NCBI RefSeq assembly: GCF_006345805.1 | Contig: NW_021835988.1 | Coordinates: 391,142-455,141, forward strand | Direction: 5' to 3' | Length of the DNA: 64,000 nt | Source of the DNA: Octopus sinensis | Lineage: Eukaryota | Program-made: the position numbers and the translations under genes | In this document: positions 1 through 64,000 of the stretch, piece by piece | Layout of the letters: each line of letters starts with the position of its first letter | How positions within the stretch are numbered: position 1 is the stretch's first letter | The notes under the pieces: generated by a model | What the model was told of the DNA's origin: nothing | The model's database searches: none | The model's input: the letters and a program-made list of their open reading frames with translations, nothing else

Positions 1-198
1 CATTTTATAAAGCTCTTCCATGTAAAAGCATGTAATGGGTAGGGCCATACGTGTCGCCCACCCATATGAGCCGACCATGACATATTAAAGTAGTTTCTTT
101 GAAAAATTATCGATTTTATCATCTAATTATCATCTAATTGACCAACAAAATTGAAAGACCCAAAAATAGCCAATTTGAGAGGGTTGAGTGTATTAAAA

Positions 199-385
199 AA
201 TCAGAATAATAGAATAGAATCAGAATAATAGAATAGGATCAGAATAATAGAATAGGATCAGAATAATAGAATAGGATCAGAATAATAGAATAGGATCAGA
301 ATAACAAAAAGATCAAAATAACAAAAAGATCAAAATAATAAAAAGATCAAAATAATAAAAAAATCAAAATAATAAAAAAATCAAA
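199..385. repeat. Minisatellite: 19-bp units (tcagaataatagaatagga) grading into ~17-bp units (tcaaaataataaaaaga), at the head of a dispersed AT-rich repeat
   Basis: Tandem units read directly; fewer units precede the same repeat at ~4910 and ~16535. Confidence 0.9.
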
Positions 386-711
386 ATAAACAATAGAATA
401 CTAGAGAGAAATAAATTTAAAAAAGTCTGTATGAATGCATGTTAATTAATTGATAAAATGAATACAAATTCACTTGTAAAATATACTTTATGCAAGATAT
501 TTTACCAGTAATCAATTTAATTAATAGTCAAACAAATAAAAAAACAAAAAAATTATAAAATAAAAACATAAAAGCACGAAAAAATAAAATAAGAATTAAC
601 TGCATACATGCACAACAAAAGAAAATAATATAACGTGCGTGATAATTTATTGTAGTTAATTCGATAAATTAAAAACATTTAAAAAATAAAATAAATAACA
701 TTTAATGTCAT
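386..711 (+). repeat. Dispersed AT-rich repeat family, copy 1 of 5
   Basis: Core ttaattaattgataaaatgaatacaaattcacttg...ccagtaatcaatttaattaata...catttaatgtca recurs at ~4905, ~16493, ~59130 and ~63466. Confidence 0.9.
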
Positions 712-827
712 CAATCAACGTTGGCCTGATCGAATCGAGTGAGTACAATAAAATAGACCTTGTTGTCAGAAGAGTACTCCGAAAGAATCACGTCCACGTT
801 TTGGCAAGCAATAAAGAGAAGTTATAC

Positions 828-1037
828 TTAATTATTATTATAACACATTCCGTTGGAACATGAACGAAGTTATAATCCCACACGTGTCCCAAGCGAAACA
901 ATCTTCTTGACCATCCTTGTCTATGCCCCTCTGTTGCGGGCGAGATCCCGCAAAGATTCTAGGTCGTCCCAGTTTTTGAAACTTTTGCCATGAAGTTTGA
1001 GATCCCTCCCCAGAACTGCCGGAAGAGTGGATCTAGG
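828..1037 (-). mobile_element. RTE-clade LINE 3' end (continues 1598-2165)
   Basis: Minus strand reads PRSTLPAVLGRDLK...DDLESLRDLARNR, matching the C-terminus of the RTE at 27020-28259; (TAA)n tail near 830-843. Confidence 0.8.
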
Positions 1038-1529
1038 ACCTAGATTTCTTTCCGGTAGTGAAATATCTGCTGAAGACATTTTATACCATGCACAGTTCGA
1101 TGGCTATCACAAGGTGAAACAGCATGTCGTGTGTTCGATTTACGAAAAGAAATATCAATCTTTTACTCATCAAAGCAAAAAGAGTGTCCTTTGGATAAAA
1201 AAATTTCTTAATTGACTTAGCATTTCTGGTTGATGTACTCACATATATTAATAATTTGAATATATCTTTGCAAGGTAAAGACCAAACAAAAATCCTGGCC
1301 GTCGTTAGAATAACTTGTATAATACATTTCTTTTAATTAATTTTCCTTCTTTCTTATCTTTTGTCCATGAAATAATTATTTATTTTAATAATATGATGTC
1401 CCTGATGAACGAGAGCATTTCCTGTCTAAGAACTCATTCGGTTTCGATTACAATGGGCAACCTATGCGCTCACTTTTAATAATTAAAAAAATTACTATAT
1501 TAATATCGAAAAAATAATGCAGAAAATGT

Positions 1530-1597
1530 GCGGCCGTGGAAGAGAAGGAAAACAAAATGCTATGCGGCCGCAAACCCAAAAAGCTTGCGCACCCCTG
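1530..1597. mobile_element. Single hAT terminus inserted in the RTE
   Basis: Minus strand caggggtgcgcaagctttt, a hAT-type TIR; flank atctaggt has the central TA of Buster targets and reappears as atctagg at 1031. Confidence 0.7.
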
Positions 1598-2165
1598 ATC
1601 TAGGTCTTCCACGATATTTGTCTCCATGTTCGGAGAAATAATCGTCCATTGCCCGATTGGCCGGAGCTCTGGGGTCCATTCGCAAAATATGGCCAAATAA
1701 TTTCCACCGGCCTCCAACGATTTCTTGAGACAACGGCGTGGCATGGTAATGTTTATACAGAGATAGATTGTTAATTTTTGATGGCCAGTGTATTCCGTGT
1801 AAGAGACGTAGTTTTTTACGGTGAAAAGAGTCTATAGTCTTCAGTTCAGTGTCCGAGATCCCCCATGTTGACGAGTTGTATAGTAGAACAGGCTTTACGA
1901 ATGCATTATAAAGCCTTGATCTGAGAGCCCGATTTATCGGCCAAGCTTGGAGCCATTTTTTACGTATTCTGCTCAGAGCCGCGGTAGCAAGCATCTTTCT
2001 ACGAGAAATGTCTTCACTATCTCAAAGTAGGGAGCCGAGTTTGTTGGCATTCCTCCATGTTTCGCCAATTCTGGTGTCCATTCGTTTTATCTCTGTCAAT
2101 TCAGTTTTGGAAGTGTTAATTATCAGGAACCATCTGTTAAGCATCCGTCGAGAATTGTTTGAAAA
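1598..2165 (-). mobile_element. RTE LINE RT C-terminal fragment
   Basis: RLYNAFVKPVLLYNSSTWG...RWKLFGHILRM...RGRPR is homologous to the 26952 ORF. Confidence 0.9.
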
Positions 2166-2179
2166 TGTCTATTGCACAA

Positions 2180-3363
2180 TGTCTGATATAACACAAGCAA
2201 AACAATCATACGAACTATCTATTATGTCTTTCAATGTAAGAGGCCTTAAATCGACTTGGAAACAACATGTGAGGACATGAAGAAATACAGGATCTTGGTT
2301 GGATGTCTACAAGAAACCAAAGTGAAACTCGGGGATGAGCAAGTCTATGGGGACTATCGCCTTATTCTGCTGCCCTCTGAATGCGGACACTATGGCCAAG
2401 GCTTTGTGGCACACAAACACTTATCTACTTGTATTCATCGCTGCTGGAGAGTCATCGATCGAATATCTGTACTACAAATAAGTACCGGACACAAATCCGG
2501 AATGCTTTCTATCATTAATGTTTATGCCCCTCAAAGTGGCAGGATTGCCAAGAATCTCGACGAACTAGACTCCTTTTACGAGGAGCTAGCTAGGACACTC
2601 ACAAGTCTGGAGGATTCGTACAGTCTATTCATCGCGGGAGATTGGAATGCCAAAGTTGGCATCCGCTCTGGGGACGAGCAGTTTATTGGCAGATATGGCC
2701 GTGGGCACTTTTCTGGCCCATTTCTGTGAGACCTTCTCACTATTTTTGTGTTACACGGCTTTCTGCCACGCTGCACGACATCGGACCACATGGACTGGAA
2801 GTAGAACAAATGGGGCTGGTGAACCTACATCAATCTACAACCAAATCGATTATATTCTTTGTCGACAGGCCGATAAGGCTGCCTTATTTGACTCCCGATC
2901 ATATGGAGGATCTCGGGTTGACAGTGATCATAAAATGGTCGTTGGACGTTTCTGCATCAAGAAACGCCACGCGCCCCTCAACGCGCGAGGACGTCCATCT
3001 GGTACAAGGAAAAGATATCTCACGGAAAAACTGTTGTACTCCTCCCTCACTCGGGAAAACTATCAAAAATCATTGGAGAGCTATATCTCTTGTATAGGAA
3101 CAGGTCTCTCCTCGAAGAACACATGGGATTCCATTATGAATGGTATCCATACGGCAGCTGACGAGCACATCGGCAAGCAACCAAATAATAATCAGTCTGG
3201 GAGATGCTGCCACCCAAATGTTCGGGCGATAATCGTTGAGCAAAAGGATCTAAAGCTCAGAATCGAAAACAAGAACGATCATAATAACAAACAGGCACTG
3301 AAGAGGGAACGTGCCAGAATACAACGACTCATTAAGAAACTAAACCGTCAGCACACTCTAGAC
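2180..3363 (+). mobile_element. RTE LINE 5' part: AP endonuclease and linker, frameshifted
   Basis: APE motifs SFNVRGL, LQET, INVYAP, AGDWNAKVG, NQIDYIL, SDHKMV. Confidence 0.9.
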
Positions 3364-4241
3364 CAGAGGTTTCCAAATGGGGAGGCGCGCCTCCCTAGGG
3401 AGGCGTTGACTCGTGTCAAGGGAGGCGCGAAAAGTATTTCAGAAACATTTTTTAGAAAATTATATTGAATAATGTCAAATTTGCCTATTTAGTTGACATT
3501 TTTGGGAAATTGAGTATATTGAATAAATCAATGCAGGGACCACAACTACATTTATTCTCTCAAAAGGACAAAATAAAAGCATTTATGAAAAAATTGGTAT
3601 TATGGAAATCAAATATACAAAAAAATATCTATGACATGTTTCCACTTTTAAACACCTTTTGCGCCATAGTGAACATTGAAGCAAACAAAGACATATTTGC
3701 TGAACATTTGGATTGTTTGTTGAAGCATTTTGCTCACTATTTTAAAGATCTCGACTGTAAAATGTTCGAATGGATACAGAATCCATTTATTGATGAAGAA
3801 GATAATCAATTTGCATTGACAACTTTTGAAAAAGAAATTGATAGAATTGTCATGCGATACATTATTGAAACAAAAATTTGAGAGAGAACCGCTAATTTCT
3901 TTTTGGTTGAATGTAAGAACGGAATATGAAATTTTGTCGAATAAAGCAATGAAAGTTTCTAGAGTCTAGACACTCTGGAAACCCTCCTAAACGAAATATA
4001 AGTAAAATTATTCTGAACAAACAAGATCAGAAATCTCACTAAATTACTATTAAATTTTCTGTTATTTTCATAATGTTCATGTTATTTTTATAATAAATAT
4101 TCGAACATGTCTAAACCTGGCCCTGACGAGGCCAAAAATTGTGCGCTAATACCAAAAAATGTTTATTTTATTTAAGGTGGTCCCCACAAAATTTTATAGT
4201 GCAAAAGTGATCCCCAGTCTAAAAAAGGTTGAGAACCGCTG
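3364..4241 (+). mobile_element. Chimeric, deleted hAT (Buster/ZBED8-like) remnant
   Basis: Left TIR cagaggtttccaaa; transposase C-terminal fragment FAYLVDIFGKLSILNKSMQG...WIQNPF...KQDQKSH*; right TIR ggttgagaaccgctg of a different family; flanks do not match. Confidence 0.85.
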
Positions 4242-4446
4242 ATTTAGTTTGTTGTCGTTTTTATGTTTTTCTATATTGGTTTATTTCAATTGATTATGAA
4301 GGAATAATTCTTATGAACTTTAATTTTGTCATTATACAGTTTTAAATTTCATCGTTTTATATTTTATTTCGATTTATTCCTTTCAAGTCAATTTCTATTA
4401 AAATTTTTTAATATTTGCCCCTTTATACTTTCTTAAGGATGGTGAA

Positions 4447-4690
4447 ATGCCAGATGAAGTGATTCAGAATCAGAATGAGTCAAATTTTAGGAGAACGGCA
4501 TCGTTATTTAGATTGTCGGACTCCAAAAATTACATTTTTTACTTCAAAACTTCGGGAATCTTACTACGTACCTTTGCTCTCAAGGAAGTAGAAGAAAAGA
4601 AACTTTTTATTGAAAATCTCTATTTAAAAAATGGACATCCAGGTCGAGACAAGCTGCTTTTTCTCCTTAAAGATACTGTCTATGGGTCTT
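4447..4690 (+). mobile_element. Ginger-like integrase N-terminal fragment
   Basis: NFRRTASLF...NGHPGRDKL resembles the H2C2 region of the integrases at 14157 and 15774. Confidence 0.6.
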
Positions 4691-4904
4691 GTCGGAATTC
4701 CTATTCGCAGATTTGGATTCATCCAAGATGGATTAAAAAGATGACGTCGATCATCAGACACACAAGAATAAATGTATTTTTTATTTTAGATACGTACAAA
4801 CGGGCACTCTCTTCGAAAAGTGCTTGCACTGATCATCATGAACTGAATAAAAGAGACTGTCGACAAATACCTCTCTGCCAGGAGAAGTTTAATTAATTAA
4901 AAAT

Positions 4905-5307
4905 AATAGAAGATCAAAATATTAGAAAAAATCAGAATAGTAGAAAAGATCCGAATATTATAAAAAAAATCAGAATAAACAATAAAATGTTAGAAAGAAA
5001 TAAATTTAAAAAAGTCTGTATAAATGCATATTAATTAATTGATAAAATGAATACAAATTCACTCGCAAAATATACTTTATACAAGATATTTTACCAGTAA
5101 TCAATTTAATTAATAGTCAAACAAATAAAAAAACGAAAATATTGTAAAAATTAAACATAAAAGCAAGAAAGAATAAAATAAGAATTAACTGCAAACATGC
5201 ACAACAAAAGAAAATAATATAACGTGCGTAATAATTTATCGTAGTTAATTCATAAATTAAAAAAAATTTAAAAATAAAAAAAATAAAATAAATAACATTT
5301 AATGTCA
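4905..5307 (+). repeat. Dispersed AT-rich repeat, copy 2
   Basis: High identity to 386-711. Confidence 0.9.
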
Positions 5308-5347
5308 AATTCTGTTTTAATTTATTAAAAAAATATGGAAAGCCAAA

Positions 5348-8284
5348 TTAATCAGAAATTAATCGGCCAGCAAGCCGGATGGAACAGCTGTTCCCACGCA
5401 CAACGGCCAACAGGATCCTTTGGATTAGGAAAGTAAATTCCCTAGGATCCTTGGAGCGTAAAGAACAGAGGTGGCCAAGTTTCTTTAGATGATCAACTGT
5501 CTTTGTGCCAAAGACGCACGAAGTCTCAACAACAATTGGCCAAAACCAAAAGCCGTCTAACAAGCCCCGGTATTTTTCGGATTTTGTATGTTCAGCCCTA
5601 TTAGCACGGGACCCGGGCAGAGAGGCGGATTCGTTGATGGCCGACTTGGAGAAGGAATCAACACACGTGGCATCCCAAACTAGTGGTTTACCAGCGTCGA
5701 AAGCGAACAACGTCGAGCCATCAGGCCTTTTTCCATCACCACGGTCAAGACCAATTGGCTCAAGGACAGAAGGATACCCTGCCTTTTCGAGGGCATGGAG
5801 AATGATCTTGTTAAGAGCCGAATGACGAGGTATGCGACCTGCGCTTTTCTTGCAGGAAAGGGCATGGAGCCCGTATGTGTCCATCGTTGATCCACACCGG
5901 CAGGGGTGGGGATTACAAATCGGTAATCCCAGACGAAGGCATATTCCAAAACGGAGGGCATCAGAGTCGAGGCAGGTATCCAAATGGGTCGTGGGAAGGC
6001 AGTTAAGCCAGGAGCCAGAATACGGTTGGCGACTGGCACGGAAGCAAGCTAGTCTGTGCTGGTCCAAGAGACGCTCCAACGAGTCAACGTAATATTCACA
6101 AATAATTTTGTCCCATTCACGTTGGAGAGATCGTTCTGACGGTAAGACAAAATGCTTTTCCTTCCAAAGCAAGAGTGCAGAATTGATATCAGAGTCCAAA
6201 GTTGATTCGGGTGATTTTTCAAGAATCTTATGGACAAGAAGATACAATCCTGAAGAAGATGAAAGGAAAGCGGGAAGAGAAAGGTCGAGCGCGGAGCGAA
6301 GCCCCAGACCGCCAGAGGATACAGGAAGTTTGGCCTGACACCAACCAACGTCATCAAACTTGACATTAAAAATCTTCTCAGCGGAAGAACGCACCAGAGC
6401 GTCGAAAGAATCCAAGGCAATAGGAATAGAAAAGCAGCGGGAACTCCTTAGGACATAATTGATTTTCGGGATCAGAAGATAATTTTTGAGAATGAAATAA
6501 GCAGGGTGGGGATCAATATCTGCAAGTTTATCACAAAGGGAAGAAAGGGCATTCCTCTTGGAATTAAGAATACGAATGGCGGATTGGTCGTAGATCGGAG
6601 CACCCAAGATTTCGAGATCAGCAGTGGAAGTATGTCTCAGATCGGGCAAAAGGCCTCGAAACTGAGAAAAAATGTTTTGAAAACTAACACAATCGATGTT
6701 AACATTTACAATTTCAGATTTGAGAGAATTAATTTCGAGACCAATGGATGACAAAGCTGGGATTAGAGATTCCAAGTCCTTTATCAAAATATCGGGCGGA
6801 CCACCAATAGTACAATCATCCAAATACCAAATATTCAGAGGCGACAAATTCTTACGGGCAATAAAATCCACGGAAAGGGCAAATAATAACGGGCCCAAAG
6901 GATCGCCTTGCTGTACACCACAAGAAGAGGAAATAAAGGAATCACCTGCAGCCAAAAGGCTCGGGTATCCATATGAAAGAAAAACAAATGGCAGCAATGA
7001 AGGAATTCTGTCTTTACAAACCTCAAGTAGATGCTCTCTGTTGAGAGAATTGAACGCATTTTTAACATCCAATTTTAGCAGTAGCCGGGGCTTTTCAGAG
7101 AGGTGAGTCGAATCAATAAAACACCGGGATGCGTGGACCGCGGCCTCGCAACCGCCAGGCACGCCAACGCCCAACTGAATGGGCTGGAGTTCGTCACTAA
7201 TAGACGGAATTACCAGTTTGCACCCGACTTTTGCAAACAAACGGCGGAAAACATTTCCGACGGCAATAGGCCTAATGCCGCCGTCTTTTTTCTCCAATGC
7301 TGTCAGGTTCGCAGAGAAGAAAAGCAATCTAGCATGTTCAGATATATCCCCGCAGAGGAATAAGTTACATAGCTTGGTGATAGAATGTGAAAGACAGTTT
7401 CCGGCCTCGGCAGTATCGGAAATGAGATCGATTAAGTGAATGGGACGGAGACCGTCAACACCACCACTACTATTGCCTCTGAAAGATTTCAAGGCAAACA
7501 AAAGTTGCTGGACAGACGAAGAAGCTATCGAGACCCCCTCTGGAGTTTGGGCACAAAAATTAGGCACATTGCCAGTCGGGTGCTTTGAGCTGAGAATTTT
7601 GACTACATCCGGAGTAATGGTGCGGACGGAATCGGAAGATGAAAGAATGCGGACCGCAGAACCGACGTCGTGCGCCATTAAGCAGGAGTTGATACGTTTG
7701 CGTAACCGAATGGGGTTGTTTTTAGGAATGGATGAAGTTGTTTTATTGGACTTGCCCGTAAGAGAAGGCAGACTGAAAGATTCTTTCATGAACTTATTTA
7801 TATTTTCTTTGATGGAAGAGGAAAGGGATTTGTTCGAGCATGAACCTTGAGCTGGGGAAGCGAGGGCAAATACTGCAAAGCAGAACAGTCGGTTCCAATT
7901 CGGAATGGTCTGGTCACAAATGACCGACTCTATTAAAGCCGACAAGGCCTTCGCCGCAGAAAAGCGGGCAGATCTGGGAATTCTAATAGGGATACGATAA
8001 GAAGCTCGATAATTTCGAACGAGTCTTAAGACTGATTCTGGATTAAGCAGGAAGGGGTCCACGAAGCGGGAAGGACGAATGGGAACAGAGGACCCAGAAC
8101 TGATGACACGAGGAATGTATGAGGGAGGGAAAGAGGAACAAGCAGAACAGACCCAACGAGTAAGAGATGAAGCAGACTTCTTGGACAACTTGATACAAGA
8201 ACGATGGAAACTGGCGTCACAGGAGTCGCAACGGATGGTTTTCTTCCTTTTGTTACAAGTGTTACAAACGGAACAGAGAGTCAT
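5348..8284 (-). CDS. Intact CRE-like RLE non-LTR retrotransposon ORF (978 aa): N-terminal PHD finger, RT, zinc knuckle and restriction-like endonuclease
   Basis: CSVC..CDSC..FHRSC..WVCSAC (C4HC3); GGIRPIAVG, LDVKNAFN, QQGDPLGPLLF, WYLDD; CRCG..HALSC; RH, RPD, WD; no stops. Confidence 0.93.
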   Translation of the reverse strand: MTLCSVCNTCNKRKKTIRCDSCDASFHRSCIKLSKKSASSLTRWVCSACSSFPPSYIPRVISSGSSVPIRPSRFVDPFLLNPESVLRLVRNYRASYRIPIRIPRSARFSAAKALSALIESVICDQTIPNWNRLFCFAVFALASPAQGSCSNKSLSSSIKENINKFMKESFSLPSLTGKSNKTTSSIPKNNPIRLRKRINSCLMAHDVGSAVRILSSSDSVRTITPDVVKILSSKHPTGNVPNFCAQTPEGVSIASSSVQQLLFALKSFRGNSSGGVDGLRPIHLIDLISDTAEAGNCLSHSITKLCNLFLCGDISEHARLLFFSANLTALEKKDGGIRPIAVGNVFRRLFAKVGCKLVIPSISDELQPIQLGVGVPGGCEAAVHASRCFIDSTHLSEKPRLLLKLDVKNAFNSLNREHLLEVCKDRIPSLLPFVFLSYGYPSLLAAGDSFISSSCGVQQGDPLGPLLFALSVDFIARKNLSPLNIWYLDDCTIGGPPDILIKDLESLIPALSSIGLEINSLKSEIVNVNIDCVSFQNIFSQFRGLLPDLRHTSTADLEILGAPIYDQSAIRILNSKRNALSSLCDKLADIDPHPAYFILKNYLLIPKINYVLRSSRCFSIPIALDSFDALVRSSAEKIFNVKFDDVGWCQAKLPVSSGGLGLRSALDLSLPAFLSSSSGLYLLVHKILEKSPESTLDSDINSALLLWKEKHFVLPSERSLQREWDKIICEYYVDSLERLLDQHRLACFRASRQPYSGSWLNCLPTTHLDTCLDSDALRFGICLRLGLPICNPHPCRCGSTMDTYGLHALSCKKSAGRIPRHSALNKIILHALEKAGYPSVLEPIGLDRGDGKRPDGSTLFAFDAGKPLVWDATCVDSFSKSAINESASLPGSRANRAEHTKSEKYRGLLDGFWFWPIVVETSCVFGTKTVDHLKKLGHLCSLRSKDPREFTFLIQRILLAVVRGNSCSIRLAGRLISD

Positions 8285-8540
8285 CGATAAGGAAAATTAG
8301 ATTGATAAGATAATACAACGAAGAACAACAATGAATGTGACAAAATTACAATAAAATTGAATAAATTGAAAAAAATTACACCACAACAACAACCTCTTAT
8401 TGCACTCATGCTGAAAATATGATTTCGAAAATACCATTATCGAATGATACTGTTCATCGACGAATTTCTGAAATGTCAGAAAATATTAAGTGTAAGTGTT
8501 TTAATTCTTCTCGAAACGTAAATTCAGAACACTATAAGAT

Positions 8541-9306
8541 ATGTCGCGTGGCTTACCTACGACGTTGTGGCATTGCACAATACATGTGAAAAAGAGTCGC
8601 AAACCCCCTATCCCTTCTTCATGGAGACGTGGATGGTGTCGTGCATTTCTACTTATTTCTGGCGATGTCAAACCAAATCCAGGACTCTCTCTGATTATTG
8701 CCTAAGTCAACTCAATGGAATTCAAACAAAGATTATGAGACTTAGACGATTTCTTCTCCAACTCAGTGGATATTGCTTTAATTCAGGAGTCAAAGCTTAC
8801 ATAGAAAGATTCAACCCCAACTTTCCCTGGATATTCCGTGTTCCGTAAACTTGGAAAAGGTAGAGGCCTCCTAACCTTTATCCGCAATCAGATTAATGTT
8901 ATGGACCTATCAAACAAGATATCGGCCATTATGGACATGGATTATCCTTTAGAACAAACCACAGTGAAAATAAGTTTGAGATCCTTCCGGATGACGATAT
9001 ATATACCTCCTGCGTCTTCATGTTATAAAGGATATCGTCCTAAACTTGAAGATTTTATAAGATTAGAAAATATTAATTTGCGGGGATTAGAATGCAAAAA
9101 GCCCCCTATGGTATAAAAACCAACTATTGGACCAAAAAGGATCTATAATATTGGACAGATTGACAACTTGTTAATTCTGAATGACCGGAACAAACATACA
9201 AGAACTCCTTCCAGAAATGGTGACTCCCGAACGTCACCTGATATAACTCTAGCTGCCCTATCCATTCCCCAAACAATCACGTGGGACGTTATTTATGACA
9301 GCACAT
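8541..9306 (+). mobile_element. I/Jockey-like LINE 5' fragment: leader with 2A-like motif, then degenerate AP endonuclease
   Basis: ATG 8541 is in frame to FLLISGDVKPNPG; then DIALIQESKL, YIPP, HTRTP...SPDITL, related to the N-terminus of the 33492 ORF. Confidence 0.75.
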
Positions 9307-9799
9307 CTTCTTAACGATGGCAAGATTTACTGGAGGTCCCCTTGAAGAGAGTATCTTGCCTATAAGAAGTGTTTTAGAAAATTTGAAAAAACCATTCCCT
9401 TTGGACATTGATTAAGAATTCGAGATAAAAAGGGATAAAAAGAGACGAACTGACACCGGGATCACTTAATTAGACGATTACTATTCTTCTTTTCTGTGTT
9501 CCAGGGGTTAAATAATAATATAAAAATGGGTTTCGTTTCACTTTCAAAAGCAAATCTTCAAAAAATTTAAAAAATCAGAGTTTAGGGATCTTTAAGTGAT
9601 TGAAATGAGAGAAAAGCATAGATTGAAAATTCATCCAAAAAATTTTGAATTCTCTGACAAAAAGGAATTTATTCAAAAAAACAATTGCTTGCTCAGATTT
9701 TTTTGTATAGAAGAGGAAAAAGTAAAATTTACTGTTTTACTCGAAATGAGATTGAAAATGTTATTAAAAACTGTGTTTTTTGTTATCTTTACTTATGTC

Positions 9800-10100
9800 G
9801 TATGCATGGATTAAACGAAGCAGTAAATTAATGTCGACCCAAAATGTCGAAATCAGAGTTGACACGTCAATTATAACTGAAACGAAAGTCCAATTCAATA
9901 AACCTGATATTGCGCGGAAACTGCCTGTCTTTTTGCTCGTCCTCTCAATCCAAGAATTAACGTAGATCATTTGATTATTATTATTACTGTTAAAAAATAA
10001 ATAAAATAAATAAACCTGATATTTTCGTTTATGACAATATGAAAAAGGAAATTGATTTAATTGAAGTGAGAATTAGCTCGCAAGACCGTTTAAAGAATTA
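9800..10100 (+). mobile_element. R4/Dong-like RLE fragment interrupted by a short retroposed insert
   Basis: VEIRVDTSIITETKVQFNKPDI|FVYDNMKKEIDLIEV matches the 45493 ORF. Confidence 0.8.
9912..10008 (+). mobile_element. 5'-truncated 3' tip of a CRE-like element with a 15-bp TSD
   Basis: gcgcggaaactgcctgtct...caagaattaacg matches 59760-59810; aataaacctgatatt at 9897-9911 and 10009-10023; A-rich tail. Confidence 0.85.
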
Positions 10101-10157
10101 AAAGCATGACACACAATATGTTAGTGACAAAAAATGATTCAAAAATATTATTTAAAC

Positions 10158-12570
10158 CAGTGGTTCTCAACCTGGGGTCCGCGAGATTTTTCTTAAACTT
10201 TATTCAAATGTTTATATTTAATGATAACAATTTTAAGTTAATATATAATAGAATTAAATAATAATTAATAATATCTCTTTTAGATATATTATAAATTAAT
10301 AAATTTTAATATTCAATAATACTGAGGGGGCTAAATAAATTAATATATTTTAATATTCAATAATACTGAAGAGGCTAAATTACTTTAAAGCTGAATGTAA
10401 CGCAAGCAATCCGTTCGGCTGGGTTAATTTAGTTAACTAACAATTGTTTTGTTATTCAAATAAAAAACCTAATAAAGAAAAAAAAATGTAACTCAATTAT
10501 TTATAAAATCGTATATATATATTTTTTAGTAAAAGTTAATAAAATTTTTAAGCATTCTATTGATATGAATTCCTCGAATGTTATTAAGATACGCAAATAT
10601 AATCCTGATTATATAAAATATGGGTTTATTTGTATTGATAAAGATGGATTTGAAAGCCCAAAATGTGTTGTGTGCATGAAAATTCTGTCACACAATAGCA
10701 TGAAACCAACAACTCTTGTGAGACACTTGCGCACATGTCATCCCCATCTAATCCACAAAAATAAAGATTATTTTATTTCTTTGCGTAAAACGATGAAAAA
10801 TCAAGTATTGACTCGTTTGATACAAACTTTGCCTTCTGATAATTCGATGCTATTAGCATCTTACATGATTTCATTACGTATAGCGAAAAAAAAGAAACCT
10901 CATAATATTGCCGAAAAACTGATTCTTCCTTGTAGTAAAGACATAGTACGTACTCTTATTGCACTCATGCTGAAAATATGATTTCGAAAATACCATTATC
11001 GAATGATACTGTTCATCGACGAATTTCTGAAATGTCAGAAAATATTAAGTGTCAGGTTATTGATATTATATTATTTATTTTAACAGGTGGTAAAACAAAT
11101 AAAAACTTCATGCCATCAAAATTTCGCTATACAAGTTGATGAATCCACCGATGTAGCGAACTGTGCTCAATTAATAATATTTGCTCGTTATGTATATGAC
11201 GAAGATTTTAAAGAGGAATTTTTATTTTCCTATTCGCTTGAATCGACCACTAAAGGAGAGGATATTTTTCAAGCAATTTCTATGTTTTTTGACAGTGTTG
11301 GGTTATCTTGGAATAATGTATGTTGTTGCACAACCGATGGAGCTCCAGCAATGCTTGGCTTTCATTCTGGCTTTAGAGGCCAAGTTAGACTTGCTAACCA
11401 GGAAACGAAACATATGCATTGTATGCTACATCGATATGCACTTGCTGCAAAAACATTACCTTCAGATTTAAGATATGTTCTCGATGATGTCGTACATATC
11501 ATAAATTATATTAAAAAGAGTGGTTTAAATTCGCGGATTTTCAGACTTATCTGCGAAGAATTTGAAAAGAATGGAAAGGCTTTGTTATTCCACACTGAGG
11601 TGAGATGGCTATCTCGGGGAAACATTCTTGCCAGAGTTTTTTCTTTGAGGAATGAATTATCTGAATATTTTATTCGCGAAAACAATTCCAAATCATCGGA
11701 ATTTATTTCGAAATTAATGGATAGTTCATGGCTATCTAAACTTGCTTACTTGAGAGATGTCTTCTCTCGTATAAATTCACTCAACAAATCGCTTCAGGGA
11801 AGACGTGAAACAATAATTGATTTTTGGATAAAATTAACTTTGGTAACTGTTTCATATTAATTATTAGTGCTTGTTTGATGAAGTTAACACTGTGGAAAGA
11901 AAAAGTAAAACTAAATAATTTTACTATGTTTGAATCTTTTGAAGAACAATCTGTAAATATAGATGCATTTGAAATCAAAAAAATAACCGAACTTATTTAT
12001 GCACATTTAACATATCTTCAACAAGAAGTAAATAAATACTTTCCAGAATTGAACGAAATTGATTTGAAATTCATTCGTACACCATTCAGTGTTGATCCAC
12101 ATTTGGTCGATGAAAATATCAAAGAGGCTTTTATTGACATGATCAATAATTCAAACGCAAAAGATTTGTATGAAAAACTTGCTTTATCAAGATTTTGGTG
12201 CGAAATGTGTCAGCATTATCCTTCCGTAAGCGCAAATGCATTAAATTTGTTGCTTATATTCCCGACAACATATTTATGCGAACATGGCTTCTCAGCACTT
12301 CTCAATATAAAAAATAATCATCGCGCAAGACTGAATATTGAGGATGACATCAAGATTTGCTTGTCGACAACCGAGCCTCTTATTGAAAAAATTGCCTCGA
12401 AAGAACAATATCAACCTTCTCACTAATTTTCTCTATTGATTTAATAGTAAATTTTGTTTTTAGATAAGTAAAATTTTTTTGACAAAAAACTTAATAAATA
12501 TGTAGGGGGTCCGCGAAATTTTTCATTTACTCACAAAGGGTCCGCGGACAAAAAAGGTTGAGAACCACTG
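10158..12570 (+). mobile_element. Full-length hAT/Buster transposon; ZBED8/SCAND3-like transposase 10565-12426 with a tiny intron and frameshifts
   Basis: Perfect 16-bp TIR cagtggttctcaacct; BED finger (PKCVVC..RHLRTCH), DESTD, TDGAPAM, HCMLHR, TEVRWLSRG, TTYLCEHGFS; intron 11056-11086. Confidence 0.95.
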
Positions 12571-12960
12571 TACTAGAGGATGGCACGTTGCCCCGGATGT
12601 CAGTATGCATGTTGTTGATGATCCTATCCGTGGGGACCTTATCGAGTTGGTTGATGTAGATTATTATGTCGACTTGCCAACACTCTGTTGTAATCTAAGA
12701 CGGCTAATCCAAAGTTGACCGGGGGAGTCTTGCCCGAAGGTGAGGGTTTCTACTTCTTTGATGAGTCGAGCCACCTTGTAACAAAAATCAATGGTTGCTC
12801 AACATACCGTCATCGAATTTATGACTTCTCACATGACTATTTTGTCGTTAAGAATACGAAAGGGTGGTTTAATTGGATCCTCTCTTGGTTCGTCAACATT
12901 TATACGGTCGTCCGTATAGATGTAGTTAACAATGATGATTACCACCAAGTAGTTTTTCTT
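12571..12960 (+). other. Endogenous noda-like RNA virus fragment (protein A methyltransferase/guanylyltransferase domain)
   Basis: TRGWHVAPDV...DDPIRGDLIELVDVDYYVDLP, then after a frameshift TANPKLTGG...KINGCSTYRHRIYDFSHDY; DVDYYVD and Y-x-H-x-x-[WY]-D are noda capping-domain motifs as recalled. Confidence 0.75.
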
Positions 12961-13201
12961 AAAAAAAAGAAAAAATAAATAAAAACAAAAATATAAAGAT
13001 AAAAAAATTACAAATTTAAAAAAGTTTAAAAAAAAACAAATAAAAATTAAAAAAGAAATTACAAATTTTGAAAAATTAAAAACACCAAAAAAACAAAAAT
13101 AATTCAATAAATAAATTTAAAAAATAAAACAAAAAAATTTTGATGAAACAGGCCCTCCGCAGGAGCTAGGTCGCGGTGAGCGAAGCGAGCTGCCGAGCTA
13201 G
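12961..13201 (+). mobile_element. Helitron 3' terminal fragment
   Basis: 13139-13201 is the reverse complement of 40656-40718; ends CTAG followed by T; A-rich tract upstream. Confidence 0.85.
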
Positions 13202-13392
13202 TTTAAAATAAACCATTTTTGAACAAAAAAACATTGAAAAAAAATTTGGAAATAACGAAAAGATTTCTAACCATATTTGAGGATGAATTAAAAAGTACAA
13301 TTTTTCGGATGAATGCGTTTTTCACGTGATTCCAAACAAAACAAGAAAAATAGTTGATAGGAAAAGCGGTGAACAATTTAAGTCAAAAAATA

Positions 13393-13892
13393 TTTCATCT
13401 GTCTTACGCCTCCCCCAGCAGTCTCTTGTTTGCCGACAATGTTATTATGTCCGAAACTGGTATTCAACAAGGCGACCCTCTTGGGCCTCTTTTATTCTCA
13501 CTCGGTGCTGATCACATTGCCCGTCAATTGTCCTCTGAGGTCAACATTTGGTACCTCGATGATGTTACTCTTGGTGGGGCTTTGGAGATCGTCAAGAATG
13601 ATGTAGAAAAAATTATTTCTGGTTTTGCTTCCATTGGACTCGCTTTGAATGGATCCAATTCTGAGCTGATATGTTTGTCTGCGAGCCCTTCAGAATTCAA
13701 ACTTATTTTTTCCACCTTATCTCACCATATTGAAGACCTGTGCATCACCCAGCTTGATGACCTTATCATTCTGGGTTCTCCAATCAATAGCAAGTCTACT
13801 AGGAAGGCTTTATGTAACAGGCTCGAAGAATTGGAAACTCTATTCTCCCGCATTTCCAAACTTGAATCCCATTTAGGCCTTTTCTTGCTCAA
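13393..13892 (+). mobile_element. CRE-like RT fragment (second family)
   Basis: GIQQGDPLGPLLFSL...NIWYLDDVTLGG. Confidence 0.9.
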
Positions 13893-14156
13893 GATGCATT
13901 AAAACTCCTGATGAATTAAAGAACATTATGAACTATATTGAATATGTCGCGAGCGCGACGCGCACGCGAGCCGCACATATCGACTTTTTTAAAAGCTATT
14001 AAATGGAACAAAAAATATCAAATAACGTTAGTACCATTGAGATAATATTCCAATATATATAATATATAAAATCTATCTAATATAATTTATACGGCGTACC
14101 AGAATCATACAACATTTTTAATACCGTTGCACGCTTAGTTTCGTTTTGTTGTAACA

Positions 14157-15746
14157 ATGTCACAATCGAACCAAAGATGCTTTATTCAAGATCAATTTGA
14201 ATATCAGGAATTAAAGAAAGTCCTGTCTGGGGAGATTCCACAGACAGATGACAGATTCCGGAGACGAAGGCTTATTAAGAAAGCCGAATCTTTTGTGTTT
14301 ATTCAGGGACACCTTTATCTGAAAGATGGAAACATTAACAAATTAGTGATTTCGTTGGACGATACTAAACAAATGAGAATGCTTGCCGAACAGTTACATA
14401 AAATCAATCATTGTGGGCATAACGCATTGGAGAACCTATGCAAAGAACGATTTTTCATAATCAAAAGAGATATCATTCGTGAAGTTGTTTCGAACTGTGA
14501 CGTTTGCCGCTTTTCCACACCCCTTAAACAATCGGATTCTGAATTTCATGTTATTGCAGACAGACCCAACAGAAGATTTCAAATGGACTTAATAGATCTT
14601 AAAAGGCATTCATTTTAATGAAGTTATTTAATAGATTTAAGAATAATAATGACTCATATACGTGGCTATTAACAGTCATTGATGTATATAGCAAATATGC
14701 TATTACACGCAATTTAAAAAACAAATCAGGTGTAGAAGTAGCGAAAAATCTTGAAGAAATTTTTATGGACTACGGACCTTGTGAATTTTTTCAGTCCGAC
14801 AATGGAAAGGAATTTAAAAATTCCCACATTTCGAATCTTTTTGCGGAATATAACGTTAAACAAATCCATGGACGACCTAATCACCCTAAAAGTCAGGGGA
14901 TTATAGGTTTAGTCAGACGATTTCGAGATTTTTAGAACGGTTTAATCAGACAATTTCGAGATCTTTGTCAAAAATGATGTTTGAAGACCAGAACAAAACT
15001 TGGATTAAGCATATCAGGAAAGCGGTTTATGTGTATAATCTGACAAAACATTCTTCGACAGGTGCTATAAATAAAAACTATAATATAGATGAAACACCAT
15101 TTATGCGATATCGTGGAATACCTGGTTTTAATCCAATTGTCTATGATGCACAAGTTGATGACAACAGAGACGATAGTTTAATTCAAAAAAAATTTTTTTA
15201 GATTTTATAACTACTAATGATGAACCAGAAGTCGGCACAATGATTTTAAAAACGCATTCTTCGACAGGTGCTATAAATAAAAACTATAATATAGATGTGC
15301 GATATCATGGAATATTTGGTTTTAATCCGGTTGTCCATGATGCTCAAGTTGATGACAACGAAGACGATAGTTTGATTCAAGATAGAAAATATTTTTAGAT
15401 GTTGTAACTACTAATGAAGAGCCAGAAAAATCATTCGATTTTAATTTTGTTCCGGTTAATTTGGACTCGCGTTATTTCAAACGAATGAACAAAAGAATGG
15501 GTGTTCATCGTTCTAAGTACGATTTGAAAGCAGGAGATACTGTATACGTTATTTTTTGTTATTTCAAAGGCAAGAATTCAAAAAGATTATGGGACAAATC
15601 CATCTCTCAGATTAGAAAAATTTGAGAGCCCATATTCTTCACCTGTAAAAATCATTGAAAAGTTATCTAATAATTTTGTCATGATATGCACCAGGGAAGG
15701 AATGCATAAAAAGATACACTCAAAAAGACTTAAAAAGATTATATGA
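14157..15746 (+). CDS. Ginger-like (gypsy-type DDE integrase) transposase gene split by at least 5 tiny introns, with an internal ~200-bp tandem duplication
   Basis: H..NHCG..CDVC; FQMDLIDL|RF..WLLTVIDVYSKY; FQSDNGKEF; PKSQGII|ERFNQTI; introns 14606-14634 (GC-AG), 14907-14935, 15062-15088 and others; GC-rich TGT-starting end at 13945. Confidence 0.85.
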
Positions 15747-15773
15747 TTTTTTTGTTGGCTAAAAATTTTTTTG

Positions 15774-16420
15774 CAAGATGCATTAAAACTCCTGATGAAT
15801 TAAAGAACATTATGAACTATATTGAATATAATCAGTATCCTGATGACTTCACTGAAAATCGAAAGCGGACGTTACGCAGAAGATGTAAGAATCTACAACT
15901 AGTAAATGGAGAATTATTTTTTGCACATAATGGAAATTTCCGTACTGTTGTCTGCTCTTTTCAAGAAGCTAGAATTAACTCAATTTTAACTAAAGAACAC
16001 TCTATCGGACATCCAGGTGTTACCAAAATGTGCCATTTAATTTCCCAAAAATATATTGGTATCAGTCAAAAAGTTATTCGCCATTTTATATCGACTTGTG
16101 AATCCTGCAATCATTTCAACAGCCTAAAGACATGTGAAGATATTCGAATGATCACCGTCTCCCGTAAATTCGAAAGATTTATGGCGGATTGTGTTGATCT
16201 TAGGAGATATTCTGATCACAATAATGAATATAAATGGATTCTTAATGTGATCGATTGCTATTCAAAATTTGCATGGTCATTTCCTCTCATAAATAAGACA
16301 TCACAAAATATAAGAAATTCATTTAAAGATTAGTTTTACTCAGTTGGGCCATCAGAAAGTCTACACACAGATAATGGAAAAGAGTTTTGCAACTCACAAG
16401 TGTCAACATTATTACGTGAT
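15774..16420 (+). mobile_element. Second Ginger-like integrase, 3'-truncated with an in-frame stop
   Basis: HSIGHPG..CESC; FMADCVDL; VIDCYSKF; then LHTDNGKEFCN after the stop at 16331-16333. Confidence 0.85.
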
Positions 16421-16492
16421 TGGGTAATAAAGGCAATCTCGCCACGATTTGGTCGGTCCCAAAAAATGGCGAGATTTAGAGATTTGACTGTA

Positions 16493-16901
16493 ACCAAAAA
16501 TGCCCAATTTGAAACGTTTGAGTGTATTAAAAAAATGAGAATAGTAGAAAAGAATCAAAATAGTAAAAAAATCAAAATAAACAATAAAATACTAGAAAGA
16601 AATAAATTTAAAAAAATCTGTATGAATGCATATTAATCAATTGATAAAATGAATACAAATTCACTTGCAAAATATACTTTATGCAATATATTTTACCAGT
16701 AATCAATTTAATTAATACTCAAATAAATAAAAAAACAAAAAATTATAAAATTAAAACATAAAAGCACGAAAAAATAAAATAAGAATTAACTGCATACATG
16801 CACAACAAAATAAAATAATATAACGTGCGTAATAATTTATTGTAGTTAATTCAATAAATTAAAAACATTTAAAAAATAAAATAAATAACATTTAATATCA
16901 T
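16493..16901 (+). repeat. Dispersed AT-rich repeat, copy 3
   Basis: Includes the upstream ccaatttga..ttgagtgtattaaaaaa segment shared with copy 1. Confidence 0.9.
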
Positions 16902-17096
16902 CAATTTTTATTATTTCAGCTCGTCAATTGTAAGGGCAAAAAGAAATTCTTCAACAAGGATCCTTTTCTGTAAACCTACCACTAAAATACGATTTTGTCT
17001 TCAAAAAACAAGTTCGTTGAGCCATAGGAAAATGCCGGAATTTCCACATCCTTAGATACAAAATTGATGTCGTCAGCCCAAAATGATTATTTAAGT

Positions 17097-17604
17097 CAGG
17101 GTTTCTCAACATTTTTAGCTCAAGGGCCAAATCGATAATTAAGATTAGCTTCGCGGGCCGCACAAAAAATATTTTATATATTTTTATATTTTCCATTTTA
17201 CTAAATATTGATTCGCATAAAAATGTAGATTTATATATGCATTGTGTGTTATATTTTTGAATTTGTCATGAGGAATTAATTCGTAAAAATTAATAATGGA
17301 CGCATTTTTGAACAATGCCGCCAGTTCTATATCATGTTGTAAATTAATGAGTTCTAGTTGAAACTTAGCAGGCGCATCCTTAATTTCCACGCTGAATGGA
17401 GTTGCGAATATTTTCATTAAAGGAAGGAATTCTTTAAAATTCTAAAAATTAAATTTATATAAATGTACCCCAAAACGTGCTTCAAATTGATTAATTAAAT
17501 CACTAATTATGGATATGTTTAACCTTAAGAATGAATAATTAAATTTAAACATTATTAAAAAATTAAAAAAGTTACTCTAGAGGGGCCGCATTTGAGAACC
17601 GCTG
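17097..17604 (-). mobile_element. 508-bp non-autonomous hAT (GTF2IRD2/SPIN-like deletion derivative)
   Basis: TIRs cagggtttctcaac / tttgagaaccgctg; perfect 8-bp TSD atttaagt; remnant QFEARFG|NFKEF..ATPFSVEI..LELINLQ with a 27-nt intron 17442-17468. Confidence 0.92.
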
Positions 17605-18176
17605 ATTTAAGTGATGCAATTCTTTTCTAAAGTTCTTGACGCGGCTTTTAAATAGATTGCAAGGAGAACTGTTGAAAGAGAGTTTTCTTAAGGAGTATTA
17701 ATCCTGGTGGAAAATTTATCCGAATAGTGTCTCCTCATTTCCACTACGAGACTCGTATCAGCTAGCAGAAAACGCACAATTCTCAAAGAGTTTTGTACTT
17801 CTGAAATATGGCCGTTAGCCACCGATAACTCCATACTATACTATGTCAGCGGTTGATCATATTTGTGGATAATAGTAAATTTTATTTAAAAATCACAATA
17901 GCACTTAAATGACAAAAGGGAGAAGAGCGGCATAATTGGGGCCGAGTGGAAAAGGATTCTTCTGGTCATTGAAAAGCTGAAAAAAACTAATGACAACCAG
18001 GAAACCAGCATCTTGAGAGGTAACTCGTTTGCTATTTGCAGTGCGGCCAATGGAGAATCCTAACTTCCTAATATGTATTCACTCCCAAATAATTTACTGT
18101 CAAAAAAACAAAAACGGGTTAAACGTAGATAACAAAGGTAAGAATTTTAAGCAGTTTCAATCAATAGAAGAAAAAA

Positions 18177-18247
18177 TGCGCCTGCCGGGAATCGAACCCG
18201 GGTCGCTCGCATGGCAAGCGAACATGATACCTCTACACCACAGGCGC
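18177..18247 (-). tRNA. tRNA-Gly (GCC)
   Basis: GCGCCTG/CAGGCGC acceptor stem, anticodon loop TTGCCAT, GGTTCGATTCC T-arm; followed by a T6 Pol III terminator. Confidence 0.97.
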
Positions 18248-18914
18248 TGTTTGGATAAATCGTCGGTTGTTTGGTATTTTACGATCTTGATCATTCTTAA
18301 CTATGCTCAGCTTTCCAAACTTTAAAGGATTATTCAATTTTAGTTTTGATGCAGTGGTTAAAAAATATTTTGCAAAAATCAAGAATTAAGAAAAGTCTTT
18401 AAAAAATCTTTTTCTATTATTTAAATAATACCACTTTTCACAACTCTTATAAATATTTAAATTTCATTTTGTCTTATTTACTACAAATATAACGCTGATA
18501 ATTCATAGACTATTATAGCGTCATAAAATTCTTTACATTTTGTTATTCGAATTATTTAATAAATTATACTTTCAATCTCATAAAATGTAAAAAAAACATT
18601 TCATTTCTGAAAGTTATTGGAGTCATTTGTAGACGAGAAAGTTTCGTGAAGAACATACTATAATAAATTGTTGAGGCAAAATAAATAAAAAAAAGAAATG
18701 ATTTGGCCCCTTTTGAACATAAACTGAAATTTAGTTCCCACTTAAAATTAAAACAATCAGCTTGTATTGCTAAAGTCAAAGTTTTTTTGACAAAGAAAAC
18801 TCACAAAAGAAATGAGTTGGGCAACGCAAAACGTGAGAATGATAAAATATTGTATTGTGAAATTAAAACCCGAAGGTTGGGGAAATTAAAGGCCATACTG
18901 CTGATCTTTTTCTA

Positions 18915-19300
18915 GACAACGAAAATATCTTATTCACAAAGAACATTAAAAGTACCGATTGGACTAATCAAATCGATATTTGGCGGACTAAAGAAACCGT
19001 TTCCGGCTCTTGGCACTCTCTACAAACAATTTATCGTACCAACAATTGGCTATGCCTTCGCCGCATGGGGTATTAATCTGTCATGGTCTAACCGCCTTAA
19101 AATTGAGACTACACTATGTCGAGCCGCGGCTAGCATAACGCAAATTTCCAATTTGAACAACATTATTCCAAGTCCCCTTGATCACCTAATTAAGAAAGAT
19201 GGAAAAGGCTTCTTAGCCATCCAACAGGACCACACGTCAAAAGACCAAGACCTTAGCAACCAGAAGCACATCACCCCGATTCGATTCCTCACAAAAACTG
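18915..19300 (+). mobile_element. I/Jockey-like LINE 3' fragment
   Basis: LYKQFIVPTIGYAFAAWG...KDGKGFL...ITPIRFL parallels the C-terminus of the 33492 ORF. Confidence 0.7.
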
Positions 19301-20173
19301 CTCCCCACCCGACAAATTGAATAATGCAGATGACATTTGAAGTTTGTAATTGACTAATTGAATTATGCAGATTTCATTTGAAGTTTATAATTAACAAATT
19401 GATTTGAAATGGTATAGATGACCATCTACCATCACTCCTTCATCCTCTGTTTCCAGATCATTTAGGGTTTTTTTCTTCATTTTCAATATTTTCTTTACAA
19501 GAATGGCTTGGTTTATTATGAGGCTACCGGATGAATTAATCTCTTTTCAGTGATTTAAATTATATGCTTGAGCCAGATTATCATAGTAGCTATTGTTTTC
19601 TTTAACACGAGTGTCTGTATGAAAGTCCAAGTTCCTTCTTCAATAGACAAATTTTCAAATAAAGCGGAGCAAAAAAATCATGGAAAGCTTCCATATTTTG
19701 ATTAGATTAATAATAATCTTCTAAAATAATATTAAATGTCATCGTCTGACCCGCCATTTGCCAGACCACATTTCCAATTTCATAATTTTTCCCAAAAAAC
19801 TACATTTTTTTAAGTCCGAAGTTATTCAATGAAAATTTACAATTTTGTTAAAATTACAGCTAATCAATCACTTCAAAGAAAACTAGTCATAAAAAAATAC
19901 TCTAATTATTTTGGTGTTGTGGATTATTTTCAGTTCACTGGCAGGAAGTTTTACTTATGGACCTTTTCCACCTCAACTTGCTTCAGGTCTTTTTGAGAGG
20001 TGATCCCAATTTAAGCATGATTTGTTTCTCATTTTATTGAGTACAAAGTTGTTCTGACTTTCGTATCCTTTTATTAATTTTGTTTTCGAAAATAAAAAAT
20101 ATATATTTTATAAAATTATTTAAATTGTAATTGACTTTCTGTAGCTACTAATGTGCATGTTTAGTTGATAAAA

Positions 20174-22106
20174 ATGGATTTAATTGAAGGAGCAAAATTT
20201 TACATAGATTTAATGCTTGAAGACGCCGGTCCCGGAATGAAGGCAATGCTATTCGATGCCAATACAGTAACAATATAAAACATAATTAAATTAGGCAAAA
20301 ATAGTAAGCTACATATATTCCCCAACGGAACTATTATACAAACAAGTATTTTTATTCGACCAATTAAAAAACCAAACTTGCGAGTCTCTATCTTTCGTAG
20401 TGGCCATAATTTTTGTGCAGCCGACCAATTCCAATTATAATTTAATCCTCAAAGAACTGTCAACCCCCCGATTTACACATTATGCAATATGTCCCCAATA
20501 TTTAAATATTTTAGATTTCTCAAGTTACTGTCCAACTGACTTTATCGAAGGGATTGCCATGGCAGATAACGACGAGAGAGTCCTGGCCCTCAGAGTATTC
20601 TTATCTGGGTTACTCCCTTAAGGAAATTTGCTTAGACTACTATGCCCATGGTCCTTGTCTCTTTACATTCAACATTGAGACATGTCATACGGTTGTAATT
20701 TAATTAATATTTAAAAATAGAATAATGGAGGTTGGAAAGGTGATTCATTTGAGCTTGTTTGTGGGGGATTAATGTCAGTGATCAATTCGTTGGGGCAAAA
20801 CCCCGAGATCCGTCATCAAGGCTCGTCCCCTCATTGTGCCAAAATATGCTATGAACTAAAAAATATGTTGGACATGCAGAACGAATCTTCTAAGGACTAT
20901 GATTCGCTGCTAGTCATAGTAGATCGGAATATAGACCCAGTGATCCCTGTCATCAATTCGGTCTCTTTAACCGAGTTCACTAGCATAGTGGACTTATGAG
21001 GCTATGATACACGAATTGGTAGGAATACACGACAATACGGTAAAATTGACACCGAAAGGCTCAAAGCAGATTGTAATAACATTAAATTCGGCGAATACAT
21101 TTTTTAAACAGGTTTTCTGGACGATATTGAACCACGTGTATAGAATCGGTTGCTTTTTTACGATGAAATTGTGTCCAACGTGTCCAGTTGTATAGAAAAG
21201 ATCAAAGGATTTAGCCAAGGCTTAACGGGGACTGAGTCATTGTCATATATGAAGGTTTTTTGGTTCAGCATGTTCAGGGATTTGTGGAAAAGTACACCAA
21301 ACAGAGGAAGTGGGTGGAAATGGTGACACAACACTCCGACCTTGTAGGCGAACTAACGAGAATAGCCACAGAAAACAGTCTGTTCGAGACTTCGCTTCTG
21401 GAACAGGACATTATTGCATCAAAATTAGATTTCTCTCAAGTTATGCAAGTATTTTTAGTTTTTTTACAATTTCTATGGCAGAAAGTTGGCAATTTGTTTG
21501 CCGATTGCCCGAATGTGACTGCCTTGGACACAATTCGACTGTCCTTGTTGTGTTTGATTAGATTTCCTGAGGCTGCCAACTATAAACTTGACATATTCAA
21601 CAAACATTTGCTCAAGCTGAACGTCTCTCCTCAAATGTATCAAATTCCGCAGTCATTTCAACGTTTTTTGAGCAAAAAGTCGAGTAATCGGACTGATGGG
21701 ACTATTTTGCGGTGGAGGGAGGCTTTGAAGAAGGCCTCCAAGTCTTATCAAAGTGACCCTGTCAATTTGTACCGACGCTACCGACCATATTTGGCTACCC
21801 TGCTTTCCGAGATTGCCGAAAACAGTCTATCACTAACTGACTTTCCAAGCTCTTTGCAATATAACCCGTTTTTTGGAAAGGATGTGAAGAAGGGAGCCCA
21901 AACTAAAGGGGGTTACTCAAAAGTTGTCGTATTTATTGTTGGAGGAGTCACCTATGCTGAGGCTGGAGTCCTGGAATCAGAAAATTGGCCTTTTCAGGTT
22001 ATTTTGGGAGGAACTCGAATTCACAATTTTGACACGTGAGTTGAGGGGTGTTATTTTATTTAGTTATTCCAAGGAGATAGTCAACATTCTTAGTTCGTCT
22101 GGATGA
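20174..22106 (+). CDS. VPS45: Vacuolar protein sorting 45 (Sec1/Munc18 family), 9 tiny GT-AG introns
   Basis: Spliced MDLIEGAKFYIDLMLEDAGPGMKAMLFDANT|AKIVS...DRNIDPVIP..|WTYEAMIHEL...VVVFIVGGVTYAEA...LGGTRIHN; introns of ~23-33 nt restore one frame. Confidence 0.93.
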
Positions 22107-22240
22107 TTGAGCTTATTTATTTAATTGATTATTTAATCATTTTTAAAAATATTTTACCACTTAAATTTATTCATGCAAAAATCAACCTTAAAAATATACA
22201 AAAATGAATTGTAATCACTAAATATTTTAAAACAATTATT

Positions 22241-23344
22241 TTAAACAAATTTTGAATTATAAATTCCTCTGAGGTCACTTAGAATATTTTCGAGTTGATT
22301 AAAAAACTCACATGACCCCTCATTTGATGAATAGCAGGCAGCCTTGTAAGTGTTTGATATTTGACTGCTAATGAATGTGATCATATCCTCAATCATGTTG
22401 AAGACATTTTTAAAGTCAAGGCTTTCATTGTGATGGGCCAAAACCGATTTCATATTGCACATCATTGAATTAAAATTTGCAAATTGTGCGATAATTTTTT
22501 TATGTCCTTGTTTTATTGATTTTTTCTTTTGTTTTGTGAGTTTTTTGATTTCCGTGTCCATATTTTTTAAGATTTGTGAGATCAAGACGTCATTTTTAGC
22601 GAAGGACCTTTTTCTTCTCACAACGAACTCTTGACTGAGATTAGAAGACAGTAGCGGAATCTCCTGCATTTTTTCAATATTTTTTTGAAGTGCCGTGTAC
22701 TGTTTTTTAAACTCAATTCGTATTTTATCAACAATCCTTGCTTCATTTTCTCCAAATAGAGCGAGATCTTCGGTTATTTGGACAGTTTCGAGCAGATTTT
22801 GAAGGTCGGTGGTTATCTTTTTGAAGCATTCTGTGTTTTTGATGTTAATTTTGAACAATTGTGAAGTTTCCGAACCCCATTTCTTCATGGTCAGCATACT
22901 TGAAGTTTTTGTTAACATTTTTCTAGTTTCAGTAAGTTTTTTCTCGATTGAAGATAAATATTTTTTATTTTTTTGTGCGCTTAATGAAGCTTCTGGAATG
23001 ATTTTGATAATATTTTCAAGCGATCGAATTATTTTGTCGACAATTTTTGAAAATTCAAATAAAAAATCATTTACTTCTGGTCGTTCGTCGAAATATTTAG
23101 CAAGTCCAGTATTTATTATCAAAATTATTTTTATGAAATCATCCATCGCACTCCGAATATTTAGTTTTGTCTCTTTTGGAATCAAATTTTGATTAGGGGC
23201 CGTTTCCTCGACCAATGTGTCGTATACGGTGTTGCACATGTCGTACAGTCCGTCATATATTCCGTCGTAGATTGGCTCGTTCTCTCCGTCTTCGAACATA
23301 TTTAATCTCACCATTTTTAATTTGTTTTCCAATTCTTCATCCAT
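22241..23344 (-). CDS. Intronless orphan, helical/coiled-coil 367-aa protein with an N-terminal EPIYD/YD cluster
   Basis: 1.1-kb open frame in AT-rich DNA, convergent with VPS45; no recognised family. Confidence 0.7.
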   Translation of the reverse strand: MDEELENKLKMVRLNMFEDGENEPIYDGIYDGLYDMCNTVYDTLVEETAPNQNLIPKETKLNIRSAMDDFIKIILIINTGLAKYFDERPEVNDFLFEFSKIVDKIIRSLENIIKIIPEASLSAQKNKKYLSSIEKKLTETRKMLTKTSSMLTMKKWGSETSQLFKINIKNTECFKKITTDLQNLLETVQITEDLALFGENEARIVDKIRIEFKKQYTALQKNIEKMQEIPLLSSNLSQEFVVRRKRSFAKNDVLISQILKNMDTEIKKLTKQKKKSIKQGHKKIIAQFANFNSMMCNMKSVLAHHNESLDFKNVFNMIEDMITFISSQISNTYKAACYSSNEGSCEFFNQLENILSDLRGIYNSKFV

Positions 23345-23589
23345 TGCGTAGCGCTGTGAGATGGATTTACTTACTTATAATATTAATTATAAGCTCGTAG
23401 GCAATTTAAGACATTCTAGTTACGAAAAATATTCATTTACCTTTTGGGAAAATAATTATTTTTTAGTTAACTACTATTTACAAATAAAATTATTAGCTTT
23501 CAGTCGGATCCCTTCTTTTAAGGATTTTGACGAAGGGGCCGAGGTTGTCTACTTTATGTGGTTTTTATTTTCAAGTTACTGGATCTTAA

Positions 23590-23880
23590 AAGTGGGACCT
23601 GAATGAAGTCGTTAGGGCAAAGAATGAGGTAGAAGAGTCTATTCTTGTTTACAAGAAGAAACTCTCAACCTGTTTGAGTTTAATCGCAGGATGTTTTATC
23701 GTCGTTTACACGATGATGGGGTGAAGGAGGGTAGCCAGCAAGACTCGGAGATGTTAGCCACATGGGGGAGTATGTGGAAAGTCCGACCTCGCAAGGGAAA
23801 AGTGGACTTTAGCCTAGAGTCCACCAGACCCTTGATGACCGAGTCTTGCGGTGTCTTTGACATTCGCAAGAAGTTCGATT
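23590..23880 (+). mobile_element. Degenerate R4-like LINE fragment (pre-RT region)
   Basis: NLFEFNRRMFYRRL...ATWGSMW matches the N..FE.NR..FYR.L...W..MW pattern of R4-type ORFs as recalled. Confidence 0.55.
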
Positions 23881-25746
23881 TTAATAAACTGTCTTTTCTA
23901 GTTTTTCTGAGTAAAATTATTAAAAGGAGTGACACTATATTATCACGTGTCTAGGAAGGGACATCTGTGGATGTGTCGGTGATAGTAAAAGTTACTTTTT
24001 GACAAATCAAATATTTTTTTAATATTTTTATGACATTAGTCAGGATCATTCAAAGATTTAGTCGTCGCTAATAATTCAAGAGAAACTTTGAATGCTTTAG
24101 GACTTGGTGAAATAGGAAATAGATCGCTTCTACTTTGAATCCTCATGACTCTTATTTTCTGAGGGATTTAAATGATCAAAAAAGAATTCCAAAGGAATAT
24201 TAAACTATTGCTTATATTTTAAATATTCACACCGAGTGAAAAAAATCATAAAATGCTATGACAAATTTTAATTTTTTCTCATTTTGAATTCGTAGTTAAA
24301 CCGAAAAAAGCTTTTCAACAAATTGGATTTTGTGATTAGCGCAAGTATCAAAAAAATATTAATTACATCTTAATTTAACGTTAACTGAATTTATTAGACA
24401 AAAACAATTTTCTTGACCAAGTAAATCCGGAAGCCACTCAAATCATATCATGAATTCAAGTGTTCCCTTGTAGCTTATCAACTAGCAAATGGATAAATCT
24501 GCGAATATTCTTGTTTAAATGATTATTTACAACAGTAATCAAATAAACATTTGATTTCATCAAATGAGTCAATGATAGCAAGCTTTTGATATTTACCAGT
24601 CAATTTACAATTTGATTCTACAAACAAATCGGCCAAATACTGAAATAATTAATTATTATAAAAAAACATTATAAAAATTTTTTAAACAATCGATGATTAT
24701 TTCTCTTTTCTCAAAGAACTCTCACATTCGATATTATCAAAAATTAAATCACTAAAAATTTCAAATACAGATAGAATAAAGAAATGAATTCCAATTTAAA
24801 CTGTTTGGCGAATTCAAATGAGATTTGAAATTTATTTTATTTCATGAATTGCGACAAACTTAAAGAAATTTCGATCGAATGACTTTTTTGTTCTAAAAAA
24901 TTATTAATCATTGAAAAACTAAACAAAATTTAAATATTCGAGATAATCACCATCATAAGGCAACATATTAAAATAACTTTAGTTTCAAAACCATATAAAC
25001 TGAACAATTTATTTGACTTACATCTGAAATATCTGAAATCATAGATATCAAAGACACAAAATTTCGCACAAATATCACGCATTCGTCAACGATTGTGATT
25101 TTGTTCCAAAATTCACAAAAATTCATTAATTATAAATCAAAAATATTACTATTTTTTTATATCTTGATATGAGAGCAAAATCCGCAAAATGTGAATGCAG
25201 AAAATTTAGGAACAAAAAGCAAAGTGTTTTTTTTCAAATTTTCGATAAAATTGTAAAAATTGATTGTTCAGAACAATCTAAAAGATTCCGATAATTTTTT
25301 AAATCGGGTTTTTTGAATTCCGAAATCTAGAGGTAATTGGCGTTAATCCCAACCTTGAGATTACTGTACACGATATGGAAAGATGTTTTTAATCACGAAA
25401 ACTGATTATAGTGTGAATTGTAAGTCCGACAAATAAAAGAGAGAATATCAAAACAAAAGTCAATGTCCTCACACATATTTTCATTTAAGAATAGTAATTC
25501 CAGCTTAAACATAGTAAAATAGATTCAATACACTCAACCCTCTCAAATTTGTGATTCCTTCAATTTTGTTGGCCAATTAGAGAATAAAATCGATCATTTT
25601 TCAAAGAAACTACTTTAATGTGTCTTCAGTTAGCATATTTTTTAATTAAAAAAATTAAAAAAATCTTAATTTTATTAAAGTAAAATTCAATTCCCATTTA
25701 TTTTTTTTAGATATAATTATATTTTCTTTGTAACGTCTTATGTAGA

Positions 25747-26375
25747 TTAGATTAGTAAGACATCATGCTCGTTTTCAATGTTTTTTAATAAATCTTTTTC
25801 AATTGTCAATAACCTGACCACAATGTCATTTTTGTTAATTTCTCCCTCATCATTTATATTTTCATCATTTTCATCTTCAATGTTTCCGCAATGTTCCATC
25901 TCTTCTATTGTATCATTTTCTGCATATTCATATGCAAGAAATTCTTCAATATCCAACGGATAAAAATATCTGTCCTTTCTATTGGTATACTATCTTCTGA
26001 TTTATTTTTCACGTTATCATTATTTAGAATTCCGAAACAATTTGAAATGGTTTGTTGCGATACATCTTCCCATGCCATTTTAACAAATATCACAACATTC
26101 TTTAATGTAAGGTTTTTGCAGGTTTGTGCTTATTGAAAAGCGTTTTAGAATTTTTTATGATTCCCAGGTCCATTGGCCGGACCAAGACTGTACTATTTCG
26201 CAATATAAACATGATTTCAATATTAGACAAATTATTAGGTATGCAATGGGAAGGACAATTATCCCGAATAAGTAAAATTTGTTTTTTCTGTATTTTAGAT
26301 TCAAATCAAAGTTTATTAGCCAATCTATGAAGATTTTCCTAGTCATCCAAGCACGCTGGGAGCTATAATATAAAA
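25747..26375 (-). mobile_element. pogo/Tigger (DDE_1) transposase remnant
   Basis: Across frameshifts: AWMTRKIFIDWL, DNCPSH, RPMDLGII, AWEDVSQQTISNCF, then an acidic tail. Confidence 0.85.
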
Positions 26376-27019
26376 TAAATGAATCGTAATATAAAATAAA
26401 TGAATCGTAATTGCCTCAAATGATTTTGAATCCATGAAACTGCATTGTGAAAGGATAGTCGAGGAACAAAAGAATCAAAAGACTATTCACCGTTTTTGGT
26501 TATCTACATTACATTACATCGAGAACGAATAGATTTGGATTTCTGAATTTTTTTCTATCTAGTTGTTTATTGAGGACTTGAGGAAGAATACTGGATTAAA
26601 AGTTTTTTTAATCGCTGGTGATTCAAACCGTAAACTTGATTCTTGTTATAACTCTTTAAATACAAATAGTGATATTTTTTTTAAATATGAGGCAAAACTG
26701 ACAGTGTCTTCATTGGAAAGTTGTAAAAATTTAAAATAATAAAATTAAAGTTGATCCCGTGTACAATTTAGCTTATTAATCTAAAAACCGATTTCTAAAT
26801 GTAAATTCGGATTTATAAAATGGACGTTAATTCAGAAAATAACGAACGATAGGTTAATAAAGTGTAATGCTAGACCTACATTTTGCTAACTTATTACAAA
26901 ATAATTATGATCACTTCTTGGAAATTTTATTATTATTAAATAATTTTATTTATGTTTCAAAAAACTATAAAAATAATAAATAAATTGATTTGGATCATTT
27001 CATACATACTCTCATACTC

Positions 27020-28310
27020 TACTCTAATCATACTCTTGAACACAATAAGGAAAATCTTCTCGCTCGTAACACTGGAACGTATTAAGGACCCTGTTAATGA
27101 ATATCTGTCGGCTAGCCAAAGTGGATTCAGGCCTGGGCGATCAACTGCAGATGTAGTATGGGGACATAGATGGATCTGTGCCATATCTCAGAAATTTAAA
27201 ATGGCGACCACAATATTGGGCATTGATATGAGCAGGGCATTTGATACAATCCGCAGAGACAAGCTAATGGAGATCCTCAAAACTATTCTTGACAATGACT
27301 CGATCAGAATGGTTCGAGCACTACTTATAGACACCGAGTTAACGGTGAAGATCGGACCCGTACAATCAAGATCTTTCAAAACAAGCATTGGAACGCCCCA
27401 AGGTGATTCAATATCACCTGTACTATTCATTGTCTATCTTGAAGCGGCACTAAGAGATCTGAGAAAACTAGTGAAGTCTACTTCAATAACTGAAGTGATA
27501 TATGCCGACGATTCGACTCTCGAAGAACTGCTGAACATTGCTCCTCAGGCACTGGAAAAATGGTTCTTAAAAGTGAACATAGAAAAAACCGAATATGTAA
27601 CAATCAACCGGGAGGCAAATAGAACAGACGAAAAATGGCGAAACTCGAAAAAAGTTGGAACTCTTTTAGGAGATAGTGAAGACATTATGAGGAGAAAGAT
27701 GCTATCGACTGTTGCACTTAACAAACTGCGGACCACTTGGCTACGAAACCGCGAGGTTGGAACGGCCTTACGTGCCAAATTATACAATGCTTTTATTAAA
27801 CCCATACTTTTGTACAACGGAGGAACATGGGGAATATCTGAGTCTGAATCAAAATCTCTTGATGCATTCCATAGAAGACAGTTAAGAATTCTTATTGGCA
27901 TCAACTGGCCAAAGAAAATCAAGAACTCCACCCTATACAATATCTGCAACAGCAGACCCGTCAGTGTGGACATTACCGAAGCACGTTGGCGCCTATTGGG
28001 CCACATTCTAAGACTCGACCAGGATGTTTATGCTAACTGGGCAATGGAATCATATTACGCAAAGGACGAAAGATCTGCGTCCCGAGGACGCCCACGAAAT
28101 ACATTACCTATTGTAATCTCAAAAGAACTACAACGCGTTAAAAGACAACTGAAAAATGGAGACGACCTAGATACTCTCAGGAGTATAGCATACAACCGCA
28201 CATCATGGAAAATTATGACCGAAAAGATAGTCTCATATGTGGCACATGTGGGAACTTAATTAGTTTAAATTACATTATGTTCCTATGACAGTGCTAATAA
28301 TAATAATCAT
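27020..28310 (+). mobile_element. 5'-truncated RTE LINE (RT to 3' end; ORF ends 28259)
   Basis: QSGFRPGRST, DMSRAFDTI, PQGDSISPVLF, YADD, RGRPR; (TAA)n tail. Confidence 0.92.
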
Positions 28311-28554
28311 TTCTTTCCTATGTTTTGTCGTGTTGTATAGTCTGCTTAATTTAGCTTAAAACTATTATCATTTATCATAGCAAATGGTATAGAGTTATTT
28401 ATAACATTTATTGTTGATTTGTTATACTACATTAATGCATCACTGGTCACCACTGATGACTTAATTGCTACTTTGATAAAATGATAATTTTTTCACGCTC
28501 TGAGGTGATAAATAATGTAAATAAGATTAATCCACATTATATTTATCTTTAATG

Positions 28555-29010
28555 CAGTATTAGGCCGGGGAGATACCTATACATTGCGCATAGGAACAAT
28601 TTAGTCAAATTGTTCCTCATACTGACTTTTGTCCGACGTGAAAATCGCTTGCTCATCTCCTTGCGAGTACTACACCAACTTGGAGTTGGAGTCAAAGGAG
28701 CTTGCGAAGCAGTTGCACATGGAGTTTGACAATGGTTTTTAAAAATCCAGTGGAACTTGTCTTAATTTTGAAACTATATGTTCTGAGTGCTTTTAATAGC
28801 ACTAGACATGATCATCTTCTAAATATGCGTATATTCACTGTACGGACGCCATTTGTAGCTAGTATGAACACGCCTAACCTTCTTTTCTTCAGGTCATTTA
28901 ATCTATTGCTCCCCTTATTGTTCTCATCTGGAGTTGATCACATCGCCCGTAATTTATCTTCCAAACTGAACATTTGGTATTTCGATGACATCATTCTGAG
29001 TGGTATACTC
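28555..29010 (+). mobile_element. Highly degraded CRE-like RT
   Basis: QLGVGVKGACEAVAH, SAFNS, GVDHIARNLSSKLNIWYFDD. Confidence 0.75.
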
Positions 29011-29300
29011 GACGTGATCACGTTCTCGTCCTTGGTAAAAAAAGAATCTCATTTTTCTGATCAAAGTTGGGATAAGATCTGCCCAAAGACTCCTTCAAGT
29101 GGAGAAGGAGAAGCTCAGAAAATATAATCTCCTATCTAAAGAGTTGGAGCTGATAGATAAAGCAAAAATGAAGATTATAGTTAAGTGGGATTCACCTGTG
29201 ACTTCAAAGTTTATGAAGTACGAAAGATCATTATATAGGAATGACAGATTTTTGCATATATTTAGTCGTTGACTATAAAAAAACTAGAATGTATGATTGT
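29010..29300 (+). mobile_element. Degraded R4-like RLE 3' fragment
   Basis: LIKVGI..EKLRKYNLLSKELELI..KWD parallels the 45493 ORF. Confidence 0.6.
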
Positions 29301-30984
29301 CTTTTGTTGATACAAAATTGAGTCATGGAAAAGGAATAGAGTCGTATAGTAGATTTATTTGTTCATATAAATTTATTTAAACAGTAAACAATGATTTTAT
29401 TTTCTATGTTTGAATGTACGAATTGTATAAGAACCATGGAAAAGGACCGAAATGTGAGTTCTATCTTTTTGAATAAAACGAAGAAAATTTTGTGATCTGT
29501 GCAGCTTATAGACTTAAAGGCCACTTTCTAAGATTATAATTTCTTCAATTTAAAAGAGTTTGTAAAAAATAATTAAAATCAAATACGGTTATTGCGAGGA
29601 ATTGGATTATATGATTTCATAATACCAACGATTTTCTGATCAAAGTTGGGATAATAATCAATATTAATTCTGATCAACAATATTTCCAATCTTGACAGAT
29701 TATAAAATACATTTTGACATTATTTATTGATAAAAATATGTAATGAATACTAATGTAGGCTCTCTATGAAGCAAAATTGAAGATTATTCCCGTAGTCTTG
29801 ACATGGGATAGATTTTTCACAGTTCTTTAAAAGCCATATGGATAAGTTATCTATTAAGAAGGAACGAGGACATAAATTAAGTCGGTTGTGCGAAATAAGA
29901 CGCTGGACAAAAAGTACGCCTCTACTGCCAATCAACTTGCGGAGCTGGCATACTGCTGGCATCAGCTGAACAAAAAACCTATATGAATACTAACATCAGT
30001 AGCAATGAATTTTTTAACAAAAGTAATTAATTAGTTTTAAAAAAAAGGCTAGTTGAGGAAGCCTGCTCGAAAATGAGATTTTTTGAGAAGCCAATCAATG
30101 CTAAAATCTGAAGGAACGTCTAAAAAAATTTATGTTAATAAAAACACCTTTTTTGACATTTCTTAAATGTCCATCTAACAGAAATGTAAAATTACTTTTA
30201 AAAACCATTCAAATTTGGAATTACGTTATAAATTCGTTTTTCTTCTAATATTAGCGTATTTAATAAATAAGCTGTGTATGTTCGAGATTTACCAAGAACA
30301 TCTAAATAAAATTATCTTCAAATGAATCAAACAAAAATGTGGTAGTCCGGATCGCTGAAATATTCGTTTCGCATTACGCACTAATTATTCCTCTGAAAAT
30401 CCCAATCACTTTGAAAGTGTTGCTCACTTCGATTAAATCCACTGCGATTCCACTCTCCAAAGTAAGACTGCCGAGAATCATTTCCCAAATCTTGTTGGGT
30501 ACTGAAATAGCTGTGCATGTTGCTCTGTTTGTACATATCTGCTACTTATTTTACTGTTTGGATCTCATACCTGAATTATCTTCGATTTGGCATTTACATG
30601 GAATTCTCATACAATCACATTTGGTTAACTTCTGCCATTTGTGTACGTCAAAATCTAAATAATATCGGCAGTATTTATACTCGGAATGGGGCTTTTCGAC
30701 TTAAAGTCAGCATTTCAAACAAAGTCTAGAATTTTCTTATCCTAAATGAAAATCAAAGGAAAAAAACAAGCATTGACGGGTAACTTAATTTTATTGTAAG
30801 AAAATATCATTTTAAATAATTTATTTTTAAAAGAAGCTATATATCTAATATTATTTGATTTTAGTGAGAAAACTTGTGAATAAATAAACAAAAAATTAAA
30901 TTTTAGACTAAACTGATATAATCATTAAAGATTTTATAAAAAGATAATAAATCTGATACTCTTACATCGCGTGATTCTAAGTCT

Positions 30985-31752
30985 ATGTCTACGAGACTAA
31001 AAAATTGCAATCTGTGCAACTTTAGCTCTCTTGGCAAGGCCATTGGTTTCTTCTCGAAGATCATTCTGGAAGCAATGGCTATTCCTAAACGTCCACCTCA
31101 CGCTGCTTGTAGTCGAAGGATATCCGGTCTGGCTAAGGAGAGAAATCGCCTCAAAAAGTCAAACCGAATGTCTTTCGACATAATTACCCGCATCAGATAT
31201 TTAAACAAGGAATTGAAGACCAGTGAACACAGGCACACCTATCTGAAATGGAATCGCATTCTTACTACCGTGAACCGTAATCGTTCAACGGGTGAAGTGT
31301 GGAAAGCCATTTGGCACGTGGCCAGGGGGGACGCCCCCGAACCATTCGAAGATTTCGATAAAAAAAGACGTAAACAACCTCATAAATTTCTATGCGAAGA
31401 ATGCACACAAGGAGCACAGGAAATCCGATTCACTTCCCTCCAACAGAAGCCTAAAAAACGGGCGGAACCTCTCCTCCTCTCGATAAAAAAAGTGGAAGAT
31501 GTTTTGCACTCTACAAAATCATCGTATTCTCACGGCCCGGATAAAATCCCGGTCATCCTATTAAAAAACCTTGGTGTCGAAGGAGTCAGGTTCCTAACAT
31601 CTATCTTTAACTATTCAATCAACAAAAATGTGATTCCGTCAATATGGAAACAGGCCCTAATAAGGCCGATACTGAAGCCTGGAAGACCAACAGGGGACCC
31701 GACATCCCTGTTATGTTCGATGTCAAAAATCGTGGAAAGACTGGTTCCATAA
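30985..31752 (+). mobile_element. I/Jockey-like LINE linker/RT N-terminal fragment
   Basis: SHGPDKIP..LKNLG..IFNYSI..IPSIWKQALIRPILKPG. Confidence 0.85.
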
Positions 31753-32069
31753 CAGAAAAATTTTAGAAGGCTAAAGTTACAAAGGTTTTGATATCACTTG
31801 CATCGAAAACTTCTCAATTTTATTGTTTTCAGACATACGAAAGATGTTCGAGGTTTAGGAAAATGAATTCATGTAAAATGAGCTGTATAAATCCAGATTT
31901 ATGGTATGAAATAAAGCAGTAATAAAGATAAAATTATATTAGGGCATATAACAGTAAATTGATAACGAGAAAAATATTTAAATTATTTATATTTCTAAGA
32001 ATACAGTCATAATTTTATTGGAATTTTGTTCGTGACACATTTATGTTTGACTTTAGCGTGAAAAAAGAA

Positions 32070-32963
32070 ATGATATGTCTCTATTTCTTATTAGGAGCGT
32101 TAGCATTTCAAACACTTGGTAATTTTAAATTTAATGTGAAATCTATGCATAGGCTATCCATGGGAATTGAAAATTTTTTTCGAAGACATCTCTGTTTGCT
32201 TTATAATTAATAACTATAGAGAAACGATGTTTTAACGACAAAACAAGTAATAATTTTAGCTATATAATAGGCTCTCTCTGATGTAATTGAAATAATCGAA
32301 CTTGATAGGAAGTCAAATGAATTAAATCACTTGGTTATCAAAATAGAGTTCGTGTTATTACTTTTAATCTTTCAAAGTAAAGACAACAAAATTATGGATA
32401 AAATATACACTGAGGATGAGAGTAAAGTAATATACGTAAAATACTACAATAAAAATGTATTTAAAATTAAATTTATATAGAAAATTCATGGAGCAATTTT
32501 ATATAATATATTAAACTTTTTTGGTTTGCCTGATTCAAACAATACAAATAGTATTATGAATAATACTTTGTGGTAATTCTATATCATTTTTATTTAAGTA
32601 ATCGACTATTGTCAAAAAAAGAGTTAAATTATCTTCGAAATATGAATCACCTTATAAATGACAGTAATCAAAAATTTATTTTTCCAGCAACTTTATCGCA
32701 TCTATTAAAAAGTCGAATAACACCAACAGAAAAGCCATTAGACAGCACACATCCTACTTCAAAATGTATATATTTATTATTATTTTGCAAATCGTGTTAT
32801 TCCTGTTAAAAATAATTTAAATTTGAAACCAATAAATGTGAAAAAATTTGAAATGCTTTATCTCATACCCATTTTCGTTGCACTTCTGATTATTTCGCTT
32901 ATTGCCGTCATTATAGTAAGAAAAAAGAGAAAATCGGCAAAATATGATAATTTAGAAGAGTAA
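32070..32963 (+). CDS. Orphan type-I membrane protein (~234 aa, 7 tiny introns): signal peptide, Thr/Pro stalk, TM helix, tail KYDNLEE
   Basis: Introns 32119-32152, 32194-32219, 32247-32270, ~32349-32378, 32457-32480, 32573-32598 and 32766-32790 give one frame: MICLYFLLGALAFQTLG...MLYLIPIFVALLIISLIAVIIVRKKRK. Confidence 0.75.
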
Positions 32964-33433
32964 TTTTAAATTCAAATTTTATTAATAGAAATCCATATTA
33001 CCAGGAGCCCCTAGTAAATTAAAACAATAATAATAAATTATTAATATTAACAAAGATTTTTTGGTTTTATGATTTTCATTTATTCTATAATCTTAGAAAC
33101 TTAGTTTATAATTGAAAATTACGATTAATTTCAAAATAAATTAGATTCTATTCACAATAAAAATTAAACTCAGAGGAAAACTATAGATAAAACATGCTGC
33201 AATTGCCATAGTTTTGAGAAAGTCTCTAACAAATTTGAAAATAACGTTCTAAAGTTCGTATCCATTAAATTCATACATTTTTTTCGATACATTTTTTCAG
33301 TTCTCAAATATCACAAGTCTAGTAGAAAAATTCAAATCATAGAAACCCAAAATAGAGTTATCTCTGAATCAACCAAAAAACAATTTTTCATTGAACATTG
33401 CATAGAGATTTGAGAAAGTTTTTGTTTTGCAGG

Positions 33434-35740
33434 TTATTTATTTATTTATTAACTCCAAGATCACCGAGAAAGATAGGTCAGAACTAACTAATTAGGTGAT
33501 CCCTGCCTCCAACCACAGCCGTACTTTCCTTACATGATCTTCTGATGACCCGACCGTAATCCGGAAAAGCCTTCTCTTCCTTCTGCAGAGGAACTCAATT
33601 GGAGTGCATTTCTTTATAACCGACCGAAATTCCTCTGCATGTGCCACCTTTTCCTTGAGTGGGTTTCCCAGTTCCTTGCAGAAACGTAGGAAACCCTGTC
33701 CATTCTTCTGCGTCGCCTCCTCGGAAGCAAGACTGCCAACTGAGGTGTCAGTGTGGAGCATAATCTTCCTTCTGAGTGAGTTCAAACGTTCCGCTTTCGA
33801 ACAAGCAATAGCAAACCTCCAGGCTGAGCAGGCATACTCAACCGTCGGGGCAATCACTTGTTGGTAGACTTTGCTGACACAATCTTTCAGGGGGAAGGGA
33901 CTCTTCTTTAACAGAGCTTTCAAGACGTTCCACTTCCGCAGACCTTTAGCTAGGGCCTCCTCTACGTGACTTGAGAACGTCATTAAGGAGTCGAAAACCA
34001 CGCCAAGGATCTTCTGGGTACGCGAAGAGGGAATAGGTTTGTCTCCAATGAATAGTTCCAGCCCATTCTTGAATCTTCTGTCAGTAGTAAAGAGGGTGAA
34101 TTGGGATTTGGATGCAGACACACACAACATGTTTGCAGATAGCCAATCACATACACGGTTGAGGTGTGACTGGACCATTGCGACAGCCACAGAAGGAGAT
34201 TTATCTCTTGCAGCGATAATCAGGTCGTCCGCATAGGATAAGAACATTATGTCTGGGTCATTAGTAGTGGGTAGGTCATGTAGAAATAGGTTAAAAAGGA
34301 GAGGAGATAAAGGGGAGCCTTGTGGGACACCATTGGGCAGTAGTCTTGATCTTGAAGTAGTATTGTCGATACGGACCCTTCCGCGTCGGCCAGTTAAGAA
34401 ATTTTCCAACCACAGTTTGATGTTCGGATGTAAGTTCGAATCAAATATCTTCCGCGTTAGGAGTTTCCTCGGGACAGAATCAAAAGCCTTTTGTATATCA
34501 ATAGATACTAAGGCCGTCCGTAGGTGTGTTCCCATGTTAAAACCCTCAGTGATAAACTGGGAGACAGAACACAAGTGGGTCGTTGTGGAACGGTCTGGTC
34601 TAAAACCGTGCTGGAATTCTGGCAGTTGTAGGACAGGAGAGATTCGCATTAATACGAGCTTTTCCAGTACTTTCGATAAGATACAAGTTATTGAGATTGG
34701 GCGGTATGAAGAGGGGGCATCCTTTGGTTTCCCAGGCTTTAGGATTGGCGTAATTAGGGAGTTTTTCCATATATTAGGTATCGTACGTAAGTTGATGGAG
34801 TCGTTATATAGTCTTGATAGTACGGTCCGTGCCCGGGGTCCCAGGTGTTTGAAGTGAATAGCACAAATCCCGTCGGGGCCACAAGAACGGGTGGGACGTA
34901 GGGATTTAATAGCCTTGTCAACATCATCTGGTGTGAAGAAGGTGGAATACGGTTCTGGTCGTGGTCCGTGCCGTTCAGTATGTGGAGTGCGAGAGAAGTT
35001 TTTATGGCTGATCGATACATAATACTTCATAATCTTGTTTGCAAGTTTGCGAGCGGGTTCCGAGGAATTGTGGGCAACAGCCTCAGATTCTCTGTCCTCC
35101 TCGGCGATAAGGCAATTGATCCTTCTTAGCGTTTTCCAAAAGGTGGCGCAGGAATTTCTGTGACATAAACGTCCAACGAGACGACTCCACTTGAGTCCGT
35201 GATTAGTGCGGATCAGTTCAGAAATTTTGATATTCAAAGGACGTATGATATGGTATGAGTCATTGGACTTGCTTTTCTTGAGGGCGTCCCGTTCTTTGAT
35301 AAGTGATAGGATTTCTGAGGATAGTCTTGGATTGAACTTCTTATATGAAGCGACAGGTATAAATAATTTATCGGCTTGCAGAATGATAGTAGACAGGATC
35401 TTGGCCGTCCTTTCCACCGTGCAATTTTCCATAGAGAGGTCGAGCAGGCAGTCGTCCACATACAGCCCGAAACCATGCCAGTTAGCTTTCGAGTAATTTT
35501 TGAACTTCGTAGGGCGGCGCGTTGGACAGAAAGGCCTTCTAAGTGTCAGTACAATGGGGTTATGGTCGCTCGAGGAGCCATAACGAACATTCCACGAGAT
35601 ATATCCAGCCAAGGATGGAGTGCAAAGAGACAGGTCCGGGGATGTTGGGCTGTTTCTTCTACGGGTTGGTGTCCTTGTATGAGCGTATGGATCGTTTAGG
35701 ATAGTCAACTTATTGAGTACGGAAAGGATATATTCGTTTT
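33434..35740 (-). mobile_element. 5'-truncated I/Jockey-like LINE with an open ORF (end of APE plus RT; stop at 33492)
   Basis: SSDHNPI, SYRPISIT, QHGFR, DIQKAFDSV, PQGSPLSPLLFN, YADD; (TAAA)n tail at 33434-33450. Confidence 0.93.
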
Positions 35741-36084
35741 GCAGGTTAATTTTTCTCAACAAGGGAGTATCTTCAAATTCATTTTAATAACTAAAAATAT
35801 TCATAATTCCAGTATTAAAACAATTTTTTTAACATTAAAAGTAACTTTGAAGCTTCATTTTTGTATCTAAAGAAACTTGTTCATAAACAGACAAGAAATG
35901 CCTACATTAGCAAATAACTTTCAAAACTTCATAAATTCTTTTTGATCGTTACAATTAAGAAATGATTCATTGAAAAACACGATAGAATATTCGAAGGATT
36001 TTCAAAATTGAACTTGGAAAAGACAACAGTATCAAGTTTTTTAATCAAGAGAAAACAAGGACCAGTTATGTTCATTTTGTAAAT

Positions 36085-38103
36085 CAGCGGTTCCCAACCA
36101 GGGGTGCCAGCAAAAATTTAGGGGGTGAAGATTTTAAAGATTTATAGTTAATTTTTAAAGAGCAAATATTTTTTCAAATCTGAAATCTATTATTTTTAGA
36201 TTATATTCGAAAAAATATATTATTATATCTAAGTTTTCAGATTGTCACGTTTATTATTTGTTGTTATGAAAAAGAGAAAGTAGAATGATGATTATGTCCG
36301 TTTTGGATTTACATATACTAAAATCGATGATCTCCAAAGGCCCAAATGTTTCTTATGTGAGGCTACATTCTCTAACCGGAATATGAAACCTTCCAAACTG
36401 GAACAGAACTTTATACATAAACGTGGTGGAACTAATAGTAGCGGCAATGATTTCAAATCTCTAAAAATAAAGAGAACTCGATATGATTCGTAAGTGACTC
36501 TTTAACTTTGTATATCTTGACAAACCGATTTTGCTGGCTTCTTATAAAGTTGCCAATAACATCGCAAAGTCTAAAAATCCACATACAGTCGGAGAAGATT
36601 TGATTAAAACATTTCATTGGAAATGGTCTCATTAATACTCGGAACAGAGTCAAGACAAAGGATTGAAACAGTCCCGCTATCCAATAATATAATTCACAGT
36701 CGGATATGTGAGTTAAGAAATGATATTTGTCCCAAATTATTACAGAGATCAAATCAAGTCCTTTCCTTATATCTCTTCAGTTGGACGAATCAACTGATGT
36801 CTCTAGTTAACATTGTTAAAGATTTTTTTATGAAACATGATTTGGATACCCAGACAATAGGGTCTATTTGTACAGACGGTGCTCCAGCAATGCTGAGAAA
36901 TATGTCCGGTTTTGGTGGGCTATTAAAGAATGAAATTCCGAACATAAGGACTACGCATTGTTTTCTTCATCGCTATGTATTAGCTGTTAAAACTCTCCCC
37001 CCATTGTTGAAAAATGTACTTGGCACCACTTTAAAAATTATTAACTGGATAAGAGGTCGTGCTATGAACCATCGAATTTTTAAAACAATTTGCAGTGATC
37101 TTGGCAACAATCATTCTATTTTATTATTTCATACCGAAATTCGCTGGCTCTCACGAGGTCAAGTTTTAACCCGCATCTTTGAGTTAAGAGAAGAAGTAAA
37201 ATTATTTCTTCATAAATATAATCATGATTTATTGCTATATTTGGAATCCCATGAATTTATCCAGATGCTGTCTTATTTTACATTTTTACTCACATGAATA
37301 ATTTGACTTTATCTCTTCAAGGTACAGATGTTAACATACTCAAATGACATGAAAAAATGGCTGCATTCAAAAATAAATTATCTCTTTGGCGTCGGCGAAT
37401 AGAAACATACAATGTCACGAATTTCCCAACCTTAGAAAAGGTGGTCGACAATTCAATGAATCCTACTTTTCGTAAAGAAATTATATCTCATTTAGAAGTA
37501 TTGTCCACGTCTTTTGAAGGATATTTCGGAAAGGATCTAAATATTACGGATGAATGGATTTTGAGTCCATTTTCGTATAATCTGAAAATTATGTCAGATG
37601 ATCATGAACTCAAAGAAGGTCTAATTGATCTTCGAACAAAACAAAGCACTTATAATTCAGTTTCACAATTGTACATTGGAACAGTTTAGGAGTTCAGTAG
37701 TGAAAATGTATCCAAAATTATCTCAAAAGGCTTTGTATGAAATTATTCCATTTGCAACGACATACTTATGCGAGTCAGGATTCAGCTCTCTTTTGGCAAT
37801 TAAAACTAAATACAGAAATCGCCTGAATCCTGAACATGACATTCGTATTGCGATTAGCAAAAAAATGCCAAGATTTGACAAAATCATTGAAAATAAACAA
37901 GAACAAAGAAACCATTAATTGTTTACTTTTGTTCTTGTGTGACTGTATACTTTAATTAATTTAAACTTTATTGTGTTTAATGTTAAATTTTTAATTTTTT
38001 CGATTAACAAACTTCTGGTTAAATAATAATATGTTCTGGGCGTGCGAGAGTTTGTACAAAAATATTTAGGGGTGCGAGCTCTAAAAATGGTTGGGAACCT
38101 CTG
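36085..38103 (+). mobile_element. hAT/Buster transposon with a decayed transposase
   Basis: TIRs cagcggttcccaacc / ggttgggaacctctg; TSD ttgtaaat / ttgcaaat; TDGAPAM, HCFLHR, TEIRWLSRG, TTYLCESGFS. Confidence 0.93.
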
Positions 38104-38279
38104 TTGCAAATAGTAATAAGAGGATGACCGATGTGTGGTATCTGATACAAAGAATTGAATATTCTAAAAGTAAGGGAATTCACTTTTCTATTGAATTAAA
38201 AAATGAAAATACAAAATGAAACTTTGACTTTTATACCAATGTGAAGACTCATCTTCAACTGAAACAACCTTAAATCCAA

Positions 38280-39248
38280 TCTCCCGCATTTCCAAACTTG
38301 AATCCCATTTGGGACTTTTCTTGCTCAAAAACTATCTCTTTATACCGAAGCTAACTTATCTCATGCACTCATCGCCCTGCTTTCTCGAACAAAATCATTT
38401 GTCTCGTCTCGACAACATGGTCTCCAAAGCTCTTGAGCTTCTCGTAAATATTAAATTCAAACCTTCAGACATGCGACGGGTTAATTTATTTATTCGCTAC
38501 GGGGGCATCGGCATTCGTTCTTGTGTTGATTTATCCCTCCCATGTTACCTTTCCTCGTTGTCTGCTTCTGCTAGTTCCTTCAACTCTGTTCTTTTCCCCT
38601 CCCCTGAACAGCCCGAGTTGTTTAAATATACGGCGGGTGTCAACATGTGGATTTCTCGTGGGCTTAAAATCCCGGACGTCCCCTCAGTTCAAAAGAAATG
38701 GGATGATATACATTGTTCCCATGTACTTAAAGATATCCGCCTACGTGCTGACCAGTTTCAGTTGGCAAGCATTAATTGTGCCTGTCAACCCCACTCGGCC
38801 GATTGGCTTGACGCTTTGCCGATTTCCTCTGCTGGAATGTTGCTGGACGACGAATCTGTCCGCATCGGAATCTGTTTACGGCTTGGCATAGAGATTTGCC
38901 AGCCACATCAGTCCAGATGCGGAAAGGACATTGACAGGAGAGGGCTACACCCCCTCTCTTGTCGCCGGCCGTATACCCAGACATGCCGCCTTGAATGATA
39001 TTGTCAAGCGCGCGCTCTACGCCGCTGGATTCCCTTCGGTCCTGGAGCCGGTTGGGTTAGACCGTGGCGACGGAAAACGTCCCGATGGGTCCACGCTTTT
39101 CCCGTTCAAGGGGGGACTCGCTCTCGTTTGGGACGTCACCTGTGTCGACTCGTTTTCCTTGTCATCTCTCATGGACTCTGCCTCCCGCCCTGACTCTCAG
39201 CCTCCGCACATGCCGAAACGAAAAAAATCACAAAGTACGCCTCACTGG
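38280..39248 (+). mobile_element. CRE-like element fragment (thumb to RLE); its 3' tip resumes at 39493-39545
   Basis: [46 protein letters not shown]. Confidence 0.9.
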
Positions 39249-39689
39249 TTGTTTCTGTCTCTTCAAATGCTTTACCAGCATCGTACAAAGTTTCTTACAG
39301 GATTGGAAAATGTAAAAAACCAAACAATATCGGAGAAACTCTAGTTTTGCCAGCAGGTATCGATATGGTTGAAGTAATGTTTAGCGAATCCTGTGTGAAG
39401 ATATGGATTCAAAATATACATCGCATTTATACTATTGTGAGGTGACTGGCTATCTTGTGCAAAAGCGATTCGAAGAATGTTTGAACTCGAAGACTGCCTG
39501 TCTATTCGCTCGTCCTCTCAATCCAAGAATTAACGTGGATCATTTCATCAAGCAATAATTAAATTGTCATATTCTTTCTTTTCACTTTAAAAAAAAATTC
39601 GGATTTATAAAATGGACGTTAGTTCAAAAAATAACGAATGATAAGTTAATAAAGTGTAATGCTAGACCTACATTTTGCTAGTTAGTTAG

Positions 39690-40130
39690 TTAGTTAATGC
39701 ACGTCCGCGTTGCCAGTAAACAAAGTTTATGATTTCGCTTGTGCCATGTTTTTAACTATTCTTGTCGTTAGCCCCTTCCATTCCTTCCGTCGTCTTGCCC
39801 TCTTTCCGATTTCGTCTAGATCGTCTGCATCCATCAATCGGCCTCCGATCATAGCATATTCCTTCGTAAGTATTCCCGGAAGACAGTCCCTTGGACGTCC
39901 TCTATAATTAGAGTATTTAGTATGGCCGAAAAATTCTTCCATGGCCATATTGCAAGGTGTTTCTTCATTCGTAAGATATGTCCAAACAGGCGCCAGCGGG
40001 TTTCAAGTACATTTAGACTTATAGCCCCACAGTTGCTAACTCTTGCGATAGTACGCTCTAATTCTTTCTCAATCGCGTCGGCTTCCCGTCCATGAAGCTT
40101 TCGAATACTTTACCGAATTCTTTTTTTCGT
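39690..40130 (-). mobile_element. RTE LINE 3' fragment
   Basis: RWRLFGHIL..AMEEFF..RGRPRDCLP; (TAAC)n tail. Confidence 0.8.
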
Positions 40131-41305
40131 AATAAGCAACATATTATTTAAAAAAAATTTTATATTTCGAAGAATAAAGTCATAATTTTATTGGAATTTT
40201 CGCATGACACATTTATATTTGACTTTAGCGTGAAAAAAGAAATGGTATGTCTCTATTTATTATTAGGAGCGTTAGTTTTTCAAACAATTGGTAATTTTAA
40301 ATTTAATGTGAAATCTATCCATAGGCTATCCATGGAAATTGAAAATTTTTTTTGATAACATCCCTGTTTGCTTTATAATTAATAACTATAGAGAAACGAT
40401 GTTCTAACGGCAAAACAAGTGATAATTTTTAGCTATATAATAGGCTCTCTCTGATGCAATTGAAATAACCGAAGTTGATAGGTCAAATAAATTAAATCAC
40501 TTGGTTATCAAAATAGAGTTCGTTTTATTATTTTTAATCTTTCAAAGTGAAGAAAACAAAATTATGGATAAAATATACACCGAGGATGAGAGTAAAGTAA
40601 TATACGTAAAATACCACAATAAAAATGTAATTAAAATTAAATTTATATAATAATACTAGCTCGGCAGCTCGCTTCGCTCACCGCGACCTAGCTCCTGCGG
40701 AGGGCCTGTTTCATCAAACAACTATAAGTTTATGTAGATGTATAAAACTACCTGGTTTAATGTAACCCTATTCTATCGCCTGTTGATAAACGATGTTTGT
40801 CGTCCGTCCTTCCTTGGCATATATGAATAAATTTTCTCTTCTGCCTACCCTCGAGCATCCCACATACAGCTGTCCATGTGAAAAGCACTCACTCTCTAAA
40901 AATAACCCAACTACCTTTAATGACTGTCCCTGGGCCTTGTTTATTGTCATTGCAAACTTTTTTTTCATTTTTGTGGTCTATTTTTTTATATTTAATTTTT
41001 TCATTTTTCCTTTGTAATTTCCTTTTTTTTCTTTTTTTATTTTTTTGTTTTTTACTGGCGGAAATGGGGCAGGGGGAGATGCGGCAGGCAAGAAAGCGAC
41101 ACACAAAAAAGATTTAATTAATTACCTTATTAAGCTGACCGTTTTTTCTTCAGCTTCGTTTTTCCTCCTTCGGTTATCTATTTAAAAAATTATTTTTGAA
41201 TAATAAAAAAGTTTAGGAAAAGAGGCATACCGAAAATAAATTCTATCTTTACGAAAAACTCAAGTAAATAGTTAATATTTTTACGCAAATTCTTCTGATT
41301 GCGCT

Positions 41306-41510
41306 GTCAATTGGTGGTAAATTGTGTTAATGGTTGTGCTAATGTGGTTTCAACTATCAAAGTGTTTTTCAAAATCTGTTAATTGCACACTCTATTCAAG
41401 GTCGTGCGTCAATTGGTGGTAAATTGTGTTAATGATTGTGCTAATGTGGTTTCAACTATCAAAGTGGTTTTTCAAAATCTGTTAATTGCACACTCTATTC
41501 AAAGTCGTGC
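41306..41510. repeat. ~102-bp tandem dimer inside the Helitron
   Basis: gtcaattggtggtaaattgtgttaat...cactctattcaa.gtcgtgc occurs twice. Confidence 0.9.
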
Positions 41511-41719
41511 AATCTGTGATTGCACATTCTGTCAAAGTCAAATATGATAATAGCTTTAATTTTGATTCATGGTCGATAATGATATATGCATTAATTTTAA
41601 AGAGAAAAACATAGGATGAATTGAATTTCTTTATCGCGAATAATTGGGAGTTCATCATTGTTAATATTCTCGCTGTCGTTTTCATCAAGGATATTCTTAA
41701 TACGTGAGATTTTTGCCTT

Positions 41720-43175
41720 GAAGGTTTTAATGGACCTCATCATGAATGTCGAGGACATTCGCGTTGTTCATTTTAATCAAAATGCAGAAAATAATTTTTT
41801 GATTTTTTGGGGGAAGGTTTTAAGGACTTCATCATGTAAGTCGAGGACATTGTAGTTGTTCATTTTAACCAAAATGCAGAAAATTTTTTTTTAATTTTTT
41901 TTGGGAGGGAAGGTTTTAAGGACTTCATCATGTAAGTCGAGGACATTGTAGTTGTTCATTTTAACCAAAATGCAGAAAATTTTTTTTTAATTTTTTTGGG
42001 GGGGAAGGTTTTAAGGACTTCATCATGTAAGTCGAGGACATTGTAGTTGTTCATTTTAACCAAAATGCAGAAAATTTTTTTTTAATTTTTTGGGGGGGAA
42101 GGTTTTAAGGACTTCATCATGTAAGTCGAGGACATTGTAGTTGTTCATTTTAACCAAAATGCAGAAAATTTTTTTTTAATTTTTTTGGGGGGGAAGGTTT
42201 TAAGGACTTCATCATGTAAGTCGAGGACATTGTAGTTGTTCATTTTAACCAAAATGCAGAAAATTTTTTTTAATTTTTTTTGGGGGGGAAGGTTTTAAGG
42301 ACTTCATCATGTAAGTCGAGGACATTGTAGTTGTTCATTTTAACCAAAATGCAGAAAATTTTTTTTTAATTTTTTTTGGGGGGAAGGTTTTAAGGACTTC
42401 ATCATGTAAGTCGAGGACATTGTAGTTGTTCATTTTAACCAAAATGCAGAAAATTTTTTTTTAATTTTTTTTGGGGGGGAAGGTTTTAAGGACTTCATCA
42501 TGTAAGTCGAGGACATTGTAGTTGTTCATTTTAACCAAAATGCAGAAAATTTTTTTTTAATTTTTTTGGGGGGGAAGGTTTTAAGGACTTCATCATGTAA
42601 GTCGAGGACATTGTAGTTGTTCATTTTAACCAAAATGCAGAAATTTTTTTTAATTTTTTTGGGGGGGAAGGTTTTAAGGACTTCATCATGTAAGTCGAGG
42701 ACATTGTAGTTGTTCATTTTAACCAAAATGCAGAAAATTTTTTTTAATTTTTTTGGGGGGGAAGGTTTTAAGGACTTCATCATGTAAGTCGAGGACATTG
42801 TAGTTGTTCATTTTAACCAAAATGCAGAAAATTTTTTTTTAATTTTTTTGGGGGGAAGGTTTTAAGGACTTCATCATGTAAGTCGAGGACATTGTAGTTG
42901 TTCATTTTAACCAAAATGCAGAAAATTTTTTTTTAATTTTTTGGGGGGGGAAGGTTTTAAGGACTTCATCATGTAAGTCGAGGACATTGTAGTTGTTCAT
43001 TTTAACCAAAATGCAGAAAATTTTTTTTTAATTTTTTTGGGGGGGAAGGTTTTAAGGACTTCATCATGTAAGTCGAGGACATTGTAGTTGTTCATTTTAA
43101 CCAAAATGCAGAAAATTTTTTTTTTATTTTTTTGGGGGAAGGTTTTAAGGACCTCATCATGTAAGTCGAGGACAT
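41720..43175. repeat. Tandem array of ~15.5 units of ~95 bp
   Basis: 16 tcgaggacat motifs spaced 92-96 bp apart; inner units differ almost only in homopolymer length. Confidence 0.97.
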
Positions 43176-44108
43176 CGTATTGCCAATTTGAAGTTGGTGT
43201 GCACACACAGACAGACAGACAGACAGACACACAGACAGACACACAGACAGACAGACAGACAGACACACACCATACCATTTTATTATTAAGATATTACACT
43301 TGTTTGGTTTGTTTGATTCAAACAATACAAATAGTATTATGAATAATACTTTGTGGTAATTCTAAATCATTCTTATTTAAGTAATCGAATATTGTTAGAA
43401 AAAGAGTTAAATTATCTTCGAAATATGAACCATCTTATAAATGACAGTAATCAAAAATTTATTTTTTCAGCAACTTTATCACTTCTTTTGAAAAGTAGAA
43501 TAACACCAACAGAAAAGCCAACAACAGTGTCCATGAAAAGTAGAATAACATCAACAGAAAAGCCATCAACAGTGTCCTTTAAAAGTCGAATAACACCAAC
43601 AGAAAAGCCATTAGATAGCACACGTCCTACTTCAAAATGTATATATTTATTATTATTTTGCAAATCGTGTTATTCCTGTTAAAAATAATTTAAATTTGAA
43701 ACCAATAAATGTGAAAAAATTTGAAATGCTGTATCTCATACCTATTTTCGTTGCACTTCTGATTATTTTGTTTATTGCCGTCATTATAGTAAGAAAAAAG
43801 AGAAAATCGGTTAAATGGAATAATTTAGAGGAGTAATTTTAAATTCAAATTTTATTAATAGAAATCCATATCATCAGGAGCCCCAAATAAATTAAAAATA
43901 TAATAATAAATTATTGATATTAACAAAGATTCTTTGGTTCTATGATTTTCATTTATTCTATAATCTTAGAAACTTAGTTTATAATTGAAAATTACGATTA
44001 ATTTCAAAATAAATTAGATTCTATTCACAATAAAAATTAAATTCAGAGGAAAACTATGGATAAAACATGCTGCAATTGCAATAGTTTTGAGAAATTTTTA
44101 GATTAGAT

Positions 44109-45294
44109 CAGGGGTCGGCAAATACTTTTGGAGAAGAGCCAATTTTGAACATTTTTGGAAATTTCGAAAAATTGAAGAGCCACCTTTTACCACTTGTCAA
44201 AAATTTAAATTCATAAAATTAAATAGACATTAATTTAAAAAATAATTAAGAATTCATTTTAAAAAATTAAATTAATCAGACGCATTAATGAGAAATGTGA
44301 TTCCTCATTTCTTTGATGAGTTGGTTAATGTCTGGGTCGTAAGTCGTTAATTTTAATCTGAGGTTAGATTCCAAATTCGAATCTGTAATTTTGTTCCTTA
44401 ATTTAGATTTTATATAATTCATATAAGAAAAACTTTGTTCACACATATAAGTGGACCCGAATATTGTCAAAATTCCGTATGCAAATTTTTTTAATTCATA
44501 ATAAGAATCTGGAAGAGAATTCAAGTTTCGAAAATCACATCTTCAAGTTTCTTTTGTATAACATTAATATCATTTTTAATTTTACCAGACAATGTTTCTG
44601 TTTCAAGGTTTCAAGTAATTCTGAAAGGCGAATAAATTTTGATGCCCATAATTCCTTGCATGTCAAGTCCAATAGCTGCATTTCGAACTCAGCTGCGTTG
44701 ATTTCAAAGTTCTTCAGAGGTTTTAATGAAACATGCCTTTATAAATTCGCCATCGGTAAATGGTTTTCCCCTTTTTGCGATCTCGTGGCTTGTCAAAAAA
44801 CTGGCAATATTTGCAGTCCTGGCATTGTGATACCAATATTTAAAAGCGGAATTCTCAATCTGATTATTCTTTGCAAGTTTTTCTACAGCTTTCTTTCGGG
44901 AATCACTAATTGGATATTTTTTTGCGAAATTTGAGTGTTTTGTGTTAAAGTGTCTCTCTAAATTTGACTTTTTATTTTGATTCAAAGTTTCCTGGCAAAT
45001 GAGACATTTCGGTAGTTGTTCTGAATTAGACGTGAATGCAAAAATTTCAGTCCATTTTGATTGAAAATGTCGCCCATTATCGATTTTTTTATTAATTTTT
45101 TTATTGCTAGTCATATATCGATGTACCACAAAAAATTAATGTTAAACGTGCAAAGATTTTTTGTTATTAACAAAACAAAAAAAATAGTTAAAAATTAAAA
45201 TCATTTATTAAAAAAATAGTTAAAAATTGAAAGAGCCTACCGTAAGATTTAAAGAGCCTTCAAAGGCTCGCGAGCCTGCTTTTGCCGACCCCTG
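44109..45294 (-). mobile_element. Internally deleted hAT (GTF2IRD2/EPM2AIP1-like)
   Basis: TIR caggggtcggcaaa; perfect TSD gattagat; BED finger PKCLIC..RHFNTKH, KPFTDGEFIK, FGSTYMCEQSFS. Confidence 0.95.
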
Positions 45295-45459
45295 GATTAG
45301 ATCATATAAAATTAATTCTTGCTATTTAAACTGCTTTTCGGAGTAAAATGACTAAATTTCCGTCTAAAGCAGTGTTTTTTAAACTAGGGTCCGCGGTTTT
45401 TTTAAACTTCGGAGCAATCTTTAGTACCGCGGTCATTTTTTGGACCGTGTAACAATCTG

Positions 45460-45999
45460 TCGTCAGTTCAATCTGTTGTTAGCAATGAATTTGTGGAGAT
45501 TCGTGTGGATACTACGATTAGTACGGATACAGCTGTGGCGAATAACAAACCTGATATATTTGTCCATGACAAAGTAAGGAATACAATCACCCTTATCGAA
45601 GTTGGGGTTACTTCGCAAAATTGCCTAAAGCAGGTCGAAGTTGAGAAGTTCCACAAATATGACTTATTGGCAAATGAACTTGAAGCAATTCATCACGCAA
45701 AAGTGAAAGTAATCCCTGTTGTAATGACCTGGGATGGAATTGTCTCAAGATTTTTCAAGGGTCATCTTGATGTCCTCAAGCTGGAAGAAAGAGTGAGAAC
45801 ATATATTCAGACAGTGGTTTTGAGGAAGACATTGGAGAGCATGCAGGCTGAAGAGAGGCATGGTATATCGATACCTAGTGAGGAGAAAGCTGAAACGGAA
45901 TGTCAACCAAGGGCAGCCTCAGAATGTGGAGTGTGCTTCGACGAGAACACACCCATACGGTCACTGGATTATGGGCCCAAAAAGAGAAGATTAAGCTAA
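45460..45999 (+). mobile_element. R4/Dong-like non-LTR RLE domain and 3' end; preceded by an orphan hAT left end at 45370
   Basis: VEIRVDT..NKPDIFVHDK..LIEVGVT..EKFHKYDLLANEL..IPVVMTWDG. Confidence 0.85.
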
Positions 46000-46439
46000 T
46001 TAATTAATTACTTTAACATGGATTTTTTAGTTAAAATAACTAACGATTTATAAACCTAAAAAATAGCCATTCTATAGCTTTATGGGAAGCATAACATAAG
46101 TGAAAGTTTGCATAAAAATGTATTTATTGTAGAATTCCATTTTTTATTAGCCTTCTATCTAAACGGCAAAGTTAATTGATTGACTTTGTATGCAGAGGAA
46201 TTTTTAACTCGACTACGGTCATCAACTCTTATTTTCTGAAGTATGGAGGTCCTTTCAATGGTCTTTTTAAACTAATTTTAAAATAAAACATAAAACTTTT
46301 CTAAATGAAATAAAACAAAATTAACGAGAACAAAAGAGATTATTTAATCAGTTAAATGAGAAAAGTAACCCAATGTAATCGCCATTAAATGAGGCTTCAT
46401 TTTAATTTCAAATCATTGTTATTAAGTCCAAATTCTTTC

Positions 46440-46975
46440 TTCAAGTAATTGAATTGATCGCAGTAGACTGTCGCCAAATCCCAGTATACTCCAAATTTTT
46501 AAGAAAATTAAGATTTTTTGATTCATCATGCCTGGACAGAACTTAGATATTTCAAGTTTTTAATTTGAATATCTCTAATTGTAGGACTTTCAATTAAAGA
46601 TTCGCGTGGCATTATGAAAATGCTTCCGGTAACGACAGAACAATGTTTAAATTGGTTGATGTTCAAATTGGTGATCGAAATGACTTCTCCCACGATTTCA
46701 CAAACTATTTTTTGTAAAGAAAAACATTTCTAAAACAAGAGTTGCTCAAAGAGTTCATTTTTATTGCGAGTCCATCAATTAATACTTTCCTTTCTCCACA
46801 TTCCAACTTATTTTCGCAATCATTAATTATTTGTGCCGTGAAATTTTTTGTGATCAAAAAATTTTTAACGAGTTTAGTGCCACACGGATATTTTATGAAC
46901 AAAATTCGCACTTTGCCGGAATCCAACGCGATTCTTTTGGTTTTGTTGCATTCTATAGATGAATAGTGAGCCAAG
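46440..46975 (-). pseudogene. EGFR/ErbB-like ectodomain relic (Cys-rich region to receptor L2 domain)
   Basis: VCEIVGEVISITNLNINQFKHCSVVTGSIFI and KNLNFLKNLEYTG resemble EGFR [22 protein letters not shown] and DLHAFENLEIIRG; stops and a deletion. Confidence 0.55.
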
Positions 46976-49198
46976 TTCCACCTTGTGAAGTCACGAGAAA
47001 AACCAGGGAGCTTAAAATCGTTAGATAACCAAGCATTTTAACGAACAGCAAATCCTTTATATTAATCTGGTTATGTAAGTCTAGGAGACACAATCAATAA
47101 TTAACAAAGATTAAAATATTATCATTTCGAACATAAAATGGAAATAAATTTTTGTCAGACTTAAAATAATCAGGATATAATGCTGATCTCTAGTCAATAA
47201 AAATAGAAACCAATTTGTTGTCATTTTTATTTAAATTAATATTCCATTCGTATTGATTTTTTGAAAAGGACGGGAATTTTTAAATTTTCTTTTTATTCAA
47301 CTCACGTTTAAAGTTTTTGACAGGTTTTATGGAAAAAACAAATCTTAAATAAAAACATTAAAATATATCTAAATTTCACTCATGAATAGTCGTGGTAATT
47401 TTAAAAAGTCAAGGATATTCATGTAAATACGTAATTTGTCATTTGTTATATTAAAATCATTTGATTTAAATACTTTAAACAAATCTTATTTTTTAATCAT
47501 TGATTAACTTCAAAGAAAATTCATTAACATCAACTTCAGTATTCATTACACATTGGAAAAATATCAGTGCATAGGCTTTTTTCGAATTTTTTTGCAGGGA
47601 AAAATCATTGCATCTAAGGTCGAAAATGAGACCTTTTAACCAGGTGTTTTTATTTCATCTTTTCAATAGCTTGCTTAAAGTCCACTTCAGAAGAGTAAGT
47701 GGGGTCTTTATTGAATGAAAAGAGACGAGACGAATGTGATCAATCAAGCCATTACAATAACGGTTTCTATCTTGTTCTTTTAAACAAATTTGGTCACGAA
47801 TGATTTCGATATCAAGTTTTTCTGATTTATTCTGGTATTCTTTTCCGTGCTCTCTTAGAACTTTTAAAGAACAGATGTTCCTGTGGTCCGCGAATCAGTT
47901 CAATGGCTTAAACAAGACGTGTGGCACTTGCTGAATCTTTTGATAAACTATTTTTTAGTTTCAAAGTCTAGCTTTTCTGCACTTCGAGCTGGAGAGCTAT
48001 TAATTGAAGTAGGCGCTCTTTGAGTTCTTCGTTTTTCCCCATTTGAGGCCTTTGAACTCGGCTGCATTTGCATCAGAAAGGTTGATATCAGCAATCTCTG
48101 CTTCTAATCGATTACGTCTTTCAATCTCCTTTATCATAGTGCTGTAGATTTCTTCGAAAAGAGCAGTCTTCTTTTTTATAATCTCTAACTACTTGATTTA
48201 AAACATTTTCTGATAGAAAAAATACATCTTCTGATAAAATAAATTTCATGCGGGAATGCCTCGTCCGATCATATCAATCTTATCGCATATCAAGGGTTTA
48301 AGCTCACCATAATGTAAACTTATTAATTTCTAACAGTAACTGTTACTGTTATTAATTTCTAACTCTATGTAAATCAAAAATTTTAAGAAAAGTAAAAAAA
48401 TAGATTTATTTCAATTCAATTTTTTTGTAATTATTAGATGTTTATAAGGCTTAAAATATAAACAAAAATATATAAAGTGGAAATGTAATAATCAAAATTA
48501 GTTGCGGTTCCGTTTTTGTTTAGGGATTTTTGAATTGAGGATGATATAATCTGATAGATATTGGCAATACACAGTATACTTCTGTATTTATGCTTTGGGT
48601 TCAAAGAAAATTGTTTCGTTCACTAAAGCAGCTCTTATAAACGGTAGCGATTTATGTTGCGATTAAGCAAAAGAAGCTGAGACCACAAAAAGACCCGAAT
48701 TGTTGGACAATTAAATTAGATGATCTAGAAAAATACAGACTTAATAAATATTTGCGAGCAAAATCTTTAACGTATTAAACGTGTTGAAAAAGTCCTATTA
48801 GAGGTGGGTTAACGACGACCAAGTCGACAGCTTTTGAACTTTTTAGGGCGTCTTCAATGCGTCCTTGACCGAATGAGACATTTTGAATGTGATTTTGCTT
48901 TGGTTTTTTTAAATTTTTTTTAATATAATTCAGGACATCCAGAGCACTATCTTCACAATGGTTTGTTTTGTTGAATTCTTTAGCAATGATTAGGCTAACG
49001 TAATTATTTAACGCGTATTATTATAGATCTATTTCGGATTTGTCGTAATCAAAATTAGAATTGTTGCAATTAAAACATACAGATCAAAACAATAGCATCT
49101 ATAAAACTAAATTTCATAAATTCCTTTACTTTTAAATAATGTTTAGACCCAAAAGAATCGTAGATTAAAAGTATAAACAAAATTGAATTAATAGTAAA

Positions 49199-51434
49199 TT
49201 ATCGATGATTAGCCTTAAATCTTCTCTTTCCACTTAACAAGTGCTTTGGTCTCAGATTAGGGACATGTCTATCTCCCTCTCCCTTCCTAGACTCCAAAGC
49301 CATTTTCCTTTGTGCACATCTCTGCATTTTAGTGACCACGCGATAGGCCGCCTCATCCTTAAGTCCACTCATATCTCGACCAGGTCTCTTGACTAATGCC
49401 CGACCCCCCTCAGCCTTCTCACCAGCACTCAAGGTCACAGCCCTTCGATTCACATTTGACGAATTCCTCAGTTTTTGAACTATAATAAATATAAATACGC
49501 TCACTATTGTGGGGTCATAGGCCTCGCTTCCTCTTCTCATTCTCTTTTCGAGACTCCTCAATTCGAGTCTGTGGAGTGCTCGTGGAGTCTTTCGTTTGAT
49601 GGTCCTCTTCACTCGTCCTTTCTGGATTAACAAATTCTTTTGTATTTTGATCCTAATTACTAATATGCCAAAATCAAACTGTTTTGCTGTGGCACGAATC
49701 TTCTTTGTGTCTTCGTCCTCACTTTCTGAACTATCATAAAACCCCGCTTTTTCCCTCAACTCCTCCTCTGTGTTGAGTTGTTCCAATCTCTACCACTCAT
49801 TCCCATCAGTAACTACCTTAAATATAAAGGGATCCACAAAATCAGCCACATTATGACCATTATAAAACTCCGGAATTACATCATACTTGTACTCCTCTGG
49901 CAAATCATAATTCTCTACAAACAATAACCACAAAACTACTTTTAAAATCAATAAAATAATCATCTCCCATTTCCCGTTCAATGTCCTTTTCTAATCGCTT
50001 AGAAGCTTCCGGTTTTATGACCTCAGGGATGTAAGGGAGTCTCAACTACAATCCATTTGTGGCATTAACCTTGTCATCACGCGGAATAGGCTCTGCCACG
50101 TGGACTCGGCTGACCAAATCAGCCCCTTTTGAGTTGATTTTGGCTTCAACTCTCATCTCCAATAATCGGTCACACGCCTCTCCCTTTACTTGTTCTATCC
50201 CCTCTCCACTAATCGTGCTCATTTGAAGGACAGTTCCCTCAAACTTGGAGATCACACTCTGATATATATTTACTATAAGGACAGTACTCTTCTTTCCTCA
50301 TCTAGTTGTTCCAATGGACACAAATCAGTCTTATTTGCACAGACTAAGACCGGCTTGCCTTGGAAAAGTGGTTTTATATTCTCGTACAGTTCAAACTACA
50401 GTTATTTAGATGTTTTACTTGCTGAGAGAGGGAATATCCACAGGACTCGGATGGGTCGATCATGTATATTACTGATGCCTTCAGGTGAGCCAAAGCAGTC
50501 ACTGCCTGCATTTCGATTGTGTTCCTTTCCTCCAATGCATGGTCCAGTATTCCCGGAGTATCAATCACCTTAATTAATTATCACATATTATTTAATTAAT
50601 TATTAATTTATAAACTAATTTTATAGTAATAAAATAATTATAGTATGGCGAACCTGCCATCTAAGATAGTTATAGTCTGTGTGGCCTACGTAAAGGGACT
50701 TGGTGGTAAAGGCATAACTCTGTACTTCTACATCAGCTCTGGTTATCTAGGAATAAATAGACATTACTCACAGTGTTAAGAAAACTGGATTTGCCCACAT
50801 TGGGGTACCCACATATGATCAAAGTCCGAGTACTGGGGTCAATTGTGGGAAGTCTACTGAGATGTTGTCTAACCTGCTCGAGGTATTCCAGAGAGGAGGA
50901 CTGTCTTCTTATAATAGTCACCATTCTACATTGATATTCCAGACACCACAACCTCCCAAGTCCCGCTCTTTTGAGTTGCTTACATCGGAAAAGAGAATCT
51001 GCGAGTTTGACAAGTCTGGTGTAGTCACGTGCAACACTGAGGTGGTGATAAAGTAAATAAACTTGTCGATTAGATTCTTTGCAGTGTTGATCTGTCCGAG
51101 TGCTAGTTTATAGTGATCTCGGTCGTATAGAATGTTCATTAGGTCTGTATAGAATGGATGTACTTCCTTTGTGTGTTATAAAATGGGTACATCGAGTTTG
51201 GGGAATTGGGAGATTATTGCTGTTAGGCGGTCGTGGAAGTTTTGTTGGGTGAATTTGATTTTACGGAGATAAAATTGACGGATTTTTGTTAGTTTTTCTC
51301 GTTTATGGACTACTGTTGGTGTTTTTCTCTGTGTTTTGGAAAGGGTAAAGTCGATAAAATTCTGTTTTATTTATTCTGCTTTATACTTTTGCTGATGGAA
51401 CTACTGTTATGCCTCGGAAGTTATAACCCACCAT
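49199..51434 (-). CDS. GTPBP4: Nucleolar GTP-binding protein 1, 12-13 introns (one of 85 nt, the rest ~23-29 nt)
   Basis: [16 protein letters not shown]|[77 protein letters not shown]. Confidence 0.96.
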
Positions 51435-52135
51435 GTCAACACGTGTGACACAAATAAAATTTATTATTTAAATATTTATATAAAAATGAATTAATGTTAA
51501 AATAATTGAAGCTTTCAATATTATTTAGGATAATCAGTTGCGATCTAGAATGCAATGTCTGTGCGTCAGAACTTTTAAAATCAGGTTTGTTGTACACAGA
51601 CATTAAAAGGAGATCGACAACTGTATTCTTAGGGTATAATAGTGTTCTCTATAGAGGAAAAAAACTGCTGGTATTAGTTGACTTCACCACAGAATTCGCC
51701 TTCCTTACTGCATCATGTATCTGAAGCAGCTCTCAGAGAGACGATATGAGCCCTAAATACAAAGATAAAATTAAACTATTTTATGAAAATGATGTAGACT
51801 TTATATTTACAGACAAGAAAATACCAAATTCTACTTAAAGTACAAACTATTTTGAATAAATGGAATCTGCAAATAATATTTTAACAACTGACTATATACG
51901 AATCGAACGGACTAAGTCAAGAAATGATAAATGCTGAAGTACACAAAAAACCCAAATCACTACTAAATGATGCTGATAATATTTATCAAAAAAATGCTGT
52001 CTTTCATATACTTTACAAAATGTACAACATCTGACTCAGAAAAAAACATATATCACTGAAACTTAGAATGAGAAAATACAATAAGTTTAGTTTGTTAGTA
52101 GTCTCAAACTCTGACATGCAGAAAACCAGCGGTTA

Positions 52136-52960
52136 TTAAACGGGGCACGACGTGGGACGGTCGCTCCCAGAAATCCTAAAACGATACGTGTAGTAACGAC
52201 TTTCCGAGTGGTCTAAAACAGAACAACAAATGGTGGACGGAAATCGGATTGGACTTACACACGTGGCAAAGTCTTCTTTCTGTTTTTTTCCTATGTAATC
52301 ACTTCCAAGGCAGGGGTGATGCCCGCTGCGATGTCTTACGAGGAACACACGTTTTTTTCTTAGCAATGGTAATTCTGACTTATCAATTTCCTGGGGAGGT
52401 TCTTAGAGTATTTTGTTTAGTGATAGTCTCGGAATGGCTCTCATGGAAATAAAGTCGTATATTAATGCCGATCTTTTTTTATCTGTTTCCTAAAAGGATT
52501 TTCAACAGAATTCTTTCCAGATCAGCACAAGTAGCACGTATTTTCTTTTTTTTGGTGGATTTGGGAAGATTGTGAGGCGGGTGGTAAGCAGCCGAGGAGT
52601 CATCCAAAAATTGGAACCCATGCATTTCAAGAGGTGACTAATAGGGGAAGATTTTAAACATCCGATCATCGTTCTGAGCCCAGAATTCTGTACTTGTTGT
52701 AAGTTCTCAAATGATGTGAAAGAGACCTACGGAGATTAGCAAGAGAAGGCATAGTTCATTGTTATTTGAATAAATTGTTTTTATATCAGTTTTAAACTTT
52801 CCATGGCTTTTTCAAAAGAATAACCAGAAACTGTATGTGGTGCGTCCAGGTTGTGCCTGGCTTTGATACATATTGTATTCACGTTGGTAGAAAAACACAG
52901 AAATTAATCATAAGTGATACCCAAAATTTTGGGGTTTTTTGTTGTGGCTAATTTTCAAAT
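52136..52960 (-). mobile_element. Degraded I-group LINE 3' part with a C-terminal zinc motif
   Basis: KNPKILGITYD; LQQVQNSGLRTMIGC; RSGHHPCL..CHVC..HHLLFC. Confidence 0.7.
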
Positions 52961-53586
52961 AAAAGAGTTAGGGTTCATAACTAAGTTTACGTTTTTTAGT
53001 CGTCAAGAGCAGAGATTTTCAATCTTTTTTACTCGTCGCCCCTTTTGAACTTTCATTCCCCAACCAAATATTTCATCGCCTCAAAATTATCATTGTGATG
53101 TATTAATATAAAAAAATTTTTAATTTCGATAAATGGTTTTGTCTGAAGCAATAAAAAATCTTTTAACAAACTCGGAGCTATATTTATTAGACTATGTCAA
53201 ATACACCGTGCAACCGAATAATGGAAAATTATTTTCGCACTGAAAATAATGAATTCAGAGCAAGACCCAAAACCTCATTTCAACTTGTTGTCCGTAAGCG
53301 AAGATGGCATGGAGGGTGGCCGAAATGCAGGGTTTAAGCGAAACCATTTGTGAGATACGCGTAAAAATGCAAGTAGAAAAATCGATGATATAACTTCACT
53401 AATAAAAAAGTATAGTATTTATTTGTTGAAACTTTTTATTGGAGACATGTTAATAAATTTTTTCTAAGATTAATACATTTTCTTATTTTATTGTATTGAC
53501 TATAATTATTAAAGAAAATATATTTAAACGTCAAACCAACAGTATAAAGAATTAATACACTTTCAAATATTTTTAAAGATTAGAGA

Positions 53587-55126
53587 ATGAAAATTTTCGT
53601 TATCATTTTAATTGTATTTTACATCGGATGCAACTATATAAATTTTCCTCGAATTTCAAGCGACGAACCTTTAATTCTCACTGACTACTTAAATAAAGGA
53701 CAGAAAGAATTGGCTAGGGAATTGAGCAGAGTTGAACCTTTTATAGGAAATGTTGAACTCTACGCAGGTTTTTTCAGAGTAAGCACTGAATGTGAAAGAA
53801 ATACATATTTCTGGTATTTTCCAGCAGAGGTTTAATTATTTTTTTGATCACAAAAGAACGGAAACACATCAGCACCCATTCTAGTTTGGTTGCAAGGTGG
53901 ACCCGGAGCCTCTTCGATATACGGCGCCTTTGTAGAAAATGGTCCCTACTTTATCAATTCAAACAACGAATGTAATTTAATTTTGATTAGCTTTACAGTA
54001 AAATTAAGGGAAATCTCGTGGACAAAAGAATTTAACGTTCTTTACATTGATAATCCTGTATATTTTAAATAATTAATTTCAGGTCGGAGCTGGGTTTAGT
54101 TTTACAAATCAAGAAGAATGTTATCTGACAAACGAAGAACAAGTCGGTTATTATTTAACAATGTAATCTTATCAAATTGACACGAGTTAGTTTCATGCAA
54201 CAATTTTATCTGCTTTTCCCAGAATTGAGGATTAACCCCCTTTACATTACTGGAGAATCTTATGCCGGGAAATATATTCCCGCGATGGTTTCTGCAATTG
54301 ATCAATATAACTGGAACAATCCAACGCCAATTAATTTAGTTGGAATGGCAATTGGAGACGGTCTTTGTGATCCTTATAATGTAAGTATTTTTTAGTTATA
54401 AAAAAGATGTTTGACTTCGGAACATATCTGTATAATATTGGACTTATTTTCGATAATCAAATTGGCAAATTTGATGATTTGAATTTTTTAGCACGTCAGA
54501 ACATTGAAGCTAAAAATTTTTATCGCAGCAGTGAGGTTCCTTTTATTGAATAAAAGTAGTATTTTGATAAAATATTTGACCTATTCTATGAACTAACTGG
54601 TCTTACTGACTATTATAATTATATACTCGACGAGGTTTTATTTAAATAATTTATAAGTTTAGGAAGTTCCTCATCAAAATTATGTTGATTTCGTGAACAA
54701 AAACTCTCGTCGATTAAACGCAGGAAATTTAACTTATTGTGACATTTGCGATCTTCCCTATCGGAAGCTATATGAAGATATCTCCAAATCAATGGCCCCC
54801 ACAATACAAAATATCCTCGATGCAGGCTATAAAGTAATTTAAATTATTATTATCAGACTCTCTTTTATTCCGGACAAGTTGACGTAATCGTACCTTATAT
54901 TGCGACCAGTGCATTTTTAAGAGAACTTAATTGGACTAGAAAAGAAGAATTTTCAAATGCTCCTCAACAAATTTGGTACTCGGCAAACGGTTCAAGAGTG
55001 AATGGATATTATAAAACTGCCGGGAATTTAATGCAGTTAATCGTGAGAGATTCTGGACACATGGTTCCAACGGATCAGCCAGAAGCAGGATTTGAAATGC
55101 TTAAGCTTTTCATCTATGGGTTCTGA
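53587..55126 (+). CDS. CPVL: Serine carboxypeptidase S10, vitellogenic-like, secreted; 8 tiny introns
   Basis: Signal peptide; PLILTDYL; WLQGGPGASS; YIDNP|VGAGFS; GESYAGKY; GQVD; SGHMVPTDQP. Confidence 0.92.
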
Positions 55127-57334
55127 TCAATTATCTTTTTCTGGTTTTTAGTTTACATTAACATAGTTCAATACTAATTTACTGATTAATTAACTATTTT
55201 CTGACAATTCATCTAATCTTATCGTTTTAAAAAATTTTTTGGTTATCTTATCTAATTTTTGATATATGAAATTTTTTGAAAATTATCTCAAATATTAAAT
55301 GACTCTTTTCTTTGTGGAATTTATAACTACACAAATTTGTTATTTTTTGTAATTCGTATATCTATTTTAATTTACTGATTCAATTATCCGTCGAACGTAT
55401 TCACTAGTTAACTCAAACAACCCTTCAATGTTTAGAACCAAATTATAATTATTTAACGGGGCTTGTGGTACATTTTCCCGTAAATTCATCTTACAATATC
55501 ACCAGTATTCTCACTCTCAGAGTCCTTACACTCTCTGGATCCATTCGACCAACACAGTGAAATGTGGTCTTTGATTCATTTCGGTTATACGAAAGTGTAA
55601 AAGACCCCTACTAGTCTGATCCAGTGGATACTTCATGTTCTAGTAGCATGCTAATTTAACGCGTAAATAAAATCATTCGTGTGGAAATTCCCGATATAAA
55701 TAAGTGGCGGAGACAGTTTCCCAAAACTAATAACGACCAACGACTTAATCCTCCTTCTTACATTGTCTGGATTCGACAGACGCATCTGATTAGCATTTTC
55801 CGAAATATGAACACTTCGGAAGACGGAAATGTCACCCAACTGTCCTTTAATTGTATCATTTAAATGCAGTCGACAGTAAAATGACTATATTAAGGGGAAT
55901 GGACTGCCTTATAAGGAAAAAATGCAATCACTCATTCCTCGCGAAGGTTAAAATAATTTTAACCTTATAATTTTAAATTTTAACTTTTTAACCTAATAAT
56001 ATTGTTTAATATGCATTTATTTATAATAAAATATAGTTAAAAAATCATTTAAATTATTATTTATTTACTATTATTAAATTTTAACTTTTTTAACTTAGTT
56101 CGCCCTATTTATGATAAAGAACGTCCAATGGTCAAAAGGCCCGGCTCAAATTCTTCGGTTTCATTGCGCTTGCAGTTGGCATATGAAAACTATACCATTT
56201 TCAAGTCAATTTGGCAATTACGAACTTCAAATCGCAATTTGAAAAATCAAATTAAGTGATGTTAAAGTATTGCAGACTGTGTGTGCAAAAATGAGGATCT
56301 ACTCGATCGAAATTTGAGGATCTAGCAGTAATGAACAAGAAGTTGATTAGTGTTTATTTTAAAGTAAAAATTAAAAAATATTAAATTAAGCAGGAAAAAT
56401 AAAATTGAAGGAAATCCATTATTTAGGATGCTACTGCTCAAACACATTCTCGCGTAGAAATCTATGTCTTTTTTATTAAAAATGGAGTTTCACACTTCGG
56501 AATAACAATTTACGTCTTTTTTTATTAAAACGGCGTCACGTCCGGTTTGTTTTAAGTGTTAACTCGTAATTATTAAATATAAATGAATTTACACCTGCTC
56601 TCAGTGGTATTGAGTTTGTTTTCGTATACACCAAAATCTCTCCAGCTGTTTTAAACACATTAACACAGTATTTTCTAGGGATTGTAAATTTTTACCAACT
56701 TACTAGTTTGATCTAGTCGATGTAAGTGGATATAAAAAAGGGAAATGTTGACCATGCCTACTCCGTTGAGTGCCTGCGAAGACTCCTTTGTGGTTTATAA
56801 AATTTGTTGCAACTATGATGGACAGATGGAATGTGCATCTACTAATTCTTTACATCAAATTTCTTGAAGTTACAAGAATTAAGCAATAAAGGAATTTCTA
56901 ACTCTTGTAAATTCAGTAGATTGACAACTATCTTAATTGATTATTAAAAATTTTATCATTTACAAAAGTGTAATTATTGAACTCCATTTAAAGGGAAATA
57001 GAAAGGACTGAGGAAAATGAATTTGTTGGAGAAAGTGGATTTGATCTAGTATATACATCCGACTAGGTTAATGTGGATAGTCAAGACATTTGAATCCGCA
57101 CTAGGACATTTACTGTTTTATATCTGAAATACTTTTTTAGAAATTTGGAAATTTTTATGACAAATTAGGTTTTTTTATTGAAGGTATAAGTAAAATAAGA
57201 TTAATGTTTAAACTTTCTAGACATAAACCGATACATTTTAATTTTTGTTAACCTTGTCCGAAATTTGTGTGTCAAATTTTGTATTCTTTTATTTTTTACA
57301 ACTTAGATTTTATTATATCAAATTTTTTAAAAAA

Positions 57335-58662
57335 AAGATCAACAACAGAGTCAGGGAACATAAGCTTGACGCTCGTCCCGTAGCAACTACCAACCAAACC
57401 GTTGACAGGTTGGTTGGCAAGGGGAAAAGGTTGGTTCTGTTTGTTACTGAAGGAGAATCAGCATCTAATCATCTCCACGAGGAGGTGAACCACATGACGA
57501 GACCATTTTGAAATGCTCGTGCTACAATTTCTTGTCAAATGCCGAACGCCAAATCACTCCGCCTACTTTCTTTGGCACTCCTCTAATAACAGGAAAATAA
57601 TTCCGACCCTCGCGGACAAAATCTGCATGCTTAAACCATTTCCTCCGACAATAACCAGAAGAAAATTCACAACTTGGTAGCTACGAAGACAATCAGATGT
57701 CTTGGAATAAACAAGCTTCTGGGACGCATTCCGCCACTAATAAACAACAACGAATCCTCCCTCTCGAGAAAAACCCGAGTATTATCGTTGAAGAATAAGT
57801 CTTGCCGAATCCACGCATTCTCACTCTCTCAGTGACCTTTCTCGTGTCCAGGCCCATTTTCTGCTTCCTCAAAACACCGGATCGCGATCGGGGATATTTG
57901 GGAGCGTCCGACATTGACAATTTCGTTCTTGTTAGCCACCGGTTTCCTTCAATTGAAGGGGCCGTGGGTAAATAAATAGGGTTGGTATGCTTGGCTCTTC
58001 TATAACTGAACACCTGGACTCCAGTGCCGAAACTAGCACGGAACCTGTAAAAAGAACGACCGTGGAGAATGTCCAGCCTCGTTCTGTTGATGAAAGTTCA
58101 AGCCTCTGGGAACGAACTCAAAATTGAATGCGTTAAAAGCAATTATTTCCTCTATTGATGTTAAAGATAGAAGAAGCTGTGCTGTATCAGTCCTTGAAGC
58201 TATCCATTCGAGGTTAGAACGTGTCCCCAGGTGTTGTTGGAATGTCATACTAGAGAATTTTGATTCTAAATTTGGAGGTAAAATCTCCCAGTCCGAATAT
58301 AGAAAGCTTGAATATTCCCTCAAAAGGCTGTTCGCTTGCTGCAGGCTAACGTTCGTGCAACAGTTGAAAAAAATATTCCTTCTGCACAAAAAAGATTCCA
58401 GTGACATAAAAAAGAAAAGTAGAGAGACTTCGATCGATAATTCCTTGTTGCCATCAATTAGGAATGCGTTATCATCTGTAGGCACCAGGTCATTGACACT
58501 TTGTCAGTGTTCTGATGCTATGATACCAAACATATTCTCTTATGTTCTACATCTGTATCTGGTATTATGATCATTTATGAGTCCCTCAATGAAAGTGCTG
58601 ATAGTGCGTTGGTGGAAAGCTCTCCCAAGAGGAGAAAAATTCCAGGAGACGAGGATTATTGA
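57335..58662 (+). other. GC-richer degraded coding-like segment of unknown origin
   Basis: Broken frames including LNALKAIISSIDVKDRRSC...; a final frame ends SSPKRRKIPGDEDY*; no family recognised. Confidence 0.35.
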
Positions 58663-59129
58663 GCTAACGTGATTATGAACACATTTTCCAACGAAACTTA
58701 GAATAACTTTTATTGAAATTTTTTCATTCTAATATCTCTCACGACCATCAGTTTAATCAGAAATGGATTGAATATCTTAAAACATTTAATTGTTCATTAA
58801 ACTAACTTTCATTAACAAAAAATATTCACCACACGAAGAGAGTCGGAGAAAGGCAATGTTCACCCTGCTTTAAATATCAGGACATTTTACAGTCACTGGA
58901 TATGACTGAAAAATTCAGCCAAATCGCTCTTGAACATCCATTTTGACGAATACACCAATTTTAAAACACGAAGTATAGATCTCTTCAGCTTAGTTATCCC
59001 GCTATAAATTATTAATCCATTCATAGTAAAAATGTCCACAGTTGAAATCAAGATACAAGGAATATGGGACATTTTATTTATTTAAATTCTTAAAAGTAAA
59101 ATCCATATTTTACTAGAATAAACTATAAA

Positions 59130-59487
59130 AAAATAAACAATAAAATAGTAAAAAGATCGAGATAAACAAAAAATACTAAAAAGAAATAAATATAATTGGA
59201 AAAATCCATATGAATGAAGATTAATTAATCAATAAAATGAATAGACTTGCAAAATAAAATTTATCAATGATATTTTACCAGTAGTCAATTGAATTAATCT
59301 TCAAACAAATGAAAAAACAAAATATTATAAAAATAAAATATGAAAGCAAAAGAAAAAAATAAGAATTAACAACCAGAATCACACCACAAGAAAAAAATAA
59401 CGTATTTAGGACATGAGAATTTATTGTAATTAATTAGATAAATTTAGAACATTAAAAAAATTAAATCAATAACATTTAATATTGTCA
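59130..59487 (+). repeat. Dispersed AT-rich repeat, copy 4 (diverged)
   Basis: ttaattaatcaataaaatgaata...gatattttaccagtagtcaatt...catttaatattgtca. Confidence 0.8.
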
Positions 59488-59520
59488 GTCTTTTTGCGTA
59501 AACAAATCAACACATAATTA

Positions 59521-59810
59521 CATGTCGACTCTGCCTCCCGCCCTAGCTCAGCCTCAGCACATGCCGAAACGAAAAAAATCGCAAAGTACGCCTCATTGGA
59601 GAACACCTGCCTTTTCGTCCCCCTAGCTTTCGGGAAGAGTAAGATAATCGGCCCAAAAGCCCTGGAGTCCCTTTCGGAGATTGGTTTCATGATCTCGAGG
59701 AAGAGTCACGAGAGACGTGAGTCTATCTGGCTTTTTCAGCACATTTCCCTTGCGATATTGCGCGGAAACTGCCTGTCTATTTGCTCGTTCTCTCAATCAA
59801 AGAATTAACG
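59521..59810 (+). mobile_element. CRE-like 3' fragment (same family as 38280)
   Basis: AETKKIAKY..FVPLAF..QHISLAILRGNCLSI. Confidence 0.85.
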
Positions 59811-60861
59811 ACTGTTTATTAGAAAAATACTGATTATTATTTAAAAAAATTACGTGTAAGACTTAGAAGACGAACTAGATTTCTTTCATCGTCAACAACT
59901 CCGACTGTTGCCTGGCATCAAATGGCTAAAGAATATAACAAAAATCTATACAAAAGTGGTATTAATAATATAGTATTTAAATGATGCAAAAACCCAAATG
60001 TTCGTTGCTTAAGAAAATCGAGTTCTGGATTGCTGACGATGGCCTTTTATTTTGTTTTCTTTGTTTTGCAAAGGCAGCTGTTTAAAAAAATATTCAGTCA
60101 ATTCTCTTCGTTCTTTAAAACATCAGAACAATGTGCGTATAAATTTTCCATTGTGACCTGGTGCTCATGCCGCATATTATTAAAAATATGTACACCGATT
60201 TCAAAACACAAAATATACATCTCTTCAACTTAGTTATTGAGCTACTGTCTGACGCAACATAGGAAAGCTTCAGGGGTGGGGCACTTTTTAAAATTAACAT
60301 TTTAGCAAAATAAAATGAAAAATTAAAACAAAATTATGAACATTTTGGGGCGTCGTACAATAATTTATTGTTACTTGACAATGTGGAATCCCATAAAACT
60401 GTTGAATGTTTAAATATTGAATTTTTATTTTTAGCAAAAAATATACGCTTTATTTACAACCTTTAGATATGAGAATAATCAAGGCTTTGTAAGATTATTA
60501 TTCAAGTCTTTTGATAGAATTTTTGGTTTTCGAGATTTTGGAAAACGATTTTATACATTCTATTTAAAATCAAACTTTCGTCGTGTCATGGTGCTAATTT
60601 CAAAGGGCTGAGAGAAAATAGATGTGGGATGTATTGTTAATTGTTGGAAAAGTAACGACAGAAAAGTGATTTTTATGCAACAGAGTGTCTAAATATCATC
60701 ATGTAAATCAGCGATTTTAATTAATTGACGAATTTTTATCATTACGTGATTTTATAATAAACATACTATAATTTTTGTATGAATAATTAGATAAAAAGGA
60801 ATAATAATCAAAATGATAAAATTTAACAAATATATATTGTAGATTAACTCAGAATACAATT

Positions 60862-61035
60862 CTTCCTGTGTTTTTTGGGGCCAAGACGCTTACTCATCTT
60901 AAGAACTTGGCCGTCTGTATACCTATCGCTCCAGAGATCTCAGGGAATTTATATTCCTTATTCAGAGGATCTCGCTGGCTGTTTTACGCGGGAATTGTCT
61001 TTCAATCCTGCGAGCCCAGTACTTAATAGCTAGAT
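60862..61035 (+). mobile_element. CRE-like 3' tip related to the 5348 element
   Basis: RDLREFIFLIQRISLAVLRGNCLSI. Confidence 0.8.
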
Positions 61036-61556
61036 TTTTTTAACAAATTTCCTTGTGGCATAGTTGACGAAGTTTTATCATTTTACTAAAACTTTTCTTA
61101 AAAAGCTTTATATTGGAATATCATATTTTCCTAAATAAAAAAGTACTTTGCAAAAAATTTGAAATCACGTACTTTGGAATTATGTAATTTAATTAGTTTA
61201 TTGATACTAACAGTATGAATTTATTTTAATGGTTCCTTTACTATATCATTCATACAAATAATTGATTTAATTTATCTGATTACATAAATCAAAATTGTTT
61301 TAATGTAATAAATACATACAAAAGTAAAAATAGGAACTAAATTAAGGAGTAATTATACGATCTTTTCTGAGTATATAAACGAGTCTACAAAAAATACACA
61401 AATCCAAGTAAGTAGCTGGCATTTAGTAATCTTTACTTGAACTCTAAAGATTAGATAAATATAAAAAAAACACTTTATATTTGAATACTATAATGTTCCT
61501 TTTTCATTTTAAAAAAATAAGCATACTCTTTGATTTAAAAATATTGTAGTAACTCA

Positions 61557-62460
61557 ATGAAAAATTCAATAAGAAAAAAAACGCAAAAAAGATAAATATC
61601 TAGAAAACAGACAATATGGAGCCGGCTTAATAAATAGAAAGAAAAACTGCTATTTGAATACTGTATAGACTTTAATTTTCACTCCGCCATTTTATCAATA
61701 TTATGATTCGAGTCCACACATTAATCTATGTTTATATTTTGCATTTAAATTTTGCAGGTCAAAAAAAATTAAAAAATGATCGTGTCTGGAATGCTCGATG
61801 AAATTACAATCGACAAAACAAAGTTAAATTGCTCCTTTTACCCAGATATGATTCTGTAATGTTTATTAAGTAACTTATTTGTTTTAATTAATTACAGATC
61901 TCTCCAACACGATGAAAGACGATGAACAACAAGACGCGCATGAATGTTTAATATTCATTCTGGAAAAACTGAATAACAATATTAATTTTGAATATAATAA
62001 TATGTATGTTAATAATAATTATTATAGTTCTAATTCTCGGAGACAAATACCATTTCCAAAATATTTGAAGGTATTCTTCAAAGTCAAAGTTGCTATTTTT
62101 ATATTATTTCTTAGTTTTTTGTGCAAGTTGTGGACATTCTTCCAAAAAATTTGGCCGTTTTTTGGATCTTTCTGTTTCAATAAAAGTATCATAAGAATTT
62201 AAGTTTTTTTATAGTATGCTTCGTCGCTCATAAAGTCAATGTCTGCATATTTTGAAGCTGAACATCTTAATGGAAGTAATAAATACTTCTGTGATAGGTT
62301 TTTATATTTAGATAACTTTATTCAATAGCTGTAATAATTATGTGGAGGGTACAAAGCTTTTAAGTATTAATAAGCTTCCGAAAATTTTGACTTTTCAAAT
62401 CAAGAGGTAAATAAAGACTACTTTTAAAATATTTAGGTTTTCGTACGAAAATAGATCCAA
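61557..62460 (+). pseudogene. Ubiquitin-specific protease (USP17/36/42-like) relic with tiny introns
   Basis: GAGLINRKKNCYLNTV* (Cys box with stop), QQDAHECL, CASC..FLDLSV, YFEAEHLNGSNKYFCDS|C..LPKILTFQIKR|F; no His box. Confidence 0.75.
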
Positions 62461-62974
62461 TTATTTCAATTAATATATAAATAGAGTAACGGAGCTATTC
62501 CAATTCTTGAAAAAATATTGTCAGGAAAAAGGAATATTAAATGCGAATACGCTGGGGGATGCAAAGTTCGGATTAAGATGATTTAAGCTTCACTTTTGTA
62601 CGGGATTTTTTTACGTTTTTTCTTTCTTGATTATTCTTATCAGTAATTACACGTCTAATTAAATATATCCTTGTTAATTAGAACGTAACTTACAAAAGAA
62701 TGATTTTTTAACTAATCGTAGATAGGACCAGAATATCTTTACTAGTTTTTTCTTTTTTGTTGTGTGTGGATCCTTTTCCAACAATCGGATCCCACAGTGG
62801 ATGGTCACTCCATTATTAGTGTATTTTATTAAAAAGTGTTTAATGAACATTGTTCTATTTTAGTCATTTTTCATCTCCTTGGATTGGAGCATGAATGTTA
62901 TAAATGAGTGTATGACCATCCTGCTTCTCTTGGAGAAATTGACCCTGATACTTTGTTGCCAATCTATGTTAAAG

Positions 62975-63370
62975 TAGATAAAACAAAGTATCATCGAAAA
63001 TATGCACGGCGAACGTGGCACGAGGGTCATTTGGTGGTCGGGGAAAAGAAACGGGAAATCCAATAAACATTATTTTGTGCAAAGTACCCAACCGAACTCA
63101 ATAAACTCTAATTATATTCAGAGTTATGTTCGTCCAGGATCAATTGTATGCACCGACAAATTGTCTGCGTACAATGGACTTGAATCGTCTGGTTACTCTG
63201 AGCCCTTACGAGTTAATCACAGCCGGAATTTCGTGGATCCAAACAATCGTTTTTCACATACTCAAAGAATTGAGTCTTTGTTGTCATACGCCAAAAAAAG
63301 TTAGAGAATGAATGGGACATCCCGCGAACTTTTCACTTCATACTTTGCTGAGTTTGAGTGGAGATGGCCT
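62975..63370 (+). mobile_element. Merlin/ISXO2 (IS1595-like) transposase fragment
   Basis: KYHR, VRPGSIVCTDKLSAY..VNHSRNFVDP..HTQRIES, YFAEFEWR. Confidence 0.85.
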
Positions 63371-63465
63371 AAGTGTTCCTTCTACTGTTCCGCTATGCCT
63401 TCGACACCAAGGAAGCGTTAGTTAGTTGATTTCTAATTATTGTTCCGTTAATAGTTATTGATTGT

Positions 63466-63813
63466 AAAAATAAACAATAAAAGACTGAAAAAAATCCAAA
63501 TAAACAAAAAATATTAGAAAGAAATAAATTTAAATAAAAAAACATATGAATAGAGATTAATTAATTGATAAAATGAATATAAATTCACTTGCAAATAAAC
63601 TTGATTCAGGATATTTTCCAGTAGTCAATTTAATTAATCTTCAAACAAATAAAAAACAAAAATATCATAAAAATAAGACATTAATACCAAGAAAAAGCAA
63701 AATAAAAATTAAAAATTAAAACCACAACAAATTAAAAGAATATTACGTGCTAAGCGTTAAATCGATAAATTATAACATTTAAAAATATAATAAGTACCAT
63801 TTAATATTGTCAT
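63466..63813 (+). repeat. Dispersed AT-rich repeat, copy 5 (diverged)
   Basis: Same core and same right boundary as the other copies. Confidence 0.8.
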
Positions 63814-63924
63814 TTTGTTTGAATTCAGTTATATTATTTTTCACAATTTTTAACATTAAATTATCTTTTGAATAATTTTTTTAATTGATGGACCTTAAGA
63901 GAGTCATAGTGGACCAAAATTCGT

Positions 63925-64000
63925 GGACGACCCCGAATAACACTGCTAGCCGTTCTGCAACAAGATCTAATCTGCGTGAGGAAAACCCTAACACAACGTG
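63925..64000 (+). mobile_element. RTE 3' fragment running off the window
   Basis: RGRPRITLLAVLQQDL. Confidence 0.6.

Follow-up and report, generated by a model that had tools for sequence, protein, structure and literature searches.

Introduction

Introns have previously been described in the transposases of Ginger and other elements (PMC2836005, PMC4158355, PMC3942097). Ginger1 and Ginger2 encode a Gypsy-like integrase with an H2C2 finger and a DDE core, end in TGTNR and insert into AT-rich targets; Ginger1 is described with one to four introns, including GC-AG ones, and the Ginger2 table of the same paper gives no intron numbers (PMC2836005). Introns are also described as gained inside transposase genes of mobile families, the grass Mariner-like elements and CACTA, although these gains are rare amid loss or confined to one region (PMC4158355). 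Two domesticated Buster-type genes are on record, Buster3 with only a 5′ UTR intron and ZBED5 with two 5′ UTR/coding introns (PMC3257199). Few sources of new introns have been proven: for Daphnia, a source was found for one of 21 (PMC4974935). Intron gain in transposases and intron gain by duplication are both known from precedent.

The dicyemid Dicyema japonicum and the myxobolids share introns of less than 30 nt, minimal splice signals and a repeat-rich, AT-rich genome (PMC13644364, PMC6736024), and what is described there is host-gene introns and their shortening (PMC13644364). The D. japonicum material was collected in the renal sacs of octopuses, and O. sinensis served as reference for the host (PMC6736024).

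Here we compare these systems with one window, the whole 64,000-nucleotide stretch analysed, which is filed under Octopus sinensis. We consider it probable that long-resident DNA transposons in a dicyemid host have gained tiny ordinary introns here, at least one of them from a short duplication of its own exon. Our literature search, mainly of open-access main texts, found no report of introns in dicyemid transposons or of coding introns in mobile Busters.

Materials and Methods

Inserts were called with a protein-to-DNA spliced aligner written for this analysis, and a second pass was run with splicing switched off. As a control for false calls, 80 loci comprising 38,907 codons yielded four canonical calls of 20 to 35 nt. 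One 22-nt GC-AG call at 3813-3834 was discarded; it came from a single poorer homolog, and a better homolog shows a frameshift instead. Likeness between introns and their flanks was assessed by shuffling in 25 introns (3000 shuffles for G2). Host intron statistics use 15 of the 16 introns predicted in two control genes, leaving out the doubtful 40-nt carboxypeptidase call. A quick Buster tree comprised two rows from the window and 36 from the database; of the latter, 33 came from the 120 matches listed and three were cluster members, with rank and named source guiding the choice. Coordinates are collected in Table 1.

Table 1. Positions of the elements, introns and host control genes in the window
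Feature	Position	Strand	Basis or remark
Buster-type hAT element, defective copy	10158..12570	+	terminal inverted repeats of 16 nt, identical, at 10158-10173 and 12555-12570
Buster transposase gene, ~600 codons, two introns	10565..12426	+	frameshifts near 10963 and 11825
Intron B1, 31 nt, GT-AG, phase 0, CAG/GT at both ends	11056..11086	+	aligner with P0002
Intron B2, 30 nt, CT-AG	11838..11867	+	homology; likely decayed GT-AG intron
Putative left terminus (TGTNR) of Ginger2-like element	13945..13949	+	terminus rule as described in PMC2836005
Ginger2-like integrase/transposase gene	14157..15746	+	464 aa, stop-free once seven introns are removed
Intron G1, 29 nt, GC-AG, phase 2	14606..14634	+	homology
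Intron G2, 29 nt, GT-AG, phase 1	14907..14935	+	homology; near copy of exon 14940-14966
Likely G2 template, exon directly after catalytic Glu codon	14940..14966	+	24/27 identity
Intron G3, 27 nt, GT-AG, phase 1, in frame, stopless	15062..15088	+	homology
Intron G4, 26 nt, GT-AG, phase 1	15176..15201	+	frame only
G3 duplicate, identical	15268..15294	+	within internal duplication
G4 duplicate, 29 nt, diverged	15370..15398	+	within internal duplication
Intron G5, 28 nt, GT-AG, phase 0	15542..15569	+	homology
Truncated second integrase of this kind; what remains has one in-frame stop and no intron	15778..16430	+	homology
Internal hAT transposase fragment	17182..17546	-	32-40% identity to homologs across aligned fragment
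Intron S1, 27 nt, GT-AG, phase 0, in-frame stop inside	17442..17468	-	homology
VPS45-like host gene used as control, with eight predicted introns (23-33 nt)	20174..22039	+	prediction
Near-full-length decayed Buster, other clade, no intron (counter-example)	36269..37915	+	six frameshifts and three stops in 543 aligned codons
Serine carboxypeptidase host gene used as control, with eight predicted introns, seven of 23-28 nt and one doubtful at 40 nt	53587..55126	+	prediction

Results

The genome in the window is likely that of a dicyemid, a parasite of octopus kidneys. Its best Buster matches (91% and 94%) are labelled Octopus sinensis and lie on 854- and 669-kb scaffolds. The host part of P0010 has an eight-residue insert resembling a read-through tiny intron. 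A 368-aa host ORF had no match in Atlas.

Inserts of 26 to 31 nt are found in three of the 12 DNA-transposon remnants in the window, and the other nine, a near-full-length Buster among them, have none. A sequence-only reading of the window had held that all the DNA transposon families carry introns, which goes too far, but the coordinates and end dinucleotides that it gave for eight inserts were correct. Homology confirms seven of the eight, and their net length stays the same if splice signals are left out of account. The eighth, G4, falls within a linker of low conservation; there the aligner recovered the donor but not the acceptor, and the evidence is the restored frame. With splicing off, the alignments gave net extra DNA of exactly the proposed length in 7/8 comparisons for Ginger, 6/9 for B1 and 4/8 for S1, the mismatches coming from distant or offset anchors. 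GT/GC-AG ends bound six of the seven homology-fixed inserts, against a chance of 2-4% each (jointly ~6e-10). Across all 10 transposon introns, eight are GT-AG, one is GC-AG and B2 is CT-AG. Once they are removed, the sequence is again collinear with homologs and the reading frame is restored; for G4 and the two duplicates, placement is by frame or duplication only. The transposon inserts (median 28.5 nt) resemble the 15 predicted host introns (23-33 nt, median 27); a 27-nt host intron also corresponds to a nine-residue insert against solved NOG1. The transposon inserts are likely host-type, U2-type spliceosomal introns of the dicyemid size class, as predicted from sequence.

The element at 10158 resembles Buster-group hATs in its transposase of about 600 aa, its 45-64% identity to most listed relatives, its short inverted repeats and its TA-centred flanks, and it differs from all relatives examined in having two coding introns. 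The transposase, with a BED finger, a DDE core and a hAT dimerisation region, is identical to P0002 at 330 of 591 aligned residues and returned 300 matches with ZBED5/FAM200-like names, and both Pfam matches fell just below the cut-off. Buster-group hATs as a rule make an 8-bp target-site duplication with central TA. Both 8-nt flanks of the window copy have the central TA but agree at only three of eight positions, and the copy is likely recombined or rearranged.

B1 was recovered by the aligner with P0002. At B2, the net extra DNA was 29 nt in all nine comparisons, that is, 30 nt minus a 1-nt deletion just upstream. The diverged paralog P0001 shares B2 with the window copy, as a 10-residue read-through preceded by Lys; the first intron base there is therefore a purine, and for this reason the CT start of B2 is likely a decayed GT. 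B2 as a 25-nt GT-AG intron, or as any 29-nt GT-AG intron, leaves no open frame, and both were rejected.

Neither Buster insert occurs in 18 distant Buster proteins or in the metagenome loci spanning the two sites (0/69 and 0/65), and full-length Buster ORFs of 599 to 613 aa, several of them on 59- to 464-kb contigs, are continuous at both. In the quick tree, the window Buster and P0001 are nested among rows with continuous ORFs (sister grouping with 88% support). Because relatives are without both inserts, B1 and B2 were likely gained in the lineage of this genome.

The element that carries the gene at 14157, which combines an H2C2 finger and a DDE integrase core with no adjoining reverse transcriptase, was filed as Ginger2-like. 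Its putative left end is inserted into a brief repeat of the beginning of the adjacent integrase gene, in an AT-rich target matching RTATAY at five of six positions. No matching right end was found in the window, nor were paired inverted repeats or a 4-bp target duplication, and the element differs from the described Ginger1 and Ginger2 also in lacking an OTU/Ulp1 tail (PMC2836005). Compared with the one to four introns of Ginger1, it has seven at five distinct sites, all of 26 to 29 nt. Five of the seven removals are frame-shifting, and the unspliced frame ends at codon 154. The proposal of at least five introns here was borne out exactly for G1, G2, G3 and G5 with both full-length homologs; the two further ones lie in a stretch of some 200 nt that is duplicated within the gene. 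G3 and its duplicate are identical although their neighbours have diverged, and, being in frame and stopless, they could be translated.

Relatives of this element were few. None of 184 candidates matched its N-terminal part, the core search gave five matches among 54 (two of them full-length family members), no relatives were found in viral contigs, and P0122 led in Atlas only to unnamed or KRBA2-like integrase clusters. The Ginger stretch, whole or in part, was present in 9 of the 24 listed sequencing-run rows, none of them RNA, which carries no weight either way. The Logan proteins P0121 and P0122 run without a break through the sites of G1, G2, G3 and G5, though their contigs may be spliced mRNA. 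The neighbouring integrase (15778) is uninterrupted at the G1 site, as had been noted from the sequence, and breaks off at the G2 site.

G2 likely arose by a short local duplication, since it agrees with the exon that follows in 24 of 27 bases (score 39, shuffle maximum 24, p≤0.0003). It is the only one of the 25 introns tested, and of the 10 in transposons, with an exon-like source; for B1, B2, G1, G3, G4, G5, S1 and the two duplicates a flank origin was rejected (shuffle p 0.15-0.98) despite some likeness by eye. As in the known duplication-born intron, adjacent coding DNA is copied and the protein is unchanged. G2 differs in being just 29 nt long, in lying beside the catalytic Glu codon of a transposase, and in the origin of its splice sites, which calls for a 4-nt offset between the copies and not for a duplicated AGGT. 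This offset could reflect a 33-nt tandem duplication followed by a 4-nt loss in the first copy, or a single templated repair insertion, and the spliced protein would be unaltered by either route.

The hAT fragment, labelled SPIN-like in the sequence-only reading, has best matches of 34-44% identity. S1 was called in 63 of the 64 homologs that cross its site (74 of 138 fell short). A pogo-like remnant holds a perfect 21-nt duplication that is unspliced. The LINEs are free of introns, as originally claimed, with uninterrupted ORFs of 982, 763 and 439 aa, and none of 13 alignments to paralogs gave an intron call. Retrotransposition passes through spliced RNA, so this absence is expected.

Discussion

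We take near-neutral intron birth as the best reading of the transposon inserts, since in this host a small duplication needs only GT-AG ends to count as a valid intron. A duplication or repair insertion of 25 to 35 nt that happened to have GT and AG ends would be spliced out of the mRNA at once, given that the host splices introns of about 23 to 33 nt with barely more than these signals (PMC13644364), and it could drift to fixation rather than kill the gene. Older introns would drift toward AT-rich sequence and lose the trace of their source. Elements copied as DNA would retain and spread their introns, as B2 may have been spread in two diverged Busters, and LINEs would shed theirs in each cycle. 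The claim of de novo gain holds up for the Buster introns and for G2; at the four other Ginger sites and in the hAT fragment gain is assumed. That gain is ongoing is suggested by a single young-looking intron, G2. Compared with the Mariner-like and CACTA cases, the window shows at least two superfamilies within 64 kb, a host-specific tiny size and one visible source, and unlike the dicyemid and myxobolid reports it concerns gain in transposons.

The Ginger2-like and hAT-fragment introns could instead come from an intron-bearing ancestor and merely have shrunk to host size, which we judge unlikely. Ginger1 does offer such introns, one of them GC-AG (PMC2836005), a five-exon hAT is known (PMC3942097), and no genomic relative of the window Ginger2 was found. 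However, inheritance does not hold for Buster, leaves G2 unexplained as a copy of its own exon, and sits poorly with the in-window paralog without G1 and with the continuity of P0121 and P0122.

It is likewise improbable that the introns were gained adaptively and kept for export, avoidance of silencing or host control by retention. The P element, with its third intron, is a precedent (cited in PMC4158355), and the weak GC donor of G1 precedes the catalytic core, so that its retention would bring the stop at codon 154 and leave the N-terminal zinc-finger part. The Ginger2-like gene also matches the intron density of host genes, with five distinct introns in ~400 codons against 6.5 expected. 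Buster, however, has two against the 9.7 that host density predicts, nine remnants have none, the intron sites are spread over the gene, and G2 resembles a mutational accident. We found no evidence for the suggested role in export, silencing escape or regulated splicing, and under near-neutral birth a regulatory role would be unnecessary. Very improbable is a reading in which the elements are dead and the inserts, products of decay or of faulty assembly, are never spliced. In its favour, neither the Buster nor the hAT copy is intact, B2 has no GT, the pogo-like duplication is unspliced and splicing is predicted here from DNA. Against it stand the splice-type ends of six of seven inserts, their narrow, host-like lengths, the intact Ginger2 ORF, B2 in a diverged paralog, and departures of G2 from its template at three of 27 sites, unlike assembly stutter.

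Returning to near-neutral birth, one extension is more tentative, and we regard it as a possibility somewhat short of even. The minimum intron size of dicyemids may turn local duplications of 25 to 35 nt directly into introns, and multi-copy DNA transposons may record a datable series, starting with the intronless newcomer, the Buster at 36 kb, passing through Busters with two introns and ending with a Ginger2 whose intron density equals that of the host and in which a newborn intron still resembles its exon. If true, nature would here have set up an experiment on how, and how fast, introns are born, in which the LINEs provide an internal control at zero.

For annotation, the consequence is that transposase ORFs are broken by tiny introns. 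Where small scaffolds bear protein models under the label Octopus sinensis, the models likely derive from this parasite and could yield false octopus genes or false calls of horizontal transfer. The source of most new introns is unknown, and a 29-nt intron that still resembles its adjoining exon is a rare case in which it is visible. For transposons with intronless relatives the ancestral state is known, and their many copies differ in age, which would make both the rate and the mechanism of intron gain measurable in one small genome.

Predicted tiny introns in the transposon genes

The ends that the sequence-only reading had proposed for eight introns in the window were right in every case. 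We wrote a spliced aligner for this analysis and used as references P0121 and P0122 (Logan proteins, full-length homologs of the Ginger2-like gene) and P0002 (a Buster-related protein). It recovered G1, G2, G3, and G5 at the proposed coordinates with both Ginger references and B1 with P0002, while S1 was called with 63 of the 64 homologs crossing its site; 74 of 138 homologs stop short of it. As a control, splicing was disabled and the net extra DNA was compared with the proposed intron length. The two agreed in 7/8 comparisons for Ginger, 6/9 for B1, and 4/8 for S1, and at B2 the net extra was 29 nt in 9/9, i.e. 30 nt minus a 1-nt deletion close by. GT/GC-AG ends arise in 2 to 4% of shuffles per insert and were present in six of seven (joint chance ~6 × 10−10). 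As background, the aligner made 4 canonical 20- to 35-nt calls, and 15 of any kind, across 38,907 codons from 80 other Buster loci.

Features of the window
Feature	Position	Strand	Description
Buster transposase	10565-12426		B1, 11056-11086; B2, 11838-11867
Copied Buster piece	8395-8497		103 nt, 99% identical to 10953-11055
Buster of second clade	36269-37915
Ginger2-like gene	14157-15746		G1, 14606-14634; G2, 14907-14935; G3, 15062-15088; G4, 15176-15201; G5, 15542-15569
Duplicate of G3	15268-15294
Second integrase (truncated Ginger2-like paralog)	15778
Start of second integrase gene, present twice	13890-13944, 15774-15829		~55 nt, flanking the Ginger2-like element
hAT fragment intron S1	17442-17468
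Other hAT pieces	1057-1288, 3465-3954, 39269-39400, 44288-45114
Duplication in pogo-like remnant	~26365-26410	minus	21 nt, perfect, in-frame, tandem, without GT-AG ends
tRNA-Gly(GCC) gene	18177-18247	minus
368-aa ORF	22241-23347	minus	intronless, flanked by host genes
Small multi-exon gene	32014-33004
Apparent second copy	40186-40649 + 43287-43877		90-95% identity
Tandem array	41690-43180		~16 units, 94-96 nt each
Dispersed AT-rich repeat, five copies	374-722, 4963-5319, 16565-16912, 59153-59496, 63489-63821

B2 starts with CT, the sole insert among the seven without GT or GC. P0001, a Buster paralog, carries its own 10-residue read-through at this site, with at least 6 nucleotide changes from the window copy; the codon preceding it is Lys, so the first base of the P0001 insert is a purine. 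Judged from these sequences, B2 was most likely a GT intron until its G mutated in this broken copy. The copied Buster piece, directly upstream of a 982-aa LINE ORF, includes the Buster frameshift, which is therefore likely real, and it shows that templated copying on a local scale happens in the window.

Removing seven predicted introns yields a stop-free 464-aa Ginger2-like ORF, which unspliced ends at codon 154; five of them break the reading frame, and two sit in an internal duplication overlooked earlier. The two copies of G3 are identical, whether by chance, conversion, or constraint, though the duplicate around them has diverged (column identity, 89% overall). The element lacks its right end, and its locus is a rearranged nested insertion.

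Probable gain in this lineage

B1 and B2 are both absent from 18/18 distant Buster proteins. Among 80 metagenome Buster loci, inserts were found in 0/69 at B1 and 0/65 at B2 where one alignment spans the site (at 11 and 15 loci, respectively, no single alignment does), and the closest locus, L048, has a small frameshift rather than an insert at B1. Eight cluster members of full length are also uninterrupted at both sites, and five of these lie on contigs measuring 59 to 464 kb. In a quick tree, the window Buster and P0001 form a pair (100) inside insert-free rows, adjoining a clade with Palaemon rows (88). Given relatives without inserts and this nested position, the claimed de novo gain holds for Buster as the simplest reading, in the form of a gain within the lineage. 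B2 is older than the split of the two Buster copies, so intron-bearing elements have spread.

In L022, another metagenome locus, a plausible 58-nt GT-AG intron lies away from B1 and B2, near query residue 86, and the sequence is free of frameshifts and stops; Buster introns may thus exist elsewhere too. The nearest named kin in the tree are the decapods Palaemon, Macrobrachium, and Petrolisthes. Decapod crustaceans are octopus prey, and an old horizontal transfer may have taken place.

The Ginger2-like outgroups are two Logan proteins, possibly mRNA-derived, and one truncated paralog without G1; these introns were likely gained in this lineage as well. That introns were instead inherited with their elements is unlikely, and conceivable for Ginger2 and the hAT fragment; Ginger1 elements bear one to four introns, according to sections of PMC2836005.

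Elements without introns

The pattern was overstated as titled. Not all DNA transposon families carry introns, which occur in 3 of 12 remnants, many of the other nine being short. The second-clade Buster has zero introns over 543 aligned codons (~9 expected at host density), none was detected in the other hAT pieces, and none was seen by eye in three frames of the pogo-like, Merlin-like, and third integrase remnants. The second integrase, truncated by one copy of the AT-rich repeat, does lack an intron at the site described, and none was found in the rest of it either. The contrast with LINEs is genuine, with ORFs of 982, 763, and 439 aa and 0 introns across 13 paralog alignments. LINEs are copied from spliced RNA, so this absence is expected. 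The LINE, pogo, and Merlin labels are tentative and draw on Pfam hits. The duplication in the pogo-like remnant is the type of raw event that could turn into an intron.

A probable source for G2

G2 is identical to exon 14940-14966 at 24/27 positions (score 39; best of 3000 shuffles, 24; p≤0.0003, ~0.008 corrected for 25 tests). The remaining transposon introns (9) and the host introns (15) gave no such match. All three mismatches are transitions. Two of them would change conserved residues in an exonic reading, which is what drift of the intron copy beside a constrained exon should produce. The layout equals what a 33-nt tandem duplication minus 4 nt of the first copy, or a single templated repair insertion, would leave; the sequence fits both. 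Its AT fraction, 0.66, is the lowest of the transposon introns (others 0.77-0.89), which fits a young age.

Host and genomic setting

The contig is AT-rich, eukaryotic, and full of transposons (window GC 26-45% per 2 kb), with few host genes (VPS45-like, NOG1, serine carboxypeptidase). Our parser predicted 8 introns per gene in two of them, of 23-33 nt with one doubtful exception of 40 nt; a 27-nt NOG1 intron shows up as 9 extra residues relative to a solved structure. The 368-aa ORF had no Pfam match over cut-off and none in Atlas. The second copy of the multi-exon gene is interrupted by a presumably Helitron-like piece plus the 95-nt array.

The top Buster matches (91% and 94% identical, labeled Octopus sinensis, on 854- and 669-kb scaffolds) are fusions with unrelated host domains. 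The IFT70 part of one Buster-related match, P0010, has an 8-residue insert resembling a tiny intron translated through. P0001 and P0010 (RefSeq, Octopus sinensis label, small scaffolds) resemble dicyemid sequence in which tiny introns were read through and genes falsely fused. Among sequenced animals, passages of PMC13644364 place tiny introns in myxobolids and Dicyema japonicum only. According to passages of PMC6736024, D. japonicum was collected from the renal sacs of octopus and O. sinensis served as host reference; the D. japonicum genome has 36.7% GC, a repeat content of 49%, and 6.2 introns per gene. We infer that the host of the window DNA is a dicyemid, and parasite contigs are likely present within the octopus assembly.

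Probable neutral intron birth and its alternatives

A working intron here would require ~25 nt and little beyond GT and AG, a premise drawn from excerpts of PMC13644364. Small duplications or repair scars would then often be valid introns at birth, leaving the protein intact and reaching fixation by drift. Elements copied as DNA would retain them, RNA-copied elements would shed them, and intron load would be expected to rise with residence time; elements here have 0, 2, and 5 intron sites. We consider such neutral birth, in which a duplication or repair scar is an instant intron fixed by drift, the probable origin, based on the inserts, their ends, frame, and lengths, their absence in Buster relatives, and the likeness of G2 to its exon.

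The earlier suggestion that the introns serve regulation of the transposon seems improbable. Its sole hint is G1, which has a weak GC donor; if this intron were retained, only the N-terminal part would remain. Decay without splicing is a poor fit and very unlikely.

In the sections consulted, transposase introns are described in Ginger1, BuT2, and CACTA, gain within transposases is known from Mariner-like elements of grasses, one CACTA clade, and domesticated genes, and intron gain through tandem duplication has been described (jointly, PMC2836005, PMC3942097, PMC4158355, PMC3257199, PMC3443670, PMC4974935; general background in parts of PMC3488318, PMC13685798). Our literature search found no account of introns in dicyemid transposons, nor of coding introns in mobile Busters. 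Together, the Buster gains and a 29-nt intron with a source make a good system in which to measure intron birth.

What the first reader, a model, noticed from the sequence alone, without database searches (positions are those of the whole stretch)
12571..12960. Endogenous noda-like RNA virus fragment between a hAT end and a Helitron 3' end
Seen: two frames giving TRGWHVAPDV..DDPI..LVDVDYYVDLP / TANPKLTGG..INGCSTYRHRIYDFSHDY..HQVVFL. Knowledge: this motif order is the nodavirus protein A capping (MTase-GTase) domain. Positive-strand RNA virus EVEs are uncommon, and this would record a virus infecting this lineage. The hAT target site (tactagag) lies inside the viral frame. The fragment runs straight into an A-rich tract and a Helitron CTAG end, so a Helitron may have carried or amplified it (inference).
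Basis: partly seen in the sequence, partly recalled or inferred. Interest (0 to 1): 0.72.

Follow-up and report, generated by a model that had tools for sequence, protein, structure and literature searches.

The report
Broken noda-like virus relic among transposons
A broken 390-base piece of the RNA-capping gene of a nodavirus-like RNA virus lies between two transposon ends in the DNA of what is likely a parasitic animal with tiny introns, and it is likely a dead fossil of a past infection of that lineage.

Summary
The viral reading holds. 12572-12960 carries two out-of-frame, colinear pieces of the nodavirus protein A capping domain (PF19222, model 52-92 and 110-147). No shuffle of either piece reaches the real score (0 of 1000 each). 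The best identity to real noda-like viruses is 40-55%. The relic lacks the start of the domain and all of the polymerase, so it cannot work as an enzyme. It begins flush at the right end of a Buster-type hAT whose nnnTAnnn target site is viral sequence, so the transposase likely met it as DNA. The hAT's two flanks do not match, so the upstream viral part was displaced, or two hAT copies were merged in assembly. The Helitron 3' end is real: 64 nt, identical to an end behind a Helitron-type helicase remnant. Helitron carriage is not shown, and no second viral copy lies in the window. Host genes are animal-like with 24-25-nt introns, which points to a myxobolid myxozoan or a dicyemid (inferred). 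A nodavirus EVE is already published from a nematode, so this is a new member of a known kind. Junctions are unconfirmed by reads.

The parts
12572..12685 (+). Viral piece A: middle of the noda-like capping domain, with the D aligned to FHV D141 (12596-12598) and the DVDYY motif (from 12653)
   Evidence: PF19222 model 52-92, E 3.4e-5; 47 of 86 real noda-like proteins hit at E<=1e-3, best rows 43-55% identity; alignment to P0001 131-165 and P0001 to PDB 8fm9_A
12686..12699 (+). Break: the reading frame changes here, and the spacing between motifs is shorter than in relatives
   Evidence: 47 nt from the first D of DVDYY to the T of the TxxP motif, against 20-24 residues in the 56 of 57 relatives that could be measured; frames 2 and 1 in tblastn
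12700..12960 (+). Viral piece B: end of the PF19222 region and the following strand, with the Y aligned to FHV W215 (12805-12807); homology runs to the last codon before the A-rich tract
   Evidence: PF19222 model 110-147, E 2.1e-5; phmmer of 1.84 billion proteins gives P0001 at E 3.9e-6; L077 aligns to residue 89 of 89 and the 57-protein profile to the same residue
10158..12570 (+). Buster-type hAT transposon with 15-nt perfect terminal inverted repeats; BED finger, core and dimerisation regions in frameshifted pieces; a likely 31-nt GT-AG intron at 11056-11086
   Evidence: TIRs; zf-BED, DUF4371 and Dimer_Tnp_hAT, all just under cut-off; open frames meet at the GT and AG
12571..12578 (+). Right hAT flank TACTAGAG: fits nnnTAnnn and is viral-derived sequence
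   Evidence: TA at positions 4-5 occurs at 26 of 383 positions of the viral stretch
10150..10157 (+). Left hAT flank ATTTAAAC: fits nnnTAnnn but is not a duplicate of the right flank; no viral sequence upstream
12961..13138 (+). A-rich low-complexity tract that starts at the end of viral homology; a decayed A-tail or the body of a non-autonomous Helitron
   Evidence: not detectably homologous to any of 6 other A-rich tracts tested (first 140 nt of the tract)
13139..13202 (+). Helitron 3' end (CTAG at 13198-13201, followed by target T)
   Evidence: 64 nt, 100% identical in inverted orientation to 40655-40718; subterminal hairpin weak, z -0.23
40655..40960 (-). Reference copy: C-terminus of a Helitron-type (PIF1-like) helicase followed by the same 3' end; also preceded by an A-rich tract
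   Evidence: FAMTINKAQGQSL..FSHGQLYV reading (the motif's assignment to Helitron RepHel is recalled); helicase C-terminal Pfam hits E 1.6e-5 and 0.0057, below cut-off
44109..45294 (.). Internal control: another hAT-like element with an intact 8-bp target-site duplication, GATTAGAT on both sides
49199..51434 (-). Host marker: NOG1 gene, animal-like, with ultra-short GT-AG introns
   Evidence: exon 51361-51191 scores 80 bits to the human-type chain against 48-54 bits to three fungal-type chains (species labels recalled); introns of 25, 24 and 25 nt at well-anchored sites

Best explanation
The stretch 12571-12960 is a frameshifted, doubly truncated piece of a noda-like virus capping gene that likely entered the germ-line DNA of this short-intron animal as a reverse-transcribed copy, was likely cut down afterwards by a hAT transposon, and likely has no function now. 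Step 1 (shown): the sequence derives from the methyl/guanylyltransferase domain of a noda-like protein A, in plus sense. Step 2 (inferred): a host retroelement reverse transcriptase copied viral RNA1; the virus has no RT of its own, and RT-encoding elements are present in this window. The A-rich tract that begins at the last viral codon may be the decayed tail of that event. Step 3 (junction shown, order inferred): Buster-type hAT transposase joined its right end to an nnnTAnnn site inside the viral DNA. Step 4 (mismatch shown, cause inferred): the left side was replaced by recombination between two hAT copies, by alternative transposition, or by merging of two copies in assembly, so the upstream viral part is lost or lies elsewhere. 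Step 5 (inferred): a recently active Helitron left its 3' end behind the A-rich tract; on this reading it is a neighbour, not the carrier. Step 6 (break shown, neutrality inferred): the relic decayed; it has a frameshift, no start codon or promoter context, no His/Arg part of the active site and no polymerase.
For: Colinear PF19222 hits. The best of 4 hits among 1.84 billion proteins is a 977-aa capping-plus-RdRP protein. Shuffle controls 0 of 1000 for each piece. A 57-protein viral profile finds these two peptides and nothing else among 1934 six-frame peptides at E<=5. All 8 hAT-like ends found by the two TIR patterns have TA at flank positions 4-5, against 26 of 383 positions in the viral stretch; nnnTAnnn is the Buster consensus (PMC3517528, passages). 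The control hAT keeps its duplication. The hAT likely carries a 31-nt intron like the host's short introns, which ties the junction to this genome. RT domains at 5351-8296 and 13354-13899. Precedent for retroelement capture of a nodavirus RNA1: PMC5177903. Precedent for hAT-made deletions that leave unmatched flanks: PMC3744419 (passages).
Against: Each piece alone is under the Pfam cut-off. 3 of the 4 phmmer hits were repetitive non-viral proteins. The W that is invariant in 57 of 57 relatives (P0001 W219) is Y here. No retroelement sequence touches the fragment, so the RT donor is not identified. The A-rich tract is 73% A and patterned, not a clean poly(A), and the viral break falls in mid-ORF. 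No A|TC Helitron start is visible between the viral end and the CTAG (read by eye), and viral homology does not resume after the CTAG; both fit Helitron carriage as well. The junctions were not confirmed with reads. A 7% chance match of the TA site is not negligible.
Confidence: 0.6

Rival explanations
1. Helitron carriage: the viral piece sits inside a non-autonomous Helitron (5' TC ... viral DNA, A-rich tract, CTAG 3'), which moved or amplified it. The element's 5' end was later removed with the hAT rearrangement.
For: The Helitron end is real and identical to another copy, so it was recently active. No A|TC start lies between the viral end and the CTAG (by eye). Viral sequence does not resume past the CTAG, as it would after a simple insertion. 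Helitrons holding virus-like domains are reported in fungi (PMC4289320, passages).
Against: One copy in 64 kb. The other Helitron remnant is also 5'-truncated behind an A-rich tract and carries no viral DNA. The two tracts are not detectably homologous (183 of 500 shuffles as good). No 5' end can be located.
Confidence: 0.25
2. Assembly or library artefact: a viral cDNA or a contig from another organism in the sample was joined to repeats (hAT end, A-rich tract) during assembly.
For: Both edges abut repeats, and the hAT flanks do not match. Samples of parasites usually carry host tissue (general knowledge). No read-level confirmation was obtained.
Against: The junction is flush with the TIR and fits the transposase's own target rule. 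The piece has a frame-breaking lesion that a replicating virus could not carry. The flanking hAT likely has a host-type short intron. A merge of two hAT copies would misplace the left flank but leave the hAT-virus junction genuine.
Confidence: 0.1
3. The relic is functional as a template for antiviral small RNAs made from a transposon-rich locus.
For: It lies in a dense transposon cluster. EVE-derived piRNAs are known in arthropods (search listing).
Against: No expression data bear on it. The lineage's small-RNA pathways were not tested. Nothing in the sequence shows selection.
Confidence: 0.05

Closest known systems
Nodavirus protein A capping domain (Pfam PF19222 Noda_Vmethyltr; flock house virus protein A, PMC6165433, passages read)
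   Same: Motif order G-x-R..D, DVDYY, TxxP..G, GG/GC..Y.H..D is kept. Equivalents of D141 and W215 (as Y, like 55 of 57 relatives) are present.
   Different: Only about 125 codons, in two frames. The H93/R100 region lies upstream of the hAT junction and is absent. There is no polymerase, so the relic cannot cap RNA.
eBxnv-1, endogenous nodavirus-like element of the nematode Bursaphelenchus xylophilus (PMC5177903, parts 1-2 of 4 read)
   Same: A low-copy piece of nodavirus RNA1 in an invertebrate genome, associated with transposable elements.
   Different: eBxnv-1 is an intact 570-aa RdRP ORF inside a Bel/Pao LTR element, expressed and PCR-confirmed. This one is a broken capping-domain piece between a hAT end and a Helitron end, with no LTR context, no expression evidence and a different host lineage.
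Unclassified noda-like viruses from metatranscriptomes (P0001, P0005-P0009; L001-L080)
   Same: Closest sequences found: 40-42% identity over 60 aa for piece B and 43-55% over 31-40 aa for piece A.
   Different: None is close. Pieces A and B have different best matches, and DNA-level similarity is limited to 25-34 nt around the DVDYY codons. The source virus is unsampled in these collections.
Helitrons carrying virus-like domains in Pleurotus ostreatus (PMC4289320, passages read)
   Same: Virus-like sequence next to or within Helitron boundaries.
   Different: Those are retro/pararetroviral and herpes-like domains inside elements with both ends mapped. Here the sequence is from a non-retroviral positive-strand RNA virus, and only a 3' end is seen.

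Membership tests
Noda-like (Nodamuvirales-type) protein A | Similarity to PF19222 capping domain, colinear | tested here: met
   Model 52-92 and 110-147, E 3.4e-5 and 2.1e-5, each under the 30-bit cut-off; shuffles 0 of 1000
Noda-like (Nodamuvirales-type) protein A | Conserved D (FHV D141) and aromatic residue (FHV W215) | tested here: met
   D at 12596 and Y at 12805 align to P0001 D139 and Y214, which align to D141 and W215 of PDB 8fm9_A; roles from PMC6165433
Noda-like (Nodamuvirales-type) protein A | His and Arg of the capping active site (FHV H93, R100) | tested here: not met
   Near-invariant H and R (53 and 54 of 57; P0001 H89, R96; equivalence to FHV inferred from spacing) lie upstream of the first matched residue, 131; the window has hAT DNA there
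Noda-like (Nodamuvirales-type) protein A | RdRP domain downstream in the same ORF | tested here: not met
   Whole-protein profiles find no further viral peptide among 1934 six-frame peptides
Nodaviridae in the strict sense | RdRP phylogeny, bipartite genome, capsid on RNA2 | not testable with these tools
   No RdRP or capsid is present; relatives are unnamed; two relatives also hit PF19223 weakly, so the family cannot be fixed
Non-retroviral endogenous viral element | Viral sequence contiguous with host DNA | tested here: met
   In the assembly it lies on a contig with intron-bearing host genes, and a transposase target site falls in it
Non-retroviral endogenous viral element | Junctions confirmed by reads or PCR; inherited in other individuals | not tested
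   No read-level result was obtained and no second genome was available
Non-retroviral endogenous viral element | Decay incompatible with a replicating virus | tested here: met
   Frame change with shortened motif spacing; truncation at both ends
Buster-type hAT transposon (10158-12570) | Short TIRs, hAT transposase domains, nnnTAnnn target | tested here: met
   consensus from PMC3517528
Buster-type hAT transposon (10158-12570) | 8-bp target-site duplication | tested here: not met
   ATTTAAAC versus TACTAGAG; the control element at 44109-45294 has a perfect one
Helitron 3' terminus (13139-13202) | CTRR end followed by T, shared with a helicase-bearing copy | tested here: met
   features from PMC4289320
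Helitron 3' terminus (13139-13202) | Subterminal hairpin of 16-20 nt | tested here: inconclusive
   z -0.23, 80 of 200 shuffles fold as well; the centroid holds a 4-bp stem only
Helitron-captured fragment | Cargo between a mapped 5' A|TC end and the 3' end, in more than one copy | not testable with these tools
   No 5' end located, one copy in the window, no genome held

The most novel reading that the evidence does not exclude
A Helitron captured and spread a piece of a non-retroviral positive-strand RNA virus, and the relic is the first trace of a noda-like virus that infects a myxozoan or dicyemid parasite. It would then be a handle for finding a live virus of a lineage for which my searches showed none of this kind.
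Probability: 0.2. Interest if true: 0.65.

Novelty: new member of a known kind. Interest (0 to 1): 0.42.

Why it matters
If the junctions hold, a noda-like virus once reached the heritable cells of a highly reduced parasitic animal. That would extend the host range of these viruses beyond the fish, arthropod and nematode hosts named in PMC5177903. My searches (listings; passages) showed no noda-like virus or EVE from myxozoans or dicyemids; narna-like sequences from myxozoa are mentioned in PMC7010960. The piece gives motifs to screen transcriptomes for the living virus. The hAT junction makes a sharp prediction about where the missing half may lie. It shows no new mechanism, and as a 390-nt broken relic it cannot place the virus in a family.

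Tried and rejected
No whole genome was held, so copy number and the missing half could not be searched. Sequencing-run search: 3 runs listed, one study. X1 (DNA, guessed) holds 0.81 of 37 words but may be the source of the assembly, so it is not independent. X2 and X3, from the same sample, hold 0.00, which is no proof of absence. No RNA holder listed. No read or contig layout was obtained, so the junctions remain open. Piece B found nothing as a direct query in the word-indexed protein search for longer proteins (5 candidates, none at E<=1), viral contigs (4 pattern matches, 0 confirmed), metagenome contigs (192, 0 confirmed), the PDB (2 chance hits) or the ESM Atlas. Piece A was too short for the locus search. 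The Helitron end pattern had 0 matches in metagenome contigs. P0002-P0004 were dropped as repeat-driven hits. Homology of the A-rich tract to other A-rich tracts was rejected in 6 of 6 comparisons (65 to 327 of 500 shuffles as good). The looser pattern CAGGGGTG gave 4 further plus-strand sites without TA; I did not count them as hAT ends. A Mononeg_RNA_pol hit at 58094-58567 (E 2.5e-4, 19.4 bits, cut-off 27) was not followed and is treated as probable noise. The Sec1 fragment did not place the host. The automatic NOG1 intron list (10 introns, median 25 nt) is a fewest-intron solution and partly wrong; only 3 anchored introns are relied on. A second hAT intron near 11843 did not give a consistent frame and was dropped. 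No tree was built: no named reference sequences were on hand and the pieces are short. Earlier scan notes held nothing on this sequence, genome or topic.

Full report
Observation. Of 19 window peptides scanned against Pfam, the two from 12572-12709 and 12694-12975 each hit one family only, PF19222 Noda_Vmethyltr, at model positions 52-92 (E 3.4e-5) and 110-147 (E 2.1e-5). The hits are in the right order; each is under the 30-bit cut-off. phmmer of piece B against 1.84 billion proteins gave 4 hits at E<=0.001. The best, P0001 (E 3.9e-6), is a 977-aa protein with PF19222 and an RdRP domain; the other 3 are repetitive non-viral proteins. P0001 matches one PDB sequence, 8fm9_A, over both domains (that it is flock house virus protein A is recalled, and its D141 and W215 numbering fits PMC6165433). 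tblastn of P0001 on the window returns both pieces as one colinear match, residues 131-165 and 179-238, E 4.7e-12 within the window. Against a six-protein profile, 0 of 1000 shuffles of either piece reached the real score. I then fetched 80 noda-like loci (the best 80 of 177 confirmed). Piece A hits 47 of 86 real proteins and piece B 30 of 86 at E<=1e-3; this set was chosen for likeness to P0001, so it is not independent. Homology of piece B runs to its last codon at 12960. A profile of the 57 proteins of 500 aa or more with the DVDY-type motif finds these two peptides and nothing else among 1934 six-frame peptides.

State of the relic. [quoted passage not shown] The near-invariant His and Arg lie upstream of the first matched residue and are absent, and so is the polymerase. 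The frame changes between 12686 and 12699, where the motif spacing is 47 nt against 20-24 residues in 56 of 57 relatives. One W that is invariant in 57 of 57 relatives is Y here. The best identities are 40-55%, and pieces A and B prefer different relatives, so the source virus is unsampled and cannot be assigned to a family.

Left junction. A 2413-nt hAT with 15-nt perfect TIRs spans 10158-12570, and viral homology starts within two bases of its end. The right flank, TACTAGAG, has TA at positions 4-5, the Buster target consensus (PMC3517528, passages). All 8 hAT-like ends found by two TIR patterns obey this rule, while only 26 of 383 positions in the viral stretch would. I infer that the transposase acted on the viral sequence as DNA, which is the best sequence-internal argument against an RNA contaminant. 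The left flank, ATTTAAAC, is not a duplicate, whereas the element at 44109-45294 has a perfect duplication. The element is therefore a composite of two insertion sites: recombination between copies, alternative transposition (shown for maize Ac; PMC3744419, passages) or merging in assembly. The hAT likely has a 31-nt GT-AG intron, in keeping with the host's short introns.

Right junction. An A-rich tract begins at the last viral codon and leads to 64 nt that are identical to 40655-40718 on the other strand. That copy follows the C-terminus of a PIF1-like helicase (Helitron assignment of the motif recalled), and both copies end CTAG|T, as Helitrons do (PMC4289320, passages). The hairpin is weak. 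Two things favour carriage: no A|TC start is visible between the viral end and the CTAG (by eye), and viral sequence does not resume afterwards. Against it: there is one copy in the window; the other remnant is also truncated behind an A-rich tract and has no viral DNA; and the tracts show no homology beyond composition in 6 of 6 tests. I put carriage at about 0.25.

Host. A NOG1 exon scores 80 bits to the human-type PDB chain and 48-54 to three fungal-type chains (species labels recalled). Three well-anchored introns are 25, 24 and 25 nt. Among 51 animal genomes, introns this short were found only in myxobolid myxozoans and a dicyemid (PMC13644364, part 1 of 3). The host is thus likely one of these parasitic lineages; I could not tell which.

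Mechanism. Most likely a retroelement RT copied viral RNA1 in a heritable cell and the copy integrated. RT domains are present at 5351-8296 and 13354-13899, and the same route was proposed for the nematode element (PMC5177903, parts 1-2 of 4). The hAT then cut the insert, a Helitron end came to lie behind the A-rich tract, and the sequence decayed. Viral origin, the break, the flush hAT junction, the unmatched flanks and the Helitron end are shown. The RT donor, the order of events and the lack of function are inferred. I put viral origin at about 0.97, true genomic integration at about 0.88, and this whole history at about 0.6.

What is open. No genome was held and no read-level view of the junctions was obtained. 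The run search is not independent evidence.

Comparison and novelty. It works like other non-retroviral EVEs: a passive fossil. It is derived from a noda-like protein A but is not a functional member, since two defining features (the His/Arg site and the RdRP) were tested and are absent. An endogenous nodavirus is known from Bursaphelenchus (PMC5177903), and virus-like domains inside Helitrons from fungi (PMC4289320). My searches (listings only; passages of PMC11097642, PMC12548735 and PMC7010960) showed no noda-like virus or EVE from myxozoans or dicyemids, and no clear case of a Helitron carrying a non-retroviral RNA virus piece. The library lacks most subscription papers, and I did not see supplements. 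Verdict: new member of a known kind, interest 0.42.

Noticed in passing
window 49199-51434 (-); 21236-22039 (+): NOG1 and a Sec1-family gene; NOG1 has many GT-AG introns of about 24-25 nt, among the shortest known in animals.
   Followed up: partly
window 10158-12570: The hAT transposase likely carries a 31-nt host-type intron at 11056-11086. A 103-nt piece of its interior recurs at 8394-8496 with 99% identity.
   Followed up: partly
window 41720-43179: Tandem array of 15.4 copies of a 95-bp unit, 97% matches, varying mainly in T and G runs. The unit holds GTAAGT and T-rich runs; no Rfam match at gathering score.
   Followed up: partly
window 40655-41055 (-): 5'-truncated Helitron remnant, also preceded by an A-rich tract of about 100 nt; a 102-bp near-perfect tandem duplication lies upstream at 41306-41510.
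   Followed up: partly
window 5351-8296 (-): Uninterrupted 982-aa non-LTR retroelement frame with PHD finger and RT; related fragments at 13354-13902, 28642-29127 and 38228-39344.
   Followed up: no
window 374-710, 4963-5307, 16565-16900, 59153-59500, 63489-63830: Five copies of an A-rich non-coding repeat; copies at 4.9 kb and 16.5 kb follow integrase-like frames.
   Followed up: no
window 44109-45294: Short hAT-like element with a perfect GATTAGAT duplication. Unpaired hAT-like ends also lie at 1597, 4241, 17604 and 36085.
   Followed up: partly
window 22241-23374 (-): 377-aa single-frame ORF with no convincing Pfam family; the best is HopJ at E 1e-3, under cut-off.
   Followed up: no
window 58094-58567 (+): Weak Mononegavirales polymerase Pfam hit (E 2.5e-4, 19.4 bits, cut-off 27) in a frame overlapping an opposite-strand ORF; probably noise.
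   Followed up: no
window 18177-18247 (-): tRNA-Gly(GCC), the only tRNA and the only Rfam hit.
   Followed up: yes

Follow-up and report, generated by a model that had tools for sequence, protein, structure and literature searches.

A Candidate Young Tiny Intron Copied from the Adjoining Exon in the Transposase Gene of a Ginger2/Tdd-like Transposon

Results

The Transposase Gene and Its Predicted Introns

The window, by which we mean the whole 64,000-nucleotide stretch that was analysed, carries a transposase gene on its forward strand at 14157..15746. An ATG stands at 14157 and a stop at 15746, and the predicted end coincides with the end of the homologues. With seven tiny introns removed, the gene is predicted to encode 464 amino acids comprising an H2C2 zinc finger, an rve DDE core, and a C-terminal region; outside the predicted introns the 464 codons contain neither stop nor frameshift. 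Pfam assigns the core to PF00665 (rve; E 6e-13), with the H2C2 families PF17921 and PF09337 falling below their cut-offs. The residues of the DDE core are Asp144 or a neighbouring Asp, Asp205, and Glu241. Glu241 lies 36 residues past Asp205, i.e. D(35)E, a spacing shared by 79 outside homologues (37 in six others and 35 in three), and in a natural homologue the glutamate that is restored here aligns with the corresponding Glu of foamy-virus integrase. Genetic code 6 was tried first for reading the gene and proved unnecessary.

Introns were predicted with a custom spliced protein-to-DNA aligner, the references being two unrelated homologues of 45–48% identity. The aligner picked the borders of the insert described below unprompted, together with three older introns on the forward strand: 14606..14634 (29 nt) and 15062..15088 (27 nt), at positions common to the clade, and 15542..15569 (28 nt), at a position common to most of the main clade. 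The donor of the first is GC in every subfamily copy that covers the site and GT in the closest relative, L009 (83%); among the 66 distinct introns of the family, no other begins with GC. Three further introns in a duplicated linker, also on the forward strand, were called by eye: 15176..15201 (26 nt), found in the relatives L008 and L009 as well, and the duplicates of the 15062 and 15176 introns, at 15268..15294 and 15370..15398 (29 nt), respectively. In the linker, about 206 nt have been duplicated in tandem and in frame (15049–15254 and 15255–15427), which doubled two older tiny introns. Its units are 83% alike and identical over their first 43 nt, and L004 lacks the first unit. The C-terminal duplicate has a dN/dS of 0.86 over 33 codons, with no selection visible on its residues.

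The Transposon and Its Insertion

The gene lies within a copy of a Ginger2/Tdd-like DNA transposon with terminal inverted repeats (13945..15773, forward strand), which has its 5′ inverted end and lacks about 410 nt of the 3′ end, inverted repeat included. In other copies the ends begin with TGTCG and the inverted repeats are about 40 nt long with 87.5% identity; both ends are present in L007 and L174, and 5-bp target duplications flank L007, L021, and L170–L174. From end to end the element measures about 2.2 kb and is occupied by one gene and its flanks, with neither reverse transcriptase nor RNase H. The earlier note had called the gene an integrase. Inverted ends, 5-bp target duplications, and the lack of reverse transcriptase mark a DNA-transposon transposase and rule out a retroelement or provirus. 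Ginger2/Tdd elements lack GPY/F and YPYY motifs; by eye, no exact motif of either kind was seen here, but the C-terminus resembles a worn GPY/F region.

A 55-nt target sequence (13890..13944, forward strand) is repeated perfectly at 15774–15828, behind the truncated end. Copy L002 (G000:C12459, about 96430–98340) likewise keeps its 5′ inverted end, lacks its 3′ end, and is flanked by a perfect target repeat, in this case of 35 nt. Both copies are likely to be one-ended insertions that were completed by host repair. The element has inserted in a second, more distant H2C2-integrase gene (15774–16420), which is broken by a stop and by truncation. Non-autonomous elements of about 605 bp (L170–L173 and L176) share 42 identical nt with the 3′ end of the subfamily and have 5-bp target duplications.

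The Insert and Its Exonic Template

The candidate new intron is a 29-nt GT..AG segment at 14907..14935 on the forward strand, present as the earlier note claimed, which splits the codon of the catalytic glutamate in phase 1. The repeat described in that note is there as well: positions 14906–14933 match 14939–14966 at 25 of 28 bases, with a period of 33. The exonic template (14939..14966, forward strand) is the start of exon 3 and encodes the helix after the catalytic Glu. Bases 1–26 of the insert copy the downstream exon from exon base 5 on, with three differences, all transitions, and the last three bases copy the three immediately before the exon; 28 of the 29–30 insert positions are traceable to the adjoining exon. 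Compared with 70 nt of flank on each side (+1/−1, ungapped), the insert scores 21, and the maximum among 20,000 shuffles of its interior was 14. The match between insert and exon is far above chance. The template contains no AGGT, and its AG and GT stand four bases apart, which accounts for the difference between the intron length of 29 and the repeat period of 33.

Removal of the insert restores the DDE glutamate, as had been proposed, and yields the 464-residue frame once the six other predicted tiny introns are also taken out; retention brings a premature stop after 249 amino acids. An internal AG at 14927, 8 nt ahead of the acceptor, would stop the frame at 242 amino acids if used. The GC content of the interior is 0.32, and the maximum among the 66 other distinct transposon introns is 0.30. 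Counted back from its last base, the insert has single As at 7, 9, and 15 nt, and it contains no A run; the branch-point signal is described as weak in dicyemids (PMC13644364). Both amino-acid-changing differences between insert and exon are on the insert copy, the template exon having retained the family-conserved Asn and Ser, and the third mismatch is synonymous. The insert sequence was found at no unrelated site in a search with a 131-nt query, which a lone 29-nt match could escape: the seven matches are all copies of one gene. The same search thus gave no sign of an introner, i.e. a transposon-derived intron.

Distribution of the Insert Among Related Copies

All seven copies of one young subfamily, near-identical and recovered in two separate searches, carry the insert, and none of the 93 related copies outside the subfamily that align across the site has an intron or insert there. 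The sample was drawn from the top scores among 2,117 first-look candidates; its 152 loci gave 152 alignments, which duplicate removal reduced to 108. A tree of 36 collapsed rows and two outside proteins, with 22 of the 108 rows left out as shorter than 150 residues, nests the subfamily in a clade of 22 rows (support 100/97), and none of the others in that clade has this intron. The comparison with insert-free family copies that the earlier note had suggested thus indicates a derived insert. Of the two outcomes that the note named as refuting, restriction to a single dead copy is not observed. Presence in every subfamily copy and absence from the relatives argue for a gain, and the alignments support a derived state and an origin by local copying of the next exon.

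The subfamily copies occupy different insertion sites, at least five of them with different 5′ flanks, and are 97–100% identical; L001 and L002 differ by two substitutions in 1.8 kb. None has both ends plus the whole gene, all seven being truncated, interrupted, or deleted. No close insert-free parent was found among the seven matches, and in L008 and L009, the relatives at 83%, a deletion has removed the insert site. Between the subfamily and L009, dN/dS is 0.137 over 238 codons, a value that spans the whole branch and does not date selection to the time after the insert arose. In L019 and L025 no intron was called at the clade-wide position 147.2, and these copies may have lost one.

The Host Genome and Its Tiny Introns

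A host gene of the Sec1 family, Vps45-like, lies at 20174..22040 on the forward strand and served as a control for intron type. Its eight predicted GT–AG introns measure 23–33 nt and leave the frame unbroken; their GC content reaches 0.42, and three of the eight contain an internal AG. The 66 other distinct transposon introns are predictions from alignment. Among them, 64 measure 21–30 nt, 21 start with GTT, and 45 end with TAG. An AG as near the acceptor as that of the insert occurs in four of these 66 and in two of the eight host introns. The comparison supports a resemblance between the insert and the host's own tiny introns of 21–33 nt. A further host gene with many apparent tiny introns lies at 49200–51400 on the reverse strand; by its motifs, it is probably NOG1/GTPBP4-like.

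The assembly (G000; 2.7 Gb in 13,516 contigs) contains two kinds of 18S gene. The long kind measures about 2,600 nt and is found mostly on very large contigs; the short one has 1,667 nt (L153; G000:C1618:6101–7767). The short gene matches the published dicyemid primer R2 at 23 of 23 positions, alone among 164 loci that include 11 other 18S loci, and primer F3 at 20 of 22; L154 has no F3 match. Both primers were taken from the supplement of PMC6778094. A set of 60 loci fetched from the assembly lies wholly on contigs of at most 1.3 Mb. It is likely that the genome of a parasite, a dicyemid, was co-assembled on small contigs with that of its host animal, and the short 18S gene, the primer matches, and the Vps45-like introns suggest that the contig of the window is likely to be of dicyemid origin. 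Dicyemid introns have a median length of 27 nt (PMC6543705), and their splice signals are reduced to GTa and AG, with an A run proposed as the branch site (PMC13644364).

Other Introns of the Transposon Family

The earlier note had also suggested that small duplications might be a wider route to introns, and had proposed a test of tiny introns for similarity to their flanks. Run against shuffles on the 66 transposon and eight host introns, this test gives the wider route no support: a flanking source comparable to that of the insert was found for none of the 66 and for none of the eight introns of the Vps45-like gene. Four transposon introns reach p ≤ 0.05, with 3.3 expected, and two of these p ≤ 0.01. 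The latter score 12 and 14, nowhere near 21, and one of them, 41 nt long and located in a decayed copy, is a doubtful prediction. In L127, a perfect 60-nt tandem duplication includes the donor of the intron at position 236.0; it is possibly a read error.

Predicted introns recur at 13 other positions in the family, each tied to a clade (L015, L117–L152, and other loci of the assembly), position 317.1 being doubtful. In a quick tree of 47 rows, three lineages of the assembly with non-overlapping intron sets group with outside proteins and not with one another. Nearest to the main clade among the outside proteins are one from a microsporidian (named Dictyocoela roeselum at its source) and one from a metagenome. 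Judged from contig sizes and sources, these relatives are probably intron-free, the alternative being loss there. Lineage-specific intron sets, taken together with outside relatives presumed to be intron-free, make repeated intron gain in the transposon family likely. The proximity of the three lineages to outside proteins, of which the nearest named one is microsporidian, hints at horizontal transfer between parasites.

Traces of Decay Since the Insert Arose

If the gene has been dead since insertion, the three mismatches in 28 positions between insert and template set the decay to be expected in its 1,392 coding bases. Under such neutral decay, the lack of any stop in the coding bases has a probability of 0.04–0.11. 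One of 34 invariant residues is changed, and 5–6 changes would be expected (P 0.10–0.14); at a looser threshold of 90%, the count is 5 of 68, with 10–11 expected (P 0.18–0.26). The joint probability is 0.018–0.031 with stops only, 0.007–0.013 with an assumed indel rate of 5%, and 0.005–0.008 with the direction of the two amino-acid-changing differences taken into account. Death of the gene since the insert arose fits these values poorly. Each part of the test is weak alone; the whole rests on three differences and would have no force had the copying itself introduced the mismatches.

The protein of the subfamily, whether spliced or unspliced, was absent from the protein collections, a result that is silent on splicing. 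A first search gave five matches among 54 candidates, at 39–48%, and a second none of one; the best value was 57–60% among the 150 protein representatives listed, and at most 65% to any fetched locus. A search of sequencing runs listed no RNA run. In two runs of unstated kind, the shares of words present are 0.89 and 0.84, which is not evidence either way.

Discussion

The insert is probably a young tiny intron, which we predict, from comparisons of sequence, to be removed by the spliceosome of the transposon's host. Its origin can be pictured as follows. An exon in which four bases separate an AG from a GT would have suffered a local copying error that doubled 33 bases, and that spacing implies that four bases of the first copy were skipped or later lost. 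The GT of the first copy would thereby have come to follow the exon's AG without a gap, and the second AG produced by the doubling would have become the acceptor, 29 nt further on. A spliceosome with reduced signal requirements that handles introns of 21–33 nt would then remove the insert and restore the wild-type protein. Under such splicing, selection would have preserved the exon copy and left the intron copy to drift, and the subfamily would have kept transposing after the gain. Three features of the insert count against its removal as an intron: its interior is richer in GC than any of the 66 other introns, an AG lies 8 nt ahead of the acceptor, and it has no A run. The earlier note had specified a 33-bp tandem duplication plus a 4-nt loss. 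This route fits the letters exactly, yet it is indistinguishable from one templated insertion with two template switches: each of the two joins shows one base of microhomology, so that a single event fits as well as two steps.

The duplication may instead have killed one copy, with GT and AG falling in place by chance and the dead copy being spread in trans by a related transposase. A sister family of about 11 near-identical copies has similar ends and could spread dead copies in this way, and non-autonomous derivatives have clearly been mobilised in the same genome. Every subfamily copy lacks at least one end or part of the gene, and the GC donor at 14606 is possibly a second lesion; if it is unused, the gene is dead in any case. 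Against inactivation stand the 464 codons without another break and the single change among 34 invariant residues, which give a joint probability of about 0.02–0.03, or 0.005–0.008 with the direction of the amino-acid-changing differences. Moreover, exact GT..AG introns arose in only 2.5% of 21,672 simulated tandem duplications of 20–35 nt in the gene, and the seven matches include no insert-free parent. A scan of 108 copies (107 kb) disclosed two other local repeats only. We consider a plain inactivating duplication unlikely.

That the intron once worked in a subfamily that has since become non-functional, so that the present copies may be silent or poorly spliced, seems to us very unlikely. 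Such a history would accommodate the GC donor found in every copy that covers the site, where the closest relative has GT, and the truncation, interruption, or deletion of all seven copies. However, GC–AG introns are reported in Ginger transposases (PMC2836005), and the two substitutions that separate L001 from L002 indicate that transposition was recent and later than the GC change. It is also conceivable that an older intron slid to the site or was overwritten by exon sequence, and another clade of the family does have an intron 10 nt upstream, in eight copies. That intron is limited to other branches and is absent from the 22-row clade of the subfamily, and the adjoining exon accounts for the whole insert; we regard displacement of an older intron as highly improbable. 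The fresh gain of a spliced intron therefore remains the reading that we prefer.

It is tempting to go further and to suppose that, for a spliceosome needing little beyond a GT and an AG 21–33 nt apart, small local duplications regularly give rise to introns, the present case being the youngest of a series. We hold this to be doubtful. In the simulations a frame-restoring GT..AG arose at once in about 9% of 20–35-nt duplications in the gene, a figure that is an upper bound. If the supposition were true, older introns would have lost their trace through rapid drift to AT-rich sequence, and transposons present in many copies, with broken intermediates that can be moved in trans, would be nurseries for new introns. 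With tiny introns at about a dozen clade-specific positions and with outside relatives that are probably intron-free, the family would be a system for measuring intron gain, and its likely host is an animal with a minimal spliceosome.

By comparison of described features, the element matches Ginger2/Tdd DNA transposons (PMC2836005). These elements have a transposase with H2C2 and DDE domains, TGTNR termini, and an AT-rich 4-bp target duplication (5 bp in TDD-4/5); introns, GC–AG ones included, are reported in Ginger transposases. Grouped with them here is the SCAND3/KRBA2 clade (PMC3575427). The present element shares with the Ginger2/Tdd elements so described (PMC2836005, PMC3575427) the two domains, the form of the ends, the inverted repeats, a 5-bp duplication as in TDD-4/5, and the lack of reverse transcriptase. 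It differs in that its inverted repeats are about 40 nt long and imperfect and its introns are 21–30 nt long and clade-dependent at a dozen positions.

Like the ultra-short introns of dicyemids and myxobolids, the insert has minimal GT..AG signals, and its length is near the 27-nt median of dicyemids (PMC13644364, PMC6543705, PMC6736024). The accounts consulted describe intron shortening, in contrast to the birth of an intron proposed here; a search of the open-access literature for the birth of introns in dicyemid transposons gave nothing. The source of most newly gained introns, even recent ones, is described as unknown (PMC4974935, PMC4202315, bioRxiv 10.1101/051292). In Daphnia, repair-born introns show intron–exon repeats of 4–12 bp, the source of most inserts being unknown (PMC4202315), and in a fast-gaining mite an intron search gave no clear sources (bioRxiv 10.1101/051292). 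The insert resembles the Daphnia introns (PMC4202315) in being recent and lineage-specific, in sharing sequence with the adjacent exon, and possibly in stemming from one repair event; in contrast to their short repeats, nearly its entire length comes from the neighbouring exon. If spliced, it would be one of the rare new introns that can still be traced to their source: an insert of less than 30 nt with nearly every base sourced to the next exon and with the intron-free state shown by relatives.

Intron gain by tandem duplication is established; it has been tested once in vivo, and many cases, imprecise ones, are on record (PMC3443670, PMC4974935, PMC2891723). A review notes that many of the known cases are imprecise, with latent splice sites. 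The insert shares with such introns its origin as a copy of the adjoining exon, the derivation of both splice sites from doubled sequence, and a protein unchanged after predicted splicing; its retention brings a premature stop, which is also true of the Drosophila cases. It differs from known tandem-duplication introns in being shorter than 30 nt, in lying in a transposase, and in splitting a catalytic codon, where function would demand exact splicing. In contrast to the many imprecise cases, its predicted removal restores the coding sequence exactly. Of the features of the classical tandem-duplication intron of Rogers, exon-derived sequence and absence from outgroups are found here, whereas there is no AGGT unit and the intron and its period are unequal (29 versus 33). 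The proposed mechanism is thus a variant of known tandem-duplication gain, one that departs from the strict AGGT rule and in which the donor would have been supplied by the skip of four nucleotides.
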